Source of the DNA: Macrostomum lignano
Taxonomy: Eukaryota
Direction of reading: 5' to 3'
Length of the DNA stretch: 64,000 nucleotides
Assembly (NCBI GenBank): GCA_002269645.1
Contig: NIVC01001722.1
Span: 181,922 to 245,921 of the forward strand
Part shown: positions 1 to 64,000 of the stretch, piece after piece
Numbering within the stretch: the first letter of the stretch is position 1
Layout of the letters: each line of letters starts with the position of its first letter
The notes under the pieces: generated by a model
Seen by the model: the letters and a program-made list of their open reading frames with translations, nothing else
What the model was told of the DNA's origin: nothing
Databases searched by the model: none
Translations under genes and position numbers: made by a program

Positions 1-281
1 GAAACTCCCCATCTTTTGACGTAGAAAGTAAAACTAAAACCTGACAGCTCTGGTTTCATAGAAAGGCCTTAAATTTTTCTAAGAAACAACGTTATTCTTT
101 AGTAGAATTTTTTCTAGGCCCCAATTTCTTAGAAACTTTGAACGTCTTCCGAAATCTCTTTTTTTAAAATAAAAATTATGCATCCGTTTTTCGTAGAAAA
201 TTTTGTTTAAATTCTTCTACTTTCTTAGAAATAATCATAAATCAGAGATAAGTGAATATTCCTAGAAAGTTGCCGCCTCAC

Positions 282-2117
282 CTGCACCAAATTGTCGATG
301 TGCAGAAAGTCCACGTCGGCCTGTCGCAGGCCCAGCGCACGCGGAATGCGCCGACGGCCATGAAACCGACGGCGCGCGGCAGGTGACGCTGCTCGCCGGG
401 GCCATAGACTCCGGCTAGGCGGAGAGCGCAGGTGAGCAGGCCTGAGTTCGAGTTGGCGGACAGCACCAGCTGCTCAGCCTCGCTTTTGGTTCGGCTGTAC
501 GCGTCCACGTGCTGAGCGGGGGCGATAGGGAATTATCAATAGGCGATTTTACTAATAGGCGATTTTTCTAATAGGCGATTTTTCAAAATGCAATTTTTCA
601 AGGCGATTTTTCTGATAGGTGATTTTTCTAAAAAACGATTTTTCTGATAGGCGACTTTTCTAATAGGCGATTTTACTAATGGGGATTTTTCTAATAGGCG
701 ATTTTTCTTAAACGGCGATTTTTCAAGGCGATTTTTCTACAAGGCGATTTTCTGATAGGTGATTTTTCTAAAAGGCGATTTTTCTGATAGGCGATTTTTC
801 TAAAAGGCAATTCTTTCAGCTCGTACATCCAATTTTTATTTTAGGCGATTTCATAGCCAGCGGTGTTTTTATTAGCCGCTTTTAATTATAGGCAAAGTAG
901 TTCAGCGGTGACGCGGCTGGCTCTCGTCGCAGGTCATTGTAAGAAATTCAGGACCCCGTGTACACCCCGTGTGAGTGTGTGCGAACTGGCCGTGACTGCT
1001 CGCCTCCTCCTTGCTGACTGTCATTAGGCTGTCCGTGCCTCATGGCCTCTCCGTCCATCGAATTCGACTTCGGCAGCCGCTAACTTAACGATTTCAAAGA
1101 CTTTTCAATCATAAGCCTGCGAGCTCACCCGATCCATCGGCAGATACGGCAGGGTCTCGTCGCCGTTGCGAATCTCCTGCCCGCCGAACACCACATTGTA
1201 GGTGCTCGTGTACACCAGGGCCTTCACGCCGTGCTTCTGGCAGGCTGCCGTTTAAATAAAGATTGGCCATTTGCACTGATCTCTCTGCACCCTCGATGAC
1301 CTGCCCGATCTCTCTGTACCCTCTATGACCTGTCCGATCTATCTGCACCCTCTATGACCTGCCAGATCTCTCTGCACCCTCTATGACCTGCCCGATCTCT
1401 CTGCACCCTCTATGACCTGCCCGATCTCTCTGCACCCTCTATGACCTGCCGATCTCTCTGCACCCTCTATGACCTGCCCGATCTCTCTGCACCCTCTATG
1501 ACCTGCCCGATCTCTCTGCACCCTCTATGACCTGCCCGATCTCTCTGCACCCTCTATGACCTGTCCGATCTATCTGCACCATCTATGACCTGCCCGATCT
1601 CTCTGCACCCTCTATGACCTGCCTGATCTCTCTGCACCCTGACCTTCAGATCTCTCCGCACCTTGGTCCTTATACCTTCCTTGCTTTCCGCACGTACCCG
1701 CAATGACATTCCGAGTGCCAACCACATTAACAGCGTAGATCTTGTCCTTCTTCAGCTGCAAGTTGCAACGATATTGAAGTGTTGATACTGAATGGCAACA
1801 AAAAAGTTTACACAGGCATCTCCTACCATCTCGCCGCCCGACATGCCAAAAGAAGCTACGTGGAAAACGCAATCATATCCAGCAGAAACAGCCCGGTCCA
1901 CGTCTTTGAGCTTGGCGACGTCAACCTGCACGCGCTTGAACTTGCTATCGTCCGAGCTGAACCGCAAGTCAGCAAGGCTGACAGAATCTCCGCGAGCCGC
2001 CAGAACCTGGGCAAGACTTTGGCCAACATAGCCGCCTCCGCCAGTGATAAGGAATCGGTGGCTGGGCGCCGACAGACGGTTGCTAAGGGCGCTGCTGCTG
2101 CGCAATTCGACAGGCAT
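282..2117 (-). CDS. SDR42E1: SDR42E1-like 3-beta-HSD/extended short-chain dehydrogenase, 5' part; gene runs off the window start
   Basis: Exons 1827-2117 (ITGGGGYVG Rossmann motif ... HVASFGMSGGEM), 1698-1755 (LKKDKIYAVNVVGTRNVIA), 1129-1244 (CQKHGVKALVYTSTYNVVFGGQEIRNGDETLPYLP) and 282-511 (DAYSRTKSEAEQ YxxxK motif; RLAGVYGPGEQRHLPR). All junctions are GT-AG and phase-compatible. An apparent 1-nt deletion at the CCC run 331-333 is needed to reach DVDFLHIDNLVQ. Confidence 0.85.
541..810. repeat. Degenerate intronic tandem repeat with AGGCGATTTTTCT core
   Basis: About 14 imperfect copies of (T)AGGCGATTTTTCTAA in an SDR42E1 intron. Confidence 0.8.
1275..1640. repeat. 29-bp intronic minisatellite (CTATGACCTGCCCGATCTCTCTGCACCCT)n
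   Basis: About 12 copies inside SDR42E1 intron 1245-1697. Confidence 0.95.
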
Positions 2118-2211
2118 TGTCGAATATCGATTACTTTAAATAACTTCTGTACCTTTTGTATTAATTGAAATTTTTCAGCTGAAAATTTTCATTAAGACCA
2201 TAGTATAAACG

Positions 2212-3001
2212 TACTAAAGTACTAACGTGCTAAAGTACTAACGTACTAACGTACTAAAGTACTAACGTACTAAAGTACTAACGTACTAAAGTACTAACGT
2301 ACTAAAGTACTAACGTACTAAAGTACTAACGTACTAAAGTACTAACGTACTAAAGTACTAACGTACTAAAGTACTAACGTACTAAAGTACTAACGTACTA
2401 AAGTACTAACGTACTAAAGTACTAACGTACTAAAGTACTAACGTACTAAAGTACTAACGTACTAAAGTACTAACGTACTAAAGTACTAACGTACTAAAGT
2501 ACTAACGTACTAAAGTACTAACGTACTAAAGTACTAACGTACTAAAGTACTAACGTACTAAAGTACTAACGTACTAAAGTACTAACGTACTAAAGTACTA
2601 ACGTACTAAAGTACTAACGTACTAAAGTACTAACGTACTAAAGTACTAACGTACTAAAGTACTAACGTACTAAAGTACTAACGTACTAAAGTACTAACGT
2701 ACTAAAGTACTAACGTACTAAAGTACTAACGTACTAAAGTACTAACGTACTAAAGTACTAACGTACTAAAGTACTAACGTACTAAAGTACTAACGTACTA
2801 AAGTACTAACGTACTAAAGTACTAACGTACTAAAGTACTAACGTACTAAAGTACTAACGTACTAAAGTACTAACGTACTAAAGTACTAACGTACTAAAGT
2901 ACTAACGTACTAAAGTACTAACGTACTAAAGTACTAACGTACTAAAGTACTAACGTACTAAAGTACTAACGTACTAAAGTACTAACGTACTAAACTACTA
3001 A
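2212..3001. repeat. 16-bp minisatellite (GTACTAACGTACTAAA)n
   Basis: Nearly perfect array of ~49 units. A minus-strand donor (AAG|gtaagt at ~3015) suggests it sits in a 5'-UTR intron of the SDR42E1-like gene. Confidence 0.95.
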
Positions 3002-3640
3002 CAGGCGAGACTTACCTTAGTACTTTACAGGATTCTTTACAGTATTCTGTAAATATAAACTTGTACTAAACTACACAAATTTAATGAAGACAAGACACAG
3101 AAGGCAAAACGCTTTTAACTCCAATGGATCGACAAACTGCGGAAAACAGAAAATGCCGTCAGTTCATGCTTAACAACTAGAGTTGGCCAGCATAGGAAGA
3201 AGCAGATTGACTGTTTAAGTTGTATTTATTTGTTGTTTCGATCTTTGCTTTTCACAATAATTCACAAAGCAACCTGTGGCATACAAGGATGAACAAACAT
3301 GTAAACCTTTGTATATAGGAACTCAAAATCAGAGCTAAAATATCTGCACTAGATATTAGAATCCTGTATCATATTCTAGAATTCTGTACCAGACAATACA
3401 ATCCTGTGCAAGACCCTACAATCCTGTACCAGACCTTAGAACCCATGCCAGACCCTAGAATGAGACACCAAATACAAGCATGCTAGTTATACTACATAAT
3501 TCTTTAACCAAAGACCCACACGCAGTTCCCAACAAGACTCCCTAATAATTCCTCTTCCGTTAGAACAACGCAGGTAATGCCACGAATATTTCTCATTCGA
3601 ATCAGTTGAGACAGAGAGTCAGTTCCAAAGTCACTGGCCT

Positions 3641-6600
3641 TTATTTGGCTTCCCCATCAGCTGACGCCTCCAGACCCTTCTTCCTGTAGCGCTTGTGAGG
3701 ATATTTACGCCGCCAGGCAGTCCGCGACCTCGGCTCCAACATGCTGCGCCGCTGGTAGCTCTTCACGGCGTCCACAAACAGGTCGCCCTCGGGCCGCAGC
3801 TGCCGCAGGCTGGGCGCCAGTTCGTCGGCCAGTTTAAACTCGGCTTCGGGCTCCTCGAACCTGTGCCGGCCCAGCCGTTTGGTGCCAGAGGCGCGTTCGC
3901 GGCGCTTAGCAAGCCGCGCCTGACGCTGACGGTCGCCGGCGGCCAGAGAACGGCCAACTTGGCGGCTCAGCTCGGTCAGGCGGTCCAAATCGACTGATTG
4001 GCGCTTGCGGCGCTTCAACTCGGCGGCCTGGGCGCGCTGGCGGCGCACCTCAGCGTTCTGCTTGCTGCTGGTGCGGCCGGCCGGCTGGAATAAAACAAAA
4101 TTGTTAAAAGAGCAAATTTAGTAACATTGGACTAGCCAATGCGCCCCCCCTCGGGTGCAAAACTCCTAATGCTGAACTTTAGACCAATAGCAAGACCAAC
4201 CTAATTAGAATTAGGGACGTAACACCTAAATTTCTTAGAATTGTTTTGAAGGCCGACTTTATGGAAGAGATGACCTACCATAATAGGAAATACCATAATA
4301 GTATTATTATTAGTATTATTTTGTCTTTGGAACTAGTCGTGCGCTTCACACCCACTAGTGAGGGCCAATCTTCAAAACACAGAGATCGAGTGTGACATGC
4401 CTGAATTTCTCAGGGCCGCTGTACACTCGGGAGTGAGCTTGTATGTTTGCATGTGCTTAGGAGTCAGTGGAATTGGCAGTATCGCTGCATTACTGGCTAA
4501 AGAATGATGCCTATTATGCTTGTAGGGTGTCCAAGATGTCTAAGGTGTCTAGTTCTAGAACTCTACAAATCCCATGAGGTTGTAGTGTGAGCATCTTTTG
4601 CGTATTCTATTAGTTAGGTTTTGCATTATTGTTATTGAATTATTATTTTGCTTTAGTTTAGTCATACGTTTTTGGTGTACTTTTTCCTTGTTAGTTAGAA
4701 TCAATTTTGCGTAAACAGGTTAGAGTTAGACGCCATTTGTGACTCAGCGGAGGGTTGAGTTTTTCTGCGAACCCCAGCTTTGCGCGGCCAGCCAATCAGA
4801 ACCGGCCTGGACCCTGGCACGCGGCAAGTTTCAATTCTACCCGGCGCCGCGGGCACAGTACAATTCGGCTTAGCAAGCGGCCGGCCAGACGACCACCACC
4901 CGGCTTGAGGGGGTTTTGAGGGGTTGTGACTCTGACTATATATGAAAGTGTGTTTGGCAATCAGATCTCGCCTTCCTTTCCGCCTTTCGTTCCCCGGTTC
5001 TTGGTTTTGTCCAGCTTCCCGGCCGGTGGCCTAGCTGTTTCCCTTTGGTTCGCGCTTTGAGGCGTTTTGATTCGTCACCCCCGGTCCATATCTTTGTTCC
5101 CTTGCCCAACCGCTTCAGTCTTGTGGCGTAACGCCTACGGCAAATTCCTGTCTGAAGTCGTCGCTGTCAAGCGCGGTTAGATAGAGACTGTCGGATCTGA
5201 TCAAGTACGCGGCCTCGACCCCGAGGGCCTCAGTGTTACACTGAAGGGCAGTGCCGATAGAATTTAGTCGGTACTCCGTTGAACGGTCGGTTCGGCAGGG
5301 CTCTCGTTTGAGAGTAGGTTCTGGTTTAGGCCAGGGGTTAGGAGTCTTCTCCGTGGTCGTGTTCGGTTTTCTTCCTCTTCTTCATCAGCTGAGATCTGCT
5401 TGCCAGTTGCGTAATCTAATTATTATTATTAACCGTTATTGTCGTTTTGTCAACTCTAGTTATCTGCGCCGTTTGAATTTGAATCTTGTAACTTGAAGTA
5501 ATCAAATTAAATCGTCTAGCCAATTATCAGTTTGTATCACATAGGATTATCACTCTCTAAATCTTTCGGTTTGTGTTCCCTCGTGTTCTTTCTTTTCTGG
5601 TACTGTACCTGCGGCTATTGGAGAAGACTGGTAGGACTCGCCGACCGGCGATAGGCGATTAGGATTAATAGCTTTAAAATCTCTGACGCTCCAAGTAGGT
5701 TTGTCTAGGGCCTAAATAATTGCTCACCGTGCATGCTATTTATCTAATTGCCTTTTTATCACAAGGTGGCCGCGCGATTCGATGGCTGCTTTCTTAGACA
5801 GATGGTGTGCAAGTTTAAAAGCTTTAAAGAGAGATTCGCATCGCATTCTTTACTCGCTACTCGTTAATAGATTGACTTGCACAAAGTCCTTCAGAAACCT
5901 ACTGGTTCTGAAAGTTTGCCTTTATTATTAAGTTACCTGGTCCGACTTTGCGACGGGCGGCGGTTCGCTAGGCGTCGAATCGTCCACTTCTTTGTCAACA
6001 ATGTCATCGCCCTCGCCCTCGCTATCGCTCTCAAACAGTCCGGCCGCCATCTCCTTGTCATTGGCGGCAGCGAGCGCCGCCGCGGCGCCAGCTGTACCAG
6101 GGAAATGGCGCTCCATCTGGCCGTGAAGCCGCTTGGCCCGGGACTCCTTGACCAACTCGGACTGGGTGGCCGCGGCCAGCATGGCCTCGTGATCGGCCAG
6201 AGAAGGATTGTATGAAGCGCCAGGCTGGGGCACCGGACAGGCTGGCGCCGAGCTAGTGCCGGTTCGAAACCGGCGCTTAACAGGCGCTTGACGAGTGCAG
6301 CGCATTTGATGCAGCACCAGATCTTTGATATCGGTGTCAGCTGACGACTCGGGCTTGGGGTCCGAGCCCCACAGGTCCATGGTCTGTGGACCGGCTGCCT
6401 TGTCCTGATCGGCAGCGGCCGCATGTTTGACCAGGCGATCCAACGGCCGAGAATTGAATTTCTTTTGACGCTTCGACTCGGCGACTGGAGCGGAGGCGGC
6501 GCCCGATGGCAGCGACTCGTGGCAGCGAAGGCCGGACAGAATCCGCGAGGTGGCCGAGGAGCCGCTGCCCTCAACCTTGGCTTGCTGCTGTTGCTGCCGG

Positions 6601-7343
6601 CTCTGGCGCCGCCGCTGGCCCGGCTCGCCGACGTCAATGAAGAATCCACCACTGCGGCGTCTGGAGGCGAAAAATGAAGCATTGGAGCCTTGCTGCTTTG
6701 GTTTTTAATTAGTGTTTCACAGATTATAAGCTGGCGCCACATCCAATTTCCTAGATTTCAGCTGGCGCCACATCTATATCCCTAGATTTCGGCTGGCGCC
6801 ACAGCCAATTCCATAGATTTCGGTAGGGCCACAGCCAATTCCATAGATTTCGGTTGGCGCCGCAGCCAACTGCCTAGATTTCAGTTGGCGCCACATCTAT
6901 ATCCTAGATTTCAGTTGGCGCCACATCTACATCCTAGATTTCCGTTGGCGCCACACCTATATCCTAGCTTTCGATTGGCGCCACATCTATATCCTAGATT
7001 TCAGTTGGCGCCACATCTATATCCTAGATTTCAGTTGGCGCCACATCTATATCCTAAACTTCAGTTGGCGCCACATCTATATCCTAGATTTCGGTTGGCG
7101 CCACAGCAAATTCTCTAGATTTCGGTTGGCGCCAAAAACCTCTCCCAACAGATTTCCCGTGAGCTCCATCAACTGAGTTGGAAAACATCAATCAAGAGGT
7201 CGCCCCAGAACGCACCTGATCAGCTCTGCCGTGGTCTGTTCTGGCAGCAAATTATCAACATCTCGAGACAATTTGCGCCAAGTCTTCTTTTTATTTCTTG
7301 ATAATCTCAGCCGCTTGGCTGCTGGCTTAGCCGGGTCGGCCAT
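3641..7343 (-). CDS. NOP53: Ribosome biogenesis factor NOP53 (GLTSCR2/PICT1), 3 exons, 431 aa
   Basis: Exons 7216-7343 (MADPAK...SRNKKKTWRK), 5937-6660 (RRSGGFFID...) and 3641-4084 (LGRHRFEEPEAEFKLADELAPSLRQLRPEGDLFVDAVKSYQRRSMLEPR). Junctions are GT-AG and the total of 1296 nt is in frame. The motifs match the NOP53 N-terminal RNKKxxWR/FFxD and C-terminal SLRxLKPEG...FQRRxxIEPR signatures. Confidence 0.9.
4738..5540. mobile_element. Possible solo-LTR-like insertion in NOP53 intron 2
   Basis: GC-richer block bounded by TGTGAC...ATCACA, with CCAAT (~4793) and TATA-like (~4936) motifs. No TSD was found. Confidence 0.25.
6735..7132. repeat. 30-bp intronic minisatellite (TGGCGCCACATCTATATCCTAGATTTCAGT)n
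   Basis: About 13 copies in NOP53 intron 1; source of the spurious APHLYPRFQL ORF. Confidence 0.9.
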
Positions 7344-8306
7344 GAATAAAAATTGCTGGAGTTTATTTTTGTTGTCGTGTAATGCTTCTGCCAAATGCAA
7401 TCTGGCAATCCTCATTTTGTATGTGACAGGCCTAGGGGGATTTGTGTCACAGGGCGTGTCGTGACACATCACCTTCAATTTTGGCTACCTGGATTTGGAC
7501 CCCGGATGCCAAATTAGCACCAGATGGTGATTAGTAGTTTTTGGAATTTCCTGGAAAAATAGTTATTTTCATCACATAGCCAATGATTGCGTTTGATTGG
7601 GGAAAGTAAAGATAATAATTCTTTTAATTTAGCTTGCACTACATGTTACTCTGCAGTGCATTTCTGCTAGGTAATCTTCACTGCGCAAGATCAAATGCAA
7701 TCATTGATTTTGTGATGAAAAAAAGATTTTTTCCTTTTACCGCCGTGAATTTTTTGCAGCAAATCGGCCTCCAAAAAAACTACACGATCTTTGAGTTTTA
7801 CGTCCTGTTATACTACTTGTAAGACTTGTATGTGGGCTCAGCAGTGTAACTGGTAGGGTAGGGATGTTAGTACTTTATTTGATTTCCAATTTTTGACTGA
7901 TGCCTAGGACCGCAAAAAGTAGATTAACTACAGATAGATATGTCACTCCTAGAAAATGCGCTTATCTACTTATTTAGTAGTAATGTTAGTGTTTTTTAAT
8001 AGAAAAACTATGAGATTATAAATTTTAGTACCTGTGGCTTTACGCTTAAAAACCTATTGTCAGACAGATAAATAAACAAAAGAATTAAAAGTTTTGATTT
8101 TCCAGTTTAACTGAAACCAAATAAACACGCGAATATGGTTTAGCATTAAAATATAAAAAAAACGATCAAAGAGTGTTATCCAACGGTAGAAAAAACCTTC
8201 GGAACACCAACATAGCTTAGCATAGATAATGTGTATTAAAATCCGTTAATGAAGTCATGACGGTGAGTAGATAAGCAGCAAAATCTATTGAAATAAAGCT
8301 AACGCA

Positions 8307-9289
8307 TCAATGATCCCAATATACATAAACACTTGGCATTACGAAGGCACAGAAACTTCTTTGTGTTTGACGTCGCAAACAAAATAAATAACGGAATGCA
8401 GTCTGATAAATAAAATAGAAAATGAGCAGCTTCATTACGCATAATAAGTTATAACGAGGCACAAAATTAGCAAGGATAGGACAAAGTACAGCTGTGTGGT
8501 TAGAACTTGTGACCAGCTGAAACTGTTCTTGCTTAACAGTTTCAACTGGATTTGAACTTGCTAAACTCTTGGTCAGTTTTAAATAAATTTCTCTTAAGAA
8601 ATAAAGATAACAGTCTGATGGACCGGGTGAAAACGGTGCCTTGGACCAAGAAGCGTCCCAAGAAGTGTCATTTGCTTCGCCCCAGAGTTGTTTCAGGTAA
8701 CACAGGTAAAGTAGGAAAGGAAGTGTAAAAAGCGAAAGAAAAGAATATTGATTTTTTATTAGTGGATAGCTGAACCTCCTGTCCAGGTCTGTTTGAGTAG
8801 TCCATGACAGGCGTCTTGTATGCATCAGCATGGTTCAGAAAAGTACTTTCATCTGGATTCCAGGTCTCATTCAATTTCCAGCAGAAGATCGGCCTTCCCG
8901 TTGTTCTGCTCCACTTTGCTGCACTCGCCGAAGCCGGCAGACTCGCCGTCGCACTGGACAGACACAGAGCGCGTGCTGTGCTCCTCATAGCCGAATAGGC
9001 AGCTATCGATCAGGCTTGAGCAGCAGTACAATGCCACTACTAGGAGCAGCAATAGCAGCAACAGCAGCAACAGCATCGCTAGATTTGACAGGCCATGCGA
9101 CCAGCCGAATCGCATCAGGTAGTGCAGCGGCACGAATCGCCATTCAACAATATACACTTCGTCTCGTTGAATAGCTACGTTGCTGTGGAGGCCGGCGGAT
9201 CTGGCTTCCAGAATTAACTGGCGCAACTGGTGGTCCCGCGTAGCGGTGAAGTTGCGCAGTATAGCCTGCAGAACGCTGCGCGAATCCAT
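8307..9289 (-). pseudogene. Frameshifted type-II membrane protein ORF, possibly C6orf89 (BRAP)-like
   Basis: Three overlapping minus frames join into one plausible protein: MDSRSV...LRQLILEARSAGL...poly-Leu TM...DSCLF...GECSKV / STFLNHADAYKTPVM...FFSFAFYTSFPTL / WDASWSK...DCYLYFLREIY. This needs two frameshifts (~8870 and ~8690). The family similarity is recalled, not searched. Confidence 0.35.
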
Positions 9290-11289
9290 GAGATTTGCGG
9301 GGGTATATGCTAGTAACATACTGTAAACATTAATTTATATTCAGATTTTTATAGATTTCTATAAAACTGAACTTGATGGTTTAGCATACATTTGAATTTT
9401 CTTCGAAACAAGTTCACACAAGTTTTAAAACTATATAAACTGCACTATTGTGTCATAAATTGACGGGTTAACTTAATGATAGTGTTGTTCCGCTGGTATT
9501 TCTACTATAAGTATGGTATAACGTAAATACTAACTATATTAATATTATTCTCGTTTTTTACACATACTATCACTTTCAGTAGAGTGGTTAATAAATTATC
9601 TGTATAATGTATTATTGATCATGTGACATCTCTGGCTCTAAAATATTATTTGTGTAGTTTTTCTAGTGGATGCTTTATAATATAAATAAAGCAACTGAGC
9701 GCATCTTGCACTTTAACTTTACAATTACAACTGGAAAGCTCCTATATTTGGCTATACAACACTTACATCAATAGCTTGACAGAATATAACTTGAAACACT
9801 TGAGATGCATCTTTTTCTCAAACGGATAACTGTGAAACTTATATAATGGACTGAATAGTTTACTAGCAAAATTTTCAACAGATAAATAAATATTAGACTC
9901 TAAATTGGAATTCTCATACTTCTTTGAAAAGATCATATCATAATCATATGTGCACAGACTTCAGAATTTTAGAGTGAATGAAAGAGCTTTTCTTTCTTTT
10001 TCTTTTCATTTTTTATGTTTTTTCTTGCTTCATTTTATTTTTCATTCTTTTGCATGCATACTAGGTCAGCTAGGTGTTGCAAATGTATGAAAATGATTAT
10101 AATTTTAGACCATAGCTTTTAGATAGACTATATTTCAATAAGCTAGGGTAAAGAATATCAATTAGGGCCTACTTGTCCCATTCAAAAAATATTAGCTAGG
10201 CCTTTGTTCAAATAAATGCCAAGTAGTTATGTTCTACAATACCCTGATTATAGCTCTGGCTATATAGAATACTAATACTAAGAGAAAGCAAATACTCTTA
10301 TAGATATACCCAAGGGAATATTATAGTTAAAAGCTTTTATTATAAATTTTATTGGTTTGCAAAAATTAGAAAGCAAAATAAAAGAGAATTATATCATTAA
10401 TCAAGCAAAAGGTAAAAATAAGTATTTTAGTAATAAAAATAGAAAATTTTTATTTTACCAAATTTGTCTTGCTATAATATTAATAATGACTATAGCTATA
10501 GTATGTAGTAAGCAACCACAAAAATATAGATACTTATAGATATTGGTTTTTTTTTCATTTTATTTTATAAAAAGTAATTTCCATTTTAAGCAAAGCTGTT
10601 GATCTTGGCAGTTTAGGTGGCGTTCTTAGATAAGTAAGTGATAAAAAATTGGCTTTATTCTGCAACACATATTAGACAAAGATTCTAAGGAATTGCTTGC
10701 TGAATAGTTGCTATGTAATCATCTAGAATTGCAATTATAGGCTTCAACATCTGATGCAATATAGGCCATGATGATTTGCCAATAATGACATTCTGTATTA
10801 AAATCACAAAAATCATAGTGGATCACTAAAAGGAAAAAAATCAATACAATTGATTAGATTAACTAATCTTAACTAATTTTGCATATGAATACAGGCACTT
10901 AGACACAAGGGTATAGAATTGAGCTATTTTGCTACTTCAAATGTTTTATAAATTGATTATATATAATTTATTGCTATTGCTATTCCTTCTCCAGTGTTAG
11001 GTGTTAGAATCTCTAGTGTCTATCTTTTAAACAACCATGCCGCTCAAATGACCACTCCACTACAATTATAACTACCCTCCCCCAGAATTTGAGGACCCCA
11101 ACAGTTAGAGTAAAACAAGAGAAAGAATTTTGTTGTGATTTGTCTGTGTGACTCTCTGGATTTATTCGTGTGAATGCAACACTGACGGGAATTCAAATGT
11201 AGAATCTGTCCTTCTTCATTAGTGACAGCAATTGACTTTAATCATCCAAAAAAACTTTCTCCACTCCTACACCCCATCTCCAGCCACCT

Positions 11290-11548
11290 CATACATGCGC
11301 AACTGCTGGCCGACCTGGCCGATCTGGCCACCGTAAATTGTGGTTGCAAAGTTGCAAAAATGCCTAACCTAAAGAATACAGACAGAGTACTAATTAGATG
11401 ACGAGGCATTTAGCCATAATAAGACAGTCATAGTTTCTCCTGCCGTTTACCCAAAATTGCGTTAAGGTTTCTTTTATAGGTAAGTTGCATTTTTGGTCAA
11501 AAAGTAAGTTGCACGGCCAGTGTAAATCAGGGGGGTTGCGCATGTATG
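11290..11548. mobile_element. hAT-type MITE, 259 bp
   Basis: TIR CATACATGCGCAAC / GTTGCGCATGTATG; exact 8-bp TSD AGCCACCT at 11282-11289 and 11549-11556. Confidence 0.85.
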
Positions 11549-12119
11549 AGCCACCTCAAAAGTATACAAATTATAGCTACATACATATATAGCACTAAGC
11601 AATTTTTACCTAGAGTGAACTAAATTAAATAGCAATTTCTTGGAAAAATTTATTGAAAAACTGACATTTTTTCACCCACAATCTATGATTTTGTTTAGTT
11701 TCATTTTAGGATTCCTATTAAAAATGAATAGAAAGGCAATATAGTTTATCAAAAGATTGCTATATAATAATTATATTTTATTTCATAATTAGGCCTATCT
11801 CATCTCAATAGTAAAATTATATTTATATACTCATATAGAATATAGGGAGATCATAGAAAGTAAAAAAATAAAAAGTAGTTTTCCAACTAAACTAATAACT
11901 GCTAGTCAGTTAATCAAATCAAGTCAAAACCAACTATAAGTATAAAGGCTACATTTTTAAAGATAGAAAACAAATTTAAATTTAATATACCATTGTATCA
12001 TATTTGTTTTTTATGTTTTTGTGCAGATACATACCTTTTCTTACTTTTATCTTATAACCTTATCTCATTATAAAATTTACTAAGAGATCATAAGATTAAA
12101 GTGAAGGGCACACACACAT

Positions 12120-12638
12120 GGAAGTGCTTATCCCCATAGTCCCATGTCAATAATTTGAATTTTATCCACACAGATCTATGTCAATTTTTTTTAGCTTATC
12201 CCTACAGCTAAGGTTATGCAATTGCTTGTATTTATTTTTGTGTACTGATGTTAAATTGATAGTCATTATTATTATTATTATTACTTATTATTATTACATT
12301 TTAAATTTTGAATTTAGTAAATCTCATTTGCCTCAATTTTAGGGTCTATTTGGTTGTTCTAAGCAAAGCTAGCAGCTAAGCAAATATTTAAAATTAACCT
12401 TTTTAATGACAAAAAAGTTTTAACAAAGTACTTGATACTTTTCATTATTCAGTAGTTTACTTGGAAGATTTGTAAAACAGTGAAAACAAATAGATGGTTT
12501 TGAACAGATTCATTTTAAGGTTCTCTATTCCAATAACTTGAATAAGCTACAATAGAAATAAGCTGGAAATTATTGACATGAATCAGTGTCAATAAAATTG
12601 GAATTATCAGCATGGGACGGTGAGGATAAGCACTTTCC
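12120..12638. mobile_element. Probable MITE with imperfect TIRs
   Basis: GGAAGTGCTTATCC...CCCATG versus CATGGG...GGATAAGCACTTTCC, flanked by ACACAT on both sides. Confidence 0.4.
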
Positions 12639-13423
12639 ACACATATATCTATATAAAAATTTATTTAAAAATAAACATGAGCATAAGCTTATATAGGCCT
12701 ATTCACTTTATATTTGTGCAGGGCCCCTCCTGATTTCTTTATAAAATAGTCACCATTTAGTCAATTTGAATTCACGCCAAAACTAAGAAACATATTTTGT
12801 TTTAATACTCGTATTTTCTATAATATTTTGCACTAACAAATTTTTGTTTAAAACTATAGCAAATTTTAGTATAAATAGAAGCATTTTCGGCGGAAGAGAG
12901 ACCAACCTCGCGCATCGCGGTTTACTAACAAAATAGTTGATAACGAATAGTAAGAGTTCCAAGAAAATAAGAATTGAAGAAGTGTTTTCTGTGTTGATTC
13001 TTTTTAAGAAGTAAGAGTGAAATAGACTGAAGCGTATATACTATTGAGAAGCAGCAGCATTGAGTAGTAAGAGAATACAAAGTAGATCTGAAGTGATACG
13101 TGTAAGAATAACCGGAGGCTGTGACCCTCGAATCTCGGTAACGCCCAAGGACTTGCAAAGTACATGAAATACATATACCAGTAAGCCAAAATACTGCTCA
13201 GGCCATTATTAAATAGAACGCTACCAGAATAACAGAACGCTACCAGAATAATCAGAAGAGTAAAATCTTTCAGGGCTAACAGTTTTTCTAAGAATAATAC
13301 TCCGACTAAATACTCAGACTAAATACTTAGACTAAATACCAAGATATATACTCAGATCAATTCTAAGAAACATTTCTTGGATTATTCTAAGATTGATAAA
13401 CTCATAATTTATTAATAGGATAA

Positions 13424-13835
13424 TCCTGGTGGCAGCTACCAACTTAAAAAATTAGTTTAGCCCTAGTACAACTTTGGTGACAGTGTGAAATTATTATTAG
13501 AGACAGAAGTAACCCCTGCCACAACTTGGTTACAGCGGTAGGATTTTGTATCATACGGGAACACCCCTACCACAACTTGGTGGCATAACGGTGGAATTCT
13601 CATAGAGCCAAAAGGCCTGTTACAACTTGGTGGCAGCGGTGGGATATTATTAAGAAGAAAGAATCACCCCTGTTACAACTTGGTAGCAATAGTGGGATAT
13701 TATTCAGAAAAAAGAATCACCCCTGTTACAACTTTGGTGGCATTTAGTAGGATTCTCAGTGCATAGGAAACACACCTAATACAACTTGGTGGCATAACGG
13801 TGGAATTCTTATAGAGAGCCAAAAGGCCTGTTACA
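13424..13835 (+). repeat. Tandem array (~50-53 bp period) of LTR-3'-end plus primer-binding-site-like units
   Basis: About 8 units of CCTGTTACA-ACT-TGGTGGCAGCGGTGGGAT variants. The unit at 13628-13645 is an exact 18-nt complement of the recalled metazoan tRNA-Leu(AAG/UAG) 3' end including CCA. Confidence 0.7.
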
Positions 13836-15532
13836 TATTTTGATATTGCTTTTAACTTACACTATAAAATGACTAGGCCTAGACGCTAACAAAAATTTGT
13901 TAATTTACAAACTATATTTAATTTAATTTACTTTTATGCTATGATCCCCATAATTTTTTATAAAAGTGATTGTAAAATGAAATAGATTAAGGCTTATATC
14001 TGTATCAGTCTATCACTTGTCTTCTTAGGCCCTAATCATTTTAATACAATCTCCCTATTTAAATATTTGTATAATGGAAGTGAATTTATATAGGCTTTAT
14101 TTATAAAGATATAAGTCAAAACTAATATATGCCTTTATCAATGAACTAACTTGATTTCAAGGAATGTTAGTCACTCTTATTGGGGATTGTATAACAAAAA
14201 CTCCAACTCTCATTTACATTTAGAATATGGTAGGGGATTTTACGATGAAAGAATGCCAAAATATCTAGAATTTTTATTCCATAGATTAACTTAGTTAATT
14301 TATTATTGGTGCAAAAAGTTGGTTTTTTAGCTTGCAGGGGCAAAGAAACTTTTGCTAAAAGTCTGTGTTTTGACTTTAGTGCACAGGTGAGGCACTGCAC
14401 TATAGGCCCATGGTACTAGGTAGAAAAGTTATAAACAATCTTTATTTATGCAAGTCGGAACAATCAATGACTTGCATTCAATTTTATATGTATGATGTAC
14501 ACGTATCTGATAGGGCCTATTCGCCATTCGGTTTTAAAATTCAATAATATTCTATTCAACTTATTTATTGCTCTAAACTTAATTTTATAGGTTTTCTTTC
14601 AGATTAGTCCCGGTCTATATACTAGGTCAAAGATAATTAATTACTGTTTTTAAGAGGAGGCTTTATTCGTCAATATTTAAAAAATCCTATATACTAAAAA
14701 CTTGAAAAACTTTTTCTAAAAATTTTTGGCTTATTCTGAGAAAGCTAGTGGACGCCAAAAAGTTAAATTCAAAAACAAATGCTAAACTTATGCCTACTTC
14801 AAACAAATGTGTCCAAACAAACAATTTTAAAACTGGAATTACTACAAGACGCAAATGGATTTCTTGACGTTATATTCAATTTGCATTGCTTAGGCACCCA
14901 AATTAGTAGCATTAAACTACTCTTTACAATATGCATCACAGCATAGAGCATATACAGCGTACTTGTTCATGTGTAAAGATTTAACAAGCCGTTAACGATC
15001 AACAAGTCCTGTAACAATTAATGAGCGCATTAAGAATTCAAAAGTATTTTAATAATGTGGGATAATATGATATTTCAGTAAAATAGCTGAGACACGGGGA
15101 ACTTACATGACGGCGAAGATATTGTCTTCTAATAACTTGATGTCACTCGACAGGCAGATGTCGCAATCCGGGGAAAGGCTAAATCAATTGGTGGGGTCTC
15201 CAGCAGGCCTGCAGTATTACGCAGAAAATAAACTGTTGAGGTACAGCCCGGGTTGGGCGATCGTAATTGGTTCAGTCATTTCATTCCGAGCATCGAGCAC
15301 CGAGCAGTCTAACCCGGGGGTGTCCGCGAGTACAGTACCCAGCATCTACGATCGAGTACCGAATTAGCATCTGAAAGCCTTCAGATGCGCCGCGCAAATA
15401 GCGGTGGCTGATCGAGCGAGCTGTCGGTTGCACATCTGTCCATTAAGGCAGGTATAATCAATTGTTTTTTATTATAATTTTGTTTTTCTTATTAGTATTC
15501 TTCTTCTTCTTCTTCTTTTCTTCTTCTTCTTC

Positions 15533-15584
<52 letters not shown>

Positions 15585-16559
15585 GAGGCGACGAGCTGAC
15601 GAGTGCGTGCCCATCCGCGCGCCTTATGGGCTCAAGAGTCAGCAGGAAGCTAAAAGCCTCACCACGGTGGTTTCACCCGACGGCAGTAGGCTAGGCTGGG
15701 AAAAAGATCAAAAAATCTCCAGGCTAGCCTGGGAAAAGATCTTCCGTTGATCTTTCTTGTATACGTTGCCTGGAAAAAGATCATCTTTGCCTAAATGAAT
15801 TAAATATATAAGAGCCAATGCAGAAAGAAGCGAAACGCATATTTGCTTGATATTCGCTTAAAATGACAGAAGTTTAAATCGAATTTTTTCTCCTAATTTG
15901 AATTGTATATTTCTACGAAACTCTGTTTCGAAAATGTTTGCCAACCCACGCTGGCATGCTATATAGCAAATTCTATTATATTGCAAATAGAAGTTGGATT
16001 GTACTTTGTGTAGAAGTGAACTATATACTAAGCATACAAAATGTTTCCAAAAAACTTCTTTTAATTTTTTTGCATAGCAAGCTCAGTAAAAAAAAAAAAA
16101 AAACAATTAGAAAGCACTAACATTAACAAGCTAGCTACTGACTCTATAAATTGATGCTATCGTCAATATGAGATATCAATGGCTATATAGTATTTAATTA
16201 GTAGCATGCTAGCAATAGACCATATGTCTGGCACTGTGCCACTGTACAACATTCTAAATCCAGTGCTTTAATGTAAAGAGAGCTATATATAGAGTATTAC
16301 AATTATAAAGCTATACTATTAATAAATTATAATGCCCTGTAGTAGTATAAAGCTATACTACCATACATAATAGCTGGATACAGTATTGGAATAGCATAGC
16401 TGGATAGGCTGTTAATTTATTTGGGCTTTTCGCTTTTATAGCTACAGTTTCTATTATTAAAAAAATGTTTAGGTATGTAGAAACTACAAGCTATTATATA
16501 TAGTTGCGGCCCTATATCTCTAAAAACTATATCATAAGCCTAGCCCCATCCCTAGTCCT

Positions 16560-18440
16560 GACCCTAGCCCTAGATCTACTTAGCCCAGCCTTAACTTTAG
16601 CAGCCATAGCCATAGCATTAGACAAAACTCTAACAATAGTCTTGGCCTTGGCACTAGCTTGGCTATAGCCCTAGCCTAGCCCTACCCTAGCAATAGCCCC
16701 AGCTTAGCCCTAGCTTGAGCTCAAGCCCTAGCCTAGCCCCAGCTCAAGCTCTAGCCACACCACAGCCCCAACAGCCAGTTAGTATGGTAGCTCAAGCACC
16801 AGCCCAGCCTAGCCCTAGCCCTAGCCTACTCTATCCTAGCCCTAGCCCTATCCCACTCTATCCCAGCCCCTACTCTAGCCCTAACCCTAGCCGCAGCCCT
16901 AGCTCCTCCCCTAGCCCTGGTCTTAGCCCTAGTGCTTGCTATCCCTGCCCCAGCTCTGGCCCTATCACTATCCTAGCTACAGCCCCTAGGCCTAGCCCCA
17001 ACCCTATGCCCTAGCCCTAGCCCCAGCCCTAGCCCCTGCCCTAGCCCTAGCCCTAGCCCCAGCGCCAGCCCTACCCACCCCTAGCCCCGGCCCTTGCCCC
17101 TGCCCTAGCCCTATCCCCTGCCCTTGCCCCTGCCCTAGCCCTAGCCCTAGCCCCTGCCCTAGCCCTAGCCCTAGCCCCAGCCCTAGCCCTAGCCCTACCC
17201 CACCCCAGCGCCAGCCCTACCCCATCTCAGCGCCAGCCCAGGCAAACTCTCCTAGTCAAACCCATCAAGGCAGCCTTCCCAGGCTACCCCTCCCAGGCAG
17301 CCCTCCCAGACAGCCCCTCTAGGCTACCCCTCCTACTCTACCCCTCCCAGGCAGCATTCCCAGGCTGTCCTTCCGATTCAACCTCTCCTAGGCTGCTACC
17401 CTTGCCAGACAGCCCTACTAGGCTACACCCTCCTATTTAACCCCTCAGGCTTCCTCCTTTTCTACCCCTCCCAGGCTACCCTTCCCAGGCTACCCTTCCC
17501 AGGCTACCCTTCCCAGGCTACCCTTCCCAGGCTACCCTTCCCAGGCTACCCTTCCCAGGCTACCCTTCCCAGGCTACCCTTCCCAGGCTACCCTTCCCAG
17601 GCTACCCTTCCCAGGCTACCCTTCCCAGGCTACCCTTCCCAGGCTACCCTTCCCAGGCTACCCTTCCCAGGCTACCCTTCCCAGGCTACCCTTCCCAGGC
17701 TACCCTTCCCAGGCTACCCTTCCTAGGCTACCCTTCCCAGGCCACCCTTCCCAGGCTACCCATCCCAGGCTACCCTTCCCAGGCTACCCTTCCCAGGCTA
17801 CCCTTCCCAGGCTACCCTTCCCAGGCTACCCTTCCCAGGCTACCCTTCCTAGGCTACCCTTCCCAGGCTACCCTTCCTAGGCTACCCCTCCCAGGCTACC
17901 CATCCCAGGCTACCTTTCCTACTCTACCCTTCCCAGGCTACCCATCCCAGGCTACCCTTCCCAGGTTCTCTCTCAGGCAATCCTTCCTGGCTACCCTTCC
18001 CAGGCTACCCTTCCCAGGCTACCCTTCCCAGGCTACCCTTCCCAGGCTACCCTTCCCAGGCTACCCTTCCCAGGCTACCCTTGCCAGGCTACCCTTCCCA
18101 GGCTACCCTTCCCAGGCCCTCTCTCAGGCAATCCTTCCTGGCTACCCTTCCCAGGCTACCCTTCCCAGGCTACCCCTCCCAGGCTACCTTTCCTACTCTA
18201 CCCCTCCCAGGCTACCTTTCCTACTCTACCCCTCCCAGGCTACCCTTCCCAGGCAGCCCTCCCAGGCTACCTTTCCTACTCTACCCCTCCCAGGCTACCT
18301 TTCCTACTCTACCCCTCCCAGGCTACCCTTCCCAGGCAGCCCTCCCAGGATACCTTTCCTACTCTACCCCTCCCAGGCAGCCCTTCCAGTCTACCCCTCC
18401 CAGGCAGCCCTTCCAGGCTACTCCTTCCAGTCTACCCCTC
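16560..18440. repeat. (TAGCCC)n-like and 14-bp (AGGCTACCCTTCCC)n arrays in the left foldback arm, mirrored at ~24680-26880
   Basis: Directly visible; the opposite strand reads (GGGAAGGGTAGCCT)n. Confidence 0.9.
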
Positions 18441-18757
18441 CTAGGCAGCCCTTCCAGGCTACCCCTTTCATGGCAACCACTTCCAGGCTATCTCCTACTT
18501 TGCCCCTGCGTACTGTCTCCATTATGTTCGAAATTGAGAAGATTGTTTCGCTTCGGTATTATTTAAAAATATAATGCATCATTATTTACTTCAGACGCTT
18601 CACTCTCATCATTTCAGGTGCGTACATGCGAGCCAGCTAATGCTGACGCCGAACTTTGTATTCGGCTTTCCAACGAGGAAAAGTGCGTTTATGAAAGCCA
18701 ATAGGGATTTGGGATGCCAGAAAAGATATTCTATTTTGCTAGGATCCGATAAATGCT

Positions 18758-19117
18758 GCCGCTTCGGCTGCAGTGACCACCGGCTCAAGCGGAGGACGAT
18801 CGCAGGACTGCTTGCTGCCTGCCGCTTCGGCTGCAGTGACCGCCGGCTCAAGCGGAGGACGATCGCAGGACTGCTTGCTGCCTGCCGCTTCGGCTGCAGT
18901 GACCGCCGGCTCAAGCGGAGGACGATCGCAGGACTGCTTGCTGCCTGCCGCTTCGGCTGCAGTGACCGCCGGCTCAAGCGGAGGACGATCGCAGGACTGC
19001 TTGCTGCCTGCCGCTTCGGCTGCAGTGACCGCCGGCTCAAGCGGAGGACGATCGCAGGACTGTTTGCTGCCTGCCGCTTCGGCTGCAGTGACCACTGGCT
19101 CAAGCGGAGGACGATCG
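18758..19117. repeat. 63-bp tandem repeat (~6 copies) in the left arm only
   Basis: GCCGCTTCGGCTGCAGTGACCGCCGGCTCAAGCGGAGGACGATCGCAGGACTGCTTGCTGCCT repeated; the right arm has one partial unit. Confidence 0.9.
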
Positions 19118-21859
19118 CTGCTCCGCGTGCTATCATCTACGAGTGCTGCGAGTGCTAAGGGCGAACGAAGGACTAATGAAGGAGCATATTATCCGATTTC
19201 CTTCAGAGGAGATCTTTGCCATTTATTTATCTTCGCGTCGAATTAGCAGTGAGTAAAAAATATGAGTATTATATGCTGCCGCTTATGCACTCTACAATAT
19301 CATCAGCAGAATACGTAAAATGAGGTCGTTTGAAACAAAAGAGTACGTAGATTTTCTGCATGTATTTAGCTTCTTCCTAGGAAAATCAGTGAATTGTTTT
19401 GGTCGCGTACATAACCTATTCAGCTTCTCCGCTCATAGTCACTCCAGCATCAAGTGCTAACAATGCAGATTAGCTATGAACTGTATTGGAATGCTTTGCA
19501 TCATGCATTTTCATTTTAAATAAAAGGACTTTTTCTCTTGTTCATTGGCAGGTGTCGAGATGAGACAAAGCAATGTACATTACGCTGCTGCCGATGCACA
19601 GGACGCAAGAGTGCACGCAGGATCCTCGTGAGGTGAAAGAAGACGACAGTGACGACTACGGCATGGATGACTATTCAGCCACATTGGACAGAAATTAGCT
19701 GTTAGCCGACGTAGCCGTATAAATATGTTTGGTCACACTTGTCTGTGCCCGTGGCGTATGCAACATTTAATCCATGACCTCTTTGCAATATTGCACTACC
19801 ATCAAACGCTGACGCTCTCTCTGTCGCTCTGTAATGCTGTGATCAGTTTTTTGTCCCCCCCTGTCGAGCTTTGCTAACCAAACTGAGAGAACTATGCAGC
19901 GCATTTTTTTGGCAAGCGTTGGCTATTTATATTTTTTCATTTTCTTTTGTCAATGTACAGTTTTACGAGTATATACTTAACTGTATATTATAAAAATGTG
20001 ACTTTGAAATAAAACAGACTGCACTGCTTTTACCTATGCTTTTTACGACAATTCACTCTGTCCTGTCCTGAAACATTCCTGTTTTATCGAATTCTCTTTT
20101 GATGACACAAATATGGTCATACGACGGTCACAAAGAATAGTGGGAGGTAGAGCCATAGGCGAGAGGTGTAAAGTATGTGATTTTACGACAAATATATGGG
20201 AAGGAGTCTCAATAGTTTATCTGCCCCTCTTGGCCTCCCCTTCTCCTTCTCGCCCTCTGTCTCTGCAGCACCTGTTGGTTAAAAATGAGAGGAAAGCTCG
20301 GCGAGAAAAGCCTCTGTGTAAAAGTCTCGTGCTCCCATAGCCTGACATCCTGTCACTTTCTAAATAGCCATATGACTTTCCTGGTACATGGACATTTACA
20401 TTTGTAAGTTGTTTCGATCCGATTGAGACAAATGATATATAATTAGTATAGGTGGATATTAGTAGAAAAAAATTCAGTCAGTCTTATCGTGTACGAGCAA
20501 TGGCGGATCTAGAATTTCTTTTTGGGAGGGGCGGTCCAAGTTTGGGAGGCCAACATGAGTATGAGGGGCACCAATTATGACGGGGCGCAAAAATGCTGGT
20601 ACTGCTGAAGATAAATTGACCGGGAAACACGGATTGCATGTTATTAATTTCTTAAATACGTATTTGAATTGAGAAGCACAATATCGGGGAGAAGTTTTGC
20701 CTTCTCACTGCTTGGCAAGTGCACATGCACTATCTACATGTACATGTAGTTATTGCGCAGATTTGAGAGTTGTTTACAGTGGTAGAGGGTTACTTGACTT
20801 GGCTGCAGGGTTCCGGGCATCCGGATGCAGCGAGGAGGCGTTGCCTCTTTAACTTCACGACTACAACTTCAAGCTTCGCCACCAGATCACTCGCCATCCG
20901 CATGTTGTCAGCATGATGTCACCGATGAATTGAAGAGAATGTCAGTTTTGACGAGCTAACATATAAGTTTTATCCGTTGCTCGAATTTCTACCGAGGAAA
21001 AAGCCTCTATTTACTACGAGTACATTAGTGGTTGTGTTCACACAAATAAAATTTGTCCGATCGTACGTCAAACCATTGAAACAAACTTGCCTGGTCATAC
21101 TTCCACTTCCACTGAGAATTCACTACTATAGAGAGTTCTTTGCAGCTGCTTCTGTCATGCCCATTCTCTTGATTCTGGGCAGCGTTACGCTAACAGTTCT
21201 CTGCTTGCGTTTGAGAAGATCCTTGAAAAAAATTCTACGCTCAACTGCATGGACCCATGCAGATCTGCTGCGTCGAGTGTCTCGAAGGCTGGCCAACTTC
21301 ATCTACATGTATAAAGGCATGGTGAGATTCCGAGACATCCAGGCAATCAACCCCCGTTTGCTCTCACCGACTTCGCAAACTGAAGCCTTAGCAGCTTAGC
21401 TGAATGTTTCTTTCAAACACCTGGGCGATGCTATAACTTTATAGCCATCTATGTTTGCCTTTTACAGTTATATACGGAGTTTTCCGATGTTAGCATATCG
21501 TACTTTTCAATTGTATTGTACTTTTTGTACTGACTATGTACTGTATTTGTACTGTACTGTTTTGTACTGTATTTATTATTTGTATATAATTCTCACCGCC
21601 AGTAAGCTGTGGTAGATTTAGACTGCCATTATCTGCCCCTAAATCAGTTATGCCAGCCTCGTGTGAGCTAGCGGCCTGAGTGTCGATGTATGAGTTGCAT
21701 TGTATTACGTTGGCTTAATACTTTAGATGGCGCGTTAGATGCACGCTCAGTTAATTTGTCTTAACCTTAGACAAAAATGCGTGAAAGGCACGCAAGTTGA
21801 TTGAGTGTTGCGAAGAAGGGAATAAGAAGCTGTTAAATTAAAATCACTTGTGAGAGAAT

Positions 21860-22111
21860 ATGGCTGAGCCACCAACTAAAGTCAGACTTCTGAATCTGAG
21901 CAAATTTCCAAACGAAATGATTTCCGGCTTGTCCACCAATGAGATTGACGACATTCTGAACGAGCCTGATAATCTACCGGAGTCGGCAATTGATCGAAAA
22001 GAGGAGGATCTTCTGGAGGCACTTTTCAAGAAGATACCTGACGAAGAAGCTGAACTACTTGAATTGGAACAGCTCGTTTCCGAAATCGAGGACACCGCTG
22101 CTAGTAAAAGT
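21860..22111 (+). CDS. Possible first exon of an unidentified acidic protein in the foldback spacer
   Basis: ATG-initiated ORF MAEPPTKVRLL...EIEDTAASKS with a protein-like helical/acidic composition, ending at a GTAAGA donor; no downstream exon identified. Confidence 0.3.
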
Positions 22112-22679
22112 GTAAGAGTGTGGTTTATAACTTCTACAACACTGTCAACAACTGCACGTTCAATTCTTAGAGTGAGTAATAACAATTAGTAATAATTTTC
22201 CCACACTGAACTTCCAAATGCAGAACGCCTTCATCCTCATTCGCTTTCCCTGTCAATGATAGGTAATCGTCTACGCAGTCTACCTTGTTTACACAGTTCC
22301 CTGTTATTCGTTCGTTGTACTTGTAGCAGAAGTATACTTATTAAAATATACTCACTTTCCGTGCATTACACGCACGCGTTAGACGCACGCTTGTTGCCTT
22401 TACTCAGATAGAAAATTGCCATAGACACCTACATTAGACGCACAGTAAATCGTGCATCTAACGCGCGCCAGCGTGTTACAATGGCTCGGAAATAAGTGCA
22501 TTTTGGCATAAATCCAGTAGTGGAATAAAGGAAACTCCAGCATTGGAGCCTTGCAGACTCCAATACTAGATTGATGGTCGATTTTAGCGTGCAGTTTGGT
22601 GCGAAACTGCTCAGCGGCTTGCGTAGTTTTGATTAGTTGCAAGTTTCAGGACAGCCGGTTTACTTGCAGAATCTTTACC

Positions 22680-23146
22680 GGCAGCAGGTTGATCAGGTGT
22701 AAAATTAGTTTCGCCAAAACCGCAAAACTCCAGTACTGGCTGATACGAGTATAAATCCAGCATTGGAGCATAAGAAAACTCCAGCATTGGAACGAGTACT
22801 GGAACTGATATAACTGCAGCATTGGAGCCTTGCAGACTCCAACCACTAGATTGATAGTCGATTTTAGCGTGCAGTTTAGTGCGACAATGCGACAATTTTA
22901 TGCTCCAATGCTGGAGTTATATATCGTCCAGTACGGAGTTTCGGCACCGGAAAAGTGCAAAAACCTCTACTGGACGACCTTCTGGCAGTCTGAGACCGGC
23001 GCCAATCGACTCAGGGGGGGGGGGCGAAATCTATCAGAAAATGTTGGTCGCATAGGCGCGAAAGCCACTCGGAAAATGTCAAAAATTTGTATCCCCCCCC
23101 CGGCCTAGGTGCACTTGTAAAATTTACACCTGATCAACCTGCTGCC
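22680..23146. mobile_element. MITE-like element with ~27-bp TIR
   Basis: GGCAGCAGGTTGATCAGGTGTAAAATT versus AATTTACACCTGATCAACCTGCTGCC; no TSD seen. Confidence 0.45.
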
Positions 23147-23159
23147 TGCAGGCATGCAT

Positions 23160-23560
23160 GGCTGCTTCTCTCGCCACCGCTTCCTTCAGGGCCAGGTACT
23201 TAAGGAGCGGTGCGCGGTGTCCCAAGCTCTTCTGCCGCTCAGCAGGCAGTAAAAACGCAGAATAATTTTACATGTATCTGCCACTACCTGGTCTTCACCA
23301 CTCACTCACCCCGGGCCAAACCCTCCGACGCTTGCAGGCCAGAGAGCATGTGCTCACCCGGTACCTCAGCTGAGTTTTCCCCACCGCCGGTGAGGAGAAC
23401 CGTGCTGCAAGCGAGACTGACAGCCCCCTGAGCGACATCATTTCGATGGAAGTCATTCATGGTCGCCACGCCAGAGGCTAGCGGAATGGGCGGTCTCCTC
23501 CGCCTTCTGATCGCTGCATCCGCCGGATGATGCCCTCTGCAGCTAAGTCAAACATACTCG
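23160..23560 (-). repeat. Dispersed GC-rich repeat family (copies at 23160-23560, 37560-37975 and a partial copy at ~20790-20845)
   Basis: Shared blocks TTGGCTGCAG..GGGCATC, GGCGGATGCAGCG, CATTCCGCTAGCC, ATGTCGCTC, GGTACCGGG and GGCCTGCAA. Confidence 0.6.
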
Positions 23561-26500
23561 TGTGCATACTGGCACTAATCCATGATTGAACATACATGTA
23601 GGTAAAATACTTGCGTCAGTGTCAATACGCTCTTGTTCCAAAATGCTTGAGCTCTTGTGCTAATCTCCATTCTAGCCGTGCTTGCTTTTGCTAGTGCAAG
23701 TGCTAGTGCTAGTGTTCATGCAACCCAATTTTAGTGCTATTTTTAAACCTAGCTTACTCGAGGTAGCAAATAAGCCAGACTATGTGGATAGTTTGCCATT
23801 AGCTAAGGATAGTTTAACATTTTGAGCAGAATGAGAGACTTTTCAGGCCACCGCGATCCAAAATTCAAACTCTGCGACTTGCGGTCTGGTCAATCCTTTT
23901 GCGGGAGCGAAATTTCTGAAATAAAGTGAAAAATACTTGGACGATTGCGAACACTTCCAAATCTGCGCGAAAATGCGTGGCGCAACAGCCAAATTACCGG
24001 GGTGACATCGATCGAGCAAAAAGCTTTTTTATTTGTTATTCGGACAAAAAAATTACAGCTCTCAATAAACGCAAAGGTAATGTGCCGCTTGGATAGAATA
24101 AATTTTTGCAGCTACGCAAAAACAACTGAAGTAATGCGCGCAACATAGAGCTGCCCGCAGAAACTTCAGCTACACAGCAACTACAAACCGCTGGTACAGG
24201 ACTGCGCATCGCCAGGGTGTGAGTCACACGAACGCGCATCACTTCAGACAATCGTTCAGGTCATCACTAGTTTATTAACTAACCCTCACTTTGCCACTGT
24301 TCGTTAAGGTCGTCGCGGAACCGGATGACAGCACGCGGAGCAGCGATCGTCCTCCGCTTGAGCCGGCGGTCACTGCAGCCGAAGCGGCAGCATTTATCGG
24401 ATCCTAGCAAAATAGAATATCTTTTCTGGCATCCCAAATCCCTATTGGCTTTCATAAACGCACAGTTCCCCGTTGGAAAGCCGAATACAAAGTTCGGCGT
24501 CAGCATTAGCTGGCTCGCATGTACGCACCATAAATGATGAGAGTGAAGCGTCTGAAGTAAAAAATGATGCATTATATTTTTAAATAATACCGAAGCGAAA
24601 CAATCTTCTCAATTTCGAACATAATGGAGACAGTACGCAGGGGCAAAGTAGGAGATAGCCTGAAAGTGGTTGCCATGAAAGGGGTAGCCTGGAAGGGCTG
24701 CCTAGGAGGGGTAGACTGGAAGGAGTAGCCTGGAAGGGCTGCCTGGGAGGGGTAGACTGGAAGGGCTGCCTGGGAGGGGTAGAGTAGGAAAGGTATCCTG
24801 GGAGGGCTGCCTGGGAAGGGTAGCCTAGGAGGGGTAGAGTAGGAAAGGTAGCCTGGGAGGGGTAGAGTAGGAAAGGTAGCCTGGGAGGGGTAGCCTGGGA
24901 TGGGTAGCCTGGGAAGGGTAGCCAGGAAGGATTGCCTGAGAGAGGGCCTGGGAAGGGTAGCCTGGGAGGGGTAGAGTAGGAAAGGTAGCCTGGGAGGGGT
25001 AGCCTGGGATGGGTAGCCTGGGAAGGGTAGCCAGGAAGGATTGCCTGAGAGAGGGCCTGGGAAGGGTAGCCTGGGAGGGGTACCTTGGGAAGGGTAGCCT
25101 GGGAAGGGTAGCCTGGGAAGGGTAGCCTGGGAAGGGTAGCCTGGGAAGGGTAGCCTGGGAAGGGTAGCCTGGGAAGGGTAGCCTGGGAAGGGTAGCCTGG
25201 GAGGGGTAGCCTAGGAAGGGTAGCCTGGGAAGGGTAGCCTGGGAGGGGTAGCCTAGGAAGGGTAGCCTGGGAAGGGTAGCCTAGGAAAGGTAGCCTGGGA
25301 AGGGTAGCCTGGGAAGGGTAGCCTGGGAAGGGTAGCCTGGGAAGGGTAGCCTGGGAAGGGTAGCCTGGGAAGGGTAGCCTGGGATGGGTAGCCTGGGAAG
25401 GGTAGCCTAGGAAGGGTAGCCTGGGAAGGGTAGCCTGGGAAGGGTAGCCTGGGAAGGGTAGCCTGGGAAGGGTAGCCTGGGAAGGGTAGCCTGGGAAGGG
25501 TAGCCTGGGAAGGGTAGCCTGGGAAGGGTAGCCTGGGAAGGGTAGCCTGGGAAGGGTAGCCTGGGAAGGGTAGCCTGGGAAGGGTAGCCTGGGAGGGGTA
25601 GAAAAGGAGGAAGCCTGAGGGGTTAAATAGGAGGGTGTAGCCTAGTAGGGCTGTCTGGCAAGGGTAGCAGCCTAGGAGAGGTTGAATCGGAAGGATAGCC
25701 TGGGAATGCTGCCTGGGAGGGGTAGAGTAGGAGGGGTAGCCTAGAGGGGCTGTCTGGGAGGGCTGCCTGGGAGGGGTAGCCTGGGAAGGCTGCCTTGATG
25801 GGTTTGACTAGGAGAGTTTGCCTGGGAAAGCTGCCTAGGAAAGATAGCCTAGGAAAGAAGGACTGCCTGGGAGGAATTAATGATTAAAGCAGCAAGTAAA
25901 AAGCATTCATAAAAATACAAACAGTACATGTGGAGTGCACGGGGTGCAGGGAGTGTAGGGGTGCAGGTGTGCAGGAGTCAAAGAAGTAGAATTCTGCTGG
26001 GGTTGGGGCTAGGATAGTGAAAGGGCCAGTGCTGGGGGGGGGGTCTAGGGCCAAGGCAAGGGCAGGAGCTAGGGTTGGGGCTAGGGCAGGGGCTAGAGCA
26101 GGGGCTGGGATGGGGTAGGGCTGGCGCTGAGATGGGGAAGGGCTGGCGGCTGGCGCTGGGGTGGGGTAGGGCTGGGGCTGGGGTGGGGTAGGGCTGGGGC
26201 TAGAGCAGGGGCTGGGATGGGGTAGGGCTGGCGCTGAGATGGGGTAGGGCTGGCGCTGGGGTGGGGTAGGGCTAGGGCTGGGGCTAGGGCTAGGGCCAGG
26301 GCAGGGGCTAGGGCTAGGGCTAGGGCAGGGGCAAGGGCCGGGGCTAGGGGTGGGTAGGGCTGGCGCTGGGCTAGGGCTAGGGCTAGGGCAGGGGCTAGGG
26401 CTGGGGCTAGGGCTAGGGCATAGGGTTGGGGCTAGGCCTAGGGGCTGTAGCTAGGATAGTGATAGGGCCAGAGCTGGGGCAGGGATAGCAAGCACTAGGG

Positions 26501-27841
26501 CTAAGACCAGGGCTAGGGGAGGAGCTAGGGCTGGGGCTAGGGTTAGGGCTAGAGTAGGGGCTGGGATAGAGTGGGATAGGGCTAGGGCTAGGATAGAGTA
26601 GGCTAGGGCTAGGGCTAGGCTGGGCTGGTGCTTGAGCTACCACACTAACTGGCTGTTGGGGCTGTGGTGTGGCTAGAGCTTGAGCTGGGGCTAGGCTAGG
26701 GCTTGAGCTCAAGCTAGGGCTAAGCTGGGGCTATTGCTAGGGTAGGGCTAGGCTAGGGCTATAGCCAAGCTAGTGCCAAGGCCAAGACTATTGTTAGAGT
26801 TTTGTCTAATGCTATGGCTATGGCTGCTAAAGTTAAGGCTGGGCTAAGTAGATCTAGGGCTAGGGTCAGGACTAGGGATGGGGCTAGGCTTATGATATAG
26901 TTTTTAGAGATATAGGGCCGCAACTATATATAATAGCTTGTAGTTTCTACATACCTAAACATTTTTTTAATAATAGAAACTGTAGCTATAAAAGCGAAAA
27001 GCCCAAATAAATTAACAGCCTATCCAGCTATGCTATTCCAATACTGTATCCAGCTATTATGTATGGTAGTATAGCTTTATACTACTACAGGGCTTTATAA
27101 TTTATTAATAGTATAGCTTTATAATTGTAATACTCTATATATAGCTCTCTTTACATTAAGCACTGGATTTAGAATGTTGTACAGTGGCACAGTGCCAGAC
27201 ATATGGTCTATTGCTAGCATGCTACTAATTAAATACTATATAGCCATTGATATCTCATATTGACGATAGCATCAATTTATAGAGTCAGTAGCTAGCTTGT
27301 TAATGTTAGTGCTTTCTAATTGTTTTTTTTTTGTTTTTACTGAGCTTGCTATGCAAAAAAATTAAAAGAAGTTTTTTGGAAACATTTTGTATGCTTAGTA
27401 TATAGTTCACTTCTACACAAAGTACAATCCAACTTCTATTTGCAATATAATAGAATTTGCTATATAGCATGCCAGCGTGGGTTGGCAAACATTTTCGAAA
27501 CAGAGTTTCGTAGAAATATACAATTCAAATTAGGAGAAAAAATTCGATTTAAACTTCTGTCATTTTAAGCGAATATCAAGCAAATATGCGTTTCGCTTCT
27601 TTCTGCATTGGCTCTTATATATTTAATTCATTTAGGCAAATATGATCTTTTTCCAGGCAACGTATACAAGAAAGATCAACAGAAGATCTTTTCCCAGGCT
27701 AGCCTGGAGATTTTTTGATCTTTTTCCCAGCCTAGCCTACTGCCGTCGGGTGAAACCACCGTGGTGAGGCTTTTAGCTTCCTGCTGACTCTTGAGCCCAT
27801 AAGGCGCGCGGATGGGCACGCACTCGTCAGCTCGTCGCCTC

Positions 27842-27905
<64 letters not shown>

Positions 27906-29413
27906 GAAGAAGAAGAAGAAGAAAAGAAGAAGAAGAAGAATAATACTAATAAGAAAAACAAAATTATAATAAAAAACAATTGATTATACCTGCCTTAATG
28001 GACAGATGTGCAACCGACAGCTCGCTCGATCAGCCACCGCTATTTTCGCGGCGCATCTGAAGGCTTTCAGATGCTAATTCGGTAACTCGATCGTCGATGC
28101 TGGGTACTGTACTCGCGGACACCCCCGGGTTAGACTGCTCGGTGCTCGATGCTCGGAATGAAATGACTGAACCAATTACGATCGCCCAACCCGGGCTGTA
28201 CCTCAACAGTTTATTTTCTGCGTAATACTGCAGGCCTGCTGGAGACCCCACCAATTGATTTAGCCTTTCCCCGGATTGCGACATCTGCCTGTCGAGTGAC
28301 ATCAAGTTATTAGAAGACAATATCTTCGCCGTCAACAGTTATTTAGAACTCATAGATCTTATATATATTCTCTGATAGGCCACTCCCAATGCATTCAATT
28401 CAGTAGCAGCAGTTCTTCACACTATAGCTTCATTATTGCTGAAACTTTCTGATTTTTATCGTTTCTTGTATATTTCGTTTACATTTTCAACTGTTTTGTT
28501 TGAATAACGATTTTTCATTCGCTCATCCTCATGGTTCAAGTGAAAATACACATCATTTGCAAGAATTATACAAAAAAATGAAAATAGCTATAAATATGCC
28601 TTGATACGCGCATAAGCTACTGACCTGATACGTGGTCGCTAAATTTTCCAAGAAATACAAAGGCTCTATGGGCGCGCCATAGGCGTAAGAACGGGGGGGA
28701 CAGTAGGGCCATGGCCCCCCCACTTTTTAAAGTTGTAGGGCCAGTATGGTATCTGCATGTGGCCCCTCCACATTTTAAATGCAAATTATGTAGACTTTTT
28801 GCCTATTTTTTACTCTTCTTTCTGGTTTTGCTGCTTCGCATGAATGCATTTTGCTGCAGGACGACAAAACATGCGCCAAAATGAGTACCTGCAGCGCCAA
28901 AATGAGTGCCTGCGGCGCCAAAATGAGTGCTGACAACACCGATTCTGAAAGTAATCGGTACATGATAATGTGCATTTCCCATGTAAAAAATAAAAAAATC
29001 TTACTCGACGGGGGAGGGGCCGGGGGGCGTGCGCCTGTGGAAAGCCGATTTTGAGAGAGCTGGATTGGTGAGCCAGGTCGCGGATTAGCTTAATCTCCGG
29101 ATTAGCTGATGTCTGCTTTTGAAATTCTCGCCGTCTTTTCTTAGCTACCGCGGGACCTTCGGCTGCTCGCCATATCTATGCTACCCTTGAGGATCACCAT
29201 CTGACGGAACTGGGAGGCCAGAGCATTAGGTGATCGATTTCTATGCTCTCAGGTCCGACAAGTTTCCATTCAAGAGCTTAAGAAGGCCGAACCCATCAAT
29301 TTATTGGTGATGCTGAGGCTGGAGGTTAAAGAATTAAGCAGAAGAATGGGATGGAGAGTAGCATTCTTATGCTGATGCTGAAGGTTGACTAAAAATTACC
29401 ATGCAGTATTTAT

Positions 29414-30706
29414 TAGGGGTGTTCGGGTCGGCCATTTTTTCGGGGTTCGGGGTTTACCCCGAACCCGGTACCCCTACCCCGAACCCCGAACCCCGTCCCG
29501 AACATTTCTTCCAACCCCGAACCCCGAACCCGGTACCAAAACCCGACCCGACCCCGAACGTAACCCCGAACATTTTCACGCTTATTTTGGTCAATCATTT
29601 TAATAAATTCAGTTTTCAGTTTTCAATTTTTCAGTTTTCAGTTTTGAATTTCAGTTTTAAATTCAGTTTTATATATTGAGATGTGCCTTAACAGCTTCAA
29701 CCACTTAGCCTTGTGGTTTTATTTCCCTTAGCTACTCTACAACTAGGAAAAGAAATATGAAACACTTCTTGCAATGGGATTGGGATTGAGATGGAAGGAA
29801 TACCAAGACCCAAGATCTAATAGTAAGATACATGAAAGGTCACAACTAAAATCAGGACCATTTCGTACCTATACTTACAACGAAATTGCTTTCATAGTAA
29901 TATTACATCTATGAGTTTATTTAAGCTGCAAAAATAGAGTACAATAAAATTAGATTATACCCTGTAGTGTAGATATCAGTAGAGATAGAACTAGAGCGAT
30001 AAAGAGATAGCACAGATAAAACAATGATGCAATGAAACAGGAGAGTTAATCACAAATATATATTTATTTTTACTTTTGATTACAGTTAACAGTAAGTCAG
30101 TAGTGGTATAACAGAATTGCTATGTAAAAACTAAAGTGACGTCTTTACATAAAATTGTATGCTGATATGAGTAGGTAATCATTGTGATAATTGATTATTG
30201 GCGACTGATGCGTGGAGAATAATAGTGTATTTATAAATTTTTAGCTTCCTCATCCAATCCAGAAGTTCAGACCATGTTACACGTAGCACATGTAAAATTA
30301 TTACTGAACGTAATTTTTTAAATCATCAACTGCAAGACTGAATGGGTCGAAAAACGACAATCGTTATTTACCAGAAAGTGTAAATGAATCCATGGTTCTA
30401 TCTGCTATTTCTGTTTCAAATTGTATGTAAAATATAACTTAAGTTGTACCTGAAACTCAATGCATATCTTTCGCATTGTGGATTTTGCATAAGGAGTAAA
30501 AAAGTGCTTGAAAATACTCTTGAGAATGATATTGTTCAAAACCCCGAAAACCCCGAAAACCCGGTGGCCAAACCCGACCCGAACCCCGAACCCGGTACCC
30601 CTACCCCGAACCCCGAACCCGACCCGGAACACCTACCCCGAACCCCGAACCCGGTACCAAAACCCGACCCGAAACCCGACCCGACCCCGAACCCCGAACA
30701 CCCCTA
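29414..30706. mobile_element. Non-autonomous hAT element, 1293 bp
   Basis: TIR TAGGGGTGTTCGGG / CCCGAACACCCCTA; exact 8-bp TSD GTATTTAT (29406-29413, 30707-30714); subterminal CCCGAAC/CCCGAC repeats at both ends. Confidence 0.9.
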
Positions 30707-32341
30707 GTATTTATGCTATTTATTCTGATAAAAAATTTGCTGACCCAGTCTGGGAAAAGTTTACAAATTGCAATAATAATAATTAATAATGGCCTGGGCT
30801 TTTGATCATGCCGATGCCTAGGTGTGCAGATATCTAATTATTGATATAAAAATAGTGAGCATACCCCATGCAGACGCCTCGTGGGACATAGCTGGATTTA
30901 AAATTAAATGGAAGTGACGCTCTTCAAATGCTGCAGCGCATAATAAACCGTTTTAGACCAATGACTATACTGCCTGGCTGAAAGTGTAATTACCGTATAA
31001 TTGGCCTGCCTATTTTATTGCAGGCTATACATTTTTTATGTCCGATAAGAACACGCATACGAAATTGATTTTTCAGTCTAAGAGCAAGTCCCGTTAAATA
31101 GCTTATCTAATTGGCTAGCCTGCGGCATGCCCTTATGACTTTTATCTTGGAGATAAGATTGCGCTAGACTATACGCAATCGATGAACACTTATATTTTGT
31201 CGGCTTCTTCTCGTGAAATCCTGATTTTGTCGAAAGCTGCTACTGCAGTCTGCAAATTCACTACTAATAGTAAGTAGGACGTCTCTCCTTTTTATTCTTA
31301 ATTGAGAAGTCTTGACATTCGACATTACATTTGAGATCACTGCTTGAGAGCTATCTATCCGAGCTGCCTCTTAGCGACTGAAAATAGGGGCCCCACTGAC
31401 AAATTTTTCCAGGAAGCGGGAAGCCATGCTAATTATGAGCAGGTGCGCCAATTGCGCGCGGTCAGTTGTCTCCTACGAGTATATTCGCAATCGAGTGGTT
31501 GGTTTCACTTGTGTATGTATCAACTAGATTTATTAATCATAGTAGATTGATTTATTAATCATAGCACTTCACAAAAATTATGAAAGAAAATTAATTTAGT
31601 TCAATATAAGGTGCAAAACTGCAAACCTTCAATCAACCCTTTGAAACAATAAAATTATTTATGATTATATTTAAAAAATACATTCAAATAAATATAAATT
31701 AATAAATAGGTACAAGCAACAATTGAAACTAATTGATATTAATTCATAACGAGGCTACTTAATTAATCGAAGAATCATCAGTGGCGGCGCAGGCGGGGGG
31801 CTGTGGGGGCTGCGCCCCCGTGTGACCACCCTCCCAATCCCAACCCCTGGGGGAACATTTAAAGATTTAACAACACTAAAAAAACAATGTTAAAACATGC
31901 TGCATCGCGTCAAATAATGCATGCCAAACAAAAAATAAGCCGCCAGGTGCGATAGAAATTTAATTTTTTTATTTTAGTTGAGATGTACATTCGAATTCGA
32001 ACTGTACTGACTTCAGGTTTATAAAAGTACTTTCACTTCTGTATGAAATATTCGAATTTAAATGTTGAAACTTAAGTTAAGAGGATAGTAACGTAGTACG
32101 ATCTTAACGAGAATTTTCTGGATAGCCTCAGGGAAAAATTCAGCTATGAAGTAATGTCGGATACTTCAAAGGGTTGGAATATTGTCACGCCTACAAATAA
32201 AAAATAAAGCTGAGGACTAACCGAAAAGGACAAAAACAGTCATGACTCATAAAGTATATGCTTACTTCGCCGGTACAGTTTAAATTCTTGATTCATTGTC
32301 TGTGAAATATTTTCAGGAATTCTTGTTCTTCAATGCTTCAA

Positions 32342-33520
32342 TTAATGTTGGCGAAAGGCCACCAACGGAGGTGGCGGCAAGACTTCAAAGTAGCCCACTT
32401 GGCGAACGGAGCCAAGCCGACGCGTGAGGAAGCGACGCCGTTTTGCGGCGGGACTCGTGCTGCTTCTGCTGCTGTTGCTTCTGCTGCAGTCGCGCTGGCG
32501 CTGCTGAGCAATCACAGGCGCGCGCCGAGAAGCAGTAGAGCGAGTAGGCGTAGGGCAGGTCGTTGCGTTGAATAGTACCGGTGGCGGCGACCTTCTACTA
32601 GCGTGCTGCTGACTCTGCTGAAGGCGTGGACTGCGGCTGCGCGATCGGCTGGCGATGCGGCTGACCGCCCGGCCGACCAGACGCAAGGCCCGCTGACCAA
32701 ACGAGGCGCTGCGACTTCGGTTACTGCAGGCTTCCTGTTGTTGCTGTTGTTGGATCGGCTCAGTCCACGGCTCAACCCACGGCTCCAGTCGCTCGATCCA
32801 ATTAGTAGGATAAGAGCCGATTTCGTGAGCGAAATCTATTAGCAGGGTCGATATGCCATTGATGCGACCCAACAGCTCCATCGTAGCGTCCATAGGCTGA
32901 ATGAGGCTGGGGCCGAGACAGGCACCCAGATTCGGCGCTGGCATACGATTGATTTGGCTGTGCGAAGAAACACGCTTCAGAAACAGGCAGAGATAGCGCA
33001 TGGCTGTAAGTTGGCTACTCGGCAATAGCAGACAGCCGAGGCGAAGAATCTTGACTTGCTTCTCCAGGGTTCGCCTGTTTGTTGCCTGTAGCAAAATCTT
33101 GGACAATTCACGAGGTACAAGGGGCTCTGGAAGCTCTCTCAGCCAGGCTTTTAGCACCGAACAGACATCGTGAACTGGAGTAGCATCTAGTATAGGCAGT
33201 CCCTTGTCCAGCCGCAGTCTTAAATCTCTCTGACGCACCTTCGAGCCTTCAATTCGAAACAATCCTTCGACTTGTAGATGATCGCTGATAAAGGAACAGC
33301 AGGCAACGAGGACAGTCGGGACTTTACCTATTCCCTCAATCTCGGTGGATGCCTGCTGCAGCAGAGGTCGTCCAAAGCATTGTGTACTTCGTTCTGTGTA
33401 AGCTGGTAGTCTGGCCTTGGGTAGCTGGATGCCTAGCTGAAGCAATTCTTTAACGGCAAGAGCGCAGACCTGCCGCTGCTTTGCTTCGCTGAGTTTTTCG
33501 CAGTAAGTTGTGCCAGACAT
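32342..33520 (-). CDS. Intronless RhoGAP, ARHGAP11-like, 392 aa
   Basis: FGRPL...VPTVLVACCSFI...VEGLFRIEGS (arginine finger)...HDVCSVLKAWLRELPEPL...NRMPAPNLGACLGPSL; the N-terminal extension resembles ARHGAP11. Confidence 0.88.
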   Translation of the reverse strand: MSGTTYCEKLSEAKQRQVCALAVKELLQLGIQLPKARLPAYTERSTQCFGRPLLQQASTEIEGIGKVPTVLVACCSFISDHLQVEGLFRIEGSKVRQRDLRLRLDKGLPILDATPVHDVCSVLKAWLRELPEPLVPRELSKILLQATNRRTLEKQVKILRLGCLLLPSSQLTAMRYLCLFLKRVSSHSQINRMPAPNLGACLGPSLIQPMDATMELLGRINGISTLLIDFAHEIGSYPTNWIERLEPWVEPWTEPIQQQQQQEACSNRSRSASFGQRALRLVGRAVSRIASRSRSRSPRLQQSQQHASRRSPPPVLFNATTCPTPTRSTASRRAPVIAQQRQRDCSRSNSSRSSTSPAAKRRRFLTRRLGSVRQVGYFEVLPPPPLVAFRQH

Positions 33521-34381
33521 TTCTCATGCTTTGTCTAAACTAGGATTGAGAGATTTTTTAATCCTTCGGGTGACTTTAAGAAGGGGGTGACTTTGAGCCA
33601 ATCCAAAGAGGCGAAACCGGCTCCACCAATCCGGGCCGGGCTCGATTGTCAGACACCCCTTCCCTCCAGCCAGCCCTAGGGATGGGTTTTTATTCAATCG
33701 TAAACAAGGCCTGGCCCACCCAGCAAACAGCAGCTCTCCCCGCCGCCAGACAGCCGCCTAAACTTATATTGGTCTTCACACGGGTTTTAATGCGAGATTA
33801 AGTAGGCCAGGACCCGGCTTTAAGTTCAGACTATTGTTGCGGCTGGACTGAAGAGTACTGTATTTTGTAAACAGCTTTATAGACAGCCAGATAGCAACGG
33901 CTGGCAATGTAATCTGGGTCTTATGCCAACTATCTTCGCTTTAATTAAATCAAAGCTTGAATTTAAACTGAAATTCCTGTCCAGCCCCTGTCTGTGAGTC
34001 TATAGTAGGGAATAAAAATACCGGACTTTGCTGAAACCCGGAATTTTGCCAATACCAGTATTAAATACCGGTTGGGAAGGCAAAGTTCTTGTAAGGATTA
34101 GCCTTTAGTTTTTTCTAAAAAAAAAAAAATAAAAACCTGTAACGGGACTTTTTCCTTTTGTCAAATTTGTTCAAAATTTATTCATTAGGTTTAAACTTTA
34201 AATTACAATTTTTACTTTTATTGTTTTCTTGCTTGCTTTGTTTAACTTGTGCTGTACAGAGTTTTACGTTTTACATAAGACAAATGGGCAGCGGTGGTAA
34301 ACACTAATTTGGGGGATTTTTGTAAAAAAACGATACCCCACTTTGCGAGACCGAGAGACCGATCCCGCCCAGCGCTATTAA

Positions 34382-36117
34382 CAGTAGAACTACCAAGAGG
34401 GGGGGAAATTCCCCCCCCCCTGACAATTTTTTTCGCTGCGCCAGAACGGAGCAACGCAAGCACACGAAATTTAAGAAAACGGGCTAACTTTTTGTAGCGC
34501 ACCTTCTCAAACAAGAATCAAGTCGCCAGCCCTTCGGACCGTCGAGATATTCGACGATTCTGCCAGAAGGTCGGATTTTTCCCATATGTGCTTTGTATTC
34601 AGTACATCCCTGTGCGCCAATCAGCACTGCGCCTCAGTGCAGCCTTGCCAAGTCTCCAAATTTCATCAGCACGTCGAACACATGTGTCTGCATCAGTTCT
34701 GACTTCGTTGGTCACTAGCCTTCACCCAAGTGGAGCTTCTGGACCCTCAACAGCTGTGGCACCAGGTGACTATAGACACCCTGATGCGGATTTCTCTAGT
34801 TTCGCCGATCAAGCCTCGAAAGTGGGCAAGAATCAACCGCCAGAAATTCTCAGCTAGTCTCTCAAGCATTCCGTCATCATCCCGACGCCGTCGGCTCCTT
34901 CAACAGATTACACCAGGTGACTATGGACAGCCTGTTGCAAATATGTCAGGTTTTTCTTATCAAGCTTCAATAATGAGCAAACCTAAACTGCTGGACATCC
35001 TCAGCTAGTCAGTCAAGCATTCAGCCATCACCCGGACGCCGTCGGCACCTTCAACAGGTGGCACCAGGCGAGTAAGGACACCTGAGCGTGATTTTTCATC
35101 ATGCTCTTAACATTTCTGAATCATTAAAAAATGAAAAAACCGATTGAATTTACTGGATTCTTAAAAGCATAACCCTTTCTGGATAAGAATTCGGTTCAAT
35201 TATTATAGTTGAATAAACTAAACAGCTTTTCGAATAAAATTTGTATGTAGCTCGTATGCATAAAAGTATGTGTAATAATAATATAAATGTACAGCAACAT
35301 AAGTTCAAGCTTAACTATAGCAATGTCCGTGCTTTAAAAATTTTGAGAGCTTCAGAAATGTTAAGAGCATGATGAAAAATCACGCTCAGGTGTCCTTACT
35401 CCCCTAGTGCCACCTGTTGAAGGTGCCGACGGCATCGGGGTGATGGCTGAATGCTTGACTGACTAGCTGAGGATGTCTGGCAGTTGATTTTTGCCCACTG
35501 TCGAGGCTTGATCGGCGAAACTAGAGAAATTCTTATCAGGCTGTCCATAGTCACCTGGTGTAATCTGTTGAAGGAGCCGACGGCGTCGGGATGATGACGG
35601 AATGCTTGAGAGACTAGCTGAGAATTTCTGGCGGTTGATTCTTGCCCACTTTCGAGGCTTGATCGGCGAAACTAGAGAAATCCGCATCAGGGTGTCTATA
35701 GTCACCTGGTGCCACAGCTGTTGAGGGTCCAGAAGCTCCACTTGGGTGAAGGCTAGTGACCAACGAAGTCAGAACTGATGCAGACACATGTGTTCGACGT
35801 GCTGATGAAATTTGGAGACTTGGCAAGGCTGCACTGAGGCGCAGTGCTGATTGGCGCACAGGGATGTACTGAATACACTAGCACTTATGGAAAAATCCGA
35901 CCTTCTGGCAGAATTGTCGAATATCTCGACGGTCCGAAGGGCTGGCGACTTGATTCTTGTTTGAGAAGGTGCGCAACAAAAAGTTAGCCCGTGTTCTTAA
36001 ATTTCGTGTGCTTGCGTTGCTCCGTTCTGGCGCAGCGAAAAAAATTGTCAGGGGGGGGGGAATTTCCCCCCCTCTTGGTAGTTCGACGGGCGGAAAAATG
36101 GCTTGGTATTCCTACTG
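34382..36117. mobile_element. Foldback element (1.74 kb) with ~734-bp inverted arms and TTAA flanks
   Basis: Arms 34387-35120 and 35351-36084 with a 230-bp spacer. Termini are CAGTAG...CTACTG with TTAA on both sides (34378-34381, 36118-36121). Each arm has an internal 151-bp tandem unit. Confidence 0.8.
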
Positions 36118-39100
36118 TTAAGCCAATCAAACCGGGGGGGGGGGCGGCATGTCACCCGCACGTGACCTAGGCAGGCCGGCCACCTCCCCCCCGCAAGCAC
36201 CACGCCTCACCGGTTTAACACCCAACCAAAGCTACGCATGGTCGGAGCGAAGTACATGCATATAAAAATGACCGAAAGGATCGAATAAAAAAATCAAAAC
36301 TCAATTTTTGAGATTAAAAACTAAAAAATCATTCAGAGGAAATCTAAACTCAATCGCCTTATCAGTTTACCATAAGTATTGCGACAGCTGCTTATGTGCA
36401 TCTCAATCATCTAAAGTATGATCGATCCGTGAATCTTACTCTAAGAAACAGGTAGCTGTTTCGCCTTCCACACTAAAAAGTCGTGGCTTTTTAAGCTCTA
36501 AGCCAGTGGCGTAGCCAGCATTTTCATCTGAGTGCGAGGGGTCACAACAAATTACACTTGTATTTGTCGTATTACTAGTGCGTTTAGTATGAGCAACTTA
36601 GTAGAGAACGCATATCGCTGAATGGGGTTTCGCCACTAGTAGACGCAAATTCGGTCGAGGAAAATCCGCGCTGGAAAAATCTTATTTACCGCGAGGGGCG
36701 AGACCGCGGTTTTTTTTAAATTTTTTAATTACATGCATATAGTTTGTGAAAACCTGATACGCGTAAGAGTACCTTCGTACCTACTTATAGTAGAAAAAAA
36801 GTAAATAACTTACATAAACTATGCTTTGTCTTGTACGAGTTAATGTATCTTTGATTTGTACGAGTTAAAAATGGAATCACGGTCAGATTTTACTTGTAGT
36901 TATTACATGTACAGTTTTAACTTTTCATCTTCAGCAAACAGCAAGGTACATCAAACAGATTTTGGCAGGAATAACAGCTAACTTAATATTCCTGCATGAC
37001 AGAATGTGTGGTGCTTTCACGCGTAGAATGACGCATATAGTACCTGAGAGTGCTGCTTCCGTTGCAATTGCAACAAGCCTGATGCAATGCAGTGGTGCAT
37101 TTTGCCGGGAAATAAATGCTTGGATGTATATAGTAAACAAACCTGCCTTGGTGAATGCGCGTATTAAGCGTTGCGAGAGGAGAAGCAACCAAGAAGCCAT
37201 ATAATAGGTCTGACTGATGCGAACAACAGGATACTGCAGTAGCACACCATTGCTACATAAATCTTCGCTGATTACGTATACACATACCGTTGCTGCAGTA
37301 ACTGGTATGCATATGCTATCTTTCATCTTGATCTGTATACTACTATATAAACATATATTCACTTCGGTGTCGTGTGGCTTGGTTTTCAATTGAAGCAGTT
37401 TGTTTGACTGTGTACACACTTCGGTAATTGTGCAATTATAACGAGCGCAGCAGGGCACAATTGTCTTTGTAGTAACAGTGGCAAATTTCTGGCATTTTTA
37501 AAAAAATACAGAAAGCATCCAAAGATCGCTTTAGGGACCTCTCAGACCAGTCAACATGGCCCTTAGCTAAGCATCGATGCTTCACTCGACACGTTTCCTC
37601 CAGGACCAGACCTCAGAGGAGCGATGCCCTTTTTGCCGCTCAGGCAGTGAGACAACGCTGAGCACTTTGTACCTGCCACTATCGAGTTTTCACTCACCTC
37701 GGAGCCAAACTCGGTTTTCTCTCACGTTTGCAGGCCTGAGAACATACCGCTGCTCGCCCGGTACCCCAAGGACAACGGGATGAGCTGAGTCTTCCCCAAC
37801 GCTGGTAAAGGAGGACCGCGCTGCAGGCGGGACCGCGGGCCCCCCGAGCGACATACTTCACTGAAAGTTATTGGTCGGCTGGTCGCTAGGGGCTAGCGGA
37901 ATGAGAGACTCTCTCCTCCGCCTCCCCGCTGCATCCGCCGGTCGATGCCCCCCCCCCCACCTGCAGCCAACTCAACTCAAGAATCGCTTGCTCCCAATTC
38001 CTAATAAAACTTCATCGCCGTTGTACATGAACCACTAGAAAAACCGGATGGCATCATTGAATACAATAATTGCGTTAACTAAAGAAATGTTCTATTTCTG
38101 TGATTTGCAAACGGCCTTTAAAACTAGTTTCCAAGAAAAGATTGGTATCGATCCTTCTATTTATACTGGCGCTTGCCTTTTAATTTACTTTAAAAAGATG
38201 GACTCGTATAAGACTGCATGAGGGTCAGTTAGTCGCAATTATAAGCATTAAGCTAGAATTCTAATCTTAATTTTGAGCCCAGCAAACTGCAGCTCAAAAT
38301 AATTGCCCACTGTCACTGATAAGACCGAGCTTGCCACTTTGCCCTGTGTTAAACTAATCGAACTTTACACAAAAGAGCACAATATAATGATTAGCAATTT
38401 AGAGCCCCGCAGTGCCAGTCAGCACCAGTCGAATCTTTGAACTGCGATACCAGCTACACTGCATGGGTCAAAGTTATGCAGCTAAGATTACCTCAAGCGA
38501 CCTTCTTTACCGCTATCTCTAATCACTTTAATGTTATAATAACTATAGCTTATTTATTTGAGTTACTTTCGAGTGCCCGGGTCTATCTGACGGTACTATT
38601 ACTGCAGAAGACACTATAGAAGAATTAGATAGACCCTCAACAATTTTCTGCGCACATTCTATATAGACATGAGGCGTCGCGTGCTCAGCACTGACCCTGC
38701 GACCTGGTGCGGCCAGCGCGCCCCTAGCGGTGCGGTTAGTCAGACCGATATGGACGCATTATCGGGGCCAATGCGGGCCTCAAGTCTCGATAAGGCCGGG
38801 GCACATGGGCAGCATCATGGCACAAGTCAATGCTAGAAATGCAAAAGTCTGGCCCCAAAAGCCAATAGCAGTGATGCCATGCCAGCCCTGTTGAAGCAGC
38901 AATCTGACAAACGGACAAGCAGCCACCCCAAGGGAGGGGGGTGGTCGGCGCTTCATATCGCCACTCCTACGGGGCGGCGGCTTATTTATGCCAGCGCCTG
39001 CGGCGGACGCTAATAATACAGACCGGTCTGCCTGAAAGAAGACTAGTTGCAGACAATGATAGTCGCGCATTTTACACGGAGCCGAATGAACAATAAGCCA

Positions 39101-40211
39101 GGATTATTAGGTGAGTTTGCCCGATTATAACAAGCAGCTCGGCAGTGGTCAGCTGTGTACATTTCCTCCCGAGACTGGCAATAATTTAGCCTCAGACTCC
39201 GCACCTGCGCCTATACTATACTCAGGAGGATGTGTGCACAGTCTGTCAGACTCTGAGCAATAATCAACTACTGCTAGTAATTAATAAGACTTTTGTTCTT
39301 CTTTCGGCGAAAATAAACGCAACCAAACGTATCTGACCTACTGACCTACGCTATAAAACTATCGCCGCTTGCCTTATTTTAATTTTTAATAAAGGAGCAA
39401 CAACCAGAGACCCAAACAGGGTAATTATGAATTTATGGCAGAGCTGTGAGACACGAAGAGGCCAAAATAAAACAGTGGGCTGCTTTTAATTTTTATTAAA
39501 CAGCAGAGCTGCAGGGGTCAGCTGCAGCAATACAATGGGCGGCGAATTCAACAGCAATTATGCAGAATAGATCGAATTAAAAGATCGAGCTTGCACAGAG
39601 ACTCGCTGACAGACAGATTGCAAGTAGTATGACAGGGACTTTTTGAACATGCTTGATATTGCACAACGTACATGTAGTCAAATACAAGAGATTAATCAGT
39701 AAAAGCAATGCATACAACACAGAGGCAACACGTAATCATAGCAGAATAAGCAAAATTAAAAAGAATAAGATACAAGCAATATTCTAGCGGTTGTCAGCCA
39801 TGCACTTTAATACATGGCTTTATTTGCAGTTAACCCCAATACATGTTGCAATTACACCATGGATTGAATAATAAAAAAATGCGACGCGCCACAATGCATA
39901 TTGCAACAGTATGAATCGGATAATTAATTAGGCGAGCGAAACTATTTAATCGTTAATAAATAAATAAATTATCGACTCCGATTTAATGAGTGCTGCAGTT
40001 ACAAATTATTATTTATAATATTAATAGAATTAATAGAACTGATAGTATTATAAAAATACGACAGAATTCAGAAAACAGCCTGGCGAGTGGCGTTATAAAC
40101 ATTTGACAAAGGTGACAAACGACTGAGAATTTGTGAGTAGCGCATGCACTGAGCACGACTGTCTAAGAACTGCTGCGATACTGTGAATTTGGGGCGATTT
40201 TCCAGGGGGGG

Positions 40212-40994
40212 GGTTAGGGGCGATTCTCTATGGGGTTAGGGGCGATTCTCTATGGGGTTAGGGGCGATTCTCTATGGGGTTAGGGGCGATTCTCTATGGG
40301 GTTAGGGGCGATTCTCTATGGGGTTAGGGGCGATTCTCTATGGGGTTAGGGGCGATTCTCTATGAGGTTAGGGGCGATTCTCTATGGGGTTAGGGCGATT
40401 CTCTATGGGGTTAGGGGCGATTCTCTATGGGGTTAGGGGCGATTCTCTATGGGGTTAGGGGCGATTCTCTATGAGGTTAGGGGCGATTCTCTATGAGGTT
40501 AGGGGCGATTCTCTATGGGGTTAGGGGCGATTCTCTATGGGGTTAGGGGCGATTCCCTATGGGGTTAGGGGCGATTCTCTATGGGGTTAGGGGCGATTCT
40601 CTATGGGGTTAGGGGCGATTCTCTATGGGGTTAGGGGCGATTCTCTATGGGGTTAGGGGCGATTCCCTATGGGGTTAGGGGCGATTCTCTATGGGGTTAG
40701 GGGCGATTCTCTATGAGGTTAGGGGCGATTCTCTATGGGGTTAGGGGCGATTGTCTATGGGGTTAGGGGCGATTCTCTATGGGGTTAGGGGCGATTGTCT
40801 ATGGGGTTAGGGGCGATTCTCTATGGGGTTAGGGGCGATTCTCTATGAGGTTAGGGGCGATTGTCTATGGGGTTAGGGGCGATTCTCTATGGGGTTAGGG
40901 GCGATTCTCTATGGGGTTAGGGGCGATTCTCTATGGGGTTAGGGGCGATTCTCTATGGGGTTAGGGGCGATTCTCTATGGGGTTAGGGGCGATT
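40212..40994. repeat. 22-bp minisatellite (GGGGTTAGGGGCGATTCTCTAT)n
   Basis: About 35 copies; each unit contains one TTAGGG and the GGCGATT core. Confidence 0.95.
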
Positions 40995-41078
40995 ATCAAG
41001 CAGAAAAGCGGTCAAAAAAAGAAAACGCCAACGGACTGCGAAATGCTATAGGCTGTTTTGTTCATAAAAGTACATCAA

Positions 41079-44000
41079 TCAGTTTTTCCTCATAGGCGGC
41101 TTCAGCGCCCAGTTCGGCGCCCCGTCAGGAGGCGGCCGCTGCGACCTGGAGCGCAGCGGATCCCGGATGCAGCGGCCCAGCTGCTGCTTCTGCTTGGTGG
41201 TGGCGCAGTTGTCCATGTAAACCTGGTCAAGCTGGCGTTTCAATCGTTTCACTTCGTCCGATTCCCAGGCGAGCTCGCGGACGCGCAGCTGGTCGGAGCC
41301 GCCGGAGCCGCACTCCTCGTCGGAGCTGGTGTAGTCCCGGGTGAGGATGACGCGGAACTTCTCCAGCTCGTCCGAGCTGAGGCTGGTGGCCACGAGTTCG
41401 AAGCTTTTCTGGCGTCGGTTCAGCTTCTGGAAGGTCGACGATGAGGATAAGAGGTTGGCGGAGAATGTGATTTGGGGACTCTGATGGGAGAATGGGATTT
41501 GGGGACTCTGATGGGAGAATGGGATTTGGGGATGCTGATGGGAGAATGGGATTTGGGATGCAGGTGGGAGCATGGGATTTGGGGTGCTGTTGGGACAATT
41601 TGATTTGAGGATTCAGGTGGGAGAATGGGATTTGGGGATGATTGTGGGAGAATGGGATTTGGGGATGCTTGTGGGAGAGTGGGATTTGAGGATTCTGGTG
41701 GGAGAATGGGATTTGGGGATGCTGATAAGAGAATGGGATTTGGGGATGCTGATGCGAGAATGGGATTTGGGGATGCTGATGGGAGAGTGGGATTTGAGGA
41801 TTCTAATGCGAGAATGGGATTTGGGGATGCTGATGGGAGAGTGGGATTTGAGGATTCTAATGCGAGAATGGGATTTTGGGATGCTTGTGGGAGAGTGGGA
41901 TTGAGGATTCTGGTGGGAGAATGGGATTTGGGGGATGCTGATAAGAGAATGGGATTTGGGGATGCTGATAAGAGAATGGGATTTGGGGATGCTTATGGGA
42001 GAGTGGGATTTGAGGATTCTAATGCGAGAATGGGATTTTGGGATGCTTGTGGGAAAGTGGGATTTGAGGATTCTGGTGGGAGAATGGGATTTGGGGATGC
42101 TTATGGGAGAGTGGGATTTGAGGATTCTAATGCGAGAATGGGATTTTGGGATGCTTGTGGGAAAGTGGGATTTGAGGATTCTGGTGGGAGAATGGGATTT
42201 GGGGATGCTGATAAGAGAATGGGATTTGGGGATGCTTATGGGAGAGTGGAATTTGAGGATTCTAATGCGAGAATGGGATTTTGGGATGCTTGTGGGAGAG
42301 TGGGATTTGAGGATTCTGGTGGGAGAATGGGATTTGGGGATGCTGATGGGAGAATGGGATTTGGGGATGCTTGTGGGAGAATGGGATTTGAGGATTCTGG
42401 TGGGAGAATGGGATTTGGGGATGCTGATGGGAGAATGAGTTTCTTCAAGGAATTTAGAATCTCGATTTGGACCGGATCATATTTATGGAGGAATGGAATG
42501 AGAAATGGTTTCGATACGGCAATTATCGGTACCTTACCATCCGGTTTTGAGTGGTAGTCACAAAGCTAATCAAATAATAATGTAAATTCTATACAATATG
42601 ACACTGCACTAAAGTAGAAGCGCCCCTAAAGAATCCCACGGGCCAAGTCTGCAGACTAGAAGTAGATTTTTAATCTGAACAGGCAGATAAGCAAGCAGTA
42701 TTGGACGATTGGCCAAATGGAATAACTCATTACTGTTAGGCGAAGCTTGCTGCGCATCTGCTTTCTAAAATCCCAGAAAATGTCAGTCAGCCGGCTAGTT
42801 TTAGGCAGTCCTGCGCGCAAAGATAACAGTTGCTTATTGTAAATCGGGGCGAATTGAATTTTTGATTTTAAACTTGCACTGCTGGAGCCAGAGAGGACGA
42901 TAAGTAGAATAGAATGCTTTTATTCCGACAAAATTTTGCTGGAGGTTAATAGACTAAGCAAGTGAGCAGTCTGATTACATTATGGCGCAGTTTGATCCGA
43001 ATCTGCTTCCCAAAGTCCCAGAAAATCTCCGACAGTCGGCCAGCCTTTGGCAGCCCTGCGAAGTTTAAACAATTCATCATAATAATTTGCATTATTAGCT
43101 ATGGTCTGCGTTGCTTAATTCGGGCAAGGGTGAAGAGTAAACAAGAGAGTGAACAGAAAAGTGAAGAGAGTGAATAGGAGAGTGAACAGAAAGGTGAATA
43201 GAATGAACAAGAGAGTGAACAGAAAGGTGAAGAGAGTGAACAAGAGAGTGAACAGAAAGGTGAAGAGAGTGAAGAGAGTGAACAGAAAGGTGAAGAGAGT
43301 GAACAGAGTGAACAGAAAGGTGAATAGAGTGAACAAGAGAGTGAACAGAAAGGTGAAGAGAGTGAAGAGAGTGAACAGAAAGGTGAAGAGAGTGAACAGA
43401 GTGAACAGAAGGTGAATAGAGTGAACAAGAGAGTGAACAGAAAGAAGAGAGTGAACAGAAAGGTGAATAGAATTAACAAGAGAGTGAACAGAAAGAAGAG
43501 AGTGAACATAAGGGTGAATAGAATGAACAAGAGAGTGAACAGAAAGAAAGAAGAGAGTGAACAGAAAGGTGAAGAGAGTGAATAAGAGAGTGAACAGAAA
43601 GGTGAATAGAGTGAACAAGAGTGAACAGAAAGAAGAGAGTGAACAAGAGAGTGAACAGAAAGGTGAAGAGAGTGAACAGAAAGGTGAATAGAGTGAACAA
43701 GAGTGAACAGAAAGAAGAGAGTGAACAAGAGAGTGAACAGAAAGGTGAAGAGAGTGAACAGAAAGGTGAATAGAGTGAACAAGAGTGAACAGAAAGAAGA
43801 GAGTGAACAAGAGAGTGAACAGAAAGGTGAAGAGAGTGAATAAGAGAGTGAACAGAAAGGTGAAGAGTGAACAGAAAAGTGAAGAGAGTGAACAAGAGAG
43901 TGAACAGAAAGGTGAAGAGTGAACAAGAGAGTGAACAGAAAGGTGAAGAGAGTGAACAGAAAAGTGAAGAGAGTGAACAAGAGAGTGAAGAGAGTGGTGA

Positions 44001-47000
44001 AGAGAGTGAAGATGAAGAAGTCCTCATTTTGGCTTTAAGCAGTTACAAAAAATTGCAAATACAAGCACAATGCAGCCCTTCTTGCCAATCCTAGTTGGAA
44101 ACAGGGATAAAATATACGACTAGAATTGGTCCCACGGTTGGCACACAGGAGAAGGAAAAGCATTGAAATCAAAATTACACTTAGGCGAAATTTAGTCCGA
44201 ATCTGCTTCCCAAAGTCTCTGAAAATCTCGCACATTCGACCGGCTTTTGGTAGCCCTGCGAAAAAAACGCATTTAGATGGAAGAGATACAGGCTTTGTTT
44301 CAATCGTTTTTTTTGCGCTTGCATTATTGATTCGAGAAGAGCGGTGGATGGTGTAAAAGATAATAAAGATGCGAAAATGTTACGAAATCGATCTATTGAT
44401 TTAGAGTAGGCTATGCTCAAATAAGTTAGGACAGTTGGATCCTATTCTAGGTCTATTCTCAAAGTAATAAAGGGTCTATTCTCAAAGTAATAAAGGGTCT
44501 ATTCTCAGTGGTAATCAAGGTCTACTCTCTTGATGATGAAGGGTCTATTCTCAGGTGTAATAAAGGTCTACTCTCTGGGTGATGAAGGGTCTATGCTCAA
44601 GGTGACGGAGGTCTATTCCCAAGGTGATAAAGGGTCTAGGCTCAAGGTGACGGAGGTCTATTCCCAAGGTGATGAGGGTCTAGGCTCAAGGTGACGGAGG
44701 TCTATTCCCAAGGTGATGAGGGTCTATTCTCAGGAATAATGAAGGATGGATTCTGGATGGTGATAGGGTGATTTTGCATAGACTAGATTCCAGAATTAAC
44801 TAAAAACTGGCAGATTTGAGCGCAAGGAAATCAGAAAATGCAGAAAATGCGATGTAAGTAATATAAATATTAAACTCGTTTCTTTGGCTTCAGCAAGTGT
44901 TTTTGGTATTTTTGTGCAAAATTTTTTATTGGAATGGAGTTGATAAATGCCAAAATTTGAAACGCAGGCATTGGTAGATTAAAACTATGCTTTCCGAAGA
45001 ATAATATATCCCTTACTAAGCCGCGATATTTGTCGTGCACTTGTCGCTTAAAGTCGCTAAAAATGACGGACAGTCTGCCAGACTTGGGCAGGTCTACAAT
45101 ATAGCGCAGAGTTTTTATGGGCACAAATGCAAGCAAGCTACTGAAAGTAGTACAATTTAGCGGCACTATTGCCTGCTGATTTGGAATGGAAACGTCTGAA
45201 ACAAACAGCTACAGTAGAGCTGGGGCTATCCTATTAACTATAGCGAGAACATAACTCACAAGCTGCTTAAACTTGCATCTGGCCTTCAGAGCAAAATCGG
45301 AAAACATGTACAGAATACGACCGCGACAAGGAATCCCTGAAACACAGACGGAGTCAATAATCTCTGAAAACAGTGCAGAGTATATACTGCTCTTGACCAG
45401 CTGTGCTAGAACGACACCATGCTCGTTGGAAACGGCGCTTTTCTTTGGTTCAAAGAATTATTTCCTGGATTACTAAGCACTAAATAACTTACAGACAGTC
45501 TCATTTTCAAACGACTTGCGGAGCGAAAATTTTGAAATATATACAGCAGCCTACACGAGGTGGGGATTCCTTCGGATGGAGGGCGGCGACCGCGATTATT
45601 TTTTTATATCGAGATTTATATGTGCAGAGATAAGAAAGTCGCAAGTGCTTTGTGACCCGGCAGTAGTAGACTATTACTAGCAGTAGGTAGTCTCGGGTTT
45701 AACTTAAAAAGACAGACTCACGCTAATCCGATATTTGGCCCGAATTTTGGTGCCAAAATTGGAGTGCAAATAGTTAATCCGACTGTCCTTAGGGAGGTCT
45801 GCAATCGATGCCAGTAAAATCAATAAAATCAATCACGCTTCGGTAGGAGTAAAGAGCGAGGGCCAAGGAAGGAAAACATCGCAAGCTGCTGAGGCGCTAA
45901 GAAATTTGAAAGATGCCTACTTAAACTTAGTAGTATATATGAAATTGCACGTATTTATCAATCTTACAAAGCTTCTAAACCGGAAGCGCATTTTCCGGCG
46001 CAAATCGATAAATAGGAAGATAGTGCGCGATGCGTAGGGCAGCTCTGAAATCTAGTGTTTTATGGTGCTGCTTTGGGGCCGGAATCTGCCGCTAAGGTAG
46101 ACAGGCCTAATTGCCTACTGAAAACGTCGCTAGAGATCAATTTACGGAGTTCAGACAGACGAAGCACTGAACAGGTGATTTTCGTTTATAAGTTTATTAA
46201 CTTCGATCTAAACTACAGATACTAGAATAACTAGATGGACCACTCAGCACATTTGCGTGTAAGCTACTTGCAGTTCAGTATAAAGTTATACAGAAGCATT
46301 TTAATGTATTTTTCAAGACAAGGCTCATTTATTTTCTATGAAACACTAAAACCTACCCCAAGCTGCCAAGTACATTTCAGTGGGGTGTTGGCCAATGTAC
46401 AATACGACTGAACCAATTAGCAAGTTGTTTACGTCTGCAAGCTTTGTTTGTTTGTTTGGCTTCTAAACTTATCAAAGTCATTTGAGCTTATGTTTTCTTC
46501 TTTGCTACTGAACTGGAAGTAGAAAGCTGTTTTACTAAATAAATATTCACAAGTGGCCCCATCTAGTTATTTTAGTATTTTGTGCACTAAACAGAGTAAT
46601 GATCTTGATTAGACCTCAATACAGAGTTCCATTGCATCGAGATTCACCCCTAGAATCCTAAGCATCCCTTGACAGGAACGGATCCCGAGACTTCTACCCT
46701 CACAACCAAGCTAATAGCTTGCTAAAACAAAGAAAAACAAGAGAGCCACAACACCAAAAAACCATGACAGCTGCTCATCCTGTCTTACTGTCTCTCTGTA
46801 CTTGGCCCTAAGCGCGCTGCGTATGTGACAAAACACCCTGTCAGGCCGGGATTTGTACGGCAAATCTGTAAGCATTAAATATTTTGTTAAATAATAATTC
46901 CTAGCCTCTAATCAGCATTTAGCCGGAACCAAATTAGACGAAATGGATTAGAAACGTCACAAGAGCACCTATTGATTAAATTGAACAGAAGAGACCGGAT

Positions 47001-50000
47001 TGACTAAATCAAACCAACTTGGGTCTCACATTAAGTTTCAAAGCGTGCCTAGACTCGAAGCGCATTTTAGAGAATGCTGTTGAGATTCGAAATTCGCTTC
47101 GCAGTCCTGAAATTGAACAGGTCTGAACTATGCCGCTCTGCCTTGTTTCAAATTCACTTTTTCTCATTGCTCTGCACTTGTTGGAAGGAGAAACCGCCAT
47201 TTGCCGGCTAATCCCAACTTACTAGCGCTTTGAAACGCTTTTTAGCGTCGGTTCTAAACGAAATGAAAATCATTGAGATCCGCGCCTCTTTCGGCAGCCC
47301 TGCAAACGCGCGCAATTGTTAAGGCGGGGCATTGAGCTTAAACAAATAGGGGAGATCTGAACTCGGCTTTCACAGGCCTGGAAACGGCTTTGCTTCATTT
47401 CTGTTATCATTTAAACAGAAAATATTTAATACTACTGTAAAAATGCGACATCTACTACTTACGCAAAGTTTAAGTCGCGTTCTGGCGTTTAGTTTAAACG
47501 ACTTGAATATAAAGTTAATTCGGCCATCTTTAGGCAGCCCTGGAAATCGGCCAATCGGTTGTTGCCTCTTGTATATTAACTAAGAAGAGATATTTGCATC
47601 TGGAAACGCTGCATGCAGCTCAGTGGACTCAAGCTCAAGGCGAATAATAGGGAAGCCAGAACTGTTAAAGTTTGCTCCTTCAGTTAAGCAAGAGTATATA
47701 TCCCTATCCGTTGTCCCATCAACACTTACACACAGTTTAAGCCGGGCTCTGGCATTCCGTCTAAAGGACAGAAATATAAAATTTATTCGGCCCTCTTTTG
47801 GCAGACCTAAAAAAACAGATTGCATACGAATAAATTGGATTCTCTTGGCCCAGCAGCTGACATTTTTGTCAGTGTCAATTGACTTGACCGGAGAATCTGG
47901 AAACGCTGCAGCTAAAGTTTAAGCATTCGAATCCATAGCAGCCGGAGTCAGACTGGAGGCGACACGCAATGACACATAACTTGATAAATACTATTAGTCG
48001 CAGCACTTACAGAAGTTTTCAATCTAAGCCGCATATCGCGACGGAATTCAGCGAACATGGCGACAGTACGCCTTAGCAGTTCTACAATTTTTTTTCAATA
48101 ATTTAAATATAATAACAGTGCACAAATATCCTTTTAATACTACTATCCAGCGGCCTAGTTAGTAGCAGATGCACATAGTGTACTATAAAATGTCAGATCT
48201 ATAAAAAAACTGGGTATAAACAGCTGACAAGGGCAGAATAGCGGGACGTTACCAATTGGTGAAGAAAGACAGCAGTCAGAACCCCATTTTTATTGAAAAT
48301 AATAGTTAATTAGGTAATTAATTCATACGCGACTTACAATTGATGGCAGCAATTTTATTGCCATTACTCAACAATTTATTGCTGAATATAATATATAAAA
48401 ACAAATTATAATATTATTTAAAATTGAGTGCATTGCTTCGAAAGGTGAAAGATAGTGTTTTAAAATTATAAATGAAATTATTGCCTCTGAATTATATGTC
48501 ATATTTAGTAAATTTTAACATAGATAATTTAATTTGCTCAAGCCAAAGAACTTGCGACGTTTCCAGACCAAGTAGGCAAGGAGAAAAAGTGACACATTTG
48601 GAATTACACAAGCTGCTTATATAATAATTATTAACAGTGCTTGTACTTGCTATCAGTAGTAGTATGCAGAGAATATTGTTTCAAATGCACAAATTCGCAA
48701 GCAAGATATTCAACTAGTTAGTAGGCTTAAGGGAGGCGACCAACAAAGAGTTAAATTTATTGATTTTTTGGTGCACCAATATCTCAGCTTTGCATCCCTG
48801 TCAACTTAATAAGCACCAATTCTTGTTAAATGCATCATATACACAATATTATCATTCCGTGTTAGACAGAACCTTCGTATTTATCCAGCTATAAAGATAA
48901 TTGATTTTCAATATCAAGCCGCCAATCTCAAGCCTACACTAATATGCTCAATACTACGGTAGCTAACAGCTGCACATTAAGTGCCAAAAAATGCCAAACT
49001 CACTCTGCCAGACGTCGTCCGGCCAGCCTTTGCCTTCGGCCATCTCTTTAGCCTTAGCCATGACCATGGCGGCAACTTGTTGGTTGGGCTCCGCGGAGAA
49101 GCTAAGCGAGAGGACAAGTGGGAATCGAGAGGAGCAGGAATTAGCCAATTTAATGCAGCCATACATTATTAATAAAGAATGGGGACGGCAACTCACTGAA
49201 GGATTTGGGGATGGGGACGGCAACCCACTGAAGGATTTGGGGATGGGGACGGCAACCCACTGAAGGATTTGGGGACGGGGAGGGCAACCCACTGAAGGAT
49301 TTGGGGATGGGGAGGGCAACCCACTGAAGGATTTGGGGATGGGGAGGGCAACCCACTGAAGGATTTGGGGATGGGGAGGGCAACCCACTGAAGGATTTGG
49401 GGACGGGGAGGGCAACCCACTGAAGGATTTGGGGATGGGGAGGGCAACCCACTGAAGGATTTGGGGATGGGGAGGGCAACCCACTGAAGGATTTGGGGAT
49501 GGGGAGGGCAACCCACTGAAGGATTTTGGGGATGGGGACGGCAACCCACTGAAGGATTTTGGGGATGGGGACGGCAACCCACTGAAGGACTCCGCATTCA
49601 AGCTTTACTTACGGCATGCTAAAATCGAATAGGTGAGGTCCGTTTCCTTTAAGCATTTTGTAGGCTCGTCGCATGATAGTCTTGCACTCGGGGGGCACGT
49701 CGCCGCCGCTTCCGCCGCCGCCGCCGCCGCTGCTGCCGAAGCCGCTGACGCCGGCTCCGGAATAATCGGCGGACAAGTCGAGTCGAGGAATTTTGGCATA
49801 GGGGAATCCGGCGCTAAGACTGTCGTCGTTCAGCTCCTCCGTGATGATGCAATCGTCTTCCTCCTCTTCGTCGGCTTCGTAATCGTCGCCTTCCACCTGT
49901 GATTCGACATACATAACGGCTGCGTTTTAGACACAACATTAATGTGCTCGGGCGATCAAATGACCTTGAGTAATAGCAGAGTCAAATGACCTTGAGTGAT

Positions 50001-50944
50001 AGCAGAGTCAAATGACCTTGAGTGATAGCAGAGTCAAATGACCTCGAGTGATAGCAGAGTCAAATGACCTCGAGTGATAGCAGAGTCAAATGACCTTCAG
50101 TGATAGCAGAGTCAAATGACCTTCAGTGATAGCAGAGTCAAATGACCTCGAGTGATAGCAGAGTCAAATGACCTTCAGTGATAGCAGAGTCAAATGACCT
50201 TGAGTGATAGCAGAGTCAAATGACCTCGAGTGATAGCAGAGTCAAATGACCTCGAGTGATAGCAGAGTCAAATGACCTTGAGTGATAGCAGAGTCAAATG
50301 ACCTTGAGTGATAGCAGAGTCAAATGACCTTGAGTGATAGCAGAGTCAAATGACCTTGAGTGATAGCAGAGTCAAATGACCTTCGGTGATAGCAGAGTCA
50401 AATGACCTTCAGTGATAGCAGAGTCAAATGACCTTCGGTGATAGCAGATTAAAATGACCTTCAGTGACGGTGGCAACACAGTTTTAAAACGACTAACCTT
50501 AATGGCGCCAAGCGCCGCGCCCAGCACGCTACTGGCGCCCATGTCGCCAAGTACAGACGCTTTCTCTTCCTTAGTTGAAGCATTGGCGCCGCCAGACAAA
50601 GACGAGGCGGCAGTTGATTCGCGATGCAGCTGCTGATGCTGCGATGGCGGCGGCTGTTGCTGCTGGTGCTGCTGCTCTCCGGACACGCTGGCGACAAGGC
50701 CGGCGGCTTCTAGCTCGGCGAGCCGGTCGCTTCGATCGAATGCCCGACAATACCTGGGCTCCATGGAGTGAACCACGTGAGTGTGCAGATTGCCGATGAT
50801 TTTCAGTGCAGAGAACAGTTCGCGCTCGGCCATGGACTCTACGAGCATTTGCGCGTTAGTGATGGTGGATTCGAACAGGGTGAGAGGCGAGAAACTGTTG
50901 CCAGGCGGCAGCAGGCTCGAGTGCGGGCTGAGTACGTCTGCCAT
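41079..50944 (-). CDS. C14orf93/RTFC-like nuclear protein, paralogue B, with a variable cassette exon
   Basis: Exons 50498-50944, 49613-49896 (CKTIMRRAYKMLKGNGPHLFDFSMP), 49004-49101 (PFSAEPNQQVAAMV...DDVWQ), one cassette from 42734-48081, and 41079-41426 (KLNRRQKSF...RDYTSSDEE...LRVRELAWES...RQLD...RPPP). All junctions are GT-AG and in frame (417 aa by the direct path). The motifs parallel recalled human C14orf93 segments (KLRSRR, EELMSDEED, HLD, SDRLP). Confidence 0.7.
41455..42437. repeat. ~28-30-bp G-rich intronic minisatellite (GGGATTTGGGGATGCTGATGGGAGAAT variants)
   Basis: In the last intron of paralogue B; generates several spurious long ORFs. Confidence 0.9.
43130..44025. repeat. Purine-rich compound minisatellite (GAGTGAACAGAAAGGTGAAGA/GAGTGAACAAGA)
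   Basis: Inserted between cassette exons 44179-44255 and 42979-43055. Confidence 0.9.
44440..44735. repeat. Degenerate tandem repeat (GGGTCTATTCTCAAGGTGAT variants)
   Basis: Intronic, between cassettes 45017-45093 and 44179-44255. Confidence 0.75.
48551..48569 (-). promoter_or_regulatory. Putative RNA docking site for mutually exclusive splicing (pre-mRNA GGUCUGGAAACGUCGCAAG)
   Basis: Lies between the upstream constitutive exon (ends 49004) and the first cassette. It is complementary to motifs at 47896, 47599, 47377, 46949, 46118, 45872, 45633, 45427 and 45187, each 60-94 nt upstream of a cassette acceptor. Confidence 0.75.
49197..49590. repeat. 32-bp intronic minisatellite (CCACTGAAGGATTTGGGGATGGGGAGGGCAAC)n
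   Basis: About 12 copies in the paralogue B intron 49102-49612. Confidence 0.95.
49960..50460. repeat. 26-bp intronic minisatellite (GTCAAATGACCTTGAGTGATAGCAGA)n
   Basis: About 19 copies in paralogue B intron 1. Confidence 0.95.
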
Positions 50945-51004
50945 TCCGGAGCGGCGGGCATGAACGGAACAGTAATGGATGACTTAATTAGTGACGAGTT
51001 CAAG

Positions 51005-51730
51005 TGAACCTGTAAATCCCATAATTCAACCTTTAACTCCCTAAATCAAACCTGTAAATCCCTAAATTGAACCTGTAAATCCCATAATTCAACCTGCAAC
51101 TCCCTAAATCAAACCTGTAAATCTCTAAATCGAAGCTATAAATCCCATAATTCAACCTGCAACTCCCTAAATCAAACCTGTAAATCTCTAAATCGAAGCT
51201 ATAAATCCCATAATTCAACCTGCAACTCCCTAAATCGAACCTGTAAATCCCTAAATCGAACCTGTAAATCCCTAAATCGAACCTGTAAATCCCTAAATTG
51301 AACCTGTAAATCCCTAAATTGAACCTAAAACTCCCTAAATTGAACCCGTAAATCCCTAAATTGAACTTGTAAATCCCTAAATTGAACTTGTAAATCCCTA
51401 AATTGAACCTGTAAATCCCTAAATTGAACTTGTGAATCCCTAAATTGAACTTGTGAATCCCTAAATTGAACCTGTTAATCCCATAATTCAACCTGCAACT
51501 CCCTAAATCGAACCTGTAAATCCCTAAATCGAACCTGTAAATCCCTAAATTGAATTTGTAAATCCCTAAATTGAACCTAAAACTCCCTAAATTGAACCTA
51601 AAACTCCCTAAATTGAACCTGTTAATCCCTAAATTGAAATCCCATAATTCAACCTGCAACTACCATAATCCAGGCTGTAAATACCATAACTGAACCTGTA
51701 AGTCATAATTGAACCTGTAACTACCTGGTA
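51005..51730. repeat. 21-bp minisatellite (AACCTGTAAATCCCTAAATTG)n
   Basis: Directly upstream of the paralogue B ATG. Confidence 0.9.
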
Positions 51731-52691
51731 CCATAATCAGAGCTGTAAATCATAAAATTGTACCCATAAAATCGACTTTATACACCCTGTAACTTTACAA
51801 CTGTGCAATTGTCAAATTCGCTAACCCAAAGCCAAAAATCTATCAAAATGAAACACTGGAAGCAATCCAAATGTGATATGCTGTAAACTATTTGTTGAAC
51901 CCTCTATCAGCTAATACTACCTAAGCTAAGCACTTCTACGGATTGAATTTAATAAACAATAGTTAAAAACACAGTTCTCAACACATTCATTAAAAACAGC
52001 ATGTGATAAGTGGACTTATTGCAAGAATTAGACGAGAATCAATTTTATAAAAAAATGGATAATGATACAAGGTCGGCTAGCAAACAAGACGGAGATGCAA
52101 CCCAAGTCGAACAGACATATCGATTAGCAATTAGATGTCTCTGTATTCAACACAAATAATAAGACACAGTAGTAAAATAATATAGTGATTTGTTGGCAAC
52201 AAACAGATAACTGGGAGCTTGGGACTCGGTCAGCACAGTATCGCACAAAGCTATGTATGCATTGAGTAGATAAGGGATAGCACTGCAAGCTAAATGCCGA
52301 TGTTTGCTAAACTGCATAGAATACGAGCTTATATAACAGTAGCTTATATAGTGTATACTAGATATTATTTGCTAATTACACAAAGGCAATTTTATTTTAG
52401 TTATCATCAATATACAACAAAGCAGCTGATAAAATGATTAATTACGGAACCGCCTACTCAGAAGATTAGTTTTTATAGTATAGTATGCTACTAAAAGAGA
52501 ATATTATAAACAAATCTACAGACAGGAGAATAATTGCCACTAACGATGATGGGATAAGTTTTCGACAGGGAATGTCTGCTGCACATCTAACCTACATTAT
52601 TTTATAATGCTATAGCTGGGGATTATAGGGGTATAGCTGCAAAAATTTACACCTGTTTACTAACAGTAATATTATTATTATTACACATTTA

Positions 52692-55600
52692 TTAAATGTT
52701 AGTTTTGAAATCCTCCGCCAGCGCCCAGTCCGGACAGTCTGTAGGTGGCGGCCGGCCGCTAACGCTGCTCGAATCTCTGATTGTCCGGCGCAGCTGTTGC
52801 GACTGCTTCTGATTGGCGCAGGTTTCTAAGAATGCCTCGTCCAATTGGCGCTTCATGCCGGCCATCTCGGCGGACTCCCAGGCTAGCGAGCGGACTCGGA
52901 GAGCTCCGCTGCCGCCGGCTCCTCCACCGCCGCCGCCGCCTCCGAGTTCGTCGCTGGACAAATCGGCCGCGGTGGCATCCTCATCGGAGGAGGTGTAATC
53001 TCTGGACAGCAGGACGCGGTACTTGTCAAACTGATCGGTTGACAGGCTGCTAGCTAACAGTTCGAAGCTCTTCTGCCGGCGGGCTAGTTTCTATGGGGAA
53101 ACAGGCGAGGGCCAGAGGGGACGGGGGTCAAGTGGGATTTTAGTACATTTCATTCTGGTGCATCAAGCTATACAATATATATTACTATTAAACTTTTTTA
53201 TAGCATCATACTTACCTGCCCAAGCTGCCCTAAGGTAAAAGTATTATAAATTCAGTATTATTAACATATACTCGTACAAACTTTCTGTAAGCAGGAGAAA
53301 CAGAATATGAAGGCAGCACTAGAATGAGAGAAGATACTTTGCCAGGTAAGAAATGTCCCCAGTGCATGAAACTGTCTCACGTTCATGAGACATTGGTACT
53401 ATTATTTATGCGCTTATAAGGGCGGTTCTAAATGTGTGTATGGGGCGATTTCTAATGTGCTTATAGGGAGATTCTTAATGCACTTATAGGACGATTCTTA
53501 ATGCACTTATAGGGCGATTCTTAATGCACTTATAGGGGCGATTCTTAATGCACTTATAGGGAGATTCTTGATGCACTTATAGGGCGATTCTTAATGCACT
53601 TATAGGGAGATTCTTAACGCACTTATAGGGCGATTCTTAATGCACTTATAGGACGATTCTTAATGCACTTATAGGGAGATTCTTGATGCACTTATAGGGC
53701 GATTCTTAATGCACTTATAGGGGCGATTCTTAATGCGCTTATGGGACGATTTTCACGGGCTTATAGGACGATTCTGAACGGGCTTATAGGACGATTCATA
53801 ATGCGCTTATAGGACGATTCTCAACGGGCTTATAGGGTGATTCTTAATGCGCTTATAGGACGATTCTCAACGGGCTTATAGGACGATTCATAATGCGCTT
53901 ATAGGGCGATTCTTAATGCGCTTATAGGACGATTCTCAATGGGCTTATAGGGCGATTCTTAATGAGCTTCTAGGGCACATCTTAGGGCGGTGTTCGCGCG
54001 GAGTTAGAGCAGAACCAACCCAACGGCCAAGACCTAACAACCTACTCTTTGGCGATTTCTTTGTCTGCGCTTTTCGGCCGCGAATTTCTCTCGCATTTTC
54101 AGCGCACTAGAGCTGAGATCCTGGGCAAACAGGTACAGTTCGTCTGAAAACAGCGGTTTAAAAACAACAAGAAGTCAAAGATTGAGTTTAACTGAAAATT
54201 CTAAAAAAGCTTTAAGCCAGTGCCAGAAACACGTTTGAATGGCGCTAATCTGGGCGAGCATTTCGGTGACAAAACATGGAAATTTAAAACACCACAAAAA
54301 CAATCTGTCAGTCTATCAATTAATCAATGAAATCATTATAAATAAACATTCTCGGACCTTTCTTCGACTGCGCAGTTTGCTCATAGCGAGCTTGTTGCTG
54401 CTGCGCCTGTTCTGCACAGCCCGCTGCATGTTGCAATAAACGTCAAGAAATAAGCCTAAAATAGTCATAAATTAGTATGCAAGTTGTTTTATTTATGCCC
54501 AAACTACTGACAAGTAGTGCACTTGGGGATCGCAATATTTATCGAATGGTGTCGTGTCGCATTCATAGCTGAGGCCAGTGTGAAAAAAGCGGAAATAAAA
54601 ACAATGGCATTAAAATTAATACTTGCTGACACCATTGAAACTCGCGGTACTATTAATATACCTTCTGTTTGTAGCGAATCCTCCTTATCCGCATTTTATT
54701 CTTATGCAGATCGTCTTTAACTAGGCCGTACTGCTCCCGGGCGGCGGCTAAAAAGATCGCATTTATTAGCAAAAACCTTTAGCGAGTACTACTATAAGTA
54801 GTTAATCAGCATGTAAGAGCACTTGCGATCTTGTGACCTTGAACCAGCGACATAGTGATAATGATGGAGAATACAATGAATAAAACTTTAATTATTTTCC
54901 AACAAAGAAACGTGTGGTGTTAACAACTAGAATCAATTAATTAATGATTAACTGTTAAATAACGGAGTTAATTAGATGATTAATTGCATAAAAAGGCTAG
55001 CAAAAGTGCCGGATCTAACATTAACGACCCATGGCATTTGCTAACATATTTAACATTAACGGCACCATTTTGTGATAATGTAGACATAGATAATGGAAAC
55101 TCCTATAAAATGGCTTGACGGTCACCAAATGCAAGGAATAGGCCCATCGTGTACAACGGCAGCTTATCTGGCAGCTTGACATTTTCATAACTATTTAGTA
55201 AGCGAGAATTATATGATTTTATAAAGAAGAATTTGCTAACTTACTCCACCACACGTCCTGCGGTATGCCAGGCAGTGGCAGCTGTCTCTGCGCGTGAGAC
55301 ATCACCTGTTCTGCTACGCGCTGATTCACCGAGTCTGTAAAACTAAAATGGGCAGAAGGGTGGCCGGAACTAATAAGGTGTATGCAGATAGGCAATTAGC
55401 TTTGTATGGCACTTGGTAGCTAGGCACATAGGCAGTAAAAAAACTTTCTTATTGGGCTTGACCTAAGAGGCCTGGACCTTAAGGTTATTGCTAATGAGGT
55501 TAGAGGGTTATTGCTAATGAGATTAGAGGGTTATTGCTATTGAGGTTAGAGGGTTATTGCTAATGAGATTAGAGGGTTATTGCTAATGAGATTAGAGGGT

Positions 55601-57311
55601 TATTGCTAATGAGGTTAGAGGGTTATTGCTAATGAGATTAGAGGGTTATTGCTAATGAGATTAGAGGGTTATTGCTATTGAGGTTAGAGGGTTATTGCTA
55701 ATGAGATTAGAGGGTTATTGCTAATGAGGTTAGAGGGTTATTGCTAATGAGATTAGAGGGTTATTGCTATTGAGGTTAGAGGGTTATTGCTAATGAGATT
55801 AGAGGGTTATTGCTAATGAGATTAGAGGGTTATTGCTAATGAGGTTAGAGGGTTATTGCTAATGAGATTAGAGGGTTATTGCTAATGAGATTAGAGGGTT
55901 ATTGCTATTGAGGTTAGAGGGTTATTGCTAATGAGATTAGAGGGTTATTGCTAATGAGGTTAGAGGGTTATTGCTAATGAGATTAGAGGGTTATTGCTAT
56001 TGAGGTTAGAGGGTTATTGCTAATGAGATTAGAGGGTTATTGCTAATGAGGTTAGAGGGTTATTGCTAATGAGATTAGAGGGTTATTGCTAATGAGGTTA
56101 GAGGGTTATTGCTATTGAGTTTAGAGGGTTATTGCTATTGAGTTTAGAGGGTTATTGCTAATGAGGTTAGAGGGTTATTGCTAATGAGATTAGAGGGTTA
56201 TTGCTAATGAGGTTAGAGGGTTATTGCTAATGAGATTAGAGGGTTATTGCTAATGAGGTTAGAGGGTTATTGCTAATGAGATTAGAGGGTTATTGCTAAT
56301 GAGGTTAGAGGGCCATTGTTAATGATCTTAGAGGGCCATTGTTAATGAGCTTAGAGGGCCATTGTTAATGAGCTTAGAGGGCCATTGTTAATGATCTTAG
56401 AGGGCCATTGTTAATGAGCTTAGAGGGTCATTGTTAATGAGCTTAGAGGGCCATTGTTAATGAGCTTAGAGGGCAGTGCGACACAAATAACTTAAAACGG
56501 GCGTTTCGTAATGAGTTTAAACAATAAGATTAGTGTGCGATTATCGAACTCACGGCATAGAAAAGTTGAACAGATGCGGCCCGTTTCCTTTTAACTCTCT
56601 ATACGAGTTGCGCAGCGCCGATCTGCACTCGCTGTTGACGCCGGTCACAGGCAAAGCTGCTGCCCCAGCTACTGACAGCTCCTGGCTGGTGCCAGCCGCT
56701 GCAGTTTCTTGACGAGTTCGCTTCCTACTAGGAGACGCTGCAACAGCGGCCGAGGCGGCGGCAACGCCGGGCGGCGGAGCAAAAGCGGCAGCTGAGCCAG
56801 CAAGAGAACCGTCCTCCTCCATGATCAGGCAATCGTCAATAGAGTCCTCATCCTCAATCAATAGCTGCTCCTCTTTGACGCTGCCGCTGCCAAATAGTGA
56901 GATGCTGCGGCCGCCAGCTGATTGGGCGGCGTCGAACTCAGTTTTTGGCCGAGTCGAGGCGCCATTGGCTGTGGCCTGGCTGACAGTGCCAGCGGCGGCT
57001 ACTGACGATGGCAGCGGAGATGACGCAGCCGAAGATGTTGTGGCGGCGGCGGCGGCGCCAGACAGGAGGCAGGCTCCGTGAGCTTCGCTCCGAGCAAATG
57101 CTCGCTCGCATCTGGGCTCAATAACGCCAACAATGTGCGTGTGAAGGCCGCTGGCAATGCGGAGAGCGTGCAGCAGCTCTCTATCAGCCATGGATTCAAT
57201 CAGCATCTGAGCGTTAGTAATTGTGCACTCGAATAGTGTTAATGGAGAAAAATTGTTTGAATTGTTTGGGGCACCAGCGTTGCCGCTCAATTGCGCTACT
57301 TCGCAAGCCAT
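52692..57311 (-). CDS. C14orf93/RTFC-like nuclear protein, paralogue A, with at least 3 alternative exons
   Basis: Exons 56554-57311 (FSPLTLFECTITNAQMLIESM...GPHLFNFSMP), 55245-55342 (98 nt, same length and phase as the B exon), one of 54662-54747 / 54358-54455 / 54046-54143, and 52692-53090 (KLARRQKSF...RDYTSSDED...LRVRSLAWES...RQLD). It is clearly paralogous to gene B. Confidence 0.72.
53440..53985. repeat. ~22-bp intronic minisatellite (GGGCGATTCTTAATGCACTTATA)n
   Basis: In the last intron of paralogue A. Confidence 0.9.
55480..56472. repeat. 23-bp intronic minisatellite (GAGGGTTATTGCTAATGAGATTA)n
   Basis: About 43 copies in paralogue A intron 1. Confidence 0.95.
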
Positions 57312-58968
57312 TGCTGAGTTTGTTGCAGAAGCCTGGTAGAGAGCAGCTGTCAAGTGTTATGATTGGCTTTAGCGGGTTTCTATAGACAGAGGAGCTGGAA
57401 TTGGCAGCAATGGTTAACCAAAAACTCAATCAGTTATGTCATTGTCATATACATGCATACATGCACAACCCCCAAAATTCGGTCGGCCGTGTGACTTAGT
57501 TTTAACAAAATGCGACGTAGTTTTTGGCCAAAAATGCGACTTTGGGTAAACTGCGTTAAACTCTGCTTGGCCAAATTGCCGTCTTGTGCTTTTGTGGGGG
57601 CTGGTCACTAATTGCAGATTGTAATGCTCTTGGAAATAGCAATTTTACTAATCTATAAGTATTCTATGTAATGTATAAATACACTATATTGTATGCAATG
57701 TTATATTACTAAAAAACTCAACTAATTACAAAACTTGGAAATTGAGTATCCTAGAAAATGGTTGAGTTACTCAACAAAAAATTGTCAAGTCAGATACTCA
57801 ACAGGCACAATAATAAAGTACTATAGTTAATAAGCTAAATATCTGCTAGATAATATTAACTTTAAAGAAACTAACATTAACAATAACCTATAATGTTATA
57901 AATATATAGCAGAATTCAAAACTTAATATAGATAATAATATATAAACCTTTACCTTAGCACCATAGTTTAGGTGACATATATGCCAAGATTTCTTGGCAT
58001 ACAACAAGGTCTTAGGTCTTATATTTTAGCATACATAAGGGTATATCCCAGCATATATGACAGTAGATACATGCCAAATAATAAATTTTTGTATTGGTGC
58101 ACAAACCTAGTATACAAACAAGGTTTCATCAATTTTTCTAGCATTAAACCTGGCATTTACTAATATATGATTTGAACTATGGCCTCAGTAGCCACACTCT
58201 GGATCATATAGTATATGCCCAAAAATTTGGACATGCATTAGCCTTGCATGCCAAAAGTAGGCATGCACAATTGGCATATATCATTCTTACAAAAATCATG
58301 TATGCACACCTAGCATATACTTTATAAAATCAACACAGAATAGTTATTGTGAAATGGAAAAAAAGATGAAAAAAGTTCATTTTAAGTATAATTTTCAAGC
58401 TTTACAGGTTTTTAAGCTTGTAATAAAGCATTGATTTTCCACTATGAATAATATTGCTGAAAATATTGCTGAAATTGCTGAAAAAGCAGAAAAATAAAAT
58501 AAATTATTTGCCATAAAGGTTCCATGGTATTATGCAATTCAAAAATGGAGTACTTATAGGCATGGCGGCCATGTCTATAATATTTGAGCTTATAGGCATA
58601 GCTATTATCATCAATATAAAATGCATGTTCTATAGGGCTCTCTTATAAGCAAATGGTGGCTTAGTAGATATGTCAATTGCCTTGTGATTGGGTGTAGGAA
58701 GGTTTAAATCCCAAGAGGTTGGTGTTTTTTAATTTAAAATTTTTTTAGCAAATAGATTTTTTTCCATCTATAACTTTTTAAGTTTTTTATTAAAATAAAA
58801 AATAAATTAAATTAAATTTTTTTAATAAGAATTCTTTGCTAAATCCTAGTGCAGCCACAAATATATATGTAGCCCATAGTCAGGAAGGTGGTCTTTGCCA
58901 TTAAAAATTCCAGCACAATACAAGGGGTCCTTGGCACACAATCATGGTGCACACTAAGGTCCCTGGCA

Positions 58969-59688
58969 CCCTATTGGAATAAGTTGACAAAACGCGGACA
59001 ACCGTCCGTCACATTTTCGGATTCTACTGGTGTCACGTTGCGCGACAGTGGTTTCAAGTAGTGTGTCGCGTTGCGTGACACTGTGGAAACCTGGTGTCGT
59101 CATGCGTCGCAAATGCGACACAACAATGTGACAACTTGGCGGCTGGCATTGTCATGTGTCGCATTGCGGCCTGGATCTGTAGCCAAAACCTCACAAACTG
59201 TGTTTCATTATAATAATATGTTCATGGTTGTTTCTTGGTATTTAAATGTTTCAAACATGTTTGATAATAACTATTTCTTGATTTGTTCTTTTTCATTTTG
59301 ACTGTAAAGTAACTAATACTTCAAATATATTTTTTAGAAATGTTACTTGTTAGTTACAATGTGTGTGCTGTTTTTCTAAGTGTTGTACCTTTGTTGTTTC
59401 ACTGTTTTTTTATTTCATTTCTTTTTCCACAAAATTGAAAGGAATACTCTTGTCCCACACCCCATTGTCTTGGTGTTGGGGTATTGGGAGTGAACGGCAG
59501 AATGGGAATTGTCAATTGCAATATGGCTGCTATGGCGTCCTCTACCCCCAGTCATTTGGTCAACAGACACCAATGTTGCGTCGCCGCCCCCTAGTCAACA
59601 AAATTTGGTGTCGCATTGCGCTTTTAAGGGCACAATTTTGGCACCTGTGTTGCGCGTCTATGGGTTTTTGAAAATTATTCCAATAGGG
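58969..59688. mobile_element. Possible MITE with 14-bp TIR
   Basis: CCCTATTGGAATAA / TTATTCCAATAGGG; no TSD found; a 33-bp direct repeat lies at ~58933 and ~59702. Confidence 0.35.
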
Positions 59689-61867
59689 CCCTAGTGCATG
59701 CGGCGCACAATCATGGCGCACACTGAGGTCCCTGACAAATACAGTGCTATGCACAACTTCAAATCAGAATAGAATCTTTATTAGCATAAAACTGGCATAG
59801 CATATTGAGTCTGCATGAATTCTAAGAATTTTGTAAATTTGTCATAAAATATGTAATTTACATAAAATACATAAAATAAAGGCATAGACTTCTTGCACAA
59901 ATGGCGCAAAGATGGTACAAAAATGGTGCATAAACAGCACACAGATTGTCCTAAAAATTTATTCTGGCACACATTGTATCACCTTCTTGACTATGGTGTA
60001 TAGCTATATCTATAAGTATTTAAACTTATAGATTATTATAAATTTTATATTATAAGAAGTTTGCCACATTTTTGTTTATGCTGTTTAGTTATTGCTAGAT
60101 TTTCATTTATTCTCAAGTTGCTTAATTACACATTTAGTCAGGCTATATATTGTTTAACTCATGACAAAGTGCAAGCAATATGAATCAAAATTTTTTTGTA
60201 GCTACATATATAATTGCAGCCACCCTTTAAGATTTAATGTTACTCTTCCCACTGTGTCTTTAAGTGTGAACCTATTCACTATTAACAATATAGCCTGGCT
60301 GCTATGCAAGTTTCATTGACACAATAGTTGTGTCTAATTATAACTAGGTCTATAGGTCTATTTATAGACATGGCAACCATGTCTATAATGCAGAAACTTA
60401 TATACACAGTAGCCATGTCTATAAATATGGACCTAGTCACTATTAGAGACACAGCTGCCATGTTTATAAGTTTCTGCATTCTAGACACAGCCACTTGGTC
60501 TATAGTCTTAGTGTGGCAATTCAAAAGGTCATTCATTGTCATAATATAAAAAGGTCATTTATTGTTGCAACATTGGCATAGTTTTGAGAATGGATAGCCT
60601 ATGCATTCCATTTTGGCATGCATTTATATTTATTCAATTTTTGTTTGGGTGTGCACCTAGTGTGATCTGGACTATGATCTAATTTGGTATATAGGGCCTA
60701 TTAGATGTAAAATTATAATCTTAAATAGAAAACTAAGGCATTAGCTAGTATTACTATTAGTTACAAAAATCAAAATTGAATAAAAACTATAAATATTTTA
60801 ACGTCACTGGTACAGGAATAAAAAGTCTCTCTCATCAATTCTCTTCATCCCAATCTCTATATCTCTTTATCTCAATCTCTGATAATACTATATCTTCTTT
60901 ACCAAACTATCGAGTTTTGCTTTCTAGGATAGATTTAGAATGGTAGGGCCTAACCAATAACATTGGGCCTAGTTTTGGTAATGATAGTTAATTATAGTCA
61001 AGGTAATCAATTTACATGAGGCCTATTACTTTAGGCCCCTACCCTAGCCTATGTATGAAAGTGTATTGAAGTTGATAAATCTTTGATTGAATCTTATTTA
61101 CAAAACGAAAAGGCGTTATTGTACTAAATTATTTCTTAATTTTAATACTCCTTTCAATAAAGAACAGTCGTATTATACTTTTACACGTTTCTGTAGATAA
61201 CATCAAGCACACTTAATAAACCATACAATCATACACACCTTTACCATAAAGTTTTCTTTATTCGTAGAATATAATTTTTGTGCATTTGAAACCTACTCGT
61301 CTAATTGGACAATGCACCTTGCAGAAATCAGACGTATAACAAAATAAGAGTAGTAAATATTTTTTTATCAGGATTAGGAATGATATAGATTTCGTTTAAC
61401 GTTGAAAAAATAATAAAGTGTAGAGAATAATAACTAAAAATATTTTAAATATCTTTTTGCACATTTATAGTTAAAATGATATACAAGTGTCCGATACACT
61501 ACTGTAAATGGACCGTACCGTACAGTTTATTATTTTTTATTTATAGCTATCAATGAATTTTAGTGATTTATTAACTGTTTAATGCGTTTTTCCTTTACTG
61601 GGGAGTTTTAAATAGTACTTACTCAGTGTCTACTTTTTACGCAAGATAAGCGCAAGAGTAATACTAATACTTTATTACTGCGTTTACGCGACCGATATCA
61701 CGATATGTTGTGTAGTATGTTTAATGTAGCATAAATTTGTATGTTAAATTTTTAATTTTTAAGGATGGCAAGTAACTCCACAAATAATATATTAATGTTT
61801 AATGATATGAATAGCGATTGGAATACTTTTGATATTTATGAAACAAAAAGAATTTAAAAATTTCAGT

Positions 61868-61949
61868 CGACGAGGATGGGATTCGAACCCACGCGGGGAA
61901 ACCCCAATGGATTAGCAGTCCATCGCCATAACCACTCGGCCACCTCGTC
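61868..61949 (-). tRNA. tRNA-Ser(GCU), 82 nt
   Basis: GACGAGGTGGCCGAGTGGTTATGGCGATGGACTGCTAATCCATTGGGGTTTCCCCGCGTGGGTTCGAATCCCATCCTCGTCG: intact cloverleaf, long variable arm, A and B boxes and a downstream T run. Confidence 0.97.
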
Positions 61950-62225
61950 TAACTCCATGGGCTTAATTTTTTAAAATATAACTTAAACGTAAAATATTTT
62001 TTTCTGCTGCGCAAGCCGGGACGAAGGATGCATAAAATACGATTTGATAGCTTTTGCTATTTTGACAAATGGCACGTGGGAGCTCCAGCAAAAAGGCAAG
62101 GCTGAAGCAAAATCATTTAGAGCTGAAAAATTCTGTCACATGATCACATCACACTCAGTCTCTTCTCTATATCTGGCCTGGCGTCACATTCCCGATCTGA
62201 ACTGACCCTGCCCCTGCCCTGCTCG

Positions 62226-62638
62226 TCAAGCCTGCTCTTCGTTGCTGGATTCCCCAACCTTCTCCTTATCAGTCCGACTATTTGGTAAATCTTCTAGTGT
62301 TAATTCTTCAGCTGTATTGGTAGGCTGCTCAGATGCCGATGCCGGCTTATTGGGATCACAGAAGGCGCAGACACCGCTGGTGCCCGCGTCGCCGATCGAC
62401 TCAATGTCGCCGTTGCCAGCTTCGCCTTCCCGCCGAGTGTCTGGAACTGACGAGTCGGGTCTAGGCGACTGATTAGTCAGCTTAGCAACCAACTGATTGT
62501 CGCCGTTGGATTGCGCAATTTGGGTGCCCTTCTCCATGCCCACCTGTACGGCATTGATTAGCCCGGAGACGAACACCATACCCAGGAATATCCACACGGC
62601 CAAGCTGAACCTGTACACGTCTGATGAGTACGTCTGAC
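62226..62638 (-). CDS. Last coding exon of a two-pore-domain (K2P/KCNK) potassium channel
   Basis: Acceptor ctcacag, then phase-1 GQTYSSDVYRFSLAVWIFLGMVFVSGLINAVQ, matching the K2P TM4 signature YRxxxxxWIxxG, followed by a low-complexity tail. Upstream exons lie beyond the window. Confidence 0.6.
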
Positions 62639-62756
62639 CTGTGAGTGAGCAATAGCGAGTATTAACACCAGTTTTGAGTTTAGATGTTTGGACTAAAAAT
62701 GTGAGACTGGACTGTTGGTGAACAAAAATACAAGCTTTACCTGGATCTGTTTTTAC

Positions 62757-63490
62757 GGCTGCTATCTATGATTGGCTGCTATCTTTGATTGGCTGCTATC
62801 TTTGATTGGCTGCTATCTATGATTGGCTGCTATCTATGATTGGCTGCTATCTTTGATTGGCTGCTATCTGCGATTGGCTGCTATCTTTGATTGGCTGCTA
62901 TCTATGACTGGCTGCTATCTTTGATTGGCTGCTATCTATGATTGGCTGCTATCTTTGATTGGCTGCTATCTATGATTGGCTGCTATCTTTGATTGGCTGC
63001 TATCTATGATTGGCTGCTATCTTTGATTGGCTGCTATCTTTAATAGGCTGCTATCTGCGATTGGCTGCTATCTTTGATTGGCTGCTATCTTTGATTGGCT
63101 GCTATCTATGATTGGCTGCTATCTTTGGTTGGCTGCTATCTATGATTGGCTGCTATCTTTGATAGGCTGCTATCTGCGATTGGCTGCTATCTTTGATTGG
63201 CTGCTATCTATGATTGGCTGCTATCTTTGATTGGCTGCTATCTTTAATAGGCTGCTATCTGCGATTGGCTGCTATCTTTGATTGGCTGCTATCTTTGATT
63301 GGCTGCTATCTATGATTGGCTGCTATCTTTGATTGGCTGCTATCTATGATTGGCTGCTATCTTTGATAGGCTGCTATCTGCGATTGGCTGCTATCTTTGA
63401 TTGGCTGCTATCTATGATTGGCTGCTATCTGTTATTGGCTGCTATCTTTGATTAGCTGCTATCTGTGATTAGCAGCTATCTGTGACTGCC
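62757..63490. repeat. 17-bp intronic minisatellite (GCTGCTATCTTTGATTG)n
   Basis: About 43 copies upstream of the K2P exon. Confidence 0.95.
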
Positions 63491-64000
63491 TGCCATCATA
63501 GAATAGAAATGGTCTACAGTGCAATTTTTGTTGGCTAAGCATCAACCTTCATCTCTGATATCGCCGTGACATGCTGTGTGTAGTGCATTGTAAAATTACT
63601 TAGATTATAATTATTCAAATTACACACTAGTACAGATGTACTTCTATTTCTGGTACATCTAAAGACCAGAAACAGAGCGCTGAGTGCAAGACTAAAAGAA
63701 ACAGTTAAGAAAACCCTGGTGCACACCCAATGCATCCCTAAGCCTCTGTTTCATCAAATTCTCTGCAAGCCGCATTGAGTGAGAAAAAAACCAATAATAA
63801 GAGTAGCCAAGAGGTCCCATCCCAATTCAAGCCCGATATTCAGGGCTGGAGTGGCATCATCTCAAATAGTGTTAAGATGTGTATTTACGACTCTCAAGCA
63901 GTCTTGTTTTGAACAGGCTGAATGATACAAGTACAATTTGATATTTTTCCGAAAATGAAGCTCCAATTTCAATGACATTCCCACATGTGCATTTCCAGGG

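What the first reader, a model, noticed from the sequence alone, without database searches (positions are those of the whole stretch)
42734..48081. Dscam-like array of 14 mutually exclusive cassette exons in a C14orf93-like gene
Seen in sequence: between exon 49004-49101 (ends phase 1) and exon 41079-41426 (starts phase 0) lie 13 exons of exactly 77 nt and one of 71 nt, mostly ~240 bp apart, each with AG/GT sites and an open frame. In gene order the peptides are KLLRRTVAMFAEFRRDMRLRLKTS, SLPKEGRINFIFLSFRRNARARLKLC, RLPKDGRINFIFKSFKLNARTRLKLC, RLPKEARISMIFISFRTDAKKRFKAL, RLRSEFRISTAFSKMRFESRHALKLN, NLPYKSRPDRVFCHIRSALRAKYRET, KLPYASRTIFLFIDLRRKMRFRFRSF, NLPKDSRINYLHSNFGTKIRAKYRIS, RIPTSCRLLYIFQNFRSASRLKMRLS, RIPCRGRILYMFSDFALKARCKFKQL, NLPKSGRLSVIFSDFKRQVHDKYRGL, RLPKAGRMCEIFRDFGKQIRTKFRLS, RLPKAGRLSEIFWDFGKQIRIKLRHN and RLPKTSRLTDIFWDFRKQMRSKLRLT. 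Counting from the first full codon of the 77-nt exons, R6 is invariant (13/13) and P2 and F11 are 12/13, with synonymous codon variation. Including one cassette keeps the frame; including zero, two or three breaks it. Established: such arrays are known in arthropod Dscam1, Mhc and a few other genes. Inference: this is an isoform-diversification system in a putative nuclear DNA-binding family; I know of no description of it there.
Basis: partly seen in the sequence, partly recalled or inferred. Interest (0 to 1): 0.96.

Follow-up and report, generated by a model that had tools for sequence, protein, structure and literature searches.

The report
Flatworm Dscam-style mutually exclusive exon array
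A gene of the flatworm Macrostomum lignano carries 14 interchangeable 77-base exons, only one of which fits into each mRNA, together with a conserved intronic "docking" sequence that can base-pair with a matching "selector" in front of most of these exons. This is the exon-choice device known from the insect Dscam gene, and I found no report of it in flatworms.

Summary
On the minus strand there are 13 exons of 77 nt and one of 71 nt (42734-48081), all with AG/GT sites and an open frame. A profile of them finds nothing else in the window. The window is Macrostomum lignano contig NIVC01001722.1, where GenBank annotates only a truncated gene, so the array is unannotated there.

Exactly one cassette gives an intact 415/417-aa protein. 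Skipping, and all 91 two-cassette combinations, lose the conserved C-terminus. RNA-seq-derived models contain one cassette each: c10 in the 99 % identical second copy, and one cassette in a paralogue.

New here: a 17-nt docking site (CTGGAAACGTCGCAAGT, 48566-48550) lies in the first intron. It is identical in three diverged paralogous arrays (14, 5 and 7 cassettes) and absent from single-exon paralogues. Complementary selectors lie 48-120 nt upstream of most cassettes. They are specific to the real docking sequence and show a bias toward G·U-preserving changes.

This is a Dscam-exon-6-type competing-RNA-structure system in a flatworm, for which I found no prior description. Mutual exclusivity is not shown for most cassettes. 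c1, c5 and c12-c14 lack clear selectors. "C14orf93-like" is only a plausible remote homology. "Nuclear DNA-binding" has no support.

The parts
50498..50944 (-). Coding exon 1 (ATG at 50944-50942; ends in phase 0, donor GTTAGT)
   Evidence: Read. The spliced ORF was verified. It matches P0002 and P0214 residue for residue.
49613..49896 (-). Coding exon 2 (starts VEGDDYE; ends with 2 bases of a codon, donor GTAAGT)
   Evidence: The same junctions appear in the RNA-seq-derived model P0214.
49004..49101 (-). Coding exon 3, the constitutive exon upstream of the array (FSAEPNQQVAAMVMAKAKEMAEGKGWPDDVWQ; ends in phase 1, donor GTGAGT)
48536..48580 (-). Docking site. The invariant 17-nt core CTGGAAACGTCGCAAGT is at 48566-48550, 438 nt downstream of the exon 3 donor. 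Locus-specific flanks add pairing.
   Evidence: An unbiased duplex scan of the first intron picks this region (median -25 vs -13 kcal/mol background). The core occurs once on the gene strand. It is 17/17 identical in L001, L002 and L004, and is the only invariant block in the aligned first introns. It is absent from single-exon paralogues.
48011..48081 (-). Cassette 1 (71 nt, KLLRRTVAMFAEFRRDMRLRLKTS). Divergent, with an A-rich tract before its acceptor and no detectable selector.
   Evidence: HMM 15.6 bits; no selector.
47730..47806 (-). Cassette 2 (77 nt)
47463..47539 (-). Cassette 3 (77 nt)
47223..47299 (-). Cassette 4 (77 nt)
47030..47106 (-). Cassette 5 (77 nt)
46789..46865 (-). Cassette 6 (77 nt)
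45968..46044 (-). Cassette 7 (77 nt)
45722..45798 (-). Cassette 8 (77 nt). It is the only cassette in the UniRef model P0001, which is low-weight evidence.
45493..45569 (-). Cassette 9 (77 nt)
45260..45336 (-). Cassette 10 (77 nt). It is the only cassette in the RNA-seq-derived full-length model P0214 of the 99 % identical second gene copy.
45017..45093 (-). Cassette 11 (77 nt)
44179..44255 (-). Cassette 12 (77 nt; weaker donor GTAATT)
42979..43055 (-). Cassette 13 (77 nt; donor GTAATC)
42734..42810 (-). Cassette 14 (77 nt; donor GTAATG; no selector found)
47897..47913 (-). Selector for c2 (AGCTGCAGCGTTTCCAG; 14/17 paired; 90 nt upstream of the acceptor)
   Evidence: 0/200 shuffles reach it.
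47600..47616 (-). Selector for c3 (15/17 paired; 60 nt upstream)
   Evidence: 0/200.
47378..47394 (-). Selector for c4 (CCGTTTCCAG core; 11/17 paired; 78 nt upstream)
   Evidence: 3/200.
47185..47201 (-). Weak candidate selector for c5 (11/17 paired)
   Evidence: Not significant on its own.
46948..46964 (-). Selector for c6 (TCTTGTGACGTTTCTAA; 15/17 paired; 82 nt upstream)
   Evidence: 0/200.
46118..46134 (-). Selector for c7 (15/17 paired). It lies 73 nt upstream of c7 but 635 nt downstream of c6, so selectors go with the downstream exon.
   Evidence: It is the only match to the docking core with 3 or fewer mismatches on the opposite strand.
45870..45886 (-). Selector for c8 (GCTTGCGATGTTTTCCT; 15/17 paired including 3 G·U; 71 nt upstream)
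   Evidence: 2/200.
45630..45646 (-). Selector for c9 (ACTTGCGACTTTCTTAT; 14/17 paired; 60 nt upstream)
   Evidence: 1/200.
45426..45442 (-). Selector for c10 (AAAAGCGCCGTTTCCAA). An upstream CCAAAGAA also pairs with the window-specific docking flank.
   Evidence: 0/200. The register and coordinates were fixed by hand.
45186..45202 (-). Selector for c11 (14/17 paired; 92 nt upstream)
   Evidence: 0/200.
44956..44972 (-). Weak selector-like sequence (TGCGTTTCAAA), about 45 nt downstream of c11 and about 700 nt upstream of c12. A minisatellite (44450-44732) lies between it and c12.
   Evidence: Read. Not significant.
44075..44143 (-). Selector-like sequence downstream of c12 (core CCTGTTTCCAAC plus GGCAAG, which pairs with the docking flank). 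A minisatellite (43134-43996) separates it from c13 by about 1 kb.
   Evidence: E -34.5 kcal/mol, z -5.8, 0/100 shuffles.
41079..41426 (-). Last coding exon (starts in phase 0 with KLNRRQKSFEL; stop codon included). It encodes the most conserved C-terminal module of the family.

Best explanation
This is a cluster of 14 mutually exclusive exons in a Macrostomum lignano gene of unknown function. Each mRNA takes exactly one cassette between exon 3 and the last exon, giving up to 14 proteins. These differ in a 24-26-residue basic segment: the N-terminal half of a long helix in the conserved C-terminal module. Hydrophobic and arginine/lysine positions are fixed and the other positions vary. Exon choice most likely works as in the Dscam exon 6 cluster. 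A single docking site in the intron after exon 3 can base-pair with only one of the selector sequences at a time. The selectors lie about 60-90 nt upstream of the individual cassettes. The pairing loops out the cassettes in between and brings the chosen acceptor close to the exon 3 donor. mRNAs with no cassette or with several are out of frame and lose the conserved C-terminus. SHOWN from sequence: the array, the frame rule, the coding constraint on cassettes, the docking/selector complementarity, its conservation in three paralogous arrays, and its absence from single-exon paralogues. SHOWN from public RNA-seq-derived models: single inclusion of c10 and of one paralogue cassette. INFERRED: that the RNA pairing forms and directs choice, how downstream cassettes are skipped after the choice (an unknown repressor, by analogy with hrp36), that all 14 cassettes are used, and what the variable helix binds.
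For: Coding constraint: dN/dS is 0.09-0.44 with pS 0.46-0.74 among recent duplicates, and all 25 77-nt cassettes in three loci are open. The paralogous loci L001 (5 cassettes) and L002 (7 cassettes) also have exact 77-nt AG/GT exons. Transcript-derived GenBank models (StringTie/TACO on RNA-seq, PMC5730564) each contain one cassette: P0214 is exons 1-3, c10 only, and the last exon; P0003 and P0208 contain L001 cassette 3 only. Docking site: the unbiased scan finds it. The 17-nt core is unique in the window, identical in all four array loci, and the only conserved block in otherwise unalignable introns. It is absent, allowing 4 mismatches or fewer, from the single-exon paralogues L005 and L006 and from the tandem neighbour. 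Selectors: 0-3 of 200 dinucleotide shuffles reach the observed energy for window c2-c4, c6 and c8-c11 (c7: 9/200). Selectors are found for L001 c2-c5 and L002 c1-c7 with varying support (0-2/200 for six of them, 11-41/200 for the other five), 48-120 nt upstream of the acceptor, including in introns of 0.7-1.5 kb. Mean pairing is 13.0/17 against 11.3±0.18 for 1000 shuffled docking cores (maximum 12.0). 14 of 26 cassettes have at least 13 paired positions, against 2.4 expected. The docking-sense control gives background values. Selector substitutions favour G·U-preserving transitions: 20/29 at C/A sites against 6/20 at G/T sites, Fisher p=0.01. Selectors fit their own locus's docking flanks better in all three locus pairs (-4.3, -2.1 and -6.6 kcal/mol; p=0.06, 0.18 and 0.045). 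All selectors overlap the same docking nucleotides, so pairing is intrinsically one at a time. AlphaFold places the cassette at the start of a long helix in a confidently folded module.
Against: I had no RNA-seq reads or junction counts. Only two cassettes (c10 and L001 cassette 3) are documented by transcript-derived models. One model (P0209) skips all cassettes. Several models end in the first intron (P0002, P0009, P0212). Window c1 and c14 have no detectable selector, and c5 has only a weak one. The candidates for c12 and c13 are weak or lie 0.7-1 kb away behind minisatellites. Most cassettes have strong GTAAGT donors and ordinary 116-200-nt introns, so something not visible in the sequence must prevent inclusion of neighbouring cassettes. 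The selectors share a conserved sequence (CGTTTC), so a protein-binding motif cannot be excluded. The wobble test is affected by relatedness among selectors and by choosing alignments on pairing. The cis/trans test is only marginal. Only 14 of 91 double inclusions place the stop more than 50 nt upstream of the last junction, so NMD alone would not remove most mis-spliced forms.
Confidence: 0.75

Rival explanations
1. The array is a real mutually exclusive cluster, but choice does not depend on RNA pairing. On this view the repeated intronic motif (…GCGACGTTTCC…) is a binding site for a splicing regulator that was copied along with each exon. The complementary upstream element is a second site or a by-product. 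Exclusivity comes from splice-site competition plus loss of out-of-frame products.
For: The selectors share a conserved core sequence (CGTTTC is nearly invariant). Five of the 14 window cassettes lack convincing selectors. All zero- or multi-cassette products are out of frame. A skipping transcript exists.
Against: The upstream element is the exact reverse complement of the motif. It is conserved 17/17 in three loci and occurs only where an array exists. Docking-sense copies are not enriched near cassettes. The substitution pattern is strand-asymmetric in the way G·U pairing predicts. Complementarity extends into locus-specific flanks.
Confidence: 0.13
2. Most cassettes are unused relics of tandem exon duplication. 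The gene effectively uses one or a few cassettes, so there is little real isoform diversity.
For: Transcript-derived models document only c10, plus c8 in a low-weight model. c1 is shortened and divergent. c12-c14 have weaker GTAAT donors and lack nearby selectors.
Against: All 14 cassettes keep AG/GT sites and an open frame despite near-saturated synonymous divergence, and dN/dS is 0.09-0.44. A random 25-codon frame stays open about 30 % of the time (my estimate), so 25 of 25 77-nt cassettes open in three loci is not expected for relics. Cassettes have collinear counterparts in the paralogous arrays. Most cassettes retain a selector.
Confidence: 0.07
3. The 77-nt units belong to a transposon, a satellite or another transcript, and their fit to this gene is coincidental.
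For: The surrounding introns are full of minisatellites, and more than half of the M. lignano genome is repetitive (PMC5730564).
Against: The units occur nowhere else in the window. They are not detected as tandem repeats. They encode the family's own conserved segment at the right position. A single homologous 77-nt constitutive exon sits at the same place in paralogue P0018. Transcript models splice them into this gene. There is no Rfam match.
Confidence: 0.01

Closest known systems
Drosophila/insect Dscam1 exon 6 cluster (docking site and selector sequences; Graveley 2005; May et al. 2011, as cited in PMC3923563 and PMC6071210)
   Same: Both are tandem arrays of homologous exons of equal length that are not a multiple of 3. 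Both have one docking site in the intron just downstream of the upstream constitutive exon, and one selector upstream of each variable exon. All selectors compete for the same docking nucleotides. In both, the docking site is the most conserved intronic element.
   Different: The phylum differs (Platyhelminthes rather than Arthropoda), so the system probably arose independently. The gene family is unrelated and of unknown function, not an Ig-superfamily receptor. There are 14, 7 and 5 cassettes rather than 48. The cassette encodes part of a basic helix rather than half an Ig domain. The docking sequence is unrelated. No repressor equivalent to hrp36 and no locus-control element has been identified. 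Some cassettes lack a selector. The same architecture is present in three paralogous genes.
Other arthropod competing-structure clusters: Dscam1 exons 4 and 9, 14-3-3ξ, Mhc, srp, PGRP-LC (PMC4691838, PMC6191721, PMC3535345)
   Same: All use intronic RNA pairing between one shared site and several alternatives to enforce or bias the choice of one exon.
   Different: In those clusters the docking site is often downstream or acts in both directions, and most have only 2-5 exons. Here the docking site is upstream and I found no convincing downstream docking site.
Flatworm muscle myosin heavy chain cluster-8 mutually exclusive exons (PMC3912159)
   Same: These are mutually exclusive exons in Platyhelminthes, so the splicing mode itself exists in the phylum.
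   Different: That cluster has only two exons and is inherited from the bilaterian ancestor. In the passages I searched, the only mention of RNA secondary structure is in a cited reference title.
Mammalian ATE1 exons 7a/7b and similar pairs (PMC7797038)
   Same: Competing intronic RNA structures control the choice of a mutually exclusive exon outside arthropods.
   Different: Those are two-exon switches with several regulatory elements, not a many-exon array with one docking site.
Tandem-duplication model for the origin of competing structures (Ivanov and Pervouchine, PMC6071210)
   Same: The duplication unit here (exon plus about 165 nt of intron) carries its selector with it. Paralogue P0018 shows the presumed single-exon starting state.
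   Different: The single-exon paralogues have no docking core. I did not look for the ancestral stem that the model requires.
C14orf93 / RTFC protein family (Pfam PF15394, DUF4616)
   Same: The C-terminal module aligns collinearly, motif by motif: N..V, AC..YF, basic stretch, T.E.MSDEE, L..LD, S.R.P. hhalign gives 73 % probability, E 3e-5, over 158 columns.
   Different: There is no Pfam hit at any threshold. The N-terminal conserved motifs (FSPLTLFE…, GPHLFDFS) are not shared. The vertebrate protein is not known to have cassette exons.

Membership tests
Mutually exclusive exon (MXE) cluster | Tandem array of homologous exons of (nearly) the same length, encoding the same protein segment | tested here: met
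   13 exons of 77 nt and one of 71 nt; HMM 35-47 bits (15.6 for c1). They align to one conserved segment of the family.
Mutually exclusive exon (MXE) cluster | Compatible splice sites and phases on every member | tested here: met
   All members have AG…GT and run from phase 1 to phase 0. The same holds for the 12 cassettes of L001 and L002.
Mutually exclusive exon (MXE) cluster | Reading frame preserved only when exactly one member is included | tested here: met
   14 of 14 single inclusions give a full ORF. Skipping and all 91 pairs give premature stops.
Mutually exclusive exon (MXE) cluster | Mature transcripts contain exactly one member, with different members in different transcripts | tested here: inconclusive
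   RNA-seq-derived models carry one cassette each: P0214 (c10), and P0003 and P0208 (L001 cassette 3). P0001 (c8) comes from a less reliable annotation. P0209 skips all cassettes. No read-level data were available, and 12 of the 14 cassettes are undocumented.
Docking-site/selector competing RNA structure system (Dscam exon 6 type) | A single docking site in the intron next to the flanking constitutive exon | tested here: met
   One exact copy per locus, in the first intron, in the window, L001, L002 and L004.
Docking-site/selector competing RNA structure system (Dscam exon 6 type) | A selector complementary to the docking site associated with each variable exon, with all selectors overlapping the same docking nucleotides | tested here: inconclusive
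   Clear for window c2-c4 and c6-c11. Found for L001 c2-c5 and L002 c1-c7, of which six are reached by 0-2 of 200 shuffles and five by 11-41 of 200. Weak, displaced or absent for window c1, c5 and c12-c14 and for L001 c1. The feature is met for most exons, not all.
Docking-site/selector competing RNA structure system (Dscam exon 6 type) | The docking site is the most conserved intronic element among homologous genes | tested here: met
   17 contiguous invariant columns in otherwise unalignable introns of paralogues whose proteins are 46-77 % identical to the window gene. This was tested on paralogues within one species, not on orthologues.
Docking-site/selector competing RNA structure system (Dscam exon 6 type) | Evolutionary signature of base pairing (wobble-tolerant or compensatory change) | tested here: inconclusive
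   G·U-preserving transitions are enriched (p=0.01-0.03). The cis>trans flank fit points the right way in 3 of 3 comparisons but is marginal. The docking core is invariant, so classical covariation cannot be seen.
Docking-site/selector competing RNA structure system (Dscam exon 6 type) | Disrupting and then restoring the pairing changes exon choice | not testable with these tools
   This needs minigenes or genome edits. Transgenesis exists for M. lignano (PMC5730564).
C14orf93 / RTFC (Pfam PF15394, DUF4616) | Match to the Pfam model at or above its gathering score | tested here: not met
   No PF15394 hit for the window exons, the flatworm paralogues or distant relatives, even at E<=10. Real C14orf93 proteins carry PF15394.
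C14orf93 / RTFC (Pfam PF15394, DUF4616) | Significant profile-profile similarity to bona fide members | tested here: inconclusive
   hhalign of the family alignment A2 against the C14orf93 alignment A3 gives probability 73 %, E 3.1e-5, 158 collinear columns.

The most novel reading that the evidence does not exclude
A docking/selector exon-choice machine evolved independently in flatworms and runs in at least three paralogous genes (14, 7 and 5 cassettes, 490 combinations if the proteins act together). It would give stochastic or cell-type-specific choice of a variable basic helix, and so a molecular diversity or recognition code in a protein family with no known function. That would make Dscam-type RNA-guided exon choice a repeatedly evolvable solution rather than an arthropod peculiarity.
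Probability: 0.2. Interest if true: 0.9.

Novelty: new member of a known kind. Interest (0 to 1): 0.8.

Why it matters
In the literature I could search, large mutually exclusive exon clusters governed by a docking site and competing selectors are described only in arthropod genes. Outside arthropods, only two-exon switches are reported. An independent case in a flatworm would matter for four reasons. First, it would show that the mechanism is a convergent, general solution that tandem exon duplication can produce. Second, it offers three paralogous natural replicates of different size (14, 7 and 5 cassettes), plus single-exon paralogues that look like the starting state. Third, it sits in an organism with working transgenesis, so docking and selector mutations can be tested directly. 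Fourth, it points to a functionally important variable helix in an uncharacterised, strongly expanded protein family that may be remotely related to human C14orf93/RTFC. In practical terms, the array is missing from the GenBank annotation of this locus, and older gene models string several cassettes together. Annotation pipelines therefore mishandle it.

Tried and rejected
(1) Pfam scans of the window exons, flatworm paralogues and distant relatives gave no meaningful family, even at E<=10.

(2) Word-indexed homologue searches with the full isoform and with an 18-sequence alignment returned only M. lignano proteins and two mussel proteins. They gave no informative names and no transcript fragments carrying other cassettes.

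(3) An AlphaFold model followed by Foldseek against the PDB found no structural analogue (best E 2.1).

(4) I looked for a second, downstream docking site in the last intron that could serve c12-c14. Only GC-rich background appeared.

(5) Comparing the two 99 % identical gene copies for selection gave cassettes 0.37 % against introns 0.9 % divergence, p=0.11. The copies are too similar to be informative.

(6) My first own-versus-foreign docking comparison was confounded, because the window's docking flanks are GC-richer. I replaced it with an interaction test, which is only marginal.

(7) Searching papers and two supplementary files for the gene identifiers, to find expression data, gave nothing.

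(8) Rfam over the locus gave no match.

(9) I set aside the UniRef A0A1I8… models (P0001, P0006, P0007, P0023, P0213, P0215). Several of them join multiple cassettes through shifted, non-standard boundaries, which looks like ORF-maximising prediction rather than transcript evidence.

(10) I rejected the transposon or other-transcript origin; see the rival explanations.

Full report
WHAT IS THERE

The window is eukaryotic. It is 100 % identical to contig NIVC01001722.1 of the Macrostomum lignano Mlig_3_7 assembly. There are 13 of 77 nt and one of 71 nt. Each has an AG acceptor, a GT donor and the stated open frame.

A profile HMM built from the 13 full cassettes scores them at 35-47 bits and c1 at 15.6 bits. 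Nothing else in the six-frame translation of the window exceeds 9.7 bits.

GENE MODEL AND FRAME RULE

I reconstructed the gene as follows:
- exon 1: 50944-50498
- exon 2: 49896-49613
- exon 3: 49101-49004
- one cassette
- last exon: 41426-41079

All 14 single-cassette mRNAs give an intact ORF of 415 or 417 aa. Skipping the array, or including two or three cassettes, shifts the frame. All 91 two-cassette combinations reach a stop before, or within 4 nt after, the start of the last exon. They therefore lose the 115-residue conserved C-terminus. Only 14 of the 91 put the stop more than 50 nt upstream of the last junction, so NMD by the usual rule would not remove most of them.

THE CASSETTES ARE CODING SEQUENCE UNDER CONSTRAINT

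Among the most recent duplicates (c12/c13/c14 and c2/c3), synonymous sites are heavily diverged (pS 0.46-0.74) while non-synonymous change is low. dN/dS is 0.09-0.44 for the pairs that could be estimated.

The consensus over 25 cassettes from three loci is [LI]-P-x-x-[SG]-R-[IL]-x-x-[IL]-F-x-[DN]-F-[RGK]-x-x-x-R-x-[KR]-x-[RK]. Hydrophobic and basic positions are fixed and the rest vary.

TRANSCRIPT EVIDENCE

GenBank's BOX15_Mlig models derive from a genome-guided RNA-seq assembly: StringTie and TACO plus de novo transcripts (PMC5730564).
- At the window locus, the only model (P0002) stops by reading into the first array intron. The array is therefore unannotated there.
- The DV1 line carries duplicated chromosomes. 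A 99 % identical second copy (L004, NIVC01000127.1) has the same 14 cassettes with identical peptides.
- The model for that copy, P0214, has exactly my exon structure and contains cassette 10 only.
- In a paralogue, P0003 and P0208 contain one cassette only.
- P0209 joins exon 3 directly to the last exon. This is a skipped, frameshifted transcript.
- UniRef models from the older ML2 annotation either use c8 only (P0001) or stitch several cassettes together through shifted boundaries (P0006, P0007, P0023, P0213, P0215). I treat these as ORF-maximising predictions and give them little weight.

THE SAME ARRAY EXISTS IN PARALOGUES

Locus L001 (gene Mlig018137g1, 77 % identical protein) has 5 cassettes. 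Locus L002 (Mlig032950g2, about 46 % identical) has 7. Every one is exactly 77 nt with AG/GT sites. Several cassettes have their best match in another locus rather than next door, for example window c8 with L001 c5 (64 %) and window c13 with L002 c3 (68 %). The array therefore predates the gene duplications.

A more distant paralogue (P0018, locus L005) has a single constitutive exon of exactly 77 nt at the same position and phases, in introns of about 90 nt. This is a plausible picture of the state before duplication. The tandem neighbour in the window (57356→52695) has one unrelated-looking exon at that position and no array.

THE MECHANISTIC CLUE: A DOCKING SITE AND SELECTORS

Docking site. 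I scanned every 30-nt window of the first array intron for complementarity to the inter-cassette introns. One region stood out, 48580-48536, with a median duplex energy of -25 kcal/mol against a background of -13 (SD 3.7). Its 17-nt core, CTGGAAACGTCGCAAGT (48566-48550), has these properties:
- It occurs once on the gene strand of the window. The only relative with 3 or fewer mismatches lies on the opposite strand and is the c7 selector.
- It is present exactly once, 17/17 identical, in the first array intron of L001, L002 and L004.
- It is the only invariant block in an alignment of those otherwise unalignable introns.
- It is absent, allowing 4 mismatches or fewer, from the single-exon paralogues L005 and L006 and from the tandem neighbour.

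Selectors. Complementary selectors are found for window c2-c4 and c6-c11, L001 c2-c5 and L002 c1-c7. They lie 48-120 nt upstream of the acceptor (60-92 nt in the window). Where introns are long (0.4-1.5 kb), the selector stays next to the downstream exon, so it belongs to that exon.

Statistics:
- Zero to 3 of 200 dinucleotide shuffles of the intron reach the observed energy for eight window cassettes (c7: 9/200). In the paralogues, six of the eleven selectors are reached by 0-2 of 200 shuffles and the other five by 11-41 of 200.
- Mean ungapped pairing is 13.0/17, against 11.3±0.18 for 1000 shuffled docking cores (maximum 12.0).
- 14 of 26 cassettes have at least 13 paired positions, against 2.4 expected. 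A search for docking-sense copies gives background values.

All selectors pair with the same docking nucleotides, so only one can be bound at a time.

Two further tests address RNA pairing specifically:
- Selector substitutions are enriched for G·U-preserving transitions: 20/29 at C/A positions against 6/20 at G/T positions in the central part, Fisher p=0.01.
- Each locus's selectors fit their own docking flanks better than foreign ones in all three pairwise interaction tests: -4.3, -2.1 and -6.6 kcal/mol, with p=0.06, 0.18 and 0.045.

Both tests are suggestive rather than decisive. The selectors are related to each other, alignment choice favours pairing, and the samples are small.

WHAT IS NOT EXPLAINED

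- Window c1 (71 nt, divergent, A-rich tract before the acceptor) and c14 have no detectable selector. c5 has only a weak one.
- c12 and c13 have selector-like sequences (44972-44956 and 44143-44075; the latter has z -5.8 with the extended docking site). Minisatellites separate them from their exons by 0.7-1 kb, and those minisatellites differ in length between the two gene copies.
- c12-c14 also have weaker GTAAT donors.
- I found no second docking site.
- Nothing in the sequence tells how downstream cassettes are skipped once one is chosen. Most cassettes have strong donors and ordinary 116-200-nt introns.

THE PROTEIN

The family is strongly expanded in M. lignano. It has uncharacterised relatives in a starfish, a hemichordate and freshwater mussels; a profile search gives 405 representatives at E<=1e-3.

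It has no Pfam domain. I retrieved real C14orf93 homologues carrying PF15394. A profile-profile comparison gives 73 % probability, E 3e-5, over 158 collinear columns. "C14orf93-like" is therefore a plausible remote relationship, not a membership.

C14orf93/RTFC is itself poorly understood. In the papers I found it appears as a thyroid-cancer susceptibility gene and, in mouse, as a secreted chemoattractant. Nothing supports "nuclear DNA-binding".

AlphaFold models a confident C-terminal module (pLDDT 80-93). In it the cassette forms the end of a short helix plus the N-terminal half of a long basic helix that continues into the constitutive KL·RRQ segment. No solved structure resembles it. In distant single-exon relatives the cassette position aligns to a conserved "AC··YF·S··D…basic" segment. 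The cassettes are thus alternative versions of a structural element with a conserved core and a variable surface, which is the usual logic of mutually exclusive exons.

COMPARISON WITH WHAT IS KNOWN

The architecture matches the Dscam1 exon 6 cluster: an upstream docking site, one selector per variable exon, competition for the same nucleotides, and a docking site that is the most conserved intronic element.

In the literature I could search, docking/selector systems are described for arthropod genes and for a few mammalian two-exon switches. For flatworms, only a two-exon cluster in myosin heavy chain genes is described. Nothing on Macrostomum or on these genes turned up.

I therefore file this as a new member of a known kind: a docking/selector mutually exclusive exon cluster in a new phylum and a new gene family, probably of independent origin, present in three paralogues.

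VERDICT

- The core interpretation is supported and mechanistically strengthened.
- The family assignment is only remotely supported, and the DNA-binding label is unsupported.
- Confidence that this is a genuine mutually exclusive cluster whose choice is guided by docking/selector RNA pairing: 0.75.
- The decisive missing evidence is read-level junction usage and docking/selector mutagenesis.

Noticed in passing
window 52695-57356 (- strand): A tandem paralogue lies immediately upstream. It matches P0005 (Mlig001175g1, annotated on the second-copy contig). It belongs to the same protein family and is about 41 % identical. It has a single, dissimilar exon (NELYLFAQDLSSSALKMREKFAAEKRRQRNRQR) where the array sits, and it has no docking core.
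   Followed up: partly
window 41460-42437, 43134-43996, 44450-44732, 49179-49589, 49956-50467, 51005-51726, 53401-53976, 55483-56473: Almost every long intron or spacer of the two tandem genes is filled by a different minisatellite (periods 21-45 nt, 12-43 copies). Those in array introns 11 and 12 differ in length between the two 99 % identical gene copies (761 vs 936 nt; 1123 vs 1504 nt). They separate selector-like sequences from c12 and c13.
   Followed up: partly
window 15465-18831 and 24315-27961: A large inverted duplication has arms of about 3.4 kb that are 94-100 % complementary, around a central segment of about 5.5 kb. The arms contain proline-rich tandem repeats (PGYPSQATLPRLPF…). 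It could be a real palindrome or an assembly artefact.
   Followed up: no
window 34384-35130 and 35341-36087: A second inverted repeat has arms of about 750 nt, 94-98 % complementary, only 210 nt apart. It looks like a hairpin-forming element or a foldback transposon.
   Followed up: no
window 48966-49003 (intron after exon 3); L002 about 11657-11690: In two array genes the RNA-seq-derived GenBank models (P0002, P0009, P0212) end by reading from exon 3 into the first array intron. This could reflect assembly breakage at the variable junction, or real intron retention or premature termination upstream of the docking site.
   Followed up: partly
L001-type gene copy (protein P0209, Mlig014561g1): A transcript-derived model joins exon 3 directly to the last exon, skipping all cassettes. 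The result is a frameshifted tail (KAQPSPAQLRTGCHQPQH). Some unproductive skipping therefore occurs.
   Followed up: partly
L002 12182-15078: Five of the seven cassettes of this paralogous array have non-consensus donors (GTACGC, GTGCGT, GTTAGT, GTCAGT, GTTGGT), unlike the mostly GTAAGT donors in the window. Splice-site strength may contribute differently to exon choice in the different arrays.
   Followed up: no
L005 5744-5820: Paralogue P0018 has one constitutive 77-nt exon (IPNQYKINAMFFDFRCKIKRKNLLS) with the same phases. It sits in introns of about 90 nt and has no docking or selector sequence. It is a candidate for the ancestral single-exon state.
   Followed up: yes
window 45798-45788 (start of c8): An internal AG lies 11 nt into cassette 8 (CCTAAG|GAC). 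Used as an acceptor after another cassette, it would restore the frame. Two older gene models (P0023, P0215) use it. I do not know whether it is ever used in vivo.
   Followed up: no

What the first reader, a model, noticed from the sequence alone, without database searches (positions are those of the whole stretch)
45187..48569. Docking-site/selector base-pairing code controlling the cassette array
Seen in sequence: a single intronic site at 48551-48569 reads GGUCUGGAAACGUCGCAAG in the pre-mRNA. Plus-strand motifs matching it (so complementary to it in the pre-mRNA) sit 60-94 nt upstream of nine cassette acceptors: TCTGGAAACG (47896, 47599), GGCCTGGAAACG (47375), TAGAAACGTCACAAG (46949), CTGAAAACGTCGC (46118), GAAAACATCGCAAG (45872), AGAAA-GTCGCAAGT (45633), TGGAAACGGCGC (45427) and TGGAAACGTC (45187). 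Several of the longest matches differ from the consensus by G-to-A changes on the plus strand, which become G.U wobbles in RNA. That pattern is expected from selection on RNA pairing rather than on a DNA motif. All selectors overlap the same docking core, so only one can pair at a time. Established: this is the architecture of the Dscam1 exon 6 docking/selector system. Inference: the same mechanism arose independently here.
Basis: partly seen in the sequence, partly recalled or inferred. Interest (0 to 1): 0.93.

Follow-up and report, generated by a model that had tools for sequence, protein, structure and literature searches.

The report
Flatworm exon-choice RNA pairing code
A flatworm (Macrostomum lignano) gene carries 14 interchangeable small exons, and one deeply conserved intron sequence is complementary to short sequences in front of nine of them, which is the RNA base-pairing design insects use in Dscam1 to pick one exon per transcript and which here appears to have evolved independently.

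Summary
All nine motifs and the docking site sit exactly where stated. The gene is on the minus strand of a Macrostomum lignano contig. Each motif lies 59-93 nt upstream of the acceptor of a 77-nt cassette exon.

Predicted docking-selector duplexes are -21.8 to -28.5 kcal/mol. Each is matched by 0-17 of 1000 target shuffles. Their mean is 8.5 sd beyond shuffled docking sites. The docking site is the best-pairing window in its intron and the only such site in the 7.4-kb variable region.

Two paralogous genes, about 40% identical over the N-terminal half of the protein, carry the same 17-nt docking core in the equivalent intron. It is the only 12-mer or longer shared by the three introns. They also carry selectors in front of their own cassettes. 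Family loci without cassette clusters lack the site.

- The array has 14 cassettes, not nine, and five have no convincing selector.
- The G.U wobble bias is only marginal (33 to 14, p about 0.05).
- The docking core is invariant, so no compensatory covariation is available.

No transcript or mutational evidence was accessible. I judge this a new, independently evolved member of the Dscam1 exon 6 type docking/selector mechanism. I found no published case in a flatworm.

The parts
49004..49101 (-). Upstream constitutive exon U (98 nt, ...FSAEPNQQVAAMVMAKAKEMAEGKGWPDDVWQ). Its GTGAGT donor at 49003 opens the intron that holds the docking site.
   Evidence: Spliced model translates to a full ORF matching P0013 and P0002.
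48550..48569 (-). Docking site. The core conserved across paralogs is CUGGAAACGUCGCAAGU (48566-48550). It lies 434 nt downstream of the U donor.
   Evidence: It is predicted to be largely unpaired locally.
48011..48081 (-). Cassette E0 (71 nt, KLLRRTVAMFAEFRRDMRLRLKTS), the first variable exon. No selector detected.
   Evidence: -17.0 kcal/mol, reached by 106 of 1000 shuffles.
47894..47910 (-). Selector 1, upstream of cassette E1 (47806-47730).
   Evidence: -26.2 kcal/mol, 1 of 1000 shuffles.
47598..47614 (-). Selector 2, upstream of cassette E2 (47539-47463).
   Evidence: -28.5 kcal/mol, 1 of 1000.
47375..47386 (-). Selector 3, upstream of cassette E3 (47299-47223). Forms 12 bp with the 5' half of the docking site, including one U.G pair.
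   Evidence: -24.5 kcal/mol, 6 of 1000.
47030..47106 (-). It has only a weak partial complement (UUCAGACC, 47110-47119).
   Evidence: -20.9 kcal/mol, 104 of 1000 shuffles. The peptide is present in UniProt model P0010.
46949..46963 (-). Selector 4, upstream of cassette E4 (46865-46789). Forms 15 bp with two G.U pairs.
   Evidence: -27.0 kcal/mol, 0 of 1000. The same 13-mer CTTGTGACGTTTC lies before the orthologous cassette d3 of paralog L003.
46118..46133 (-). Selector 5, upstream of cassette E5 (46044-45968).
   Evidence: -25.9 kcal/mol, 2 of 1000. Shares GCGACGTTTTCA with the L003 d4 selector.
45872..45887 (-). Selector 6, upstream of cassette E6 (45798-45722). Forms 16 bp with three G.U pairs.
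   Evidence: -26.6 kcal/mol, 1 of 1000. Shares GCTTGCGATGTT with the L002 c2 selector, at 76 versus 78 nt from the acceptor.
45631..45652 (-). Selector 7, upstream of cassette E7 (45569-45493). It pairs mainly with the 3' half of the docking site (GUCGCAAGU plus the window-specific flank CUUUG).
   Evidence: -21.8 kcal/mol, 13 of 1000.
45427..45447 (-). Selector 8, upstream of cassette E8 (45336-45260).
   Evidence: -24.1 kcal/mol, 17 of 1000. E8 is the single cassette in NCBI model P0013 of the duplicate locus.
45187..45196 (-). Selector 9, upstream of cassette E9 (45093-45017).
   Evidence: -22.7 kcal/mol, 12 of 1000.
42734..44255 (-). Three further cassettes: E10 44255-44179, E11 43055-42979 and E12 42810-42734. 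Each is 77 nt with a weaker GTAAT donor. They are separated by satellite arrays and have no convincing selector.
41079..41426 (-). Downstream constitutive exon D (KLNRRQKSFELVATSL... to the stop codon).
   Evidence: With exactly one cassette the ORF is intact (417 aa). With 0, 2 or 3 cassettes the frame shifts.

Best explanation
This is a docking-site/selector system of competing RNA base pairings. It most likely chooses among tandem, mutually exclusive 77-nt exons in a Macrostomum lignano gene of an uncharacterised metazoan protein family.

Shown from sequence:
- In the pre-mRNA (minus strand), one docking sequence lies 434 nt downstream of the donor of constitutive exon U.
- Nine of the 14 cassettes carry a 10-22 nt complement of part of that sequence, 59-93 nt upstream of their acceptor.
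- In the predicted duplexes every selector uses the same GGAAA core.
- Each cassette is 77 nt (E0 is 71 nt), so 0, 2 or 3 cassettes shift the reading frame.

Inferred:
- Because the selectors share that core, one transcript can form only one docking-selector helix at a time.
- The helix loops out all cassettes upstream of the chosen one. This brings the chosen acceptor close to the U donor and favours U-to-cassette splicing.
- As in Dscam1 exon 6, an additional, unidentified repression of the non-selected downstream cassettes is needed so that the chosen cassette is joined to exon D.
- The frame shift from wrong cassette numbers acts as a fail-safe.
- The five cassettes without selectors (E0, E3b, E10-E12) may be default, rarely used or differently controlled exons.
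- The system arose before three paralogous genes diverged, and independently of the arthropod examples.
For: - Exact motifs and canonical exons.
- Duplex energies far beyond shuffles, for each of the nine selectors and jointly.
- The docking site is the best-pairing window of its intron and unique in the 7.4-kb variable region.
- The selector core is the top enriched k-mer of the inter-cassette introns in an unbiased count.
- Replication in paralog genes L002 and L003. They have the same 17-nt docking core in the same intron, selectors before 7 of 7 and 4 of 5 cassettes, and docking-shuffle z of -4.9 and -7.6.
- The docking core is the only 12-mer or longer shared by the three first introns, while four-fold sites between the paralogs are 48-67% identical.
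- Orthologous cassettes in different paralogs share only their selector block upstream.
- Different selectors match different parts of the docking site. E3 matches the 5' half and E7 the 3' half, with almost no common motif. That fits a helix better than a shared protein-binding motif.
- There is a wobble bias on the transcribed strand, 33 to 14.
- Six of six cluster loci have the docking site. Family loci without clusters have none.
- Annotated gene models each contain one cassette, and different ones: E8 in P0013, E6 in P0002 and d3 in P0006/P0017.
- Frame analysis.
Against: - No transcript-level evidence of mutual exclusivity or of use of each cassette was available. The gene models are annotations, not junction counts.
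- No compensatory covariation is possible because the docking core is invariant.
- The wobble test is marginal, and its events are partly shared by descent.
- Own docking site versus foreign docking site energies favour co-adaptation (15 of 20, p 0.007). This test is confounded because the window's docking flanks are generically G/U-rich.
- The duplicate locus L004 is only about 1% diverged. Finding zero changes in the docking site and selectors, against about 3 expected, is therefore weak evidence.
- Five of 14 cassettes lack selectors, and the mechanism that skips downstream cassettes is unknown.
- The helices of E3 and E7 overlap only slightly on the docking site, so strict one-at-a-time pairing is not guaranteed for every pair.
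Confidence: 0.8

Rival explanations
1. The repeated element is a binding site for a protein, either an RNA-binding splicing regulator or a DNA-binding factor, placed before each cassette. The single inverted copy upstream is a further site or a coincidence, and no RNA-RNA pairing is involved.
For: - The core CGUUUCC is shared by many selectors.
- For a double-stranded DNA site, orientation is irrelevant. One inverted copy out of ten would then be unremarkable, because the selectors' common orientation follows from tandem duplication.
- There is no covariation to prove pairing.
Against: - Selectors tile different parts of a 20-nt-plus sequence, and some pairs (E3 versus E7) share almost nothing with each other while both complement the docking site.
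- Matches are contiguous blocks, as helices require. Internal non-Watson-Crick positions are mostly G.U (8 wobble, 2 A.C, 4 transversions).
- The element conserved most strictly is the single inverted copy (17 of 17 nt in three paralogs). That is expected if it must pair with all the others.
- An RNA-binding protein would not recognise both a motif and its reverse complement.
Confidence: 0.1
2. The complementarity is a neutral relic. An ancestral intronic hairpin was copied along with the exon by tandem duplication (the Ivanov and Pervouchine scenario), and the copies have no present function.
For: Tandem duplication of an exon together with one arm of a stem is a published route to exactly this pattern (PMC6071210). 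The window and its duplicate L004 are too similar to show constraint.
Against: - The rest of every intron has diverged beyond alignment between paralogs. The docking core and the selector blocks nevertheless remain identical, at similar distances from their acceptors.
- Four-fold sites between the paralogs are only 48-67% identical.
- The k-mer counts show no other conserved intron element between cassettes.
Confidence: 0.03
3. Pairing is real, but its role is to activate or bias use of the E1-E9 block as a whole, or to set relative frequencies. Exclusivity itself would come from other means, such as frame-shift surveillance, repressors or splice-site competition.
For: - Five cassettes lack selectors yet keep intact frames and splice sites.
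- The 77-nt length makes wrong cassette numbers out of frame.
- The helices of E3 and E7 barely overlap on the docking site.
- In Dscam1, further hidden structures and a locus control region modulate choice (PMC8791459 and PMC3535345, listed).
Against: In the MFE duplexes all nine selectors use the same GGAAA core, which is the arrangement expected for competition.
Confidence: 0.07

Closest known systems
Drosophila/arthropod Dscam1 exon 6 docking site-selector system (Graveley 2005; described in PMC6071210 and PMC11802352)
   Same: - One docking site in the intron directly downstream of the upstream constitutive exon.
- A selector upstream of the variable exons, each complementary to an overlapping part of the docking site.
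- The docking site is the most conserved intronic element.
- A tandem array of similar-length homologous exons.
   Different: - The gene and protein are unrelated: there are no Ig or FN3 domains, and the protein belongs to an uncharacterised family.
- The organism is a flatworm, not an arthropod.
- There are 14 cassettes of 77 nt rather than 48 of about 124 nt.
- Only 9 of 14 cassettes have a clear selector.
- The same docking sequence is kept in three paralogous genes.
- The repressor (hrp36 in flies), the locus control region and balancer structures are unknown here.
- Nothing has been tested experimentally.
Competing RNA structures in insect 14-3-3 zeta, Mhc and MRP exon clusters (Yang et al. 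2011; Yue et al. 2017; cited in PMC6071210)
   Same: Selectors compete for one docking site to give mutually exclusive choice in small tandem exon clusters. These systems arose independently in several genes.
   Different: According to PMC6071210, in those genes the docking site lies downstream of the cluster. Here it lies upstream, as in Dscam1 exon 6. Those cases are arthropod genes.
Bidirectional or multi-stem control (Drosophila srp, bee Dscam exon 4, silkworm exon 9; PMC4691838) and mammalian two-exon cases (ATE1, PMC7797038; DNM1)
   Same: Long-range intronic RNA pairing decides between mutually exclusive exons.
   Different: Those cases use exon-flanking stem pairs or two-exon competition. 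I searched for a second set of complementary elements or a downstream docking site here and found none.
Evolutionary model of Ivanov and Pervouchine 2018 (PMC6071210)
   Same: Tandem duplication of an exon together with one arm of an intronic stem produces several selectors for one docking site. The orthologous selector variants shared between paralogs fit a single origin followed by duplication.
   Different: It is a model, not a system. Family members without a cluster, including the window's neighbouring paralog, show no docking-like stem that could be the precursor.

Membership tests
Docking-site/selector competing-RNA-structure system (Dscam1 exon 6 type) | Tandem array of homologous, similar-length alternative exons between two constitutive exons | tested here: met
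   There are 14 cassettes (13 of 77 nt, one of 71 nt) with AG/GT boundaries and one conserved peptide family, between exon U (49101-49004) and exon D (41426-41079).
Docking-site/selector competing-RNA-structure system (Dscam1 exon 6 type) | A single docking site in the intron between the upstream constitutive exon and the first variable exon | tested here: met
   The site is at 48569-48550. It is the best-pairing window of the 922-nt intron and unique over 49003-41574.
Docking-site/selector competing-RNA-structure system (Dscam1 exon 6 type) | A selector complementary to the docking site upstream of every variable exon | tested here: inconclusive
   Nine of 14 cassettes have strong selectors (0-17 of 1000 shuffles as good). 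E0, E3b, E10, E11 and E12 are at background level. In the paralogs the figures are 7 of 7 (two marginal) and 4 of 5.
Docking-site/selector competing-RNA-structure system (Dscam1 exon 6 type) | Selectors overlap on the docking site so that pairings are mutually exclusive | tested here: met
   In the MFE duplexes all nine selectors pair with GGAAA at 48564-48560. Caveat: the strongest contiguous helices of E3 and E7 overlap only slightly.
Docking-site/selector competing-RNA-structure system (Dscam1 exon 6 type) | Evolutionary conservation of the docking site and selectors within otherwise diverged introns | tested here: met
   The 17-nt core is identical in three paralog lineages and is the only shared 12-mer or longer. 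Selector blocks are shared between orthologous cassettes. Four-fold sites are 48-67% identical. Orthologues in other species were not available.
Docking-site/selector competing-RNA-structure system (Dscam1 exon 6 type) | Covariation or wobble pattern showing selection on RNA pairing | tested here: inconclusive
   The docking core is invariant, so no compensatory changes can occur. Wobble-compatible versus incompatible transitions are 33 to 14 (p 0.046), and internal positions are 8 to 2. Own docking site versus foreign docking site gives p 0.007 but is confounded.
Docking-site/selector competing-RNA-structure system (Dscam1 exon 6 type) | Exactly one cassette per mature mRNA | not testable with these tools
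   Only annotated models are available. P0013 has E8 alone, P0002 has E6 alone and P0006/P0017 have d3 alone. Some automatic models (P0003, P0010) join two cassettes. Frame analysis shows that wrong cassette numbers shift the frame.
Docking-site/selector competing-RNA-structure system (Dscam1 exon 6 type) | Exon choice depends on pairing (disruptive and compensatory mutations) | not testable with these tools
   This needs minigenes or transgenic worms.
Dscam / immunoglobulin-superfamily genes (homology to the classical host gene) | Ig and fibronectin type III domains; orthology to Dscam1 | tested here: not met
   No Pfam domain was found in any family member. Relatives are uncharacterised proteins of Patiria, Branchiostoma, Potamilus and Lingula. 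The resemblance is in mechanism, not descent.

The most novel reading that the evidence does not exclude
This would be the first multi-exon, upstream-docking (Dscam1 exon 6 type) selector code outside arthropods. It would have arisen independently in an uncharacterised metazoan gene family that expanded in Macrostomum, and it would be old enough to predate three paralogous genes that all keep the identical 17-nt docking core. The array is mixed: nine cassettes have selectors and five do not. That would imply two tiers of exon choice, pairing-activated versus default, within one cluster.
Probability: 0.55. Interest if true: 0.75.

Novelty: new member of a known kind. Interest (0 to 1): 0.62.

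Why it matters
Docking/selector codes are the best-understood way to enforce one-of-many exon choice. The well-documented multi-exon cases are arthropod genes, above all Dscam1.

An independent origin in a flatworm would show that the solution is a recurrent outcome of tandem exon duplication, not an arthropod peculiarity. It would also give three natural replicates, because the paralogs share one docking sequence.

The system would be small and tractable. The variable region is 14 exons and about 7 kb, and transgenesis is, to my knowledge, established in this animal. It could be used to ask two open questions. How are the downstream cassettes kept out? What distinguishes cassettes that have selectors from those that do not?

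It also flags an uncharacterised, widely distributed metazoan protein family whose basic helical segment is deliberately diversified in this species.

Tried and rejected
1. Second docking site or downstream docking site. Exact 8-mer complement counts over 49003-41574 against the upstream and downstream flanks of all cassettes, and a 25-nt RNAduplex scan against the five selector-less cassettes, found nothing beyond generic G/U-rich windows.
2. Further conserved elements between cassettes. The k-mer counts show only the selector core.
3. Constraint from the duplicate locus L004. Divergence is only about 1% (41 substitutions and 15 indels). None hit the docking site or selectors, but about 3 were expected, so the comparison is uninformative.
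4. Flank co-adaptation between docking sites and selectors across paralogs. The direction is favourable, but the test is confounded by the composition of the window's docking flanks.
5. Strong wobble evidence. The result is marginal.
6. Protein function. There were no Pfam or PDB sequence matches. The AlphaFold model of paralog P0006 has low confidence (pLDDT 57.5, pTM 0.35) and shows only that the cassette forms the start of a long helix, so I did not run a fold search on it.
7. Known RNA families. There are no Rfam hits in 41000-51000.
8. Further family loci, in the hope of a diverged docking site with co-varying selectors. L007-L009 have neither a cluster nor a docking site.
9. Literature. 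I found nothing on mutually exclusive splicing or docking/selectors in Macrostomum or other flatworms beyond Mhc and coq-2 exon pairs. Yue et al. 2017 (PMC5711460) is not held, so I could not fully check how widely published cases are spread across phyla.
10. A role for the AT-rich conserved element as a second docking site or a locus-control-region analogue. I rejected this because its windows show no pairing signal and it also occurs in paralogs without a cluster.

Full report
**What is there**

The window is part of Macrostomum lignano contig NIVC01001722.1. Locus L001, fetched through protein P0001, is the same sequence.

The finding lies in a gene on the minus strand. Its exons are 50944-50498, 49896-49613 and 49101-49004 (exon U), then one variable cassette, then 41426-41079 (exon D). 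Spliced with one cassette, this gives an intact 417-residue ORF identical to the annotated models apart from the cassette used.

In RNA sense each motif lies 59-93 nt upstream of an AG acceptor. That acceptor opens a 77-nt exon with a GTAAGT or GTGAGT donor, encoding a 26-residue basic peptide of one family.

- E0, 48081-48011 (71 nt)
- E3b, 47106-47030
- E10, 44255-44179
- E11, 43055-42979
- E12, 42810-42734

The array therefore has 14 members.

**Is the complementarity more than chance?**

RNAduplex of the docking region (48575-48545) against the 150 nt upstream of each acceptor gives -21.8 to -28.5 kcal/mol for E1-E9. Each value is reached by only 0-17 of 1000 dinucleotide-preserving shuffles of the target. 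The nine-target mean is -25.3, against -16.3 +/- 1.06 for 1000 shuffled docking sites (z -8.5).

Several unbiased scans point to the same site:
- Sliding a 25-nt query through the 922-nt first intron puts the docking site first. Its mean is -25.0 against a background of -11.2 +/- 3.2. The next best windows are generic G/U-rich sequence.
- Over the whole 7.4-kb variable region, the docking 8-mers are the only sequence whose reverse complement recurs in many cassette flanks.
- The selector core is the most recurrent k-mer of the inter-cassette introns.
- A 15-nt docking pattern with up to 3 mismatches hits 9 times in the window against 1.09 expected.

E0, E3b, E10, E11 and E12 show only background-level pairing. 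A dedicated search found no alternative partner for them.

**Evidence from related loci**

The protein family has many members in M. lignano. Two paralogs, on NIVC01000586.1 (L002) and NIVC01001693.1 (L003), are about 40% identical to the window protein over its N-terminal half. Each has its own array of 77-nt cassettes, seven in L002 and five in L003.

In both, the intron after the exon homologous to U contains the docking sequence: AGTCTGGAAACGTCGCAAG in L002 and GTCCTGGAAACGTCGCAAG in L003. The 17-nt core CTGGAAACGTCGCAAGT is the only 12-mer or longer common to the three first introns. Four-fold degenerate sites of the flanking exons are only 48-67% identical.

Selectors lie 42-107 nt upstream of 7 of 7 cassettes in L002 (two are marginal by energy) and 4 of 5 in L003. 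In each paralog the docking site is again the best-pairing window of its intron, with docking-shuffle z of -4.9 and -7.6.

Cassettes that are orthologous between paralogs share nothing in their upstream 150 nt except their selector block. The shared blocks keep the same variant bases and lie at comparable distances from the acceptor:
- E6 and c2: GCTTGCGATGTT
- E5 and d4: GCGACGTTTTCA
- E4 and d3: CTTGTGACGTTTC

Each of the three lineages also has a duplicate copy (L004-L006), about 1% diverged where measured (window versus L004), that keeps the docking site. L004 keeps all 14 window cassettes, and L005 and L006 keep every cassette of their partner locus that the scan recovered.

Family loci without cassette arrays have no docking-like site. 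These are the window's own neighbouring paralog at 57353-52692 and loci L007-L009.

**RNA pairing or a repeated motif?**

The docking core never varies, so no compensatory covariation can be observed. Three observations favour pairing:
- Selectors tile different parts of the docking site. E3 pairs with GGUCUGGAAACG and E7 mainly with GUCGCAAGU. The two share almost no motif with each other, yet both complement the docking site.
- Matches are contiguous blocks. With the register chosen by Watson-Crick matches only, transitions that keep a G.U pair on the transcribed strand outnumber those that give A.C by 33 to 14 (p 0.046). At internal positions the count is 8 to 2. This is suggestive only, and some events are shared by descent.
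- The single inverted copy is the most strictly conserved element, as expected if it must pair with all the others.

A test of own versus foreign docking flanks favours co-adaptation (15 of 20, Wilcoxon p 0.007). It is confounded by the composition of the window's docking flanks.

Locally the docking core is predicted to be mostly unpaired, and the region has no unusual stability (z -1.4). No Rfam family matches the region.

**Most likely mechanism**

The layout is that of Dscam1 exon 6 as described in PMC6071210 and PMC11802352. There is a docking site just downstream of the upstream constitutive exon and selectors upstream of the variable exons, all competing for overlapping docking nucleotides.

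I infer three steps. One helix forms per transcript. It loops out the cassettes upstream of the chosen one. It brings the chosen acceptor near the U donor.

Skipping of the downstream cassettes needs a further mechanism that cannot be seen in the sequence. In flies this is a repressor. I found no second set of complementary elements.

Cassette length provides a fail-safe, because 0, 2 or 3 cassettes shift the frame. The annotated models contain single and different cassettes: E8, E6 and d3. That is consistent with mutually exclusive use but does not measure it.

**The gene**

No Pfam domain or PDB relative was found. A full HMMER search finds 484 relatives. Most of the best hits whose source I looked up are M. 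lignano proteins. More distant hits include uncharacterised proteins of a sea star, an amphioxus, a mussel and a brachiopod.

In paralogs without an array, the cassette position is occupied by one longer basic segment just before the conserved KLxRRQ motif. A low-confidence AlphaFold model places the cassette at the start of a long helix. The host gene is thus unrelated to Dscam, and the mechanism must have arisen independently.

**Novelty**

Full-text searches found no report of docking/selector control, or of this cluster, in Macrostomum or any other flatworm. One relevant paper on convergent evolution of such structures (Yue et al. 2017) is not held.

I classify the finding as a new member of a known kind of system. 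It is notable for its phylum, for the upstream-docking layout with many exons, and for its preservation across three paralogous genes. Confidence in the pairing mechanism is about 0.8. The decisive tests are junction counts from RNA-seq, orthologous loci from other Macrostomum species, and disruptive and compensatory mutations.

Noticed in passing
window 48306-48322 and 54968-54984 (minus-strand RNA sense); L002 12016; L003 12506 and 5265: A second conserved intronic element, TATG(A/C).ATTAAT[TC]A[TC]CTAATTAAC. It is self-complementary and contains TAATTA cores. It lies about 230 nt downstream of the docking site. It also occurs in paralogs that have no cassette array, so it is family-wide and not part of the selector code. 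Its function is unknown.
   Followed up: partly
All are in frame and have splice sites, but none has a convincing selector. E10-E12 have weaker GTAAT donors and are separated by satellite arrays.
   Followed up: yes
window 52692-57353 (minus strand): A tandem paralog of the same protein family lies immediately upstream (its counterpart at the duplicate locus L004 is protein P0021). It has a single longer basic segment instead of a cassette array, and no docking-like site.
   Followed up: partly
L002 11087 and L006 11130: A second docking-like 14-mer, AGTCTGGAAACGCC, lies one intron upstream of the true docking site in this paralog pair only. It is absent from the window gene and from L003.
   Followed up: no
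window about 15100-19200 and about 24200-28300: A large inverted duplication with arms 94-100% complementary. One example is 16268-17059 against 26368-27159, which is 100% complementary over 792 nt. The arms carry proline/serine-rich repeat ORFs.
   Followed up: partly
window 41460-42437, 43134-44010, 44450-44732, 49179-49589, 49956-50467, 51005-51726: Long tandem satellite arrays with periods of 21-45 nt sit inside the introns of the cassette gene and between genes. The paralog loci carry different satellites at comparable intron positions.
   Followed up: partly
window 32342-33520 (minus strand): A 392-residue intronless ORF. An ORF of the same length is annotated with a RhoGAP domain at the corresponding position of the duplicate locus L004.
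   Followed up: no

What the first reader, a model, noticed from the sequence alone, without database searches (positions are those of the whole stretch)
54046..54747. Paralogue A has its own set of alternative exons at the same position
Seen in sequence: three phase 1 to 0 exons lie between the constitutive exons 55245-55342 and 52692-53090. They are 54662-54747 (TAAREQYGLVKDDLHKNKMRIRRIRYKQK), 54358-54455 (SLFLDVYCNMQRAVQNRRSSNKLAMSKLRSRRK) and 54046-54143 (NELYLFAQDLSSSALKMREKFAAEKRRQRNRQR); the last two are both 98 nt. Each restores the frame alone. KLRSRR matches the recalled C14orf93 motif. Inference: variable splicing of this helix predates or recurred after the gene duplication, and paralogue B expanded it massively. 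An internal CAG at 54424-54425 would also allow an in-frame 86+66 nt join. I found no convincing docking site in paralogue A.
Basis: partly seen in the sequence, partly recalled or inferred. Interest (0 to 1): 0.78.

Follow-up and report, generated by a model that had tools for sequence, protein, structure and literature searches.

The report
Three alternative exons with RNA docking site
An uncharacterised flatworm (Macrostomum lignano) gene carries three either/or exons, inherited from before a gene duplication, together with a conserved intron element that can pair with a site in front of each exon, as in insect Dscam; RNA proof exists for only one of the three.

Summary
The window is Macrostomum lignano contig NIVC01001722.1. 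Each alone restores the frame. Skipping, or including two or three, gives a premature stop.

Splice signals plus open frame are no better than chance (31 candidates against 34 simulated). Homology is what makes the exons real. Paralogue C has cassettes of the same lengths, order and phase, and each is used by a different deposited gene model. Among about 128,000 six-frame windows, c1 finds a1 at rank 1 and c2 finds a2 at rank 2, in exact exon register.

All deposited models of gene A use only a3, so a1 and a2 have no RNA evidence in A.

A 17-nt element lies at intron position +108 after exon 2 in both A and C and is the only alignable intron sequence between them. Complementary sites lie within 150 nt upstream of all six cassettes (0 of 160 shuffled cores match).

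The C14orf93 link rests only on a weak transitive match.

Verdict: an ancestral three-way mutually exclusive exon cluster, probably controlled by competing RNA pairings. It is a new member of a known kind.

The parts
56554..57311 (-). Exon 1 of gene A (ATG at 57311-57309; donor ATGCC|gtgagt; ends in phase 2)
   Evidence: identical to the N-terminus of P0001/P0009/P0010.
55245..55342 (-). Constitutive exon 2 (98 nt; ...PFTDSVNQRVAEQVMSHAQRQLPLPGIPQDVWW; ends in phase 1)
   Evidence: The acceptor at 55344-55343 is the one used in the deposited proteins. A second AG 8 nt downstream (55336-55335) would break the frame.
55119..55146 (-). Candidate docking site UGGGCCUAUUCCUUGCAUUUGGUGACCG. The core TCCTTGCATTTGGTGAC (55137-55121) starts at intron position +108.
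   Evidence: It is the only intronic nucleotide match between A and paralogue C. The 17-mer is identical and lies at the same offset, +108, in both. It is the best of 331 17-mers of intron 1 for pairing upstream of the three cassettes (z -3.2).
55025..55046 (-). Orphan selector-like sequence Sx (UGUUAGCAAAUGCCAUGGGUCG); no cassette follows it
   Evidence: Duplex -21.1 kcal/mol with the docking region. The 190 nt downstream are closed in all frames.
54816..54839 (-). Candidate selector S1 (AGGUCACAAGAUCGCAAGUGCUCU), 69 nt upstream of a1
   Evidence: Duplex -21.2 kcal/mol with the docking region; shuffle control.
54662..54747 (-). Cassette a1 (86 nt; T|AAREQYGLVKDDLHKNKMRIRRIRYKQK); weak donor gtatat
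   Evidence: It is the best match (rank 1 of 127,834) to cassette c1 of paralogue C, in exact exon register. Ungapped nt identity to c1 is 57%, against a background of 25 +/- 4%. No transcript evidence in A.
54508..54534 (-). Candidate selector S2 (UGCGAUCCCCAAGUGCACUACUUGUCA), 53 nt upstream of a2
   Evidence: Duplex -17.9 kcal/mol; shuffle control.
54358..54455 (-). Cassette a2 (98 nt; S|LFLDVYCNMQRAVQNRRSSNKLAMSKLRSRRK); weak donor gtccga
   Evidence: Rank 2 of 127,810 for c2, in exact register. 48% nt identity to c2. No transcript evidence in A.
54240..54271 (-). Candidate selector S3 (UGUCACCGAAAUGCUCGCCCAG...), 97 nt upstream of a3; the strongest in A
   Evidence: Duplex -23.7 kcal/mol; it is the top hit of the 17-mer scan of A.
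54046..54143 (-). Cassette a3 (98 nt; N|ELYLFAQDLSSSALKMREKFAAEKRRQRNRQR); the only cassette in deposited models of A; best splice sites
   Evidence: P0001, P0009, P0010 and P0002 all contain it. The GenBank annotation is derived from RNA-seq.
52692..53090 (-). Last exon (KLARRQKSFELL... to stop TAA), phase 0
   Evidence: identical to the deposited proteins except for a poly-Gly length difference.

Best explanation
Gene A (BOX15_Mlig000338g3, an uncharacterised Macrostomum lignano protein) carries an ancestral cluster of three mutually exclusive exons. They encode alternative versions of a 29- or 33-residue stretch of one long alpha-helix, variable at the front and strongly basic at the end. 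Exclusivity is enforced in two ways. (1) Frame: every cassette is 2 mod 3, so only single inclusion gives the full protein (shown). Other products carry premature stops and would be removed by nonsense-mediated decay or give truncated protein (inferred). [quoted passage not shown] That pairing would bring the chosen cassette to the exon 2 donor and activate it, as in Dscam exon 6 (pairing potential shown by computation; function inferred). a3 has the best splice sites and the strongest selector, and it is the default form seen in all annotated transcripts. a1 and a2 have weak donors and are probably minor or conditional forms (inferred).
For: Anatomy and frame.

Identity of the locus: (window 48034-63000 is identical to L004, contig NIVC01001722.1).

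Paralogue C (L001) has cassettes of 86, 98 and 98 nt in the same order and phase. P0004 uses c1, P0013 uses c2 and P0012 uses c3. The GenBank models come from RNA-seq.

One-to-one homology:
- Global alignment z is 6.1-6.6 for a1/c1 and a2/c2.
- Rank 1 and rank 2 of about 128,000 six-frame windows, in exact register.
- Nt identity is 57%, 48% and 36-38%, against 25 +/- 4% for random intron windows. Apart from the 17-mer, the introns of A and C do not align.

Across three genomic copies of C, introns vary at 106 of 1663 columns. c1+c2+c3 vary at 0 of 282, and docking site plus selectors at 0 of 77.

Docking site and selectors:
- The 17-mer is identical at offset +108 in A and C.
- In C, the three best duplex sites of 4954 windows are the ones 90-125 nt upstream of c2, c3 and c1.
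- In A, sites lie upstream of a1, a2 and a3.
- 0 of 160 shuffled cores reach the observed summed or weakest-of-three energy in A or in C.
- An unbiased scan of A intron 1 peaks on the conserved core.

The same position is variable in deposited isoforms of other family members: B, F and G.

Helix.
Against: There is no RNA evidence that a1 or a2 is ever included in A; all four deposited models use a3.

The protein database held no a1- or a2-containing product.

The three A copies are too alike to show selection on a1 and a2: 2 of 184 variable columns against 22 of 1020 in introns.

a3/c3 homology is weak (z 2.5).

The docking core does not vary, so there is no compensatory covariation.

In C, a GC-rich stretch scores better than the core in the unbiased scan.

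A fourth complementary site, Sx, has no cassette.

Duplex energies ignore competing local structure and bound proteins.

c2 is supported only by a UniProt/WormBase ParaSite model.
Confidence: 0.6

Rival explanations
1. a1 and a2 are relics. The ancestral cluster was functional and still is in paralogue C, but in gene A only a3 is spliced, so it is in effect a constitutive exon and a1/a2 are silent pseudo-exons.
For: All deposited A models use a3 only. a1 and a2 have weak donors (gtatat, gtccga) and failed a simple splice-site filter. No significant excess conservation of a1/a2 among the three A copies.
Against: The A and C introns have diverged beyond alignment. Yet a1 keeps 57% nt identity to c1, the same as constitutive exon 2 (56%), and a2 keeps 48%. 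Lengths, phases, AG/GT sites and open frames are intact. The one a1 difference among copies is synonymous and the one in a2 is Leu/Val. Each still has a selector complementary to the docking core. The annotation pipeline removed minor isoforms.
Confidence: 0.22
2. a1 and a2 are regulatory 'poison' exons. They would be included in addition to a3, or partially through the internal AG, to shift the frame and lower the output of the gene, not to make alternative proteins.
For: Any double inclusion gives a premature stop. Frame-breaking cassette-skipped transcripts exist in this family: L005 from a related species and P0020 in paralogue G.
Against: Poison exons need no conserved open frame. Here amino-acid similarity to c1 and c2 is kept in the coding register. 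In paralogue C, c3 is joined directly to the last exon in a full-length model (P0012); the c1 and c2 models (P0004, P0013) end at or just after the cassette.
Confidence: 0.08
3. The conserved 17-mer is a protein-binding splicing element (or has another function), not an RNA docking site, and the complementarity upstream of the cassettes is incidental. The cluster would then be kept exclusive by reading frame and splice-site strength alone.
For: No covariation is available, because the core is identical in A and C. In C another stretch gives lower summed energy. An orphan complement, Sx, exists.
Against: Six of six cassettes in two paralogues have a complement within 150 nt upstream. 0 of 160 shuffled cores match this, and in C the three best of 4954 sites are exactly those three. 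Paralogue B shows the same pattern with its own element.
Confidence: 0.3
4. The three segments are chance open AG...GT stretches in an intron.
For: The count of such stretches equals the chance expectation.
Against: a3 is in deposited transcript-derived proteins. a1 and a2 are the top-ranked matches in the whole window to paralogous exons, in exact register.
Confidence: 0.02

Closest known systems
Dscam1 exon 6 cluster of insects (upstream docking site with a selector before each variable exon; Graveley model, as summarised in PMC6071210)
   Same: A single conserved element sits in the intron after the upstream constitutive exon. A complementary sequence lies shortly upstream of every variable exon, and all of them compete for the same nucleotides. 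Cassettes are of equal or similar length and encode alternative versions of one structural segment.
   Different: There are 3 cassettes (at least 13 in neighbour B), not 48. The phylum is a flatworm. The protein is an unrelated, uncharacterised, probably intracellular helical protein, not an Ig receptor. Cassette length is 2 mod 3, so frame also enforces exclusivity. No experimental or covariation evidence yet. No known repressor.
14-3-3zeta, Mhc, MRP and srp mutually exclusive exon clusters of insects (competing RNA pairings)
   Same: Small clusters (2-8 exons) that arose by tandem exon duplication and are controlled by competing intronic pairings.
   Different: In those genes the docking site lies downstream of the cluster (PMC6071210). 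Here it is upstream, as in Dscam exon 6.
Frame-enforced mutually exclusive exons coupled to nonsense-mediated decay
   Same: Cassettes are not a multiple of 3, so double inclusion or skipping gives a premature stop.
   Different: Decay itself was not tested. After skipping, the stop falls in the last exon, where exon-junction-dependent decay would not act.
C14orf93 / Pfam DUF4616 (PF15394)
   Same: The C-terminal module of the family (acidic Ser-rich stretch, RVRxLxWES...K..LD, S.RPPP..AP.WA) aligns with P0190 (hhalign 96.6%). P0190 in turn weakly matches DUF4616 positions 387-474 of 524.
   Different: No member of the family reaches DUF4616 even at E up to 10. The P0190 match is below Pfam's cut-off (21 against 27 bits). 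The cassette region lies outside the matched part. Named homologues are all 'uncharacterized protein' of echinoderms, hemichordates, amphioxus and a bivalve.

Membership tests
Mutually exclusive exon cluster | Two or more adjacent candidate exons between the same two constitutive exons, each with usable 3' and 5' splice sites | tested here: met
   a1, a2 and a3 all have YAG acceptors and GT donors between exon 2 and the last exon. The a1 and a2 donors are weak.
Mutually exclusive exon cluster | Same entry and exit phase, and similar length | tested here: met
   86, 98 and 98 nt; all phase 1 to 0.
Mutually exclusive exon cluster | Cassettes homologous to each other (origin by tandem exon duplication) | tested here: inconclusive
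   Within A: a1/a2 z about 3, a3 against the others z 1-2. Homology is clear only cassette by cassette to paralogue C.
Mutually exclusive exon cluster | Exactly one cassette per mature mRNA (RNA evidence) | not testable with these tools
   Only a3-containing products are deposited for A. For paralogue C, three models each carry one different cassette. No read-level data could be accessed.
Mutually exclusive exon cluster | Other combinations are non-productive | tested here: met
   Skipping, all pairs and the triple give premature stops.
Docking site / selector competing RNA structures (Dscam exon 6 type) | One conserved intronic element next to the flanking constitutive exon | tested here: met
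   17-nt identity at intron position +108 in both A and C, in introns that otherwise do not align. Invariant in three C copies.
Docking site / selector competing RNA structures (Dscam exon 6 type) | A complementary selector upstream of every variable exon, all overlapping the same docking nucleotides | tested here: met
   Six of six cassettes in A and C. 0 of 160 shuffled cores match. Computational pairing only.
Docking site / selector competing RNA structures (Dscam exon 6 type) | Compensatory covariation between docking site and selectors across species | tested here: inconclusive
   The core is identical in A and C. The only variant (55136 C>T in copy L002) lies at an unpaired edge position. 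No other species' genomes were reachable.
Docking site / selector competing RNA structures (Dscam exon 6 type) | Disrupting and restoring the pairing changes exon choice | not testable with these tools
   Needs minigenes or transgenic worms.
C14orf93 / DUF4616 (PF15394) | Match to the Pfam model at or above its gathering score | tested here: not met
   No hit for A isoforms or 20 other family members. Only P0190, a distant relative, gives 21 bits against a cut-off of 27.

The most novel reading that the evidence does not exclude
A docking-site/selector RNA switch operates in a flatworm and is shared by a whole paralogous gene family. The same helix-coding position holds 2 to at least 13 mutually exclusive cassettes: 3 in A and C, at least 13 in B, at least 2 in F and G. 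The docking element of A and C has been kept at exactly the same intron offset since their duplication, and B has a diverged version. That would be a natural series showing how such switches arise and expand, outside arthropods and vertebrates, in an animal for which transgenesis exists.
Probability: 0.45. Interest if true: 0.75.

Novelty: new member of a known kind. Interest (0 to 1): 0.6.

Why it matters
Mutually exclusive exon clusters controlled by competing RNA pairings are well documented mainly in insect genes and a few vertebrate genes. I found no paper that links them to flatworms.

Here one gene family offers small (3) and large (at least 13) clusters side by side. It also has a docking element conserved between paralogues whose introns are otherwise unalignable.

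This makes two questions directly testable: how docking/selector systems originate with tandem exon duplication (the model of PMC6071210), and how they scale up. M. lignano can be made transgenic (PMC5730564), so disruption and compensatory-rescue experiments are feasible.

It also flags an uncharacterised protein family, conserved across several animal phyla, whose one variable helix is evidently under diversifying use.

Tried and rejected
(1) Conservation among the three genomic copies of A. My first count suggested strong exon conservation, but it was inflated by misaligned ends. The corrected three-way alignment shows that the copies are too similar: introns 2.2% variable, a1+a2 1.1%. The test is uninformative and one search's numbers should be ignored.

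(2) Splice-signal plus open-frame enumeration. It does not separate the cassettes from chance.

(3) Local tblastn of the C cassettes against the window. c1 finds a1 first (E 0.018), but c2 is dominated by a chance hit. An ungapped full-length scan was more informative.

(4) Protein database searches for a1- or a2-containing products, including a junction-spanning profile. None was found. The only new item was a cassette-skipped transcript from a related species.

(6) The 17-mer was not found in paralogues E, F, G (up to 4 mismatches) or in B (up to 3 mismatches).

(7) No intact cassette follows the orphan selector Sx.

(8) Rfam: no known RNA family in 52000-58000.

(9) Pfam: no significant family; C14orf93/DUF4616 is not reached directly.

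(10) Literature: no paper on these gene identifiers, or on mutually exclusive exons in Macrostomum.
Full report
WHAT THE SEQUENCE IS. Window positions 48034-63000 are identical to contig NIVC01001722.1 of the Macrostomum lignano assembly Mlig_3_7 (GCA_002269645.1). It is annotated there as BOX15_Mlig000338g3 (P0009). Two further genomic copies, 95-98% identical, sit on other contigs: L003, and L002 = BOX15_Mlig001175g1 (P0001). The GenBank gene models of this assembly were built from RNA-seq and a de novo transcriptome. Minor isoforms were filtered out (TACO --isoform-frac 0.75; PMC5730564).

THE OBSERVATION.
- The gene runs from the ATG at 57311. Exon 1 ends at 56554.
- Exon 2 is 55342-55245.
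- One cassette follows: a1 54747-54662 (86 nt), a2 54455-54358 (98 nt) or a3 54143-54046 (98 nt).
- The last exon is 53090-52692.
- Every cassette is 2 mod 3 and enters in phase 1, so each alone gives an open 447- or 451-codon CDS.
- Skipping, any two cassettes, or all three give a premature stop.
- The 86+66 nt join through the AG at 54425-54424 is open as stated, but nothing supports it.

These features alone are not beyond chance. The 2.1-kb interval holds 31 open, frame-compatible AG...GT segments, and simulations give 33.8 +/- 12.9. A simple splice-site filter kept a3 but not a1 or a2, whose donors (gtatat, gtccga) are weak.

WHY THE CASSETTES ARE NEVERTHELESS REAL. A paralogue about 41% identical in protein (paralogue C; L001, contig NIVC01002737.1) has, at the same position, three cassettes of the same lengths, order and phases:
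- c1 10032-10117, 86 nt
- c2 12419-12516, 98 nt
- c3 14061-14158, 98 nt

Three deposited proteins each use a different one: P0004 = c1 and P0012 = c3 (GenBank, transcript-derived), and P0013 = c2 (UniProt only).

The cassettes match one to one.
- a1/c1 and a2/c2 are reciprocal best matches (global alignment z 6.1-6.6).
- In an ungapped scan of every six-frame window of the 64-kb window, c1 finds a1 at rank 1 of 127,834 and c2 finds a2 at rank 2 of 127,810. Both matches run end to end on the predicted exon boundaries.
- Ungapped nucleotide identity is 57% (a1/c1), 48% (a2/c2) and 36-38% (a3/c3). Random intron windows give 25 +/- 4%, and constitutive exon 2 gives 56%.
- With one exception, the introns of A and C do not align at all.

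So the three-cassette cluster predates the A/C duplication. a1 and a2 have kept coding-register similarity, length, phase and splice dinucleotides over a divergence that erased neutral sequence.

In the three genomic copies of C, introns vary at 106 of 1663 aligned columns, but c1+c2+c3 vary at 0 of 282. The three copies of A are too similar for the same test: introns 22 of 1020, a1+a2 2 of 184. My earlier figures were an artefact of misaligned ends and should be ignored.

WHAT IS NOT SHOWN. Every deposited product of A (P0001, P0002, P0009, P0010) contains a3. P0009, the model on this very contig, reads through the a3 donor into the intron (…RQR-VGC-stop). No a1- or a2-containing product exists in the protein collection, even when it is searched with a junction-spanning profile. 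Use of a1 and a2 in A therefore remains an inference.

The one extra transcript found is a Logan RNA contig from a related species (L005, SRR30276804). In it, exon 2 is joined directly to the last exon, which breaks the frame. A similar skipped form exists for paralogue G (P0020).

A DOCKING SITE AFTER ALL. The single intronic match between A and C is a perfect 17-mer, TCCTTGCATTTGGTGAC. It lies at window 55137-55121 and at L001 9659-9675. In both genes it starts at position +108 of the intron that follows exon 2.

I scanned the downstream introns with this core using RNAduplex.
- In C, the three best sites of 4954 windows lie 90-125 nt upstream of c2, c3 and c1.
- In A, the best six include 54271-54240 (upstream of a3, the strongest), 54839-54816 (upstream of a1) and 54534-54508 (upstream of a2).
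- With 160 shuffled versions of the core, none reached the observed summed energy, or the weakest-of-three energy, in either gene. None placed even two of its top three C sites upstream of cassettes.
- An unbiased scan of all 17-mers of A intron 1 peaks on the conserved element (z -3.2). In C a GC-rich stretch scores better, so this control works only for A.
- The docking site and the three selectors are invariant in the three C copies (0 of 77 columns; about 5 expected).
- All selectors pair with overlapping parts of the same core, so only one can pair at a time.

This is the architecture of the Dscam exon 6 cluster (an upstream docking site and a selector before each variable exon; PMC6071210).

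The limits are these:
- There is no covariation, because the core does not vary.
- The energies ignore competing structure.
- A fourth complementary site, Sx (55046-55025), has no cassette behind it.

CONTEXT IN THE FAMILY.
- Paralogue B, just downstream in the window, has at least 13 cassettes of 77 nt between 47806 and 42734.
- An unbiased scan of B's first cluster intron peaks at 48570-48548 (median duplex -19.4 kcal/mol over the 13 cassettes). This peak is preceded by TCTCCTTGCCTACTTGG, which resembles the A/C core.
- Deposited isoforms also show alternative cassettes at the same position in F (P0016, P0017) and G (P0008, P0027).
- C is followed by a B-like gene, so the A-B pair was duplicated as a block.
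- a3 resembles one B cassette (45569-45493; LYLFAQDLSSSALKMR against LYIFQNFRSASRLKMR, z 7.5).

THE PROTEIN. No Pfam family is hit. A profile search finds 388 relatives. Those I looked up by name include 'uncharacterized' proteins of sea stars, a sea cucumber, acorn worms, amphioxus and a mussel; others carry no name. They share the C-terminal half.

The link to C14orf93 (DUF4616) is only transitive. P0190 aligns with the family's C-terminal module (hhalign 96.6%), and it gives a sub-threshold match to DUF4616 positions 387-474 (21 bits against a cut-off of 27). The cassette region is outside that match.

An AlphaFold2 model has mean pLDDT 56, and 70-90 over residues 222-350. It puts the end of exon 2, the whole cassette and the start of the last exon into one helix, residues 281-333. 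The cassettes thus swap the middle of a long helix whose C-terminal part is very basic. What it binds is unknown.

MECHANISM AND VERDICT. Shown:
- the anatomy;
- the frame logic;
- the ancestry of the cluster;
- transcript-derived use of a3, and of c1 and c3 in the paralogue;
- the conserved element and its pairing potential.

Inferred: that a1 and a2 are still spliced in A, that the pairings choose the cassette, and that aberrant products are degraded.

I put about 0.6 on the full model, about 0.2 on 'a1 and a2 are silent relics in A', and little on the rest. The kind of system is known. The gene family, the phylum and the paralogue series are new.

Noticed in passing
window 42734-47806 (-) and 48548-48590 (-): Paralogue B has at least 13 cassettes of 77 nt with the motif LPK.GR...F.F....K.R. 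An unbiased scan puts its likely docking site at 48570-48548 (TGGTCTGGAAACGTCGCAAGT). This is preceded by TCTCCTTGCCTACTTGG, which resembles the A/C docking core.
   Followed up: partly
window 55025-55046 (-): An orphan selector-like sequence is complementary to the docking site, about 75 nt downstream of it, and no cassette follows. It may be a remnant of a lost exon or a local hairpin that masks the docking site.
   Followed up: partly
window 45493-45569 (-) vs 54046-54143 (-): Cassette a3 resembles one B cassette far more than any other (z 7.5; 9 of 16 identical residues). This hints that the B array grew from an a3-like exon, or that sequence was exchanged between the neighbouring genes.
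   Followed up: partly
window 53401-53976 and 55483-56473: Introns of gene A hold 23-nt-period tandem repeats (25 and 43 copies). The introns of paralogue C also hold long tandem arrays. The repeat in the last intron may explain why the model on this contig stops after a3.
   Followed up: no
window 55335-55344 (-): Exon 2 has two acceptor AGs 8 nt apart (ttttag|ttttacag|). Only the upstream one keeps the frame, and it is the one used in the deposited proteins.
   Followed up: no
L005 1-1211 (Logan SRR30276804): A transcript contig of the A orthologue from a related species joins exon 2 directly to the last exon (cassette skipped, frame broken). P0020 shows the same for paralogue G.
   Followed up: partly
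L002 5697-11065: The copy of gene A on contig NIVC01000127.1 carries about 5.4 kb of extra sequence in the last intron, relative to the window.
   Followed up: no
L001 16665-18325; contigs of L006/L007: Family genes lie in tandem pairs: A-B in the window, and C followed by a B-like gene. E also appears to have a neighbour: P0025 and P0168 map to contigs of the same lengths (130,144 and 189,352 bp) as those carrying E. The A-B pair was therefore duplicated as a block.
   Followed up: partly
window 16700-19250 (+) vs 24280-25900 (-); 34250-35000 vs 35400-36110: Large inverted duplications occur. One carries long proline-rich tandem repeats (PGYPSQATLPRLPF) that are open in several frames.
   Followed up: no
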